Assembly: GCA_039815945.1 (NCBI GenBank)
Contig: JBCBYI010000002.1
Span: 1-44,643, forward strand
DNA length: 44,643 bases
Direction: 5' to 3'
Source: Actinomycetota bacterium
Lineage (GTDB): Bacteria; Actinomycetota; Acidimicrobiia; Acidimicrobiales; Aldehydirespiratoraceae
In this document: positions 1 to 44,643 of the stretch, piece by piece
Numbering within the stretch: the first letter of the stretch is position 1
Layout: each line of letters opens with the position of its first letter
Notes under the pieces: generated by a model
The model's database searches: none
Told to the model about the DNA's origin: nothing
What the model saw: the letters and a program-made list of their open reading frames with translations, nothing else
Program-made: the position numbers and the translations under genes

Positions 1-187
1 CGACGAACGCGAGGCGGGCCGCCGGCACGGCGACTTCCTTGCCCTTGTCGTCGGTGAGCCACAGCACGCCCTCGCCACCGCTGATGGCGGTGTCGATCCG
101 GGCCTTTAGATCGTCACGGTCGGTATCTTCGGGCAGTTGCAGCACGATGGGCTGGGGATTGTCGGTGACGCCAATGCGAATGTCCAC
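1..187 (-). CDS. DUF3107-family protein. Only the N-terminal part is in the window; the gene runs off the left edge.
   Basis: Absent from the ORF track because it is truncated. Reverse-strand translation from the GTG at 185-187 reads VDIRIGVTDNPQPIVLQLPEDTDRDDLKARIDTAISGGEGVLWLTDDKGKEVAVPAARLAFV. This matches the conserved actinobacterial DUF3107 N-terminus (x-V-K-I-G-V ... L-T-D-x-K-G ... V-P-a-x-x-i-A-Y-V). Confidence 0.7.
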   Translation of the reverse strand, partial: MDIRIGVTDNPQPIVLQLPEDTDRDDLKARIDTAISGGEGVLWLTDDKGKEVAVPAARLAFV

Positions 188-215
188 GGTGGAAGTTCTC
201 CGGTTCGGGGTGTGA

Positions 216-1358
216 TCAGCCGTTGATCTTGAGTTCGGGATGGGTGCGCTTGCTCGGTCCGTGCGCGAGCACCCACTTTGCCATCTCGACGAAGGCGAGC
301 GACGACTCGTCGTCGGGGGCGACCGCCATGACGGGTCGGCCCTGGTCGGAGCCCTCCCGCATCGGCATGGTCATCGGGACCTGCCCGACAAGGTCCACCT
401 CGAGGCGATCGGCGAGATCCTTGCCGCCGCCGGCACCGAAGAGGTGGTAGCGCTTGCCGTCGTCGCCGGTGAACCACGACATGTTCTCGATGACGCCCTT
501 CACCTTGATGTTGACCTGGTCGAACATGAACGCCGACCGCTGAGCGACCTTCTGCGCAGCCGGGTTGGGCGTCGTGACGACGAAGGCCTCGGCGGTTGGC
601 AAGAACGACGCCAACGACAGCGAGATGTCGCCCGTGCCGGGCGGCAGGTCGACGAGGAGGAAGTCGGGCTCGTCCCAGAAGACGTCGGTGAGGAACTGCT
701 CGAGCGCCTTGTGCAGCATCGGGCCACGCCAGATGACGGGCTGGTCCTCCTGGGCGAAGAAGCCCATCGAGATGCAACGCACGCCGTGAGTGGTGGGCGG
801 CACGATCATGTCGTCGATGACGACCGGCGCGTGCTCGACACCGAGCATGCGCGGGATCGAGAAGCCCCAGACGTCGGCGTCGACCACGGCGACCGACTTG
901 CCCTGGTCGGCCAGCGCGATGGCGAGGTTGGCGGTGACCGAGGACTTGCCCACACCACCCTTGCCGGACGCGATCAGCAGCACCCGGGTGCGGTTGCCGG
1001 CTTCGGCGAAGGGGATGGCCCGGCCCTCGGCGTGGCCGTGGGCGGCCTGAGAGCCGGCGGTGGCGGCCGGGTCGCCGTGCAGCATCTCGCGCACGTGCGC
1101 GCGCTGTTCGTCGGTCATGACACCGAAGTCGATGCTCACCAGGTTGACGCCGTCGAGGGCGGTGACGGCCTCGGTGACCTCGGTCTGGATCTGGTTGCGC
1201 AGCGGGCAGCCTGCGATCGTCAGGTCGATCCCGACCTCGACGTGACCGCCGTCGATCGTGGTGGAGCGGACCATGCCGAGGTCAACGATGCTGCGGTGCA
1301 ACTCCGGATCCTGCACCGGACGCAGGGCATCGATGACGGCGGCTTCGGTGACGGACAT
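216..1358 (-). CDS. mrp: Mrp/ApbC/NBP35-family P-loop ATPase with an N-terminal DUF59 domain (putative Fe-S cluster carrier)
   Basis: 380-aa ORF. It has a DUF59-like N-terminus (VIDALRPVQDPELHRSIVDLGMV ... AGCPL) and the deviant Walker A of ParA/Mrp ATPases (IASGKGGVGKSSVTANLA). The ENMS motif is present (VIENMSWFTGDDGKRYHLFGAGGG). SD-like GGAG lies 8 nt upstream of the ATG. The CxxC usually found after ENMS in ApbC/Nbp35 is absent. Confidence 0.92.
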   Translation of the reverse strand: MSVTEAAVIDALRPVQDPELHRSIVDLGMVRSTTIDGGHVEVGIDLTIAGCPLRNQIQTEVTEAVTALDGVNLVSIDFGVMTDEQRAHVREMLHGDPAATAGSQAAHGHAEGRAIPFAEAGNRTRVLLIASGKGGVGKSSVTANLAIALADQGKSVAVVDADVWGFSIPRMLGVEHAPVVIDDMIVPPTTHGVRCISMGFFAQEDQPVIWRGPMLHKALEQFLTDVFWDEPDFLLVDLPPGTGDISLSLASFLPTAEAFVVTTPNPAAQKVAQRSAFMFDQVNIKVKGVIENMSWFTGDDGKRYHLFGAGGGKDLADRLEVDLVGQVPMTMPMREGSDQGRPVMAVAPDDESSLAFVEMAKWVLAHGPSKRTHPELKING

Positions 1359-1410
1359 GGGGCAACTCCAGGGCAGAACGCAGTCGGGGGAAGGGCAGCG
1401 GGAATTTCTC

Positions 1411-1426
1411 CTACCGCCGTAGGTAG
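1411..1426. promoter_or_regulatory. Inverted repeat CTACC-N6-GGTAG in the mrp / regulator divergent spacer (candidate operator)
   Basis: The sequence ctaccgccgtaggtag has 5-bp arms that are exact reverse complements. Its right arm overlaps the putative -10 hexamer TAGAAT of the downstream regulator gene. Confidence 0.3.
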
Positions 1427-1429
1427 AAT
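1424..1429 (+). promoter_or_regulatory. Putative -10 hexamer TAGAAT (TANNNT), 6 nt upstream of the GTG start at 1436 (leaderless-type arrangement)
   Basis: tagaat at 1424-1429, followed by tatcgc, then GTG at 1436. There is no room for a Shine-Dalgarno sequence. The spacing fits a transcription start at or next to the start codon. Confidence 0.4.
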
Positions 1430-1435
1430 ATCGCC

Positions 1436-2212
1436 GTGGACACCGTCTCCCCTAGCCCGGTACCGACCGGTTCGGCGGCTTCGAGCCCCGATGGTCGACG
1501 TGACCTGACGCCGACCGAGTTCGCCTCGACCGTCACGGCGATCACGGCGGCCTTCGGCGACCCGACCCGCCGCGACATCTTCTTGTTCGCGCACGCGAGC
1601 GAACACGGGGTCACCGCGGCGGAGACCGCCAAGCAGTTCGACCTGCACGCCAACGTCGCCCGCCACCATCTCGACAAGCTGGCGTCCGGGGGCTATCTCG
1701 TCGTCGAGATGGCCAAGCCGAGCGGCGGCGTCGGTCGTCCCTCGAAGCGCTACACGACCACCGACGAACAGGTGCACCTCGAGGTCGACGTCCGCCAAGA
1801 CGACATCCTGGTCGCACTGCTCGGGCGGGCGTTGCGCATGCTCCCCGCCGAGGTGGCCGAGCAGATGGCCGAAGAGGTTGGCCTCGAATACGGCAAGGCG
1901 ATGGCCGAGACTCTCGAGCCGTCCTCGACCCACCGCTCGTTCCAGGGCGCCCTGCACGCGATCGCCGACGCCCTCTCGGCCCATGGCTTCGCCGCTCGCG
2001 CCGAGCAGGCCGACGACGACGAGGAACTCCAGATCGTCGCCGAGCACTGCCCGTTCGGCGATGCCGTCGTCGAACACCCCGTGATCTGTGCGGTCGATCG
2101 GGGCATCGTGAAGGGCATGCTCGCCCACATGATCGGCTCGACTCCCGGCGCCGACACCGCGTCGTCGCTCGCCCAGGGTGACGACGTCTGCGTCACCCAC
2201 GTCTCGCTCTGA
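1436..2212 (+). CDS. ArsR/SufR-like winged-helix transcriptional regulator with a C-terminal Cys-containing sensor domain
   Basis: 258-aa ORF. ArsR-type HTH: FGDPTRRDIFLFAHASEHGVTAAETAKQFDLHANVARHHLDKLASGGYLVV ... GRPSKRY. The C-terminal domain has HCPFGDAVVEHPVIC (C-X12-C) plus a third Cys (DDVCVTHV). It is divergently paired with mrp. Confidence 0.75.
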   Translation: MDTVSPSPVPTGSAASSPDGRRDLTPTEFASTVTAITAAFGDPTRRDIFLFAHASEHGVTAAETAKQFDLHANVARHHLDKLASGGYLVVEMAKPSGGVGRPSKRYTTTDEQVHLEVDVRQDDILVALLGRALRMLPAEVAEQMAEEVGLEYGKAMAETLEPSSTHRSFQGALHAIADALSAHGFAARAEQADDDEELQIVAEHCPFGDAVVEHPVICAVDRGIVKGMLAHMIGSTPGADTASSLAQGDDVCVTHVSL

Positions 2213-2222
2213 GCGATCCTGC

Positions 2223-2720
2223 TCAGCCGACGGGTGCGTCGACCCGGTCGGCCGCCCGGCGCACCGAGCGGCGCCGTTCCCAACCGACTTGCAACCAGTC
2301 CTGGACCACTCGCCGGTCGCGTCCGCTGCGCCGTTCGATCTGGCCCGACGTCGAAGTCAGGTCGATCGAATGCTCCAGGTCGTGGAGCTTGTCGCCCAGC
2401 AGGTGGAGGTCATCGCGCCCGATCACGCCGGCGACGCCGAGCGTGCTCGTGGCCGACGGCGACCAGTGCTGGGTGACGATCAAGAGAATGCGAGCCGAAG
2501 GGGCCATCCGCCCGAGCCGCTCGACCATGCCGACGTCGGGCTCGCCCGGGAGGTCGTTCTCGACGACGATCACCTCGGGCTGGAAGTGCTCGACGAGGCG
2601 TTCGCCGTTGACGGAGGTGTCGGCCGCGCCGACGACGACCAGGCCGGCCTCGGTCACGAGTCGCTCGATCAGCGCGATGTGGGTCGAGACGATGACGACG
2701 GTTCGCTTGGCATCATCCAT
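2223..2720 (-). CDS. Stand-alone receiver (REC)-like domain protein with an Arg-rich C-terminal tail (atypical response regulator)
   Basis: The ORF is 2223-2768. The preferred start is the ATG at 2718-2720 (MDDAKRTVVIV), with AAGGAG 8 nt upstream. The CheY-like pattern is VVIVSTH ... EVIVVENDLPG ... ARILLIVTQ. The phospho-acceptor Asp is plausible (END), but the N-terminal acidic pair is ST and the conserved Lys position reads R. The tail is ERRSGRDRRVVQDWLQVGWERRRSVRR. Confidence 0.65.
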   Translation of the reverse strand: MDDAKRTVVIVSTHIALIERLVTEAGLVVVGAADTSVNGERLVEHFQPEVIVVENDLPGEPDVGMVERLGRMAPSARILLIVTQHWSPSATSTLGVAGVIGRDDLHLLGDKLHDLEHSIDLTSTSGQIERRSGRDRRVVQDWLQVGWERRRSVRRAADRVDAPVG

Positions 2721-2793
2721 GGCACCACTCCTTGCCCTATCCTGCCTGCCATCGGTCACCTGCGACATGAGGCGTATGGCCCATCCGGGCCGC

Positions 2794-2799
2794 TATCTT
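2794..2799 (+). promoter_or_regulatory. Possible -10 hexamer TATCTT, 8 nt upstream of the GTG start at 2808
   Basis: gccgcTATCTTgccgggcgGTG. The hexamer fits the TANNNT pattern, but the spacing is slightly longer than in the N6 cases elsewhere in the window. Confidence 0.25.
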
Positions 2800-2807
2800 G
2801 CCGGGCG

Positions 2808-3272
2808 GTGACTCTGCATCTCGTGCGCCACGCCGCCGCCGGCGACCGATCCCGCTGGAACGGCGACGACCTCGAACGCCCCCTCGACGGGCGGGGCCAC
2901 GATCAGGCCGCCGCCCTCGTCGAGTTCTTCGCCGAGACCTCGATCCGTGGGGTGTGGTCGTCGCAGGCGACCCGGTGCACCCAGACGGTCGAGCCGCTCG
3001 CGGCTCGCCATGGACTCACCGTCGACGTGCGACGCGAACTGACCGAGGGCGCTCGCGCCAACGACCTACTCGAACTCATCCGAGCCGAAGCCCTGCTCGA
3101 CCGCGACCTCGTCATGTGCAGCCACGGCGACCTCATCCCCGAGGTGCTCAGCCGGCTCCTGCGCGAGGGCATGGCCGTCATCGGTGGGCGTGGGTGCGAG
3201 AAGGGCTCGATCTGGACCCTCGACGCACGAGGCCGCGACATCGTCAGCGGCACCTACACCGCCACGCCCTGA
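2808..3272 (+). CDS. Histidine phosphatase superfamily protein (SixA / phosphoglycerate-mutase-like)
   Basis: This is the C-terminal 154 codons of the 2178-3272 ORF, starting at GTG 2808. It has the RHG catalytic motif LHLVRHAAAG and a second His motif, VMCSHGDLIPEVL. The upstream part of the ORF overlaps the receiver gene on the other strand and has shadow-ORF composition. Confidence 0.75.
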   Translation: MTLHLVRHAAAGDRSRWNGDDLERPLDGRGHDQAAALVEFFAETSIRGVWSSQATRCTQTVEPLAARHGLTVDVRRELTEGARANDLLELIRAEALLDRDLVMCSHGDLIPEVLSRLLREGMAVIGGRGCEKGSIWTLDARGRDIVSGTYTATP

Positions 3273-3282
3273 CGCCGGACCT

Positions 3283-3969
3283 TCAGCTGTGGTTCACCGC
3301 CGCGCTGAGACGGTCGAGATCCTTCACCGCGATGCGCCGATAGCCGGTCTCGATGAGGCCCTGGGCCTCGAGCCGGCGCAGCGACTGGTTGACGCTCGTG
3401 CGACGGGCACCGAGCAGCCGGGCCAGCGTCTGCTGGCTCACGGCGATGCCCTCGACACCGGCCTCACGCAGCACCCACGACGCGACCTGCATGTCGAGGC
3501 TGCCGGCGAGCAGATCGCTCACCCGGTCCTGCATGGCCGCCATGCGTTGGGCAACCGACACCAGCCAGCGCCGCGCCAGCATCGGGCGCCGTCCGAGCAG
3601 GCCGAACAGGGTGACCGAGTCGATCGACAACACGACGCTGTCCTCGACGGCGCGGGCGGTGGTGGGCTCGCCCGAACGCAGGAAGAGCGGAATGTCGCCG
3701 AACACGCTGCCCTCGCGGAGCAACTGCACGACGACCCGGCGCCCGTTGACCTCACGGGTGAGTTCGACCGTGCCCGACCGCAGGATGTACACCCGGCTGG
3801 GGAGGGCGTGCTGTTCATAGACGTTGGTACCGCCGGCGAACGCGTGCTCGTCGAGGTGGGTCGCCAGCTCTTCGAGGTCGTCGCACGACATCGGTGCGAG
3901 CTCACCTCGTCCGAGGCAGGTGCCGAGCCAGGAGACCAGCTCGGGTGCGGGTGCGGTGGTCGTGCTCAT
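3283..3969 (-). CDS. Crp/Fnr-family transcriptional regulator (cNMP-binding domain plus C-terminal HTH)
   Basis: 228-aa ORF. cNMP-binding-like beta-roll: YILRSGTVELTREVNGRRVVVQLLREGSVFGDIPLF ... ARAVEDSVVLSI. HTH: VSQQTLARLLGARRTSVNQSLRRLEAQGLIE. GGAG lies upstream of the ATG. Confidence 0.85.
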   Translation of the reverse strand: MSTTTAPAPELVSWLGTCLGRGELAPMSCDDLEELATHLDEHAFAGGTNVYEQHALPSRVYILRSGTVELTREVNGRRVVVQLLREGSVFGDIPLFLRSGEPTTARAVEDSVVLSIDSVTLFGLLGRRPMLARRWLVSVAQRMAAMQDRVSDLLAGSLDMQVASWVLREAGVEGIAVSQQTLARLLGARRTSVNQSLRRLEAQGLIETGYRRIAVKDLDRLSAAVNHS

Positions 3970-4018
3970 GTCGATGGAACTCCGTTCCGGACGAAATCGT
4001 TCCCGATCCGACGTGAAA

Positions 4019-5296
4019 TCACTCGGCCCAGACCGTCGCGTCCGGCTCGAATGCGGCGATCGCGAACCAGAAGGTGTCGAGGTGCTCGACCGGGGTCAGG
4101 GCGGCGCCGGAGCCGTCGACGGCATCGCCGAAGATGTCGAAGGTCACGCCACTGACGGCGTCCTCGAATCCGGCGGCGGTGCGGGTCAGCTCGATCGGCT
4201 CGCCCTCGAGTTCGGCGACGAAGACCGCGGCGGCCCCCTGGTCGTACCCGAGCTCGATCTGTCCGCTGTCGAGCGGGCTCGACGTGCCGGGCTGCACGAC
4301 GGCGACGAGATCGAGGCCATGCGCATCGAAGGCCACGACACCGTCGACGAAGACGGTCTCGAGGGGGACAGCGACCGCCGGTTCGCTGTCGTCGCGGACC
4401 ACGATCACCCGCTCCTTGATGGGGAGGCGGGGGTCGGCGTCACCGTCGAACAAGAACGCGACCCCGTCGGGGTCGTCATAGCCGACGTAGGGATTGCGGC
4501 CGTAGTCACGGGTGAAGCCGGTGTCTCGGGTCAAGACGAGGCCGTCGGGATGGGCGTCTCGGAAGTCCTGCCACGACGTCGTCTGGATCGAGAAGGTCTC
4601 GAGTCGCTCGCCGGTGAGGTGACCGACGACGGCTCGACTGTCGAAGTGGGTCCAGAGCGACTCGGTCTGGCGGTCGTACATGACGAGCGAGGAGTTGAAC
4701 AGCTCACCCGAGGTGCCGAAGTCGAGGATGCGATCGCCGAGTCGGCGGTCGTACGCGAGGGCCGAGTTGCACAGCGGGCAGTACGCAACCGCGACGGGAA
4801 CACTGCCGACGACGTCGTTGACGATCTCGTGCCACGTCATCACCTGCACCGGATAGGCGCGGGCGTCACCCTCGAGTTCGAGCACGATCACCGGCTCGAC
4901 GGCGGTCAGCCAGTCGACCGATGCGGCCGACTGGAAGCGCGGCTCGTCGATCGGCGGGATGCCGTCGGGCGGCGGGCCGCCCGACAGGACCCGATCGAGC
5001 GGGATGAGCGGGGCGGGGAACGCCGGGTCGAGACGATCACCGCGCAGCGCCGACGGCACCCGCTCACGCTCGGTGGAGGCGATCCGTTCCACCTCGATCG
5101 CCGCGGACGAGGCATCGGGGTCGAGGGCTGGCAGGTGCGCGCCGTCGGAGCCGGTCGAGGTCCGGAAGCCGGACGCTCCCGCGTCGGCATCGGTGGCGGG
5201 TGACGCCGCCTCGGTCACCGGATCATCGGTCGAGCCACAGGCGGCGGCCAGGATGGTCAGGGCGATCAGGAGCGCGGGCAGGGTTCGTGTTCGCAC
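4019..5296 (-). CDS. DUF3179 domain-containing lipoprotein
   Basis: 425-aa ORF with a GTG start. Lipoprotein signal: LLIALTILAAAC. DUF3179 hallmarks: DGIPPIDEPRF ... VAVAYCPLCNSALAYDR ... FGTSGELFNSSLVMYDRQTESLW. Confidence 0.8.
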   Translation of the reverse strand: MRTRTLPALLIALTILAAACGSTDDPVTEAASPATDADAGASGFRTSTGSDGAHLPALDPDASSAAIEVERIASTERERVPSALRGDRLDPAFPAPLIPLDRVLSGGPPPDGIPPIDEPRFQSAASVDWLTAVEPVIVLELEGDARAYPVQVMTWHEIVNDVVGSVPVAVAYCPLCNSALAYDRRLGDRILDFGTSGELFNSSLVMYDRQTESLWTHFDSRAVVGHLTGERLETFSIQTTSWQDFRDAHPDGLVLTRDTGFTRDYGRNPYVGYDDPDGVAFLFDGDADPRLPIKERVIVVRDDSEPAVAVPLETVFVDGVVAFDAHGLDLVAVVQPGTSSPLDSGQIELGYDQGAAAVFVAELEGEPIELTRTAAGFEDAVSGVTFDIFGDAVDGSGAALTPVEHLDTFWFAIAAFEPDATVWAE

Positions 5297-5457
5297 GGGG
5301 CCGGAACCCGCCTCGCCGGTGTCGGCTTCCCGGGAATGCCGCCAGGGTCGACGAGTGTTCTCCAGGCGACGCTTCGGAACCGTGCGACGATACGACCTGG
5401 TTCCACCGACACCTTCCAGCCGGAACGCCCGCTGATGTCCAGCCAGAAAGCCCTCCG

Positions 5458-6423
5458 ATGTCCCTCGCCCACGATCCCGCCGCCGAAGCCGCCGAACTGG
5501 TCGGCCCCGACATCACGGTGCGCGTGCTCGAACCGTCGCCGCCGACCGTGCACGACGGACCGTTCTTCGCCGACGACCCGGCCACCGCGGGCACCAGCGA
5601 CCAACCGGTCGTCACGCCGACGAGTGGCGGTGACCTCACGTGGGACGACCTGCTCGCCGAGCGACCGGAGCTCGCCGACTTCGCCGCCGAGCGGTGGCTG
5701 GGCAACCGGGGACGACTCCCTGCGGTGCCGGCGAACTACCCGGTGGCCCGAGACGCCTTTCACCGACTCGCCTACGGCGTGGTCGCCGAGGCCCGGAAGC
5801 GAGCGAACACGAAGTTCGGTCTTCGGTACACGCGAGGCGGCTTCGGCACGCCCTTCTTCGGCGACGACGAACAGGTGCGGGTCGAGGGCACCCGGCTGAT
5901 CCATCAGCGGGCCGGCGACGCCGACGCGATCGAGATCACCACCCTGCGGGCCGCCGCCGACTTCCTCGGCGTCGAGCCGTGCGCCGACGCCGCCGAGCAC
6001 GACTCGCCCGAGCTCGGCGACCACGACGAGGTGCTCGCCGTCACCGAGGAGACCGGCGTGTTCCTCGGCGCCTGGTTCGGGCTCGCCTGGGCCGTGATCG
6101 AGGAGCTGCGGCTCACGCCCGGCGCCCACGACGTCGAACGCACCCAGCTCTGGCCCGGCCACTTCGACCCGGCGATCGCGATGGGCGACGCCGAGGTCGG
6201 TGGCCGAGCCACCTACGGCATGTCGCCCGGCGATCACGGCCACGACGAGCCGTACCTGTACGTCGGGGCCTGGGGCGAGGTCGACCGCGACGACCCCTAT
6301 TGGAACGAGACCAGCTTCAACGGCGCGGCGATGTCGTTCGCCGACCTCGCTGCGGCCGACGATCCGTTCGTCGCCGCCCTCACGTTCTTTCGCACCGGCT
6401 ACGTGTCACTCAACCCCGACTGA
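5458..6423 (+). CDS. Hypothetical protein (conserved-looking, no family recognised)
   Basis: In-frame ATG at 5458 (MSLAHDPAAEAAEL) within the 5200-6423 ORF. The codon bias is coding-like throughout. I recognise no motif. The upstream part of the ORF is Arg/Pro-rich shadow-type sequence. Confidence 0.6.
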   Translation: MSLAHDPAAEAAELVGPDITVRVLEPSPPTVHDGPFFADDPATAGTSDQPVVTPTSGGDLTWDDLLAERPELADFAAERWLGNRGRLPAVPANYPVARDAFHRLAYGVVAEARKRANTKFGLRYTRGGFGTPFFGDDEQVRVEGTRLIHQRAGDADAIEITTLRAAADFLGVEPCADAAEHDSPELGDHDEVLAVTEETGVFLGAWFGLAWAVIEELRLTPGAHDVERTQLWPGHFDPAIAMGDAEVGGRATYGMSPGDHGHDEPYLYVGAWGEVDRDDPYWNETSFNGAAMSFADLAAADDPFVAALTFFRTGYVSLNPD

Positions 6424-6438
6424 GGCGAGGCCGGTCGC

Positions 6439-8541
6439 TCACGGATCGGGGATCACCCGGATCGACGAGTAACACATCTCGTCGACCGTGCCTTCGTTCC
6501 AGGTGACGTAGCGGGGCTCGTCGAGGAACAGCAGCGAACGATCCCACCAGCACTCGAACCGCACGACGTCGCCTCGCTCGATCCGGATCTCCTCGATCGG
6601 CTCGTAGGCGAGCTGCCACTCGAAGCTCCAGACCGGAATGTCGAGCAGGATGCGCTCGTCGGGCGTGTCGGGGTGCAGCGTCATCCGGTACGCCGCACCG
6701 AACTCGTGCATGTGGCCCAGCACCGAGAAGATCGTGCCGGTGTTGCGAGCCTGGAGATCACAGGAGCTGTGCGCGACCGTGCCGTCGAGGTCGTCGTAGT
6801 CGTCGACGGTGCCACCGCATTGGCGCAACAGCGCGCCGGGGATCTGGGCGGCGCCGGGGCCGTACTTGTCGGCGATCTCCGCGAGCACGGCGTCGCGGTC
6901 GCAGAGCGGGGCCCCGGTGGCGATCTCCTCGGGCGTACACGGCATCTCCGCCGGTGTGAGATAGGCGCTGGCCCGGATCTGGCGCATCCCGGCGGCGATC
7001 TCCTCAGGCGTCGCCTCCTGGAGGACGATCGTCGAGTTGTCGGCCGGGAACTCGTGGTCGAAGTGGTAGTGGATCTGGTTGACGATGAAGTCGCCGGGAG
7101 GCAGATAGATGCCGACGCCCTCTGGGAGGTGCGTGGCCTGCTGGCCCGGCGCCCATCCCATGATCGAGTAGACGCCGTTGGTGCCGAGGTTCGCTGCGCC
7201 GTAGCAGGTGTACCCGGGCTGGTCGTCCTGGGCCGACTTGCGGGCGACCTCGTCGCGGGCGGCGGCCGGTGCCCGGTAGACGATGGCGTGGTGGACGACA
7301 CTCTCCTCGTCGGGTTCAAAGTGCATCCCGGAGATCCAGGTGCCGTCGCCCTCGGGGTCGGGCACCTCGTAGACCTGGCAGCGGTAGTCGTCCTTGCGGG
7401 CCTCGGAACCGACGTAGGCCTCGGCGGCGTTGGTGACGATGTCGCGCCGGATCGGGTTGATCAGCTGATGGGAGCTGACGAGTGCGGTGTCGGGAGCGAC
7501 ATCGAGGCCGCCGCCATCGGCCGCCCACTGGCTGAGGGTCGCGAGCTCGTCGGCGGTCAACGACCAGTCGTTGTGGAAGGCCGGGCTCTCGTCGGAGGGC
7601 AGCCACGGCGGCATGTAGCCGGCGTTGGTGACGAGCGCGATGTCGTCGGCGATCGCCGCCGCATCGGCCGCCGTGTCGAGTGCGAGGGTGCTCCAGCCCG
7701 GGCCCCCGCTGGTGTGGCAGCCAACACAGTTGCCTTCGAGGACCGGCTGGACGAACTGGGCGAACGCGCCACCGACGATCTCGTCGTCGGGGATGTCGGT
7801 CTCCAACGAGCCGGCGCCGTCAGCGCCGAGGTCGATGCGGTCGGCGACCAGATCGAACTCGAGGGTGATCTCGTCGTCGGTGTGGGCGAGACGGGCGATG
7901 TTGATCGGGCCGACGTCGAACGCCGAGCCCAGGATCGTCGTCGTCACCGACGCCAGCAGCCGACCGTCGGTGACGGTCGCGTCGCCCTCGAAGACCACTT
8001 CGGCGGTGGTCTCCTTCACGGTGAGGTCGCCGGTGAGGGTCAGCGACGCCGTCTCGCCGTCGGTGAAGGCCGACGGCAGGCCGTTGATCGAGGTCGTGGC
8101 GAAATTGGCGAACGGGAAGTGGGTGGATTCGAGGAAGTCGTGCCGGAGCCGCTTGTCGCGCAGATTCGAATCCGAGCTGAACATCTCGACGTTGACGACG
8201 ATCTCACCGACCGTCGACGCCGACGGATCGACCGTGTCGAGCACGATGTCGCCGCCGACGACGGTGGTCGTGCCAACGGTCGTCTTCTCGGTGCCGGCGA
8301 GCCGTTCGGTGACGACGTAGCGGACCTCGCTGCCGTTGCCGGGGCTGATCCGGTAGAGCCGCTGCGTCTCGTCGTCGACCTCCTCGACTGCCACGGTTGG
8401 GGCCTCGACGTCGGTCGTTTCCGGATCGCCGTCGGCCAACAGCCAGTCCCACTGGTCCTTGGTGAAGATCAGCAGGGTCCCGACCAGGAGGACTCCGAGG
8501 ATCGCGAACTGACCGACGTGGAGTCGACGCAGGGCTGCCAT
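6439..8541 (-). CDS. Membrane-anchored fusion protein: YceI-like domain, heme-c (CXXCH) module, and PHM/DBH-type copper type II monooxygenase domain
   Basis: 700-aa ORF.
- TM anchor: FAILGVLLVGTLLIF.
- YceI-like segment: HDFLESTHFPFANFATT ... LTLTGDLTVKETTAEVVFEG.
- Heme-c module: FVQPVLEGNCVGCHTSGG ... YMPPW.
- Cu monooxygenase ligand motifs: VVHHAIVY, VNQIHYH, LGHMHEFG, TVDEMCYS. Compare PHM: HH, VLQVHYG, VHTHHLG, SSDEMCNLY. Confidence 0.85.
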   Translation of the reverse strand: MAALRRLHVGQFAILGVLLVGTLLIFTKDQWDWLLADGDPETTDVEAPTVAVEEVDDETQRLYRISPGNGSEVRYVVTERLAGTEKTTVGTTTVVGGDIVLDTVDPSASTVGEIVVNVEMFSSDSNLRDKRLRHDFLESTHFPFANFATTSINGLPSAFTDGETASLTLTGDLTVKETTAEVVFEGDATVTDGRLLASVTTTILGSAFDVGPINIARLAHTDDEITLEFDLVADRIDLGADGAGSLETDIPDDEIVGGAFAQFVQPVLEGNCVGCHTSGGPGWSTLALDTAADAAAIADDIALVTNAGYMPPWLPSDESPAFHNDWSLTADELATLSQWAADGGGLDVAPDTALVSSHQLINPIRRDIVTNAAEAYVGSEARKDDYRCQVYEVPDPEGDGTWISGMHFEPDEESVVHHAIVYRAPAAARDEVARKSAQDDQPGYTCYGAANLGTNGVYSIMGWAPGQQATHLPEGVGIYLPPGDFIVNQIHYHFDHEFPADNSTIVLQEATPEEIAAGMRQIRASAYLTPAEMPCTPEEIATGAPLCDRDAVLAEIADKYGPGAAQIPGALLRQCGGTVDDYDDLDGTVAHSSCDLQARNTGTIFSVLGHMHEFGAAYRMTLHPDTPDERILLDIPVWSFEWQLAYEPIEEIRIERGDVVRFECWWDRSLLFLDEPRYVTWNEGTVDEMCYSSIRVIPDP
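7714..7728 (-). other. CXXCH heme-c attachment motif (C272-V-G-C-H276) in the 700-aa fusion protein
   Basis: The reverse complement of gtggcagccaacaca is tgtgttggctgccac, which encodes C-V-G-C-H. Confidence 0.7.
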
Positions 8542-8587
8542 GGGTCCAGTATCGGTCAGCCGACGCGAGACGTGAAACCACCGACGC

Positions 8588-9739
8588 TCAGGGACCGGCG
8601 AGCGACTCCCGCAGGCCGAAGGCCAAGATCAGCTCGCGGAGGTCCGCGGGCCGTACCGCCAGATCGTCGAAGGCCGCCAGATCGATCGCCGCCGAGGCGG
8701 TGTCGCCGAGGAAGTTGTGCACGAACGCCCGGTACACGAGCGCCTCGGGGTGGATGGGATCGATGGCGAGGGCCCGGTCGAGGAAGGTGAGTCCGATCTC
8801 GGCGGGGGCGAGGGCGTCGGGGGTGGCCGAACGGGCGAGCAGCCACCCCTGGCCGGCGAGGGCATCGGGATCCTCCGGCACGGAGGCGAGCATCCACTCC
8901 CCCAGCTGGATGCCGGCGAAGGGCTCGCCGTCGGCGGCCAGCGCCTCTGCGGCCAGCAGCACGTCGTCGACGGTGAGATCGGTCTCGGAGAACGGCGGCG
9001 GGTCGTCGACGAGGGCGACCGGCTCGACCCGAGCGAGCGCATCGGCCCACGCGATCTCGGTCAGGCGGTCGCGCAGACCCTGCTGGACGACGAGCTGTTC
9101 GATGAAGGGCGGCGCGTCGAGCTCGTCGAACGCGTCGAGGTGGCCCTTGGCGGCTTCGACATCGCCGACGTCGAGGGCGATGGCGGTGGCGAACACGCGG
9201 GCGTCGGCGTACTCGGGATCGATCGCGACGGCGTCCTCGACGAGGGGGCGGGCCTGGCCGACCTCCCCCTGGAGGCGAAGGAACCAGCCCTTGTAGGCGA
9301 GCGCCTCGGTGTTCGACGGCGAGAGTTCGAGCACCTCGTCGTAGACGTCGATGGCGGCGTCGAGGTCGCCCTCACCGAGGAGCTGCTGCGCCTCGAGCAG
9401 CAGCTCGCGGGTCGTGACCCGGATGTCGCCGGTGATGGTGTCGTTGAGCGTGCGGCTGCCGGAGAACTGCGCGACGAGGATGCCGGCGAGGGTCGCGACG
9501 ACGGCGATCCCGGCCAGCCACAGCCAGGCCCGGCCCTGGGTCTCGACCGGCGTGATCGGCGCCGGCTTCTCGCCGGCGTCGATCGCCCGCAGCACGCGTG
9601 CAGCACGGGTCGTGTAGTCGGCCTTCAGCGACTCGTAGTCGGCGGCGTCGAGATCACCGGCCGCGTACTCGGCCTCGAGGTCGTCGAGGGACCCGAGCAG
9701 GAAGTCGCGCTCTTCGATGAGCGCGGGATCGACACTCAT
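8588..9739 (-). CDS. ccmI: CcmI-like TPR protein (putative apocytochrome c chaperone of System I)
   Basis: ATG at 9737-9739 (MSVDPALIEERDFL), overlapping the ccmH stop by 4 nt. The protein has a cytoplasmic coiled N-terminus, one TM helix (AWLWLAGIAVVATLAGILVAQF), then TPR-like repeats (AIDVYDEVLELSPSNTEALAYKGWFLRLQGE ... ). The assignment rests on its position directly after ccmH and on its architecture. Confidence 0.6.
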   Translation of the reverse strand: MSVDPALIEERDFLLGSLDDLEAEYAAGDLDAADYESLKADYTTRAARVLRAIDAGEKPAPITPVETQGRAWLWLAGIAVVATLAGILVAQFSGSRTLNDTITGDIRVTTRELLLEAQQLLGEGDLDAAIDVYDEVLELSPSNTEALAYKGWFLRLQGEVGQARPLVEDAVAIDPEYADARVFATAIALDVGDVEAAKGHLDAFDELDAPPFIEQLVVQQGLRDRLTEIAWADALARVEPVALVDDPPPFSETDLTVDDVLLAAEALAADGEPFAGIQLGEWMLASVPEDPDALAGQGWLLARSATPDALAPAEIGLTFLDRALAIDPIHPEALVYRAFVHNFLGDTASAAIDLAAFDDLAVRPADLRELILAFGLRESLAGP

Positions 9740-10194
9740 CCCCGATCGGCCAGCGCCTGTTCGACCAGTGCGTGGTCCTCGTCGGTGGCTTCCAGCTCCG
9801 CTTCGAGCTTCCAGCGCCGGAAGACGAGTCCGAGGCCGGTGACGGCGACGGCGCCACCGACGACCGGCAGGATCCACACCAGAGCGGTGACCCCCTCGGC
9901 CGACGGCGTGTAGTCGACGTCCTCACCGAAGGTGCTGACGAGCTGCTCGCGAATGAAGTCGTCGGACTGGCCCTGGTCGACCCAGACCCGGATCTCTCGC
10001 CGGATGTTGCGGGCGACCACGACATCGCTCTCGGCCACCGATTGACCCTGACAGACCGGGCAGGCGAAATCCTGCGCCAGCGAGTAGGCCCGGTCGGCAT
10101 TGCTCAGCGGAGGGCCCTCGTCGACGGTGGCGAACACGAGCATCGACAAGCCGACCGCGGCGACCAGCAACCAGGAGGCGAGGCGCCGGGTCAC
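9736..10194 (-). CDS. ccmH: Cytochrome c-type biogenesis protein CcmH (thiol-redox component)
   Basis: GTG at 10192-10194 (VTRRLASWLLVAAVGLSML), overlapping the ccmG stop by 4 nt. It has the CcmH signature FACPVCQGQSVAESD (compare LRCxxCQnQ), followed by ARNIRREIRVWVDQGQSDDFI and a C-terminal TM helix. Confidence 0.85.
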   Translation of the reverse strand: MTRRLASWLLVAAVGLSMLVFATVDEGPPLSNADRAYSLAQDFACPVCQGQSVAESDVVVARNIRREIRVWVDQGQSDDFIREQLVSTFGEDVDYTPSAEGVTALVWILPVVGGAVAVTGLGLVFRRWKLEAELEATDEDHALVEQALADRG

Positions 10195-10778
10195 GAGCCG
10201 ACCTCGGACTCCGCATCGAGCTGCGCCTGCAGGAGCAGATCCTCGATCTGGTTGTCGAGATCGGCCTTGGTGATGCCGCCGATCAGCTTCGCGGCGACCA
10301 CACCGCTCGGGGCGACGAGGTAGCTCTCGGGCACGGCGGTGACGCCGTAGTCGACGGCGATCGATCCGGTGTCCCGGGTGATGACGGGCCATTCGCCGCC
10401 GTTCTCGAGGAAGAAGTCGCGCACGTTGGCCGACGAGTCGTCGAAGGCGACCGACACCACGAGCGCGTCACCGGTCGCCGCTCGTTCCTCGGCGAACGCG
10501 ACGAGTTCGGGGTGTTCGACGATGCACGGCACACAGGTGGTCGAGAAGAAGTTCACCACCACCCACTGGCCTCGATGGTCGTCGATGTCGAACCACTGCC
10601 CGTCGAGGTCCTCGCCTTCGATCAGCGGGGCGAGCCGACCGACCGCAGTGGAGTTGGCTGCTCGCTCCGAGGCTGGCTCGCCGGTCGCGAGCAGCACGAT
10701 CAGCAAGGCGAACGCCACGGCGATCGGCAACACGATCCAGACCGCGGTGCGGCTCGAGCGAGTGGCCGCCTCGGTCAC
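10191..10778 (-). CDS. ccmG: Thiol:disulfide oxidoreductase CcmG/DsbE (TlpA/ResA-like thioredoxin fold)
   Basis: 195-aa ORF with a GTG start that overlaps the ccmF stop by 4 nt. It has an N-terminal TM anchor and the thioredoxin active site VVVNFFSTTCVPCIVEHPEL. Confidence 0.85.
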   Translation of the reverse strand: MTEAATRSSRTAVWIVLPIAVAFALLIVLLATGEPASERAANSTAVGRLAPLIEGEDLDGQWFDIDDHRGQWVVVNFFSTTCVPCIVEHPELVAFAEERAATGDALVVSVAFDDSSANVRDFFLENGGEWPVITRDTGSIAVDYGVTAVPESYLVAPSGVVAAKLIGGITKADLDNQIEDLLLQAQLDAESEVGS

Positions 10779-12805
10779 GACGGCACCTCGGCGGGCTCAG
10801 TGCTCGGTCGCTCGTCAGCCGGCGAGGCGGCGAGCACGGCATCGTCGACGGGGCCGTCGACGGGTTCGGGGATCGGCGCGGAGGTGGGGGCGATCGGATT
10901 GCGGCGGCGCCCGGGCACCACCGCGAGTGCGGTGCCCACCGCCATGACGATGCCGCCGATCCACAGCCACACGATCAGTGGCTGCACGGTCGCCCGCAAC
11001 ACGACCGCGTCGTCGGCGTCCTCGGGGAACGACAGCACCGACAGCGCGATGTCGTCCTGGAAGGTCGACCGCACGCTCGGCGTCCCGATGGTCTGCCCGG
11101 CGAAGGGGTAGGTCGCGATCGCCGGCGCGTAGACCTGGCCGCCGTCGACCCGAATGTCGGCCTTGCGCTCGACCCGGTTGTCGTACTCGACGACCCGGGA
11201 TCCTTCGTAGGTCAGCGTATGGCCGGAGATGACCGCACTCTCCCCGGGCTCGAGCGTGAACTCGCCCTGGCGGACGTAGGCGTTGCTGGCGGCGAAGGCC
11301 ACCGCGATCAGCACCACGCCGAGGTGCACGATCATGCCGCCGTTGGTGCGACCGACCAGCCCCCGCCAGCCCTGGCGGCGGGTGGCGAGCACGACCTGAC
11401 GCAGCGCCGCGCCACCGGCGAAGCCGCCGAGACCGAAGGCCAGCATCGGGGCCCAACCCCGGGCGCCCACGACCGCGGCGAACACCATCGATCCGACGCC
11501 GAGCCACGCCGGCCAGATCAGGCGGTCGGAGAGCACCTCGCCGCTCGCCTTGCGCCACGGGAGGATCGGGGCGACCGCCATCAAGAACAGCAGGGTGAAT
11601 CCGATCGGCATGGTCATCTGATCGAAGTACGGATTGCCGACCGAAATCGTGCGCCCGTCGACCGCCTCGACGATCAGCGGGAAGATCGTGCCGAGCAAGA
11701 CGACGAAGGCGAAGCCGGCGAAGAGCACGTTGTTGGCCAAGAACGCGCCCTCGCGCGAGATCGGCGAATCGATGCGACCCGGCGCCCGCAGCTCGTCGCC
11801 GCGCCACGCGATCAGGCCGAGCGACACCACGACGATCAAGGCGAAGAACGACAGGAACCACGGACCGATGCCCGACTCGACGAAGGCGTGGACCGACTGC
11901 AGCACGCCCGAACGGGTGATGAAGGTGCCGAGGATGGTCAACGCGAAGGTCGACACCACCAGCGAGAGGTTCCAGACCCGCAGCATGCCGCGACGCTCCT
12001 GGACCATCACCGAGTGGATGAAGGCGGTGCCGGTCAGCCACGGTAGGAACGAGGCGTTCTCGACCGGATCCCAGGCCCAGTAGCCACCCCAGCCGAGGGT
12101 CTCGTAGCTCCACCAGGCACCGAGCACGATGCCGAAGGTGAGATAGCCCCAGGCGAGCACAGTCCAGCGGCGGGTGGCGACCAGCCAGCCCTCGCCGACT
12201 CGACCCGTCACCAGGGCGGCGATCGCGAAGGCGAACGGCACGGTGAAGCCGACGTAGCCCAGATAGAGGATCGGCGGATGGAACGCCATCAGGATGTGGT
12301 TTTGGAGCAGCGGGTTCGGGCCGGGGCCGTCGTAGCCCGGCGGCGGGTCGAACGAGGTGAACGGCGCCGAGGGGCCGACCATCAACAAGAAGAAGAACGC
12401 ACACACGACGAACAGCGTGAGCATCACCCACTGCATCATCGGGTCGTCGCCCTCGTCGCGGAACTTCACCACGACGGCCACGACATAGCCGCACAGCACA
12501 AGGACCCACAGCAGGATCGAACCCTCGAGCGCCGACCAGAGCGTCGCGAAGTTGAACAGCGCCGGGGTCTGCGACGACCCGTGGTCGGCGACGAACTGGA
12601 CCGTGAAGTCGCGGGTGATCAGCGCCCGCTCCATGATCACGACCGACGCGACCGAGGCGAGGGCCATCAGGCCGACGAGCAGCTTGATGTCGGCGAACCA
12701 GCGCGGCCGGTAGCCGAGGATGCCGAGCAGCACGACGATGACGCCGGCCAGGGCACAGGCGGCGCCGAGCGCGACCGAGGCCGAACCGAGGGCGACGTTG
12801 CTCAC
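10775..12805 (-). CDS. ccmF: Cytochrome c heme lyase subunit CcmF
   Basis: 676-aa polytopic membrane ORF. It carries the WWD motif WGGYWAWDPVENASFLPW and has the size and topology typical of CcmF. The GTG start overlaps the ccmE stop by 4 nt. Confidence 0.95.
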   Translation of the reverse strand: MSNVALGSASVALGAACALAGVIVVLLGILGYRPRWFADIKLLVGLMALASVASVVIMERALITRDFTVQFVADHGSSQTPALFNFATLWSALEGSILLWVLVLCGYVVAVVVKFRDEGDDPMMQWVMLTLFVVCAFFFLLMVGPSAPFTSFDPPPGYDGPGPNPLLQNHILMAFHPPILYLGYVGFTVPFAFAIAALVTGRVGEGWLVATRRWTVLAWGYLTFGIVLGAWWSYETLGWGGYWAWDPVENASFLPWLTGTAFIHSVMVQERRGMLRVWNLSLVVSTFALTILGTFITRSGVLQSVHAFVESGIGPWFLSFFALIVVVSLGLIAWRGDELRAPGRIDSPISREGAFLANNVLFAGFAFVVLLGTIFPLIVEAVDGRTISVGNPYFDQMTMPIGFTLLFLMAVAPILPWRKASGEVLSDRLIWPAWLGVGSMVFAAVVGARGWAPMLAFGLGGFAGGAALRQVVLATRRQGWRGLVGRTNGGMIVHLGVVLIAVAFAASNAYVRQGEFTLEPGESAVISGHTLTYEGSRVVEYDNRVERKADIRVDGGQVYAPAIATYPFAGQTIGTPSVRSTFQDDIALSVLSFPEDADDAVVLRATVQPLIVWLWIGGIVMAVGTALAVVPGRRRNPIAPTSAPIPEPVDGPVDDAVLAASPADERPSTEPAEVPS

Positions 12806-13356
12806 GCGCAGGCCTCGGCAACGACCACTTGCTCAGCGCTCTCGGCAAGACGATCGTCGTAGCCTTCTTCGTTGATGTAGTCGTTGTCGTGCTTCACCCG
12901 CATGCGATCCGATGCGAAGTACCAGCCGTCGTCGGCCAGGCCCTCGAAGCCGTCGACGCCTGGATCGGCCTGGACCCAGGCGCCGTCGAGCACGACCGGG
13001 ACGTCGGGCTCGAACAGCTCGGCGGGATCACCGAAGTGGACGATGTCGGCCGACACGCCGCCGTGGGTGACGGAGAAGGCGACGATCGGGAGATCGTCCT
13101 GAAAGCCCGTGACGATCGAGCAGCCGATCGGCAGGCCCTGGAGGGTGAAGCGTTCGTCGCCGAGATCGTCGCGGCGCTCGACCGCTTCGTCGGCGTTGTA
13201 GAAGAACAGTGACCCGGACGCGAGATTCCACACGAGTCCGACGACGGCACCGGCCATCACCAAGGCGATGAGCGCCGGCACGACCTTGCGGCGCCGCGAC
13301 CGGGTCGGGCGGGGTTCTTGGGGGGCGAGGGAGTCGTCGACGACGGCGTCGCTCAC
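12802..13356 (-). CDS. ccmE: Heme chaperone CcmE
   Basis: GTG at 13354-13356 (VSDAVVDD), overlapping the ccmD stop by 4 nt. Membrane anchor: VVPALIALVMAGAVVGLVW. OB-fold-like core, and the canonical heme-binding H-x3-Y motif RVKHDNDY (E. coli has KHDENY). Confidence 0.85.
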   Translation of the reverse strand: MSDAVVDDSLAPQEPRPTRSRRRKVVPALIALVMAGAVVGLVWNLASGSLFFYNADEAVERRDDLGDERFTLQGLPIGCSIVTGFQDDLPIVAFSVTHGGVSADIVHFGDPAELFEPDVPVVLDGAWVQADPGVDGFEGLADDGWYFASDRMRVKHDNDYINEEGYDDRLAESAEQVVVAEACA

Positions 13357-13505
13357 GAGTCGTCCTCCGCGGTCATCCAGCGGCGACGGTCGGCCGGAAC
13401 GCGAGCGGCGAGGGCCCGGCCGCGAACCGACAGGCGAAAGGCGTAGACGCCGAGGGCGCCGAGGGTGATGCCCCAGCCGGCGAGCAGGTAGCCGAGATGG
13501 GTCAC
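13353..13505 (-). CDS. ccmD: Heme exporter small subunit CcmD
   Basis: 50 codons from the GTG at 13503-13505: VTHLGYLLAGWGITLGALGVYAFRLSVRGRALAARVPADRRRWMTAEDDS. It has a single TM helix and sits between ccmC and ccmE, overlapping both neighbours by 4 nt. The call rests on size, topology and position. Confidence 0.55.
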   Translation of the reverse strand: MTHLGYLLAGWGITLGALGVYAFRLSVRGRALAARVPADRRRWMTAEDDS

Positions 13506-14257
13506 GACGCACCTCCCGAGGTCGTGGCTTCGGCCCGACGGGCGGCGATCGCCTCGTCGAGGTCGCCGTCGCGGAGCTCGCGCTCCAGCCAGGCGATGCG
13601 GAAGCGGTGGATCATCGACCAGGTGTAGAAGACACCCCACACGACGATCCCCAGGAACATCGTGAAGAGGGTCCAGTCCTCGAGCTTGCCGTCGGTGATC
13701 GACGACTGCTGGTGGAGGGTGCGGTCGGCCCACCACTCGACCGAGCGGTTGATGATCGGGATGTTGATCGCGGCGATGATGCCGACGACGGCGGCGCGGG
13801 TCGCCACCGCGGACTCGTCGCCGCCCATCGATCGAACGGCGAGATAGCCGACCATCATCACGAAGAGGATCAGGGTGGTGACGAGGCGGACGTCGCCCCA
13901 CTCCCAGTAGGTGTTCCAGGTGGGACGACCCCAGATCGAGCCGGTGACGAGGGTGAGCCCGCAGAAGATCACGCCGATCTCGGCCGAGCTCTGCGCGACG
14001 ATGTCCCACCAGACCGAGCGCTTCCAGAGCCACATGATCGAACCGACCGCGGTGACCGAGAAGGCGACGTAGGTGAGGATCGCCGAGGGCACGTGGACGA
14101 AGATCATCCGGACGGAGTCCTGCATCAGGTCGTCCTCGGGCGCGACGAAGAAGCCGAGCAGGATCATCGCCGCCACGCCGGCGAGAACGGCGAAGCCGAG
14201 CAGGCGGGTGGTGCGGGATCCGGTGTGGGCGGGAAGATCGAGTTGGGGGTGAGTCAT
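13502..14257 (-). CDS. ccmC: Heme exporter protein CcmC
   Basis: 251-aa membrane ORF with a Trp-rich motif, GSIWGRPTWNTYWEWGDVRLVTTLILF, of the CcmC/CcmF/CcsA heme-handling family. It overlaps the ccmB stop by 4 nt. Confidence 0.92.
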   Translation of the reverse strand: MTHPQLDLPAHTGSRTTRLLGFAVLAGVAAMILLGFFVAPEDDLMQDSVRMIFVHVPSAILTYVAFSVTAVGSIMWLWKRSVWWDIVAQSSAEIGVIFCGLTLVTGSIWGRPTWNTYWEWGDVRLVTTLILFVMMVGYLAVRSMGGDESAVATRAAVVGIIAAINIPIINRSVEWWADRTLHQQSSITDGKLEDWTLFTMFLGIVVWGVFYTWSMIHRFRIAWLERELRDGDLDEAIAARRAEATTSGGAS

Positions 14258-14922
14258 GTCTCCTCCAGGAGCACGCCGTAGGACAATGCTCCCAGGACCA
14301 CGTTGATGACGCCGAACCCGGCGAGCAGACCGAGCCAGGACCAGCCGTCGACGGCCACCGATCCGAGGGCGTCGTCGAACGCCCGAGTCGCACCGATGAG
14401 CACCGGGGCCAGAACCGGGAGCAGCAAGATCGGCAGGACCGTCTCACGGGCTCTCACTCCGGCCACGAGCGCTCCGAGCAGGGTACCGGCCCCCGCGATA
14501 CCAACGGTGGCGACCAGGCAGGTCGCGAGCACGAGCGCCCAGGCCTCGACGTCGGCGCCGTAGAGGACGACCACGCCGGCCACCAACACGACCTCGACGG
14601 CGAGCAACTGCACTGCCACCGCGAGGGTCTTGCCGAGAAACACCGCCGCGGGCTCGATGCCGGCGAGCAGCAGGGCGCGGCGGGCGCCGTCGGTGGTCTC
14701 GATCGAGGTCGAACGCTGGACGGCGAGGGTCGACACGAACATCACGGTGATCCAGAACAGGCCCGAGGTCGCCTGCAACAGCACGGGGCGGTTGGCGTCG
14801 AGCGCGAACCCGAAGAGGACGAGCACCAGACCGGCGAACGGCACGACCTGGCTGAAGGTGACACGCGAGCGCCACTCGATGCGCAGGTCCTTGCGGGCGA
14901 CGAGCCACGCATCACGCAGCAT
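14254..14922 (-). CDS. ccmB: Heme exporter permease CcmB
   Basis: 222-aa ORF with six predicted hydrophobic segments. The N-terminus, MLRDAWLVARKDLRIEWRSR, is typical of CcmB. It overlaps ccmA by 11 nt. Confidence 0.88.
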   Translation of the reverse strand: MLRDAWLVARKDLRIEWRSRVTFSQVVPFAGLVLVLFGFALDANRPVLLQATSGLFWITVMFVSTLAVQRSTSIETTDGARRALLLAGIEPAAVFLGKTLAVAVQLLAVEVVLVAGVVVLYGADVEAWALVLATCLVATVGIAGAGTLLGALVAGVRARETVLPILLLPVLAPVLIGATRAFDDALGSVAVDGWSWLGLLAGFGVINVVLGALSYGVLLEET

Positions 14923-15616
14923 CGTCGTCTCCCGGCTGCGGGGTGTCCGGGCGGTCTCCGCCGTCGCCGCCGCGGCGGTCGGCGGTGATGGTCCCGCCCG
15001 CGACAGTGAGATGGCGGGTGGCGAGATCGAGCGTGCGATCGAGTTCGTGCGAGGCGAGCATCACGGTGGCCCCTGCGGCAGCGGCGTCGAGGATCACCTG
15101 ATCGATGAGATCGCGGCCGCTCTGGTCGAGCCCGGAGTGGGGCTCGTCGAGGAGCCAGAGCCGGGGACGACGCACGACGACGGCGGCGAGGGCGGTGCGG
15201 CGCCGCTGCCCGGCGGACAGGTCGCGCACGGCGACGTCGCGGATGCGGTCCGCCACCCCGAGTCGATCGAGCGCTGCGGGCACGGCGGCGACATCGACAC
15301 GCGAGGCCTCGGCCCAGAAGCGCAGGTTCTCCTCGACGGTGAGGTCGTCGTAGAGCGCGGTGTCGTGGCCGAGCAGACCGACCGAGCGACGCACCGCAGC
15401 CCGGTCGGTGGTCAGGTCGTGGCCGAGCACCTCGGCGCGCCCCGACTCGATGCGCAGGAGTCCGGCGCAGACCCGCAGGAGGGTCGACTTGCCCGCACCG
15501 TTGGGTCCCTGGACGAGCACGATCTCGCCTTCGCCGACCTCCAGATCCGCGCCAGCGAGGGCCGGGAACCGGCCGAGGAGCGCGACGACGCTCTGGAGAG
15601 AAACGATGGACACCAC
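14912..15616 (-). CDS. ccmA: Heme exporter ABC ATPase CcmA
   Basis: Walker A GPNGAGKSTLLR, ABC signature LSAGQRRRTALA, and Walker B LWLLDEPHSGLD. The 5' end has tandem GTG codons at 15616 and 15613. The second lies exactly 6 nt downstream of a TAGCGT hexamer, so 15613 is an alternative leaderless start. Confidence 0.9.
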   Translation of the reverse strand: MVSIVSLQSVVALLGRFPALAGADLEVGEGEIVLVQGPNGAGKSTLLRVCAGLLRIESGRAEVLGHDLTTDRAAVRRSVGLLGHDTALYDDLTVEENLRFWAEASRVDVAAVPAALDRLGVADRIRDVAVRDLSAGQRRRTALAAVVVRRPRLWLLDEPHSGLDQSGRDLIDQVILDAAAAGATVMLASHELDRTLDLATRHLTVAGGTITADRRGGDGGDRPDTPQPGDDDAA

Positions 15617-15619
15617 GAA

Positions 15620-15629
15620 ACGCTAGCGT
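15620..15629. promoter_or_regulatory. Perfect 10-bp palindrome ACGCTAGCGT that presents a TANNNT hexamer (TAGCGT) on both strands (candidate back-to-back -10 elements for ccmA and the sortase gene)
   Basis: It lies in the 49-bp ccmA/sortase divergent spacer. On the minus strand, TAGCGT (15625-15620) sits 6 nt upstream of the GTG at 15613. On the plus strand, TAGCGT (15624-15629) sits 36 nt upstream of the sortase GTG at 15666. Confidence 0.35.
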
Positions 15630-15665
15630 CGCGCCGGGAACGGTCCGGCTCAGAAGCGGACGGGT

Positions 15666-16967
15666 GTGACCGATGATGCAATCATGACCGACGTGCTCGA
15701 TCCCCCTTCCGAGGCACTCGACGCCGCCGACCGACCCGCCGCCGAGGTCCCACCGGCGCCGCGGCTCGCGCGAGTGCTCGGCGCCGCCGGTCGCACGATG
15801 ATCATCGCCGGCATCGTCGTGTTGCTCTTCGTCGTCTTCCAGCTCTGGGGCACCGACATCCAAGAGGCACGCGCCCAGAACGGTCTCGAGTCCGAACTCG
15901 ACGAGCGGTTCGAGACCATCGCCACCGAGTTCGACCCCGCGCTGTTCGCCCGTCCTGTCGCCGAGCCGGTCGATCCCGCCGACGACCCCGTCCTCGCCGA
16001 CGAGCCGGACGGCGAGGTTCCCGCCGCGACCGCCGACCCGGTGCCGACCGCGACCGTTCCCGAGGTCGACGACGAGCTGCTCGCCCTGCTGTTCCCCGAC
16101 GACGGTGATGCGTTGGCGAAGATCGAGATCCCCACGATCGAGGTCGACAAGATCGTCGTGCGGGGTGTCGCCGTCGCCGACCTGCGCAAGGGACCCGGCC
16201 ATTACGACCAGACCTCGCTCCCCGGCAACCCGGGCAACAGCAGCATCGCCGGCCACCGGACGACCTACGGCTCGCCCTTCAACCGCATCGACGAGCTCCA
16301 GCCCGGCGCCGAGATCACCGTGACGAGTGTCCAGGGCGAGTTCACCTACCGCGTCATGGATCCGACCCTCGCCTACGCCGACGACCTCGACCGAGTGCTC
16401 GAAGTCGGCGGCGGGCACATCATCGTCGACCCTGGCGCGACCTGGGTCCTCGGCGACTTCGGCGACGATCGCCTCACGCTGACCGCCTGCCACCCGAAGC
16501 TCTCGTCGCGCCAACGCATCATCGTCACCGCCGAGCTGGTCGACGACGCGGTGGCGCTGCCCGAGTGGGCGGTGGCCGCCGAGGCCGAGCGTCAGGCTGC
16601 GATCCGCTTGGGTGCCGACGGCACGACCGACACCGTGCCCCCGACGACGATCGCCGACCCCACCCAGACCGTCACCGAGAGCCCCCCGCCGATCGACGAC
16701 GAGTCCGACGACGTCGAGGTCGCCGCGGTGACGTTCGAGGAGCCGGATCTCGACGAGGGTCTCAGCGGCGAACGGGACGCCATCCCACCCGCGATCGCCT
16801 GGCTGCTCGCCGCGACGGCGCTGTGGTTCGCCGGGGGCTGGATCGGTCGTCGCCTCGACGCCGACCGGCTGCAGCGGCTCGGACTCCGGTTCGCCGGCTT
16901 CGTCCCCGCCGCCGTGTGCCTGTGGTTCGCGTTCGAGCTCGTCGACCGGGCCCTGCCGGCCGGCTGA
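15666..16967 (+). CDS. srtE: Class E sortase (LAxTG-specific transpeptidase) with extended N- and C-terminal regions
   Basis: 433-aa ORF starting at GTG 15666, with an alternative ATG at 15684.
- N-terminal TM helix: MIIAGIVVLLFVVFQLW.
- Sortase core: LRKGPGHYDQTSLPGNPGNSSIAGHRTTYGSPFNRIDEL ... LTLTACHPKLSSRQRIIVTAEL. This contains the His, the TLxTC Cys and the Arg.
- Two further C-terminal TM helices. Confidence 0.85.
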   Translation: MTDDAIMTDVLDPPSEALDAADRPAAEVPPAPRLARVLGAAGRTMIIAGIVVLLFVVFQLWGTDIQEARAQNGLESELDERFETIATEFDPALFARPVAEPVDPADDPVLADEPDGEVPAATADPVPTATVPEVDDELLALLFPDDGDALAKIEIPTIEVDKIVVRGVAVADLRKGPGHYDQTSLPGNPGNSSIAGHRTTYGSPFNRIDELQPGAEITVTSVQGEFTYRVMDPTLAYADDLDRVLEVGGGHIIVDPGATWVLGDFGDDRLTLTACHPKLSSRQRIIVTAELVDDAVALPEWAVAAEAERQAAIRLGADGTTDTVPPTTIADPTQTVTESPPPIDDESDDVEVAAVTFEEPDLDEGLSGERDAIPPAIAWLLAATALWFAGGWIGRRLDADRLQRLGLRFAGFVPAAVCLWFAFELVDRALPAG

Positions 16968-16981
16968 CCCGACCGCGGGTC

Positions 16982-16987
16982 TAGCCT
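16982..16987 (+). promoter_or_regulatory. Putative -10 hexamer TAGCCT, 6 nt upstream of the ATG at 16994 (leaderless-type arrangement)
   Basis: cTAGCCTtcgcggATG. The geometry is the same as at 1424, 24302 and 29263. Confidence 0.35.
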
Positions 16988-16993
16988 TCGCGG

Positions 16994-17608
16994 ATGCCTC
17001 GCGTCCGTCTGCTCCTCGCCGCCGTGGCCGTCTCGGCGTTCGCCGGCGCCTGCAGCGACGGTGGCGCCGATGCCGGGGGCCGCCAGGATCCGGCAGCGGC
17101 CGCCGACGCCGATCTCGACGCACGTGCCGCCGAACCCCGCGACGACGTCGACGTCGACGGGCCGAGCACCACCTCGTCCACCACGACCTCGTCGACCACG
17201 ACGACGACCACGATCCCGGGAATCATCGTGAACAAGTTCGCGCTCACGATCGACGACTGCTTCGACCAACTCGAGGACCTCGCCGCCGGCCGACCCCGCG
17301 AGATCACCACCAAGATCCCGTGCGACGAACCCCACGATGCCCAGATCTTCAGCCGCCTCTCGTACCCGGCCGAGCCGGGTGAGTTGTATCCCGGCGACGA
17401 CATCGTCGAGGACTTCGCCCTCGCCGCCTGCTATCTCCGCTTCGAGGCGTGGGCCGACGCGATCTATGAGACGAGCGCCCTCGAGATCCGCGCCTTCACC
17501 CCGACCCGCGACGATTTCGAGGCCCAGAGCTATCGGGGCATCCAGTGCTTCGTCGAGCGCGAGGACTCCACCAAGCTCGTCGGCACGTCGCGCAGCAGCG
17601 GCCTCTGA
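16994..17608 (+). CDS. Septum-formation-family lipoprotein with a Ser/Thr-rich linker
   Basis: Lipobox: LLLAAVAVSAFAGAC. Linker: STTSSTTTSSTTTTTTIPG. The following Cys-containing domain (DDCFDQL ... KIPCDEPHDAQIF ... LAACYLRF ... GIQCFVERED) resembles the actinobacterial 'septum formation' domain. Confidence 0.65.
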   Translation: MPRVRLLLAAVAVSAFAGACSDGGADAGGRQDPAAAADADLDARAAEPRDDVDVDGPSTTSSTTTSSTTTTTTIPGIIVNKFALTIDDCFDQLEDLAAGRPREITTKIPCDEPHDAQIFSRLSYPAEPGELYPGDDIVEDFALAACYLRFEAWADAIYETSALEIRAFTPTRDDFEAQSYRGIQCFVEREDSTKLVGTSRSSGL

Positions 17609-17682
17609 GGGGTCCGCACCCTCGCCGGGCCCAGCCGCTACCGTAAGCGCCGGTCAGCGGGCACGACCAGGAGGATTCCTCC

Positions 17683-18534
17683 ATGGCGTTCGCGCCCTTG
17701 GTTCTGGCCATCGTCATCGGCACCGTCGTCGGCTTCTCCCGACGTGGCCGCCTCTCCAACCTCGCCGGCGTGCATGTCGCGTCCGTCCCGCTCTTCGTCG
17801 CCGTCGGCGGCGGGATCGCCGTCGACCGCTTCGACCTGCCCGCGCCGGGTTGGATCGCGCTCGCGACACTGATCGCTGCGCTGGTCTTCACGTTGCGCAA
17901 CCTGCGACTCGTCGGCATGGCGGTCGTGAGCATCGGCATCATCGCCAACCTGGTGCCGATCGCCCTCAACGGCGCCACCCCGGTGCGACCCGACGCCCTC
18001 GTCGAGGCCGGGATGATCGATGCCGCCGACGTCGATCGGGTGATGCTCACCGGGCCCCGGGAACTCACCGACGCCGACACGCTGCTGTCGTTCCTCGGCG
18101 ACACGATCCCGCTCGCGGTCGCCGGCCAGGTCGTGTCGTTCGGCGACCTGATCATCCTCGTCGGTCTCGCCGACGTGCTGGCCAACCTCATGACCCGCCG
18201 TCGTCGCCGGCGGCCGGTTCCCCCGAGCGCGCTCGCCAGCCTGGAGGCGTTCGGATGGCACGAGACCGAGGAAGCGCTCGGCTCGGTCATCGATCTGCGC
18301 ACCGAGATGCGGCCGCTCTACCCCGAGGACGAGGGTGAGGTGGTGCGGGTCTTCGCCAGCACCAACGCGAGTCCGGCCCACGACTGCGGGATCGCCCCAC
18401 CGCCGGCCCCCGAATCGCCGTCCCAGTACTCTGCAAACCCCGAACGGACCGCGCCGGCGATCGTGCGACCACGCACCTCCTCGCCCACCTCGGTCTCCGC
18501 CGGTCCTCGACCCAAGGCCTTCCAGAGCAAGTAG
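17683..18534 (+). CDS. DUF5317-family integral membrane protein with a long C-terminal tail
   Basis: AGGAGGA lies 7 nt upstream of the ATG. DUF5317-like core: IIANLVPIALNGATPV ... LSFLGDTIPLAVAGQVVSFGDLIILVGLADVL. An RRRRRR stop-transfer follows, then a ~100-aa low-complexity tail. The last 217 nt of that tail overlap the convergent hydrolase gene. Confidence 0.7.
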   Translation: MAFAPLVLAIVIGTVVGFSRRGRLSNLAGVHVASVPLFVAVGGGIAVDRFDLPAPGWIALATLIAALVFTLRNLRLVGMAVVSIGIIANLVPIALNGATPVRPDALVEAGMIDAADVDRVMLTGPRELTDADTLLSFLGDTIPLAVAGQVVSFGDLIILVGLADVLANLMTRRRRRRPVPPSALASLEAFGWHETEEALGSVIDLRTEMRPLYPEDEGEVVRVFASTNASPAHDCGIAPPPAPESPSQYSANPERTAPAIVRPRTSSPTSVSAGPRPKAFQSK

Positions 18535-19535
18535 GCGAGCTGAGGCCAGACCGGTCCTCGCCAGTACGACGCCGGGTCGTACATCGGCTCGTCGGGGTGC
18601 ACGCCCCGAGGGCCGTACGCACCGCCGTGATCGGCCGCGTCGGCGAGCGACGCCACCGCGGCCGCGCGCTGACCGGGATCGTCGACCACGAGCAGGGCAC
18701 ACAACGGATCGGCGGTGCGGATCCGGCCCGACGTGAACGCGCCGGGGCCGCCGTCGACCCACGTCGCGAGTTCGGGATCCCACCGCGCCTCGATCGAGGG
18801 GACGAGCGCGTCGACGTCGGCGAGGAGTTCGTCGTCGCCGGTGACCGTGGCCAGCTCTCGTGCGTTCCACGCCGTGAGGGCGTTGAAGCTCACCGAGGCG
18901 GCGCCGAAGGCGTGATTCGCGAGCGGCTCGCCGGCGGAGCCGAACTCGAGCGAGGCCAGCAACTCGACCTTGTGGCGACGCCAGATCTCGAGATCGAACC
19001 CCTCACCAGGGCAGTAGTGATCCCAGCGGGGCGAGTCGTCGCAGCCGGTCTCCCAGGGGTGCACCACCGTGATCAGGCCCGACTCGGGGTCCCTGGCGCG
19101 ATCGCGCAGGAGGAAGCGGAGCCCGGCGTGGGCTCGTTCGGCGAGCTCGTCGGCGACGTCGATCCCCCGACGGCGCAGCTCGGCGACGGCGTGGCCGTAC
19201 ATCGGTGGTTGGGTGATCGACGAGCCGCCCGGCCGGCCCCACAGCTCGACCGGCACCTGGGGATCGAGCTGATAGCCCATGTGGGGCACGAACCCGGCGT
19301 CGTCCTGGAGTTCGAGCGTGCGGCCGAGCTCGGCGACCGCCCGATCCGCTCGATCGAGATCGGCCCAGATCAGGGCGTGGAAGCAGCTGTCCCACAGCCA
19401 CAACCACGGGTACACCTCGGTGTTGGGCGCGGTGTACCCGAGGTCGACCCACGCGTCGTCCATCAACCGACCGACGGCGGAACCGATCGCCTCGATCGTG
19501 GTGTCGCTCTCGGGATCGGGCATGGTGGACGACAT
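18318..19535 (-). CDS. (alpha/alpha)6-barrel glycoside hydrolase, GH63-like (MGH1 / glucosylglycerate-mannosylglycerate hydrolase-like)
   Basis: The preferred start is the ATG at 19533-19535 (MSSTMPDPESD), with an alternative ATG at 19523. Motifs: YPWLWLWDSCFHALIW, GFVPHMGY, ITQPPMYGHA, VVHPWETGCDDSPRWD and YWRGPVWPQLAYLLW. These are typical of the GH63/GH37-type catalytic barrel. The upstream part of the 18318-19841 ORF is shadow-like. Confidence 0.78.
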   Translation of the reverse strand: MSSTMPDPESDTTIEAIGSAVGRLMDDAWVDLGYTAPNTEVYPWLWLWDSCFHALIWADLDRADRAVAELGRTLELQDDAGFVPHMGYQLDPQVPVELWGRPGGSSITQPPMYGHAVAELRRRGIDVADELAERAHAGLRFLLRDRARDPESGLITVVHPWETGCDDSPRWDHYCPGEGFDLEIWRRHKVELLASLEFGSAGEPLANHAFGAASVSFNALTAWNARELATVTGDDELLADVDALVPSIEARWDPELATWVDGGPGAFTSGRIRTADPLCALLVVDDPGQRAAAVASLADAADHGGAYGPRGVHPDEPMYDPASYWRGPVWPQLAYLLWKALGRGPAETEVGEEVRGRTIAGAVRSGFAEYWDGDSGAGGGAIPQSWAGLALVLAKTRTTSPSSSG

Positions 19536-20565
19536 GGCCGTCTGCGCTTTCGTGTCGTTCCGACTGGGTCTCACCGACGGCGTGTCCGTCGTGGCCGGGC
19601 ACTGGCAGCGCGCCGTCGAGTCGATGGGCTTCGACACGGTGACGGTCGCCGGTGAAGGTCCGGTCGACCGGACCGTAGCCGGACTCGGGTTGGCCGCGAC
19701 CCACCCACCCGATCCCGACGAGCTGCGGGCCGCCCTCGCCGACGCCGGTGTGATCGTGGTCGAGAACCTCTGCACGATCCCGCTCAACCTCCCGGCCGCC
19801 CGCGCCGTCGCCGAGGTCTGCGCGGGCCGCCCGACGGTCATGCACCATCACGACCCACCGTGGCAGCGGGCCCACTTCGCCCACATCACCGAGCTCCCGA
19901 TCGACGACCCGGCGTGGCGCCACGTCACCATCAACGACCTCACCCGCGACCAGTTCCGCGACCGGGGCATCGACGCGGTGCGGATCTACAACGGCTTCCC
20001 TACCGAGACCCGTGCGGGCACCGCGCCCGAGGTCCGAGCGATGCTCGACCTCGCTCCCAACGAGGTCGTTCTCGCCCACCCCGTCCGAGCGATCGAACGC
20101 AAGGACGTCCCGCGGGCCCTGGCGATCGCCGAGGAGCTCGATGCCACCTACTGGCTGTGGGGGCCGGCCGAGGACGGCTACGACGACGAACTCGACCGCA
20201 TCCTGGCCGGCGCCCGATGCCGGGTCGTGCACCGCGCCCCCGACGTCGACTCGATCGATCTCTACCGGGCGTCGAACGCCGTGCTGTTCCCGTCGACGTG
20301 GGAGGGCTTCGGCAATCCCCCGGTCGAGGCGGCGCTCCACGACCTTCCCGCCGCGGTCGGCCCCTATCCGGTCGCCGACGAACTGCGCCGGCTCGGCTTC
20401 CGCTGGTTCCCGACCGACGACGCCGCGCCACTCGGCCGCTTCCTCGCCGAACCCGACCTCGACCTGCTCGCCCACAACCGCGACGTGGCCCGAACCCATC
20501 TCTCCCTCGACTCGATGACCGACGCCTTGCGAGCGCTGTTCGACGAGGCGGGCTGGATACCGTAG
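19534..20565 (+). CDS. Glycosyltransferase family 4 (GT-B fold)
   Basis: Starts at ATG 19534 (MAVCAFVSFRLGLTDGVSVV), with an alternative ATG at 19522. GT4 C-terminal motif: VLFPSTWEGFGNPPVEAALHDLP. It is divergent from, and abuts or overlaps, the hydrolase start codon. Confidence 0.8.
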   Translation: MAVCAFVSFRLGLTDGVSVVAGHWQRAVESMGFDTVTVAGEGPVDRTVAGLGLAATHPPDPDELRAALADAGVIVVENLCTIPLNLPAARAVAEVCAGRPTVMHHHDPPWQRAHFAHITELPIDDPAWRHVTINDLTRDQFRDRGIDAVRIYNGFPTETRAGTAPEVRAMLDLAPNEVVLAHPVRAIERKDVPRALAIAEELDATYWLWGPAEDGYDDELDRILAGARCRVVHRAPDVDSIDLYRASNAVLFPSTWEGFGNPPVEAALHDLPAAVGPYPVADELRRLGFRWFPTDDAAPLGRFLAEPDLDLLAHNRDVARTHLSLDSMTDALRALFDEAGWIP

Positions 20566-20571
20566 GCCGCC

Positions 20572-20844
20572 ATGTCCACCAGCCCCCGCGATCCGGTGCT
20601 CGAACAGCGGGCCCGTGCCAGCCGCCTCGCCGACCTCGGTCAGCGGATCGGCTACGGCTTGTTCGGACTCGCGCTCGTGCTGTTCTTCGTCGGCCTCATC
20701 GGCGACTTCACCGGCGGCATCTCCACCGCGATCATCGTGTGCGTGGTGATCGCATCGATCGTGTTGGCCCCCGCGATCGTGGTGTCGTACGCGGTCAAGG
20801 CGGCCGTGCGCGACGATCTCGAACACGGACGCGAGGTCGACTGA
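20572..20844 (+). CDS. Small membrane protein (2 TM helices), hypothetical
   Basis: 90-aa ORF starting 6 nt after the GT4 stop. Hydrophobic helices: GYGLFGLALVLFFVGLIG and AIIVCVVIASIVLAPAIVV. Its stop shares one base with the ATG of the TetR gene. Confidence 0.55.
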   Translation: MSTSPRDPVLEQRARASRLADLGQRIGYGLFGLALVLFFVGLIGDFTGGISTAIIVCVVIASIVLAPAIVVSYAVKAAVRDDLEHGREVD

Positions 20845-21437
20845 TGGCGATCCGTCTCCCGGCCGCCGAGCGCCGCGCCGGTCTCGTCGATGCCGCCCTC
20901 GCGGTCTTCTCCGCCGAGGGGTTTCAGGTCGCCACCATGGACGCCGTGGCCGCCGAGGCCGGCGTCACCAAGCCGGTGCTCTATCAGCACTTCCCGTCGA
21001 AGCGAGAGCTCTTCCACGAACTCATCCGCGACGTCGCCCGGCGACTCCGCGGCGATGTCAACGATGCGATCGGCGCCGCCAGGAGCCCCCACGACATGGT
21101 CCGTCGCGGCATTCGGGCGGTGTTCACCTTCGTCGACGAACACCCCGAGGAGTTCCGCTTGCTCTACGGCGAGGGCGTGCGATCCGACGAGAAGTTCGCC
21201 GTCGAGGTCCGGGGCTTCGAACGCTCGATGGCCGATGCCATCGCCGGACTCATCGACATCGACGGCATCGAACCGGCCGGTCGGCTCGCGCTGGCCTACG
21301 GCATCGTCGGGCTGGTGGAGGCCAGCGCCCGGCACTGGTCGTTGGGCGGCAGCGGCCTCGACCTCGACGAGGTCGTCGAGCACGTGTCGGATCTGGCCTG
21401 GCACGGCCTCCGCGCCCCGCAGCGCAAGCGGGACTGA
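20844..21437 (+). CDS. TetR/AcrR-family transcriptional regulator
   Basis: ATG at 20844. TetR HTH: RAGLVDAALAVFSAEGFQVATMDAVAAEAGVTKPVLYQHFPSKRELF. Confidence 0.9.
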   Translation: MAIRLPAAERRAGLVDAALAVFSAEGFQVATMDAVAAEAGVTKPVLYQHFPSKRELFHELIRDVARRLRGDVNDAIGAARSPHDMVRRGIRAVFTFVDEHPEEFRLLYGEGVRSDEKFAVEVRGFERSMADAIAGLIDIDGIEPAGRLALAYGIVGLVEASARHWSLGGSGLDLDEVVEHVSDLAWHGLRAPQRKRD

Positions 21438-21441
21438 TCCG

Positions 21442-21960
21442 TCAGGCCGACGGGCGGCGCCCGCCGTGTTCGGGTGGCGGGGTGATGTCGATCGGCTCGG
21501 CGGGAAGATCGCCGGCGATCAGCGCCGGCACGTGCTCACGCAGCGCGTACGGCACGGTCGGCATGTCGCTCGCGAGCAACTCGTCGAGCGTCCACCAGCG
21601 CGCTCCCATGAAGGCCGCAGCTTCGAGCGCCTCGAGTCCCTTGGGGTCGTACTCGCCGCCGTCACACCAGGCGACGTGGATGCGATCGTCGGATTCGAAG
21701 TGGTATCCGGCGAAGTCGTATTCGGTCTGCTGAACCCACACACACGGGCCCATCTCGACGTTGGGGATGCCGGTCTCCTCGTGGAGCTCGCGCAGCGCAG
21801 CCGCACCGGAGTCCTCGTTCCAGCCCATGCCGCCGCCGGGGATCTCGAGCCAGTCGGGCTTGTACGGGTCGATCGGATCCTCGGCCTCGATGAGGAAGAC
21901 CCGGCCCTCGCGGTCGAGGAGCACGACACGAGCCGCCGGTCGTCGCAGGGTGAAGGTCAT
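21442..21960 (-). CDS. NUDIX hydrolase
   Basis: 172-aa ORF with a Nudix box (GX5EX7REUXEEXGU): GGGMGWNEDSGAAALRELHEETGI. Confidence 0.9.
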   Translation of the reverse strand: MTFTLRRPAARVVLLDREGRVFLIEAEDPIDPYKPDWLEIPGGGMGWNEDSGAAALRELHEETGIPNVEMGPCVWVQQTEYDFAGYHFESDDRIHVAWCDGGEYDPKGLEALEAAAFMGARWWTLDELLASDMPTVPYALREHVPALIAGDLPAEPIDITPPPEHGGRRPSA

Positions 21961-21971
21961 GGTCGGCCAAC

Positions 21972-22775
21972 CTAGCGGGCGACCCGCAGGAGGACTTCCT
22001 GGGTGACTGTGGCGACATGGGTGCCGTCGGGGTTCCAGAGTTCACCGGTCGAGTGGCCACGTCCGCCCCGCACGCCGCTGGAGCGAAAATCGTGGAGGGT
22101 CCAGTCGGTCGCCGGCTTCAGGTTGTGGAACCAGACCGCGTGGTCGAGGCTCGCCCCGAAGAATGGCCGCACGACATCGGGATCGTCGTAGTCGGGCGAC
22201 TCGATCGGATGGGCGTGCTCGACCGCCTCGGTCGGCAGGTCGTCGCTCGTGTACGTGTGGGCGACGGCGTGCATCAGCGCCGTGTCGGCGTAGGGCTCGG
22301 TGATGCGGATCCACGTGCGAGCGTCGGGCGCGACGGATCCGGTGCCGCTGCGCTCGATGATCGGCTCGATCCACGAATCCATCTCGATCGTGTCGGGCTC
22401 GGCGACCTCGGGCATCTCGATGCGCTGGGCCTCCGGCTCGTCCTCGACCCGCTGGAACGAGGCCGACAGGTTGAGGATGACCCCGTGGGACTGGCGGGCG
22501 AGCACGCGACGGGTGACGAACGAATTGCCGTCGCGGATCCGGTCGACCTCGAACTCGATGGGTTCGTCGTAGTTCCCGATGCGGACGAAGTAGGCGTGCA
22601 GCGAGTGGGGTGCGTAGACGGCGTCGGTGGTGAGGCCGGCCGCCAGCAGCCCCTGGGCCGCGACCTGCCCGCCATAGACCTGCCCCCACGGATACACGGC
22701 GCTGATGGCGGTGAAGGTGTCGTCGCCGGTCGGCTCGAGCGTGAAGAGTTCGTCGAAGGTGACCGTGGCAGCCAT
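21972..22775 (-). CDS. tesB: Acyl-CoA thioesterase II (TesB-like double hotdog)
   Basis: 267-aa ORF that aligns by eye with E. coli TesB. QVYGGQVAAQGL corresponds to QVFGGQVVGQAL, HSLHAYFVRIG to HSFHSYFLRPG, RDGNSFVTRRV to RDGNSFSARRV, and SLDHAVWFH to TIDHSMWFH. Confidence 0.9.
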   Translation of the reverse strand: MAATVTFDELFTLEPTGDDTFTAISAVYPWGQVYGGQVAAQGLLAAGLTTDAVYAPHSLHAYFVRIGNYDEPIEFEVDRIRDGNSFVTRRVLARQSHGVILNLSASFQRVEDEPEAQRIEMPEVAEPDTIEMDSWIEPIIERSGTGSVAPDARTWIRITEPYADTALMHAVAHTYTSDDLPTEAVEHAHPIESPDYDDPDVVRPFFGASLDHAVWFHNLKPATDWTLHDFRSSGVRGGRGHSTGELWNPDGTHVATVTQEVLLRVAR

Positions 22776-22839
22776 GGCGGCCGACCCTAGCCAGCTCGCT
22801 GGTTCGGATCACCACCGATCGACGTGCGACACTCCGACC

Positions 22840-23466
22840 ATGGCCTCGGATCGACACCAGCTGACCACCGTGATCGTCGGCGACGAACCGACCGCGTGGG
22901 CCGCGGCCGGGTTCACCGTGCGCGACAACCGGGTGCGGATCGGATCCACGACGATCGTCTGCGATCCGCTCGCCGATCCGGGCATCGCTGCGATCGCCGT
23001 CGAGGGACTCCACGATCGCGTCGACGGGCTCCCCGTCGCCGATCTCGACCATGCGCCATCGGAACCGGCCGAGCATCACAACCGGGTCACCGGCTTCGAT
23101 CACCTGGTGGTGATGTCGCCGGCGATCGACCGGACCGCCGATGCGTTGATCGACGCCGGACTCGAACGGCGCCGCACCCGCCGCTTCGAGATCGGTGGGG
23201 AGACCCGTCGCCAGGACTTCTTCTGGCTCGGCGACGTCATCCTCGAACTCGTCGGCGTCGACGGTGCGGTCGGCGACGGCGATGCGTCCCTCTGGGGCCT
23301 CGCGCTGGAGTGCGACGATCTCGACCTCGCTGCGAGTCGCCTCGGCATGGCACTCGGCAGCGTCACGGACGCGGTCCAGCCGGGGCGCCGGATCGCCACC
23401 GTTCGCACCCGCGATCTCGCCATATCGGTGCCCATCGCCTTGATGTCGCCCCACCCGCGCGGTTGA
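22840..23466 (+). CDS. Glyoxalase-like (VOC superfamily) domain protein
   Basis: ATG at 22840 (MASDRHQLTTVIVG). The FDHLVVMSPAIDRTADALIDAGLE ... FFWLGDVILELV pattern resembles the 'glyoxalase-like domain' family. The call is weak. Confidence 0.5.
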   Translation: MASDRHQLTTVIVGDEPTAWAAAGFTVRDNRVRIGSTTIVCDPLADPGIAAIAVEGLHDRVDGLPVADLDHAPSEPAEHHNRVTGFDHLVVMSPAIDRTADALIDAGLERRRTRRFEIGGETRRQDFFWLGDVILELVGVDGAVGDGDASLWGLALECDDLDLAASRLGMALGSVTDAVQPGRRIATVRTRDLAISVPIALMSPHPRG

Positions 23467-23504
23467 TCACCTCCGCACCGCCGCGGCCGTTACGCTCTCG
23501 GACC

Positions 23505-23867
23505 ATGCGGCGATCCCTGCTCCCCTTCGCGTTCGCGGCCCTGGCGGGCCTGACCGCTGCGTGCAGCAGCGACGAGGGTCCATCCCTCACCGACCCGGCC
23601 GACACGACGACCACGACGACCGAGTCCGAGACGACCACGACGGTCGCGGCGTCCGACGACGACACCGACACCAGCGGCGACGACACCGGCACCGACACGA
23701 CCACCACGACGGAGGCTGAGTCCGTCGAGGACACGACCACCACCACCGTCGCCGACACCACGACCACCGAGGCCACGACCGTCACCGAACCGGAACGGCT
23801 CGACCCCAACGATCCGAACTATCCGACGATCCCGCCGGCGACGACGGTCACCTATCCAGCGCCCTGA
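23505..23867 (+). CDS. Thr/Asp-rich secreted lipoprotein (mucin-like low-complexity)
   Basis: ATG at 23505. Lipobox: FAFAALAGLTAAC. About 80 residues follow that are dominated by T, D and E (ADTTTTTTESETTTTVAASDDDTDTSGDDTGTDTTTTTEAESVEDTTTTTVADTTTTE). Confidence 0.6.
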   Translation: MRRSLLPFAFAALAGLTAACSSDEGPSLTDPADTTTTTTESETTTTVAASDDDTDTSGDDTGTDTTTTTEAESVEDTTTTTVADTTTTEATTVTEPERLDPNDPNYPTIPPATTVTYPAP

Positions 23868-23924
23868 TCCGAACGGATCACCCGACCTGGGTCGAATGGC
23901 CCAGTTTTCGCTACAGATCGCCGT

Positions 23925-24290
23925 TCAGTCGCCCGAAGAACTCCCCGTCGAGTCGTGGGACTCGGGATCGGGAGCCCGACGATGGCGTACAGCGGACACA
24001 GCACGAGCGGTCACGGTGCCGTCCTCGACCATGTCGAGTACATCCGCATCGACGATGAGACTCATTACCTCGTCCTGAGCAGCCGGCCACAGGAGGCTGA
24101 GCCGCGGGTTGGCCTCCAACAGTGCGATCGATGTGCGGCCCAGGCCGAACGTCAGCGTGACCCCCACGAACGTTGGCGTGACGTGCGTGACGCGCGGCGC
24201 TCCGTCCGGGGCTGACACGACGGCATACGCGCTCGGGCCGTAGCCGTGGACCACCTCGGCGAGCGTCTCGACGGGCACCTGCATGCTCAT
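23925..24290 (-). CDS. Small PPOX-like (pyridoxamine 5'-phosphate oxidase / split-barrel) protein, tentative
   Basis: 121 codons from the ATG at 24288-24290 (MSMQVPVETLAEVVHGYGPSAYAVVSAPDGAPRVTHV ... IALLEANPRLSLLW). A TACCAT hexamer lies 6 nt upstream. The remainder of the 746-aa ORF (to 26165) is antisense shadow of the transglycosylase gene. Confidence 0.45.
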   Translation of the reverse strand: MSMQVPVETLAEVVHGYGPSAYAVVSAPDGAPRVTHVTPTFVGVTLTFGLGRTSIALLEANPRLSLLWPAAQDEVMSLIVDADVLDMVEDGTVTARAVSAVRHRRAPDPESHDSTGSSSGD

Positions 24291-24296
24291 GGGACG

Positions 24297-24302
24297 ATGG
24301 TA
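24297..24302 (-). promoter_or_regulatory. Putative -10 hexamer TACCAT (minus strand), 6 nt upstream of the ATG at 24290
   Basis: The minus strand reads ggtTACCATcgtcccATG. The geometry is leaderless-type and supports 24290 over 24317 as the start. Confidence 0.35.
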
Positions 24303-24359
24303 ACCGAACGCTTGCATCAGACCCGGTGGTGCCGATGGGACGCGACCGTGTGGAATCGG

Positions 24360-25880
24360 ATGTCGACTCGCCCCTCGTGGGGTTCGGGCCTGCTGCTCGT
24401 CCTCGGCGTGAGCCTCGTGGCCGCGCTGATGGGGACCGCTCGCGCCCAGGACGCGACCGACCCGTTCGCGGATCCGGTGTCGATCGATCTGCGAGACGGC
24501 GCTGAGATCGAAGCGGTGCTCGCGAGTGTCGGCCTCGACGCAGCGTGGCGTTCGGCGACCGGACTGCACGACGTAACCCGCGCCATGACCGTCGAATACG
24601 CGTCCGGCGCCGACGAACCCGTCGCCGACCTGTTGGCCCTCGTCAGCCGCATCCGGTCGACCGATGAGCAGCACGCCCGGGTGACGACTCGGCTGCGACG
24701 CGCCGCGATCGCCGTCACCGATGCCCAGGAGCTCGAGCGTCGCCACACGATCGAGCGCAACCACGCCGACGCCCACCTCCGTGGTTCGGTCGCGCTCGTG
24801 CAGTCGGTCGCGATCGACCTGTTCGCCGGCAACGGTGACCGTGACGACGAGCTGCTGGGCTCGGACGGTCAGGCGCTCGTGCGCGCGCAGCGGACCATGG
24901 AGATCCAGGGCCACACCCTCGAGGAGATGCTGGAACGACGCGATGCCGCCATCGCCGCACTCGACGCCGCCGAGGAGGCGCTGCGACTCGCCACCTTCGA
25001 ACGAGAGCGCCTCGAGATCAACCACGCGACGCTGCGCGACGAAGCGATGCTGCTCGTTCGCCGTCAGGCCGACCTCGAGGACCGAGCTCACGAGTTGCTC
25101 CCGGTGGCCGCCGATGCGTTCGTGCTCGCCGATGTCCCCCGGGCGACCCACCTGACCACGCGTGCGCTCGACGCCTACGTGCGCGCCGAGATCGTTCAGA
25201 CCGAGCTCACGCCGCGGTGCCGCATCTCCTGGCGAACCCTCGCGGCCGTCGGCCGGGTCGAGGGATCCCACGGAACCTACGGCGGCCGAGTGTTGGATCT
25301 CGCGGGACGGCCCGATGACGACATCGTCGGCCTGCCGCTCGACGGGCTGGCGGTCGACAACTTCGGCGACACCGTCGCCGCCATCCCCGACTCCGATGGC
25401 GGCCGCTACGACGGCGACACCGTGTTCGACCGAGCGGTCGGCCCGATGCAGTTCATCCCGCAGACGTGGGAGCGCTGGGGGGCCGACGCCGACGGCGACG
25501 GCGAGCGCGACCCGCAGGATCTCGACGACGCCGCCCTCGCCGCCGCCGGCTACCTGTGCAACTACGGCCCGCACAACGACTGGGAGAACTGGAAGAACGC
25601 GATCTTCGGGTACAACCACAGCGCCCACTACGTCGCGTCGGTGAAGTCGGCGTTCGACGACATGCAGCGGGTGGCGCTCCCCGAACTCGATGGTCTCGAG
25701 CTCTGGCCGTCGCGCCCGTGGGGCACCTACGTGCCCATGCCGCTCCCCGACCCGTGCGAGGGTCGCGAGGCCGGTGAGATCGTCGAGGTCATGGAGGTCG
25801 TGCACGAGTGCACCGGCCCGGTCGAAGATCTGCTCGCCGCCCCGACCGAGGTCCCGCCCGGCGATCAGCCCGAGGGCTGA
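24360..25880 (+). CDS. Secreted lytic murein transglycosylase (SLT_2/MltB-like domain) with a long N-terminal coiled-coil region
   Basis: ATG at 24360. Signal peptide: WGSGLLLVLGVSLVAALMGTARA. A ~250-aa helical region follows. The transglycosylase domain reads AAVGRVEGSHGTYGG ... VGPMQFIPQTWERWGADADGDGERDPQDLDDAALAAAGYLC ... GYNHSAHYV. Confidence 0.8.
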   Translation: MSTRPSWGSGLLLVLGVSLVAALMGTARAQDATDPFADPVSIDLRDGAEIEAVLASVGLDAAWRSATGLHDVTRAMTVEYASGADEPVADLLALVSRIRSTDEQHARVTTRLRRAAIAVTDAQELERRHTIERNHADAHLRGSVALVQSVAIDLFAGNGDRDDELLGSDGQALVRAQRTMEIQGHTLEEMLERRDAAIAALDAAEEALRLATFERERLEINHATLRDEAMLLVRRQADLEDRAHELLPVAADAFVLADVPRATHLTTRALDAYVRAEIVQTELTPRCRISWRTLAAVGRVEGSHGTYGGRVLDLAGRPDDDIVGLPLDGLAVDNFGDTVAAIPDSDGGRYDGDTVFDRAVGPMQFIPQTWERWGADADGDGERDPQDLDDAALAAAGYLCNYGPHNDWENWKNAIFGYNHSAHYVASVKSAFDDMQRVALPELDGLELWPSRPWGTYVPMPLPDPCEGREAGEIVEVMEVVHECTGPVEDLLAAPTEVPPGDQPEG

Positions 25881-27283
25881 TCGAGCGCGTCGACGAACGC
25901 GGCGACCACGACGTCGACGTCGTCGAGATCGGTCCGCCAGTTCGACACCGAGAGCCGGATGCCAGGTCGCCCCTGCCACACGGTGCCACTCGGGTAGCAC
26001 CGGCCGTCGGCGACGACGGCCGCGAGCACCGCCTCGGTGCGGCTCGAGTCGGGTGCTCCGGCCGGGTCGACGACCTCGACGACCACCTGATTGATGCCCT
26101 GCCCGCGGACCCGGAGACCCTCGACTCGAGCCAGTTCCGTGGCCAGCGCTTCGGCCGCGTCGCACGCGTCATCGACGAGCCGTTCGACCCCGACCCGGCC
26201 GAGTGAGCGCAGCGCGGCCCAGACCGGCACGCCGCGCGCTCGGCGGGAGAACTCCATGACCCGATCGGTCGGATCGTCGACGTCGCCCGCGGGCGGGAGG
26301 TAGGCGGCACGGACGCCGACCGCAGCCGCGAGCACCGTGCGGTCGGCGACGATCGAGATGCCGCAGTCGTACGGCGTGTTGAGCCACTTGTGGGCGTCGC
26401 AGGCCCACGAGTCGGCCCGCTCGGCACCGACGGTGAGGGAGCGACGCCGAGCCGACGCCCGAGCCCACAACCCGAACGCACCGTCGACGTGCAGCCACAC
26501 GTCGTCTCGATGCGCTCGCCGCTCGGCCACGGCATCGGCGACCGCTGCGAGCGGGTCGAACGCGCCCGCGTTCACGTTGCCGGCCTGGGCGTTGACGATG
26601 AGCGGACCGTCGTGCCCGAGGATCATCGTGCGTGCCGCATCGGCGTCCATCGCCCCGGTGTCGTCGCTCGGCACCCCGACGATCGCGTCGGTGCCGAGGC
26701 CGATCACCCGGGCCGATCGAGCGATCGAGGAGTGCTGCTCGCGGCTTCCGACGATCGTGATCGGGGGCCCGCCGACCAGCCCGGCGCGCTCGACGTCGAC
26801 ACCGTGGGCGGCGAGGACGTGATGGCGGGCGGCGAGCAGCGCGATCGTGTTGGCGCCCTGAGCACCGGTGGGGAATCCGACTGCGGCATCACGGGGGAGG
26901 TCGAGCAGATCGAGGATCCATCGGCCGGCGACCTGTTCGGCCGCGACCGGTGCGGGGCCGTGCTGGGCGAACGCCGCGTGCTGGTCCCAGGCGGAGACCA
27001 GCCAGTCGGCACCGAGCCCGGCCGGCAGGGTGCCGCCGTTGACGAGCGCGAAGTACCGGCCCGAGCCGAGGGCCGAGAGGCCGGGTTCGAGCCAGGCGGC
27101 GAGTTCCTCGACGGCGGTCTCCGGCGCCACGCCCTCGTCGGGCAGCCGATCGACCGGCGTGCCGGCCAGGACGGAGGCGGCGTCGACCGGCGGGCCGACG
27201 GGCCGGTCGTCGACCGACTCCAGCCAGGCGTGGGCGAGCGCAGCCGCCTGTTCGAGCACCGGTCGATGGTCGACGGGCTTCAT
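25865..27283 (-). CDS. Group II pyridoxal-phosphate-dependent decarboxylase-family protein
   Basis: ATG at 27281-27283 (MKPVDHRPVLEQAA), overlapping the ycaQ-like stop by 4 nt. PLP-Lys motif: SWACDAHKWLNTPYDCG. The length (472 aa) is typical of fold-type I enzymes. The substrate cannot be inferred. Confidence 0.8.
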   Translation of the reverse strand: MKPVDHRPVLEQAAALAHAWLESVDDRPVGPPVDAASVLAGTPVDRLPDEGVAPETAVEELAAWLEPGLSALGSGRYFALVNGGTLPAGLGADWLVSAWDQHAAFAQHGPAPVAAEQVAGRWILDLLDLPRDAAVGFPTGAQGANTIALLAARHHVLAAHGVDVERAGLVGGPPITIVGSREQHSSIARSARVIGLGTDAIVGVPSDDTGAMDADAARTMILGHDGPLIVNAQAGNVNAGAFDPLAAVADAVAERRAHRDDVWLHVDGAFGLWARASARRRSLTVGAERADSWACDAHKWLNTPYDCGISIVADRTVLAAAVGVRAAYLPPAGDVDDPTDRVMEFSRRARGVPVWAALRSLGRVGVERLVDDACDAAEALATELARVEGLRVRGQGINQVVVEVVDPAGAPDSSRTEAVLAAVVADGRCYPSGTVWQGRPGIRLSVSNWRTDLDDVDVVVAAFVDALDQPSG

Positions 27284-28488
27284 CGCGACGCGTCCTGGCG
27301 ATGCGCCAACAGACCGATCAGCTCGCCCTTGTCGCCCTCGACCCGCCAGCCGTCGACACCGACGAAGGCCGTGAGGTCGTCGAGGGCCCGGGCCAGCCCG
27401 TCGGCGGCCTCGACATGGTCGACACCGGCTTCGGCGAAGGCACCGAAGACCCGGAACACCCCCTCGGTGCGATCGGTCTTGGCGTCGAGGCGCCCGACGA
27501 TGCGATCGCCCATGAGGAACGGCAACACGTAGTAGCCGAACCTCCGCTTGGCCGCAGGCGTGTAGATCTCGATCTTGTACTCGAAGTCGAAGAGCCGCTC
27601 GCCTCGTTCCCGGAACCAGACCACCGGATCGAACGGGGACAGGAGTGCGCAGGCGTCGATCGCCCGGGGCAGCGAGGCGTCGGGATGCAGCAGTGCCGGC
27701 CGGTCCCATCCCTCGACCTCGACCGCTTCGAGCTCGCCCGCCTCGACGAGTTCAGCCACGCGTTCCTTGGCGGGACGCTTCGGAAGGCGGTGGTAGTCGA
27801 CGAGGTCGGGGGCGGCGGCGACGCCGAGGCTTCGGGCGGCCCGCCGGAGGAGCTCGCGGTGGGCCTCCTCCTCGCTCGGCGTGGGCACGGCTCGGATCTC
27901 CGCGGGCACGATCCGGTCCATCAGGTCGAACTCCTTGACGAAGCCCGGTCGGCGCCGGATGCCCACCTCGCCGACGCGGAACAGCCAGTCGAGCGCGGTC
28001 GACCCCTCGGACCGGTCGCCCCACCACTCGCCGTCGCGAGGGCGAGGGTCGGCGAGCTCGCCCGGGGCGAGGGGCCGCTCGCGGACCTGATCGAGCACCT
28101 CGTCGAGATATCCCTGGTTGGCGGCGGCGTACTCGACGAGCCCCTTCCACGTCTGACCCGAGGCGCAGCGGCTCTTGTGCCAGCGCATCAACGGCTCGTC
28201 CTCGATCGGCATGAGCGAGGCTTCGTGGCACCAGGTCTCGAACCACTCGTCGTCGCGGTAGGCGACCCGGTCGAGGAGATCAGGGTCGTAGGGGCCGAGT
28301 CGGGCGAACAGCGGCATGTACTGGGTGCGCATCACGACCGGCACCGAGTCGAGCTGCAGCAGACCGAGGCGGCCCATCACCCGTCGAAGGTGGCGGCGGT
28401 CGACCTTGCCGCCGGGGCGCGGGTCGCGGAAACCCTGGGCGGCGAGGGCGATGCGTCTCGCCTGCGAGGCCGACAGCGAGCGGGTCAC
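27280..28488 (-). CDS. ycaQ: YcaQ/AlkZ-family winged-helix DNA glycosylase (interstrand-crosslink unhooking family)
   Basis: 402-aa ORF. The N-terminus, LSASQARRIALAAQGF ... LGLLQLDSVPVV, carries the Q-phi-D catalytic motif of the YcaQ-like subgroup (Q45-L-D47, nt 28348-28356). Family-typical C-terminal segment: FGYYVLPFLMGDRIVGRLDAK. Confidence 0.82.
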   Translation of the reverse strand: MTRSLSASQARRIALAAQGFRDPRPGGKVDRRHLRRVMGRLGLLQLDSVPVVMRTQYMPLFARLGPYDPDLLDRVAYRDDEWFETWCHEASLMPIEDEPLMRWHKSRCASGQTWKGLVEYAAANQGYLDEVLDQVRERPLAPGELADPRPRDGEWWGDRSEGSTALDWLFRVGEVGIRRRPGFVKEFDLMDRIVPAEIRAVPTPSEEEAHRELLRRAARSLGVAAAPDLVDYHRLPKRPAKERVAELVEAGELEAVEVEGWDRPALLHPDASLPRAIDACALLSPFDPVVWFRERGERLFDFEYKIEIYTPAAKRRFGYYVLPFLMGDRIVGRLDAKTDRTEGVFRVFGAFAEAGVDHVEAADGLARALDDLTAFVGVDGWRVEGDKGELIGLLAHRQDASR

Positions 28489-29222
28489 GCTCCGAGGTGC
28501 GCCGCCAGGGCGTCGAGATCGGGCAGGCGCCAGTGGTCGTGATCGGCGTGGAGGTCGAGCGGATCGAGCTGCACGACGGGAAGGCCGGCGCGGCCGGCGC
28601 CGAGCACGTCGGCGTGCACGGTGTCGCCGACGTACAGGGTGCGGTCCCGGTCGGTGCCGAGGGCGTCGATCGCCGGTGCGAAGATCCCGGGATCGGGCTT
28701 GGCGATCCCGACCGTGGTCGAGTCGACGATCGCCGGCACGTGCGGGAGCGGCCCTCCCGGTTCGAGCTGGCAGATGCCGAAGTCACGACACTGGTTGATC
28801 GCGGTGCCGTCGTTGTTCGACACGATCGCCACCGGGACCGTCTCGCTGATGCGGTGGAAGGCGGCGATGTTGGCCTCGAGTCGGTGGTTCCAGGTCTTGA
28901 AGACCTTCGATCCGTCTCGCCGGGCCGCGCCGCGGATCGCCACCGCCCGGTCGAGTTCGTCGCCGTCGAGTCCGACGCAGCCGAAGGACTCCCGGTCGTA
29001 GTGGTTCCAGATGTCGAGGTCGTGCTCGGCGACGACCTGCGACGCCAACAGCTCGGTGATGCCGCGAATGCCGGCGTAGTGGGCGTCGGCGGCGAGCGCC
29101 GGGTCGATACTGACGTCGAGCCCGCCATCGCGCAGGATCCCGGAGATCACGACCGGGTTGGGGACGAGGAAGACACCGCCCATGTCGAAGACGACGGCGT
29201 CGATGTGCTCGGGGGAGACCAT
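28485..29222 (-). CDS. HAD-superfamily hydrolase
   Basis: ATG at 29220-29222 (MVSPEHIDAVVFDMGGV; the motif I DxD-type sequence is FDMGG). Motif II: AIVSNN. Motifs III/IV: KPDPGIF ... LYVGDTVHADVLGA. The ORF upstream of this ATG is shadow-like. Confidence 0.8.
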   Translation of the reverse strand: MVSPEHIDAVVFDMGGVFLVPNPVVISGILRDGGLDVSIDPALAADAHYAGIRGITELLASQVVAEHDLDIWNHYDRESFGCVGLDGDELDRAVAIRGAARRDGSKVFKTWNHRLEANIAAFHRISETVPVAIVSNNDGTAINQCRDFGICQLEPGGPLPHVPAIVDSTTVGIAKPDPGIFAPAIDALGTDRDRTLYVGDTVHADVLGAGRAGLPVVQLDPLDLHADHDHWRLPDLDALAAHLGA

Positions 29223-29262
29223 GGTCCGGAGTAGAGCACACCGACCGTCACCGTGCCGTCCA

Positions 29263-29268
29263 TAGACT
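29263..29268 (+). promoter_or_regulatory. Putative -10 hexamer TAGACT, 6 nt upstream of the ATG at 29275 (leaderless-type arrangement)
   Basis: caTAGACTccgacgATG. No Shine-Dalgarno sequence is possible at this spacing. Confidence 0.4.
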
Positions 29269-29274
29269 CCGACG

Positions 29275-30525
29275 ATGTCCGGTGCCGCCGAACCCGTCGT
29301 TCGCGACACCACTCGATTCTCGGGCTGGCGGATCATGGCCCTGGCCACGATCACGCTGGGGCTCACCGGGCCCGGGCAGACGATCGGCGTCAGCGTCTTC
29401 ATCGACCACTTCGCCGACACGCTCGATCTCTCGAAGAACGCGATCTCGGCGGGCTATGCGATCGGCACGTTGTGCGGCTCTCTCACCCTGCCGACGGTCG
29501 GCCGACTGGTCGACCGCTACGGGGTCCGCAAGGCGATGACCACGATCGGTGCCCTGTTCGCGCTCGGGCTCACGTACATGTCGGGGGTCCAAGGTCTCGT
29601 CACCCTCACCATCGGCTTCTTCTTCATCCGCATGCTCGGCCAGGGGTCGCTGTCGTTGGCGTCGACGGTCGCCATCTCCCGCTGGTTCGACCGCCGCCGC
29701 GGCTTCGCCCTCGGCATCGCGATGACCGTGTCGTCGGCGCTGATGGCACTCGTGCCGGTCGTGCTCTCGTTCGTGATCGACGAGGTCGGCTGGCGACAGG
29801 CCTGGCTCGTCGCAGCGGGCGCGATCGCGCTCGTCGTCGTGCCGATCTCGTGGTTCGGGATCATCGACCGTCCCTCGGCCGTCGGGCAGTTCCCCGACGG
29901 CGAACCGCCCGTCGACGAAGACGACATCGTCGAGGAGTGGGGAGTCGAGCGCAGCGTCGCGGTCCGCACCCGGGCGTTCTGGATCCTCGCACTCGCGACC
30001 GCGCTGGCGTCGATGCTCGTCACCGCACTCAACTTCCACCAGATCGCGCTGCTGGGCGAGAGCGGCTTCACCGAGACCGAAGCGGCGATCATGTTCCTGC
30101 CCCAGGTGCTCGGCTCCTCGGTCGGCTCCCCGGGCATGGGCCTCGCCCTCGACCGCATCGGCACCCGCTACGCGCCAGCGGTGACGCTGGTGATGCTCTC
30201 GGGATCGCTGCTGCTCGCTGGCTGGGTCGCGTCGACCGCCGGTGTGATCCTCTACGCCGTGTGGCTGGGCCTGCAGTCGGGCATGGTCCGCACCCTCGGC
30301 GCCGCCTTGCTCCCCGCCTGGTTCGGCACCCGCCACCTCGGATCCATCCAGGGAACGATGAGCTTCATCGGCGTGCTCGCCTCGGCGGCGGGCCCGATCG
30401 CGTTCTCGCTCACCGAATCCGCCACCGATTCGTTCCGCACCGCAGCCACACTGTGGGCGCTCGCACCGTTGCTCGCCATGGTGTTCGCCCTGTCGAAGCG
30501 ACCGATCACCACCCAAGCCTCATGA
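29275..30525 (+). CDS. MFS transporter
   Basis: 416-aa ORF with about 12 hydrophobic segments. The MFS loop 2-3 motif is GRLVDRYGVRK. Confidence 0.9.
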   Translation: MSGAAEPVVRDTTRFSGWRIMALATITLGLTGPGQTIGVSVFIDHFADTLDLSKNAISAGYAIGTLCGSLTLPTVGRLVDRYGVRKAMTTIGALFALGLTYMSGVQGLVTLTIGFFFIRMLGQGSLSLASTVAISRWFDRRRGFALGIAMTVSSALMALVPVVLSFVIDEVGWRQAWLVAAGAIALVVVPISWFGIIDRPSAVGQFPDGEPPVDEDDIVEEWGVERSVAVRTRAFWILALATALASMLVTALNFHQIALLGESGFTETEAAIMFLPQVLGSSVGSPGMGLALDRIGTRYAPAVTLVMLSGSLLLAGWVASTAGVILYAVWLGLQSGMVRTLGAALLPAWFGTRHLGSIQGTMSFIGVLASAAGPIAFSLTESATDSFRTAATLWALAPLLAMVFALSKRPITTQAS

Positions 30526-31175
30526 ACGACGCACTCCCCCGTCCCCGCCTCCGCGGCGTCTCACATCAGTACGCCTTCGTTTCGGCGCTCACGCTGGCGC
30601 CGCTGATGATCGTCGTCACGCCCGGCGTCGGCCCTCGGTTCGTCACCGCGGTGTACGTGTTCGCGGTCGTCGGACTCTTCGGCATCAGCGCCCTCTATCA
30701 CCGCGGCAATTGGGGCGAGCGGGGCCGGGCGATCATGAAGCGGCTCGACCACTCGATGATCTTCGTGGCGATCGCCGCGACCTACACCCCGATCGCGGTG
30801 TTCGCCCTCGACGGCGACACGGCTCGTTGGATCCTGCCGACGGTGTGGATCGGTGCGGCGCTCGGGATCGTGGCGAACCTGGTGTGGACCGATGCGCCGT
30901 ACCCCGTGGTGGCGGCCCCCTACGTTGCGCTCGGATGGGTCGGCGTCGTCGCCCTGCCGGCCGTGCTCGACGGGCTCGGCGTGGCCGGGTTCGTGTTGAT
31001 CGTCGTCGGCGGTGGCCTCTTCTCGATCGGTGCGATCTTCTACGCGCTGCACCGCCCCAACCCGTGGCCCCGGTGGTTCGGCTACCACGAGATCTTCCAC
31101 CTCTTCGTGATCGCCGGCGTCGCCGTCCACTATGTCGCCGTCGCCTTCTTCGCCGTCCCCCAGGCCACCGCCTGA
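30522..31175 (+). CDS. trhA: Hemolysin III / PAQR-family membrane protein (TrhA-like)
   Basis: The ATG at 30522 overlaps the MFS stop (ATGA). Seven TM segments. PAQR motifs: SALYHRGNW, LDHSMIFVAIAATYTP and GYHEIFHLFVIAG. Confidence 0.9.
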   Translation: MNDALPRPRLRGVSHQYAFVSALTLAPLMIVVTPGVGPRFVTAVYVFAVVGLFGISALYHRGNWGERGRAIMKRLDHSMIFVAIAATYTPIAVFALDGDTARWILPTVWIGAALGIVANLVWTDAPYPVVAAPYVALGWVGVVALPAVLDGLGVAGFVLIVVGGGLFSIGAIFYALHRPNPWPRWFGYHEIFHLFVIAGVAVHYVAVAFFAVPQATA

Positions 31176-31178
31176 CAT

Positions 31179-31211
31179 GGAGACACTTCGTACCTGACAC
31201 GAAGTGTCTCC
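31179..31211 (+). terminator. Perfect 12-bp stem / 9-nt loop hairpin, 4 nt after the trhA stop
   Basis: GGAGACACTTCG-tacctgaca-CGAAGTGTCTCC. The stem looks less GC-rich than its surroundings. There is no U-tract, which is common in high-GC actinobacteria. Confidence 0.55.
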
Positions 31212-31226
31212 AACTTCGGAAAACGG

Positions 31227-31265
31227 CGACGACCCGCCGACGCTGAGCGCCTGACGGGTCGTCGG
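31227..31265 (-). terminator. 10-bp stem hairpin downstream of the enoyl-CoA hydratase gene (convergent spacer)
   Basis: CGACGACCCG-(19 nt)-CGGGTCGTCG. It lies 33 nt beyond the minus-strand stop at 31298. Confidence 0.4.
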
Positions 31266-31297
31266 GTCCTTCTGGAGGAGGGATCTCGTGGGTCGGC

Positions 31298-32050
31298 TCA
31301 GGTGCCGGTCCAGTTGGGTTCGCGCTTCTCCGCGAACGCCTTGGGACCTTCCTTGGCGTCGTTGCTGGCGAACACCGGGCCCATGAGTTCGCCCTGCAGC
31401 TTCCACAGCTCCGCCTCGTCGTAGCCCTGCGCCGCGGCCTTCACCAGCTTCTTGCTGGCAGCCACCGCGAGCGGAGCGTTCTTGGCGATCCGTTCGGCGA
31501 GCGCGATCGCGGCGTCGAGCGCGCCGCCATCGGCGGTGGTCTGCGAGAGCAGACCGAACTCGAGCGCTTCGGGGGCGGTGATGTTGTCGCCGGTGACGGC
31601 CATCTCCATCGCCTTGGCGTAGCCGACCCGCGCCGGGAGGCGCATCACGCCACCACCGGCGGCGAAGAGGCCGACCTTGACCTCCCGGATCCCGAACTTG
31701 GCGCTCTCGCCTGCGACCATGAGGTCACACGACAGCGCCAGCTCGAGACCACCCGCGATGGCGAAGCCCTCGACGGCCGCGATCAGCGGCTTCTCGGCAC
31801 CAGCCTGGATGAACTCCTGCATCGGACCGATGTCCTCGCCGGCCGCGAAGGCCTTGAGATCCATGCCCGAGCTGAAGCCCTTGCCGGCTCCGGTCAAGAC
31901 GCCGGCGGTGAGGCCCGGGTCGTCGTTGAGTTCCTGGGTCGCGTTCCAGAGGCCATGCGAGAGGTCGCCGTTGATGGCGTTCATCGCCTCGGGCCGGTTC
32001 AGGGTGATGATCATCACCCGACCACGACGTTCGGTCAGGACGGCGCTCAC
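31298..32050 (-). CDS. Enoyl-CoA hydratase/isomerase (crotonase family)
   Basis: The GTG at 32048-32050 overlaps the upstream stop by 4 nt. Crotonase motifs: RGRVMIITLNRPEAMNAI ... VLTGAGKGFSSGMDLKAF ... PLIAAVEGFAIAGGLELALSCDL. Confidence 0.9.
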   Translation of the reverse strand: MSAVLTERRGRVMIITLNRPEAMNAINGDLSHGLWNATQELNDDPGLTAGVLTGAGKGFSSGMDLKAFAAGEDIGPMQEFIQAGAEKPLIAAVEGFAIAGGLELALSCDLMVAGESAKFGIREVKVGLFAAGGGVMRLPARVGYAKAMEMAVTGDNITAPEALEFGLLSQTTADGGALDAAIALAERIAKNAPLAVAASKKLVKAAAQGYDEAELWKLQGELMGPVFASNDAKEGPKAFAEKREPNWTGT

Positions 32051-32826
32051 TTCGGTGGCATCCGGATGCCGCCGTCGAGACGGATGGTCTCGGCGTTGAG
32101 GTACGGGTTGGTGATGCACTCCATCACGGCGAAGGCGAGTTCCTCGCCCGAACCGAGGCGCTTGGGGAACAGCACCGACTGGCCGAGGTGGGCCTTGAAC
32201 GCCTCGGACTGCTCACCCTCGCCGTAGATCGGCGTGTCGATCAGGCCGGGGGCGATCGTGTTCACTCGAATGCCGACCGCGGAAAGGTCACGGGCAATCG
32301 GCAGGGTCATGCCGACCACGCCGCCCTTGGAGGCGGAGTAGGAGCACTGACCGATCTGACCGTCGAACGCAGCGGCCGACGCCATGTTGACGATCGAACC
32401 GCGGCTGCCGTCGTCGTCGACCGGGTCGGTCTGGGCCATCGCCGAGGCGCACTGGCTCAGCATGTTGAACGAGCCGATCAGGTTGACCTTGACCACGAAC
32501 GAGAAGGTGTCGAGATCGAACGGCTGGTTGTTGCGGTCGATGGTGCGACCGGCCATGCCGATGCCGGCGGAGTTGACGAGCGAGCGCAGCGGACCCATCT
32601 CCGACGCGGCGGCCACGGCGGCCTGGGCGTCCTCGACGGAGCTGACGTCGCACTTCACGAAGAGGCCACCGAGCTCGGATGCGACGGCCTGACCCTTCTC
32701 CTCGTTGAGGTCGGCGATGACGACGCGGGCGCCGGCGGCGGCCAGCTGGCGGGCCGCAGCCTCGCCGATGCCGGACGCACCGCCGGTGATGACGGAGGAC
32801 GAGCCCTCCAGGTTCATACGGGGCAT
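32047..32826 (-). CDS. SDR-family 3-hydroxyacyl-CoA dehydrogenase (type II HADH-like)
   Basis: ATG at 32824-32826. Rossmann motif: VITGGASGIGEAAARQLA. NSAG is present. The catalytic YSASK is followed by IRVNTIAPGLIDTP. Confidence 0.85.
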   Translation of the reverse strand: MPRMNLEGSSSVITGGASGIGEAAARQLAAAGARVVIADLNEEKGQAVASELGGLFVKCDVSSVEDAQAAVAAASEMGPLRSLVNSAGIGMAGRTIDRNNQPFDLDTFSFVVKVNLIGSFNMLSQCASAMAQTDPVDDDGSRGSIVNMASAAAFDGQIGQCSYSASKGGVVGMTLPIARDLSAVGIRVNTIAPGLIDTPIYGEGEQSEAFKAHLGQSVLFPKRLGSGEELAFAVMECITNPYLNAETIRLDGGIRMPPK

Positions 32827-33998
32827 CAGGAATCGATCCTTTCGATGATCGTGGCGTTCGCGAGCCCGCCGCCTTCGCACATGGCCTGGAAGCCATAGCG
32901 ACCGCCGGTGCGCTCGAGTTCGTTGACGAGGGTGGTCATCAGCTTGGCGCCGGAGCAGCCGAGCGGGTGACCGAGAGCGATGGCACCACCGTTGACGTTG
33001 ACCTTGTCGAGATCGACACCGGTCTCCTTGTGCCAGGCGAGCACGACCGAGGCGAACGCTTCGTTGATCTCGAAGAGGTCGATGTCGTCGAGGGTGATCT
33101 CGGCCTTGTCCATGATCTTCTCGGTGACCGGAATCGGACCCTTCAGCATGGTGACCGGGTCGGTGCCGGCGAGCGCGAAGTTGGTGAACCGGGCGCGGGG
33201 CTTCAGGCCGAGCTCGGCGGCCTTCTCGGCGCTCATGATCAGCACGGCAGCGGCGCCGTCGGAGATCTGCGACGAGTTGCCGGCGGTGATCTTGCCGTCC
33301 TCGGCGAAGGCGGGCTTCAGGTTGGCGAGCGTCTCCGACGTGGTGTCGGGGCGGATGCCCTCGTCCTGGGTGAACATCTCGGCGGTGCCGTCGACGTCGA
33401 TGGGGACCGGGACGATCTCGCGCTCGAAGCGGCCCTCGGCGGTGGCCTGGGCGGCGCGCTGCTGGCTCTGGGCGGCGAAGGCGTCGAGATCCTCACGGGT
33501 GAGGCCGTACTCGTCGGCGATCATGTCGGCGCCGATGCCCTGGGGCGGCAGGCCGCTCTCCTCGTAGCGCTCGAAGACCTGCGGACCGAACGGCATGCCG
33601 AGCTGGCCGCCGCCGGACGAGGCCCCCATCGGGGTGCGGGTCATCGACTCGACGCCGAGGGCGACGACGACGTCGTAGGCGCCGGCCATGACGCCCTGGG
33701 CGGCGAAGTGGATCGCCTGCTGGCTCGAACCGCACTGGCGGTCGACCGTGGTGGCAGGAACGGACTCGGGCCACCCGGCGGCGAGCACCGAGCTGCGACC
33801 GATGTTGAACGCCTGCTCGCCCACCTGCGAAACGCACCCGGTCACGACGTCGTCGACGAGCGACGGGTCGAGATCGTTGCGCTCCTGGAGCGCCTTCAGA
33901 ACGTGGGCACCCAGGTCGACCGGGTGCCAGTCCTTGAGCTTGCCGTTGCGGCGCCCGGCAGGCGTCCGCACGACGTCGACGATGACAGCCTCGTGCAT
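32826..33998 (-). CDS. Acetyl-CoA C-acyltransferase (thiolase)
   Basis: 390-aa ORF. Thiolase signatures: VDRQCGSSQQA (active-site Cys), NEAFASV, GGAIALGHPLGCSGA and CEGGGLANA. Confidence 0.93.
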   Translation of the reverse strand: MHEAVIVDVVRTPAGRRNGKLKDWHPVDLGAHVLKALQERNDLDPSLVDDVVTGCVSQVGEQAFNIGRSSVLAAGWPESVPATTVDRQCGSSQQAIHFAAQGVMAGAYDVVVALGVESMTRTPMGASSGGGQLGMPFGPQVFERYEESGLPPQGIGADMIADEYGLTREDLDAFAAQSQQRAAQATAEGRFEREIVPVPIDVDGTAEMFTQDEGIRPDTTSETLANLKPAFAEDGKITAGNSSQISDGAAAVLIMSAEKAAELGLKPRARFTNFALAGTDPVTMLKGPIPVTEKIMDKAEITLDDIDLFEINEAFASVVLAWHKETGVDLDKVNVNGGAIALGHPLGCSGAKLMTTLVNELERTGGRYGFQAMCEGGGLANATIIERIDS

Positions 33999-34020
33999 GA
34001 GGTCTCTCTCCTTGTAGTGC

Positions 34021-34539
34021 TCAGGCTGCGCCTGAGGGCTCGCTCAGGCCGTCGGCCTGAGATTGCTGGGGGTTGGGGGTTTGCAAGATGGCGTCGACGT
34101 TGGTGCCGAGCCGTTCGAGGAGGGACGCCAACTGTTGGCGCTCCTCCCGACTGATGTCGCGGCGGATGTCGGAGCGGAACTCCTGGTCCACGGCGTAGAA
34201 CTGTTCGACGAGGGCCGAGCCGTCGTCGGTGATGCCGACGAGCCAGACCCGTCGATCCTTGGGGTCGGGATTGCGGGTGACGAGACCGCGGCCTTCGAGC
34301 TGGTCGATCATCGAGCCGCACGACGCTCGCCCCACGCCGACGAGCTCCGCGAGTTCGGTCTGGTTGGTGCCGCCGAAGTCGTTGACGAAGGCGAGCAGCG
34401 AGGCCTGGTTGAGATTGAGGTCGAGCTCGGCGAGGCGGTGATCGAAGGCGCTGCGGAGCCGCCGGGCGGTGTCGATCAGCGCGATCTCGACGCGGCGCCA
34501 CGACGGGGCGGTGCGAGCGAGGTGGTCGGTCGACGTCAT
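34021..34539 (-). CDS. MarR-family transcriptional regulator
   Basis: Preferred ATG at 34537-34539 (MTSTDHLART), with an alternative ATG at 34557. MarR wHTH: LNLNQASLLAFVNDFGGTNQTELAELVGVGRASCGSMIDQLEGRGLVTRNPDPKDRRVWLVGITDDG. It lies 22 nt upstream of the thiolase gene. Confidence 0.88.
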   Translation of the reverse strand: MTSTDHLARTAPSWRRVEIALIDTARRLRSAFDHRLAELDLNLNQASLLAFVNDFGGTNQTELAELVGVGRASCGSMIDQLEGRGLVTRNPDPKDRRVWLVGITDDGSALVEQFYAVDQEFRSDIRRDISREERQQLASLLERLGTNVDAILQTPNPQQSQADGLSEPSGAA

Positions 34540-34545
34540 CAGAAC

Positions 34546-34559
34546 GTATGTTGGCATAC
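34546..34559. promoter_or_regulatory. Short inverted repeat GTATG-N4-CATAC immediately upstream of the MarR start (candidate autoregulatory operator)
   Basis: gtatgttggcatac has 5-bp perfectly complementary arms. It is short, so it could occur by chance. Confidence 0.2.
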
Positions 34560-34726
34560 AGTCGAGCCTCTGACAATTCGGCTCCCGACAGTACGGCACC
34601 GGTCGGTCAAGTCGGGCCGGTGTGACTTTCGACCACGGCGCCCGCGCGCGCATTAGCCCTCGCCCCGGAATTACCTTTTGCGCACGGATCCAACCCGATC
34701 CAGTCTTCAAGAAGGAATCCCCCGCC

Positions 34727-34927
34727 ATGGCAAACGGCACCGTCAAGTTCTTCAACAACGAGAAGGGCTACGGATTCATCAGCCGCGACGACGGCGACGA
34801 TGTGTTCGTCCACTTCTCGAACATCGAGGGCAGCGGCTACCGCTCGCTCGAAGACGGCCAGCAGGTCGAGTTCGAAGTCGGCCCCGGCCGCAAGGGCGAC
34901 GAAGCCCTCAACGTCCGCGTCGTCTGA
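34727..34927 (+). CDS. cspA: Cold-shock protein (CspA family, S1-like CSD)
   Basis: [33 protein letters not shown] contains the RNP1 (KGYGFI) and RNP2 (VFVHF) motifs. GAAGGAA lies 9 nt upstream of the ATG. The spacer to the divergent marR gene is long (187 bp), so there is room for a long 5' UTR of the kind typical of csp genes. Confidence 0.95.
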
Positions 34928-34939
34928 CGCCCGAGTCGG

Positions 34940-34967
34940 GCGAGGTGGGTCGGGCGACCCACCTCGC
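34940..34967 (+). terminator. GC-rich hairpin, 13 nt after the cspA stop
   Basis: GCGAGGTGGGTCG-gg-CGACCCACCTCGC. The arms are 13 nt and exact reverse complements; the top pairs must open to form a loop. Confidence 0.5.
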
Positions 34968-35068
34968 TGATGACTCCGGCCCACGGTCACATGGCCGTGT
35001 GGTCCAAATCCCCTGATTTCGCGACACAACCCGTCAGTCGGCGTCCGCAAGCGCCGAAGGGACCCCCG

Positions 35069-38000
35069 ATGGGTTCTCAGAAGAGGTGTGTTGTGCCCCG
35101 ACTCCGGTTCCGCCGCGCTCTCGCGCTCCTTGCGACGTTCGCGGTCTTGACGACCGGCCTCGTCGTCGTCGATGTCGCCGATCCCGTGCCGGTGGCCGCG
35201 GGCGACGACGGCTCGCTCGACCTCGCCTTCGGCGGTCCTTCGGAGATCCTGCTCGGCGAGACGGCGACGTACTCGCTCGCCGCGACGAACAACGGTGGCG
35301 GCGGCGACCTCTACAACCTGTCGTGGCAGCTGATCCTCCCGGCCGGTGCAGCCGTGACTGCGAGCGACCTGGGCGAGCCGACCATCGAGGTCGCCGACTC
35401 CCCCGCCGCCGGACAGACCACCCTGGTCTGGACCAACATCGAGGACCTCCAGGTCAACGTGACCAAGAGCCACGAGGTCACCGTGAGCTACGCCCACCCC
35501 ACGTGGGACGTCGCCGGGATCCCGTCGATCACCGCCGGCGCGTTCGCCTCCGGCGACGCACGACAGGTACCCGACTTCAACGCCGACGGTTCGCACAACG
35601 ACACCAGCGACACGACGGCGTTCGACACGCAGAGCAACGCGACCGAGATCACCGCTGTCCGCATCACCAAGGACGAACCCAACGCCGAGTCCGAACTCCT
35701 GCGCGGCGTGCACGACGAGTTCACGACCTACACGCTCACCATCCAGAACAACTTCCTCAACGTCACCGACACGATCGTCGTCGAAGACTGGCTGCCGGCC
35801 GGGGTCGAGTTCCTCGGCTGCCGCTCCGTCGACAACACCAGCGCGTCGCCCGTGACCAACACCGGCGGGGTGACCTTTGACGAGTACGTGGGCTCGGGTT
35901 CGCTCATCGACGCCCCGGTCAGTGCGCTCCCGGCACCATGTTTCGAACCCGACTTCGTCGAGACCCGAACCCTGACGGCCGACGAGGTCGCGCCCGGTTC
36001 CGCTCCCGGCGTCTACACCTACGTCCGCTGGGACGTCGACGCCGGTGCCGGCATCGACCCGGGCGACGACGGCAGCCTCACCGCCGGCGAAACCTTCGAC
36101 ATCCAATACTCGGCCGGCATCCCGCTTCGCCAGAACGAGATGTTCACCGTCGATCCCGGAACGGCCGGCGAGCAGATCGCCAACCTCGACAACAACACCG
36201 GTGCGCTGACCGCCGACGAGCAGCAGTGGACCAACTGGGCACGCGTCGAGGGCTTCTACCGCGGCCCGAACGCCGGCCCGTCGAGCGACACCGACAGCGA
36301 GATCGTCATCGCCGAGGACCTCTCGATCCACAAGTCGGTCGATGACGGCGTCTTCGTCCAGCGCGAGGAACCACGCTGGACCCTCTTCATCGAGACCGGC
36401 GAGTACCGAGACGCCGAGGATCTCGTCGTGGTCGACACCGTGCCCGACGGTCTCTGCCCGATCGTGACCGGTGGCTGCGCCGGCACCGCAGCGGCCCCGA
36501 CCGTCGGTGGCGTCACCGACCAGCCCGACATCGTCACCGAGAACACCGACGGTTCGTGGACCCTCACGTGGAACACGATCCCCGACCTGACCCCGAGCGA
36601 CGATCTCACCATCGAGTTCTCGACCGTCGTCCGTGGCGCCTACCAGGAGGGCTTCGCCGATGACACGCCTGTGGTCGGTGGCGACTACTGGACCAACACC
36701 GTCGACATCACCGGCGCGACCGATCCGATCCCGGACGCGCCCGATCGCGCGGGTGAGCCCGACACGATCGACGCGTCGTCGGCCGGCCAGGTCTCCGAGA
36801 CCGTCGACATCGTGAAGTCGATCAGTGCTCCTGCCGCGGCCGGCGATCCGCTGAGCTGTGACACCGCGAGCTGGATCGTCTCCGGCGACGCCCCGGTCGG
36901 ATTCAAGCCTGGCGACCGCGTCTGCTATCGCCTGCAGGTCGACTTCACACTCGACCTCGACTTCCGCAACCCGCAGGTCACCGACTTCATCCCGCCGAAC
37001 ACCTCCTTCGAAGCGTTCTGGGGTGTCGATCCCGGCACGACCGACGCCGCCAGCGGTGTCACCGTCGGCAACCAGGCCCCGATCGGCGACGTCGAGCTGG
37101 TCGACTTCGGCCCGGGCGGGGTCGGCGACGGCAGCATCGACGCCATCGTGTGGTCGCTCGGCAGCGACATCACCGAGGACGACGGCACAGCGAACGCGGG
37201 CGATCTCTACATCGACGAGACGTCGGACCTCTTCGAAGTCGTCTTCTCCGTGATCGTCGCGGGCGATCCTCGAGACGCGAGCGAGTTCGACATCATCGAG
37301 AACCTCGCCAAGCTCACCCACCAGAACTCCGCCCATCTCGGCGGCGAGACCTACTCGAGCCGCGACCTCGCCGGCTTCCCGTTCGTCGAGCCGCACCTCG
37401 TCCTCGACAAGCGCAACGCCCCCGATGGCGACACCCCCGACGACGACCCGGAGTCCGGCGTCCAGGGCAGCGTCTTCGACTACTCGGTGACGATCTCCAA
37501 CGACGTCGCCACCACCGGCAGCGCAACCCAGGACGCTCATGCTGCCGCACTCGACATCAACGTGCTCGACACGCTGCCCCCGCTGATCGAGTGCAGCGAC
37601 GTCTCGGCCATCGCCGTCGCCGGACCCGACGGCGCGATCGCCGCGGTCTGCAACACGATCGGCACCCCGACCGACAGCGACACGATCAGCTCCACGATTC
37701 CCCGCCTCGATCCGGGCGAGACGGCGACGCTGACCTACACGATCACCGTGCCGACCGACATCGCTGCGGGCGCCACGCTCACCAACACGGCCGAAGTCCT
37801 CGACTTCGATCAGCAGACCGACAACCGCGGCGGCTCGCTCGAGTACGACCCGGGCGACAACATCGGCCCGCTCGAGGACACCGCAGTCGTCGACATCGTC
37901 GACGTGACCGTCGTGAAGGGGCAGACGTCGAGCGACGACGACACCGACGTCGGCGGGTCCGACGGCGGCGACCAGAACCGCAGCGGCGACGACAGTCAAG

Positions 38001-44643: not shown

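Follow-up and report, generated by a model that had tools for sequence, protein, structure and literature searches.

The window analysed here, the whole 44.6-kb stretch of genomic DNA, comes from an uncultured marine-type actinobacterium. It contains a gene for a 700-aa product, which has an ATG start and a stop codon at 6439-6441 according to the ORF list and translation. The features of the gene and of the operon upstream of it are as follows.

6439..8541 (-), whole gene: TM, YceI, cytochrome c and PHM/DBH-type Cu monooxygenase (ORF list and translation)
8452..8517 (-), N-terminal transmembrane anchor, residues 9-30 (AlphaFold2 helix and hydrophobic stretch FAILGVLLVGTLLIFT)
7843..8355 (-), YceI-like beta-barrel, residues 63-233 (Pfam PF04264)
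7492..7776 (-), mono-heme class-I-like cytochrome c module, residues 256-350 (conservation and weak profile matches)
7012..7446 (-), CuH (electron-transfer copper) domain, residues 366-510, with ligands H417, H418 and H491 (PF01082)
6772..7011 (-), start of the second copper domain and helical Cys-rich insertion, residues 511-590 (model and invariant Cys)
6442..6771 (-), CuM (catalytic copper) domain, residues 591-700, with ligands H610, H612 and M689 (PF03712)
8542..8587 (-), 46-bp spacer between the ccmI-like gene and the monooxygenase gene (sequence read)
8588..15616 (-), System I cytochrome c maturation operon (Pfam, motifs and gene order at locus L081)
14912-15616 (-), ccmA (Pfam)
14254-14922 (-), ccmB (Pfam)
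13502-14257 (-), ccmC (Pfam)
12802-13512 (-), ccmD/E (CcmE motif H-D-N-D-Y)
10775-12805 (-), ccmF (Pfam)
10191-10778 (-), ccmG-like redoxin (Pfam)
9736-10194 (-), ccmH (CcmH motif FACPVCQ)
8588 to about 9760 (-), TPR/CcmI-like gene (stop at 8588)

The initial annotation had put the start of the monooxygenase gene 46 bp past the end of ccmI, co-directional with it and at the tail of the ccm operon. This placement was confirmed, and adjacency to ccm recurred in 39 of 76 informative Acidimicrobiia species, the corresponding gap measuring 2-104 bp at all but one of the 39 linked loci. In the other 37 species the gene was not beside ccm. With about half of the orthologues located away from ccm, the operon link is not obligatory but a trait of particular lineages. 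Simple scans of 5800-10200 found no promoter-like or terminator-like sites, and none appeared in the 46-bp spacer, where an independent promoter or terminator had been looked for. The ccm gene order was identical, with Pfam labels, at the 78%-identical locus L081. An ORF at 9654-10100 (-) was considered as ccmH and rejected as a spurious frame. As the gene's early description as the only visible CXXCH client implied, its product was the sole CXXCH protein among the 35 called ORFs of the window, which spans just 44.6 kb of the genome.

An exact database look-up of the 700-aa protein returned no record, and an NCBIfam search gave a sub-threshold YceI match alone. Full-length homologues (n = 256) each came from Acidimicrobiia/Acidimicrobiales MAGs, and 117 species loci were identified. 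Conservation was scored in 69 close orthologues with 55-87% identity to the protein, and in wider relatives comprising 209-251 sequences per site with identity down to about 30%. The AlphaFold2 model had a mean pLDDT of 81.9 and a pTM of 0.74. The four-part architecture first read from the sequence (TM, YceI, heme c and PHM/DBH copper core) was recovered by profile and fold searches.

At the N terminus, Arg5-Arg6 precede the TM helix and acidic residues follow it. By the positive-inside rule, this arrangement suggests an N-in topology, with the remaining protein predicted to be extracytoplasmic. Residues 63-233 matched PF04264 (YceI) over the whole profile (positions 1-150 of 150), with an E of 1.1e-18 and a score of 68.5 bits (cut-off 23.7). 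Sequence matches in the PDB were E. coli YceI (1y0g), BcnA (5ixh), TT1927b (1wub) and PA0423 (7bwl), with E from 5e-6 to 2e-4. Foldseek with the AlphaFold2 model reached YceI structures at E of about 1e-8, and target-normalised TM values were 0.68-0.78 for 1wub, 7bwl, 1y0g, 3hpe, 5ixh and 2x32. The S. degradans X158 domain (2x32/2x34) was among these Foldseek matches. With a score over the curated cut-off and the fold of an eight-stranded lipocalin-like barrel, this domain belongs to the YceI family. When the YceI and cytochrome part served as the sole query, it returned mostly fragments and free-standing YceI proteins, with no fusion to another catalytic domain.

The CXXCH motif reads C272-V-G-C275-H276, and translation mapping bore out its location at nt 7714-7728. 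C272, C275, H276 and M310 were kept in 69/69 orthologues and in 208-209 of 209 wider relatives. M310, within G-Y-M-P-P-W, is a candidate sixth (axial) ligand of the heme. Residues 256-350 were helical in the AlphaFold2 model. Pfam Cytochrome_CBB3 (PF13442) matched residues 269-315 with an E of 0.0027 and 18.4 bits, below its cut-off of 27, and precomputed PF13442 matches were present in several relatives. The wider-family profile gave weak matches to c-type cytochromes in the PDB (E 3e-4 to 0.05). Among relatives with complete Cu domains, 201 of 230 possess the cytochrome c module, which lies directly N-terminal of the CuH domain in each parsed architecture that has it. An incidental CXXCH was ruled out by the invariance of the motif across the family, and the predicted heme module is integral to the enzyme. 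What heme attachment requires was found at the locus, namely a position on the exported side (predicted TM, positive N side) and a complete ccmABCDEFGH-I operon directly upstream.

Pfam also matched both copper domains. PF01082 (Cu2_monooxygen N) matched residues 380-493 with an E of 8e-7 and 29.7 bits, just below the cut-off of 30. PF03712 (Cu2_monoox_C) matched residues 603-692 over profile positions 46-131 with an E of 0.017 and 15.0 bits, below the cut-off of 23. The Cu2-monooxygenase and YceI signals were both recovered, although the protein did not reach the curated gathering cut-off for either copper domain. Precomputed PF01082/PF03712 matches occur in many relatives. A single-sequence PDB search with the Cu part returned nothing relevant; it took the wider-family profile to reach PHM (E 2.5e-13) and DBH (E 1.2e-9). 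The sub-cut-off scores, taken with a family profile that nevertheless reaches PHM/DBH, place the protein in the type II copper monooxygenase superfamily as a divergent member. Foldseek of the model against the PDB agreed, with DBH (4zel) at E 1.4e-11 and about 30 PHM entries from about 4e-11 to 5e-9. PHM target-normalised TM values were 0.51-0.64 across about 350-365 columns, at 13-15% identity to PHM and DBH. The catalytic core has the two-domain beta-sandwich fold of these enzymes.

Both copper sites were recognizable in the sequence. At CuH, a His-His pair is followed by a third His about 65-75 residues downstream; the family profile pairs VHH with PHM H107/H108 and QvHY with PHM H172 (VLQVHY). 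At CuM, a His-x-His is joined by the Met of D-E-M-C, and the profile pairs DEMC with PHM SSDEMC (M314). The His-x-His (H610-M-H612) was placed by the Pfam C-domain match at 603-692 and by spacing, not from a printed residue alignment. H417, H491, H610, H612 and M689 were kept in 69/69 orthologues and H418 in 68/69. Among wider relatives, the CuH ligands H417, H418 and H491 were kept in 236-240 of 240 (98-100%), H610 and H612 in 246/251, and M689 in 242/251. Heme and copper ligand residues together were 96-100% conserved across these relatives, so that conservation of CXXCH, the distal Met and the six Cu ligands extends from orthologues to distant family members. The initial annotation had noticed several paired cysteines. 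All 69 orthologues keep eight Cys of the Cu part, with C388 and C446 in CuH, C535, C547 and C575 in the insertion, C594 at the start of CuM, and C664 and C690 in CuM. The insertion forms helices at about 537-582 in the AlphaFold2 model and is left uncovered when the profile is aligned to PHM. Only part of the wider family was matched by an HMM of residues 511-590.

The residues by which PHM holds its substrate were different. Where PHM has DEMCNLY, the aligned family consensus is DEMClav, and the 700-aa protein reads DEMCYSS. In the family, other residues occupy the positions of N316 and Y318, the two peptide-carboxylate residues just after M314 in PHM. The position two residues before H610 is Leu and not Arg; we take this position to be the counterpart of PHM R240, which also binds the peptide carboxylate. 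A PHM proper was ruled out because its substrate residues are not kept, and the substrate, judging from sequence, is not a glycine-extended peptide.

The predicted cytochrome c and Cu-monooxygenase core is a very large bacterial family, neither rare nor a singleton. The Cu domain alone comprised 3,476 clusters at 50% identity, and the family was purely bacterial within the sample. YceI is a modular addition present in a minority of the family. A crude tree of the Cu domain mixes YceI-fused with YceI-less forms and does not group the fused ones into a single clade. One clade of relatives has no heme module. The YceI-less relatives and the heme-less clade indicate that neither YceI nor the heme module is indispensable to the copper core, and members must therefore draw on different electron donors. 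Cultured Myxococcota (Sorangium, Polyangium, Pyxidicoccus and Persicimonas) have short forms, annotated only as "monooxygenase", and short forms are also present in Chloroflexota MAGs. They match the family profile at E of about 1e-135 to 1e-150 and share the cytochrome c, CuH and CuM core with all ligands conserved. They differ in length (about 430-550 aa), in having no YceI, and in a probable lipoprotein-type signal (LLxxxC consensus) that replaces the TM anchor. Cluster look-up of ten short-form representatives gave no informative names. The initial annotation knew of no characterised enzyme with this architecture, and our search of open-access papers and bioRxiv likewise found no description of bacterial heme-fused PHM/DBH-like enzymes or of a characterised member. 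The protein is thus one of a large, uncharacterised group of bacterial enzymes in which heme, instead of ascorbate (vitamin C), is the probable electron source.

We consider it probable that the protein is a membrane-anchored, extracytoplasmic, non-coupled binuclear Cu monooxygenase of the PHM/DBH superfamily with its own heme input, YceI being an accessory with menaquinone/menaquinol as its favored ligand. The Ccm machinery encoded just upstream would attach the c-type heme covalently, outside the membrane. The heme would take single electrons from the respiratory chain and pass them to the adjacent CuH (H417, H418, H491). CuH would then reduce CuM (H610, H612, M689), where O2 would be activated and a substrate C-H bond hydroxylated. 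The heme would fill the role that ascorbate, regenerated via cytochrome b561, plays in the animal enzymes; we infer, with good motivation, that electron input through it is ascorbate-independent. The YceI barrel would serve as a modular accessory that binds a polyisoprenoid lipid; we favor menaquinone/menaquinol, either bound or exchangeable. Read in order, the domains (TM, YceI, heme c, CuH and CuM) would trace the electron path from the membrane quinone pool, which is only suggestive support for quinol entry. The analysis establishes the domain identities, ligand conservation, the predicted extracytoplasmic topology, linkage to ccm and the size of the family; heme and copper occupancy, the direction in which electrons flow, the ligand of YceI and the chemistry are proposals built on these. 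More tentatively, the protein could represent the YceI branch of a large, unrecognised class of bacterial heme-copper monooxygenases, PHM/DBH-type enzymes that a fused c-type heme would render self-sufficient. In this branch, electrons would pass from quinol through heme c and CuH to CuM, with YceI-bound menaquinone tying the enzyme directly to the membrane quinone pool. Hydroxylation of an envelope or environmental substrate would need no soluble reductant, and in many Acidimicrobiia the gene would be co-transcribed with the Ccm genes whose products mature it.

A different role for YceI can be argued within the same heme-fed copper monooxygenase. YceI would deliver a hydrophobic membrane compound, such as polyprenol, menaquinone, carotenoid or another lipid, to CuM, and a separate respiratory cytochrome c would feed the heme. 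YceI proteins are lipocalin-like binders of polyisoprenoid or hydrophobic ligands (the matches include TT1927b, BcnA, HP1286 and PA0423), and the protein is tethered at the membrane surface. YceI-less relatives obtain electrons without this domain, so it is not required for electron supply. The same relatives count against delivery as well, since closely related catalytic domains have no YceI and the crude tree does not unite the fused forms, which would be unexpected if YceI set the substrate. In addition, YceI sits at the opposite end of the chain from the catalytic CuM domain, and lipid-biosynthesis neighbours are not conserved. The initial annotation had YceI present a hydrophobic substrate. 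The YceI identity stood, and its role in defining or presenting the substrate was weakened because the domain is modular and in a minority of the family. By analogy with Cbp2D/E (PMC8981238), an electron-entry or quinone-binding role is at least as likely as substrate presentation; delivery of a lipidic substrate is nearly as likely. Taken whole, with the separate cytochrome donor, the delivery explanation is possible and somewhat doubtful.

It is unlikely that the protein hydroxylates no substrate at all and is instead an envelope redox or copper-handling protein, either an O2-/H2O2-reducing oxidase draining cytochrome c or a copper-binding biogenesis factor. The location at the end of a biogenesis operon in 39/76 species fits such a role, and a copper-binding factor would explain the place behind ccm; substrate-related neighbours were not identifiable, and the PHM substrate-binding residues are not conserved. 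The full H3 and H2M ligand sets are strictly kept, however, including the Met typical of an O2-activating CuM, which speaks for catalysis of the PHM/DBH type. There is no linkage to ccm in half of the orthologues or in the three short-form/Chloroflexota relatives inspected, and System I Ccm operons function elsewhere without a gene of this kind. Finally, an ordinary ascorbate-dependent PHM/DBH orthologue from eukaryotes, carrying out peptide amidation or amine hydroxylation with an incidental CXXCH, is very improbable. The fold and copper ligands agree with PHM and DBH. Against this, the CXXCH and distal Met of a helical, cytochrome-like module do not vary among hundreds of relatives, N316 and Y318 of PHM are not kept, identity to PHM/DBH is 13-15%, and the family is large and purely bacterial in the sample. 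We know of no bacteria that make ascorbate for feeding such enzymes.

Compared with PHM and DBH, the protein shares two beta-sandwich domains, CuH His-His...His and CuM His-x-His...Met sites with ligand spacing near that of PHM, the DEMC motif including its disulfide Cys, and an oxidising, extracytoplasmic or lumenal site. Like DBH, it has an additional N-terminal beta-rich domain ahead of the catalytic core, which is a YceI barrel in place of the DOMON domain. It differs from both animal enzymes in its low identity (13-15%), a predicted covalent heme c module directly before CuH, a helical Cys-rich insertion in the second domain, and its bacterial origin and N-terminal helix anchor. The peptide-binding N316 and Y318 of PHM are not conserved in it, and its electron donor is presumably heme, not ascorbate.

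The nearest functional analogues are Cbp2D and Cbp2E of Cellvibrio japonicus and Saccharophagus degradans, which combine CBM2, a YceI-like X158 and c-type cytochrome X183/X132 domains and are proposed electron donors to LPMOs (PMC8981238). The YceI-like X158 of these proteins binds ubiquinone-8. It occurs together with c-type cytochrome domains, and a copper monooxygenase (LPMO) is reduced in vitro by one of them (PMC8981238). In both systems, an extracytoplasmic YceI-like polyisoprenoid/ubiquinone-binding domain and mono-heme c-type cytochromes would serve a copper monooxygenase. In Cbp2D/E, however, the LPMO is a separate protein of unrelated fold with a mononuclear histidine brace, whereas here a PHM/DBH-type enzyme is fused. 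Pfam found no CBM2 or FN3 in the 700-aa protein. The cytochrome modules have no detectable sequence relation, and PDB searches gave no match to CjX183; Cbp2D/E is a functional analogue and not a family member.

A further parallel lies in cytochrome b561. E. coli YceI pairs with the cytochrome b561 homologue YceJ, and animal cytochrome b561 supplies DBH/PHM through ascorbate. Pairing of a barrel (YceI or DOMON-like) with a cytochrome thus recurs, as does a cytochrome in the role of ultimate electron source for PHM/DBH-type copper enzymes. Those cytochromes are membrane-integral, b-type and separately encoded with an ascorbate shuttle, whereas here a soluble-type c heme would be fused.

PHM and DBH are textbook enzymes, and a DBH-type copper hydroxylase makes noradrenaline in animals. 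Their electron supply (ascorbate, cytochrome b561) and the long electron travel from CuH to CuM are still debated, and to our knowledge all detailed work has been on animal proteins. What is new here is that a cytochrome c and Cu-monooxygenase core is no rarity, in a family with thousands of sequence clusters. A family with a heme-wired CuH would give a natural system in which inter-site electron transfer could be timed by photo- or chemical reduction of the heme, and it would show an ascorbate-independent answer to electron supply. Acidimicrobiia, Chloroflexota and Myxococcota would also become places to look for new C-H hydroxylation chemistry outside the cytoplasm. After Cbp2D/E with LPMOs, the family would be the second independent YceI and cytochrome c module serving a copper oxygenase, which would hint at a general YceI role in envelope redox chains.

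Gene contexts were compared across Acidimicrobiia clades, Myxococcota and Chloroflexota. They differed and held no conserved neighbours hinting at a substrate and no conserved lipid-biosynthesis neighbours; the Myxococcota and Chloroflexota contexts had nothing in common, and none of the three short-form/Chloroflexota contexts inspected was ccm-linked. A convergent gene for a 321-aa hypothetical protein (5458-6423), for which a Pfam search gave no match, is adjacent in 23 of 75 loci. In the Aldehydirespirator-like clade, genes for RCC1-repeat proteins flank the monooxygenase gene, with a molybdopterin oxidoreductase gene nearby, an arrangement that is clade-level synteny only.

The open reading frame at 6439-8541 (-) encodes a 700-aa protein, and its GC content of 0.91 at third codon positions versus 0.46 at second positions, in a window of 69% GC, fits a coding frame. 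The YceI domain, cytochrome c module and two Cu2 monooxygenase domains assigned by the initial annotation were all matched in Pfam, with unequal strengths:

Residues 63-233, YceI, E 1.1e-18, well over the cut-off
Residues 269-315, Cytochrome_CBB3, E 0.0027
Residues 380-493, Cu2_monooxygen N domain, E 8e-7, 29.7 bits against a cut-off of 30
Residues 603-692, Cu2_monoox_C, E 0.017

The sequence narrowly missed the Pfam cut-offs for the copper domains, and NCBIfam gave a weak YceI match alone. The CXXCH placed at nt 7714-7728 corresponds to C272-V-G-C275-H276. AlphaFold2 modelling with 69 orthologues (pTM 0.74, mean pLDDT 81.9) gave a structure with the following parts:

Residues 9-30, N-terminal helix
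Residues 60-235, beta-rich domain
Residues 265-341, helical segment
Two beta-sandwich domains with a helical insertion at about residues 537-582

Foldseek comparison of this model with the PDB returned human dopamine beta-hydroxylase (DBH) as the best match (E 1.4e-11). Next came about 30 PHM entries (E 4e-11 to 5e-9, target-normalised TM 0.51-0.64). YceI-family structures ranked below these (E ~1e-8, TM 0.68-0.78), among them the X158 domain from Saccharophagus degradans, which binds ubiquinone/polyisoprenoid. The fold and all ligands are present, which places the protein in the type II copper monooxygenase superfamily as a divergent member; its YceI domain is likewise genuine. The protein is anchored in the membrane, with its bulk predicted outside the cytoplasm. 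It carries first a YceI barrel, then a c-type heme-binding module, and last a PHM/DBH-type core in which both copper sites are intact.

A search of 5.8 billion proteins recovered 256 full-length homologues; all named ones came from Acidimicrobiia/Acidimicrobiales MAGs and were labelled "YceI family protein". Scanning one genome per species placed the gene in 117 species, all Acidimicrobiia save a few evidently mislabelled bins. The survey of the CXXCH and six copper ligands that the initial annotation had suggested found them conserved. Across 69 aligned orthologues (55-87% identity), the heme residues C272, C275, H276 and M310 (in G-x-M-P-P-W) were invariant, as were the copper ligands H417 and H491 of the electron-transfer site (CuH) and H610, H612 and M689 of the catalytic site (CuM), with H418 kept in 68/69. 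Eight cysteines of the copper part were also invariant.

Beyond what was first noticed, the protein belongs to a wider family combining cytochrome c and copper monooxygenase domains. Searching 1.84 billion cluster representatives with the copper part alone (residues 350-700) and no word filter returned 3,476 clusters at E <= 1e-3, of which 1,453 reached E <= 1e-10. Domains were parsed in the best 150 matches and 113 further ones using HMMs cut from the orthologue alignment. The cytochrome c module was found in 201 of 230 relatives with complete copper domains, a partly biased sample, since the heme module formed part of the second search profile. The copper-only search, free of this bias, still showed it in roughly two thirds of the 150 best matches, counting fragments. 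Wherever the parsed relatives carried the module, it lay directly N-terminal of the CuH domain. Only 25 had YceI in addition. Ligand conservation extended to these relatives:

Residues kept among wider relatives
CXXCH, 208/209
M310, 209/209
H417 and H418, 239 and 240 of 240
H491, 236/240
H610 and H612, 246/251
M689, 242/251

A profile of 38 diverse members matched PHM at E 2.5e-13 and DBH at 1.2e-9, aligning VHH with PHM H107/H108, QvHY with H172 and DEMC with M314. In the same alignment, PHM N316 and Y318, which adjoin M314, were not conserved in the family; the loss of PHM peptide-binding residues is evidence against peptidylglycine as the substrate.

Short forms, which lack YceI, were found in cultured Myxococcota (Sorangium, Polyangium, Pyxidicoccus and Persicimonas), annotated "monooxygenase" and no more, and Chloroflexota MAGs held both short and YceI-bearing forms. 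A crude neighbour-joining tree built from the copper domains split the YceI forms into several groups interleaved with YceI-less forms, so YceI behaves as a modular accessory. A coherent clade of ~375-430-aa relatives (P0199, P0203, P0206, P0209, P0217, P0220, P0225, P0230, P0231, P0237, P0242 and P0245) had both copper domains without the cytochrome c module. The electron donor there must therefore differ, making this clade a natural control group for the heme relay proposed below.

The initial annotation knew of no characterised enzyme with this architecture, and we likewise found none in open-access papers and preprints. Full-text searches of this literature turned up no account of a PHM/DBH-type enzyme with a fused heme in bacteria. 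Database labels cover pieces ("YceI family protein", "monooxygenase" and one JGI name, "YceI/cytochrome c551/c552"); the parts are thus known, but the way they are combined, and what this implies, is not.

The target is preceded on its own strand by a complete operon for System I cytochrome c maturation, at 8588-15616 (-):

14912-15616 (-), ccmA
14254-14922 (-), ccmB
13502-14257 (-), ccmC
12802-13512 (-), ccmD/E, with an H-x-x-x-Y heme motif
10775-12805 (-), ccmF
10191-10778 (-), CcmG-like redoxin
9736-10194 (-), ccmH, with the motif FACPVCQ (CPVC)
8588 to ~9760 (-), TPR/CcmI-like gene

A 148-aa ORF at 9654-10100 (-) was rejected as a spurious frame with an Arg/Ser/Pro-rich translation. Given the true ccmH at 9736-10194 (-), the listed 429-aa TPR ORF (8588-9877) probably starts near 9760. 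The same ccm gene order was called in a 78%-identical related locus (L081). The target starts 46 bp past the stop of the TPR gene, as originally described, and simple scans between 5800 and 10200 found no promoter-like or terminator-like sites. Its position at the operon tail recurred in 39 of 76 species loci with enough upstream sequence, where the gene was directly downstream of a ccmI-like gene on the same strand, with a gap of 2-104 bp in 38 of the 39. The remaining 37 had no ccm gene within 10 kb. Among the 35 called ORFs of the 44.6-kb window, the target was indeed the only CXXCH protein. Actinobacteria are usually described as System II users (ResBC/CcsBA). Given a complete ccmABCDEFGH-I in a high-GC Acidimicrobiia-type genome, the distribution of System I across Acidimicrobiia may merit a census.

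In the largest unlinked clade (Aldehydirespirator-like), large secreted RCC1-repeat proteins flanked the orthologue on both sides, and a molybdopterin oxidoreductase and acyl-CoA dehydrogenases were encoded nearby (related loci L049, 6095-9950 and 12326-15802; L082, 9357-9956 and 12334-14184). A membrane-associated molybdopterin oxidoreductase (Oxidored_molyb) lay 1-7 kb upstream in ~22 loci. These surroundings may represent an envelope redox neighbourhood. Neighbours were unrelated around the Persicimonas and Sorangium short forms and around a YceI form from a Chloroflexota MAG. In Persicimonas caeni (locus L083), an AhpC/TSA-redoxin gene (6371-6907) lies directly upstream of the short form on the same strand, a position echoing the CcmG-like redoxin near the target gene; this redoxin might maintain the proper state of the CXXCH or disulfide cysteines.

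We infer a relay that replaces ascorbate. Ccm would attach heme to the cytochrome c module, and this heme would take single electrons from the respiratory chain and reduce CuH, standing in for ascorbate as the electron supply. CuH would then reduce CuM, where O2 would be activated and a C-H bond hydroxylated. The chief grounds for this reading are that a heme module almost always directly precedes the CuH domain and that the ligands of this module are strictly conserved.

For YceI, we favour a quinone/polyisoprenoid-binding role where the electron path would begin, because the order runs membrane anchor, YceI, heme, CuH, CuM, and because Cbp2D/E offer a precedent. In those proteins, c-type cytochrome domains occur alongside a YceI-like domain that binds ubiquinone-8, and one of the cytochrome domains reduces a copper monooxygenase in vitro (PMC8981238). 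The target is a functional analogue of the Cbp2D/E class, not a member. Nearly as likely is the substrate delivery by YceI that the initial annotation proposed. That YceI is modular speaks against its defining the substrate, and just as much against its being essential for electron supply.

Other genes in the window were also noted. A convergent 321-aa hypothetical protein (5458-6423, +) without a Pfam match ends 15 bp from the target stop codon, and its homologues were adjacent in 23/75 orthologous loci, some without ccm linkage. A DUF3179 protein with a CPLC motif (4019-5296, -; E 4e-92) adjoins a Crp-family regulator (3283-3969, -), and L081 has two DUF3179 paralogues at this position. A sortase gene (15666-16967, +) adjoins the ccm operon. 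The 2,896-aa ORF at 34970-43660 (+), with seven DUF11 and five SdrD_B repeats and other Ig-like or prealbumin-like domains, probably encodes a giant cell-surface adhesin.
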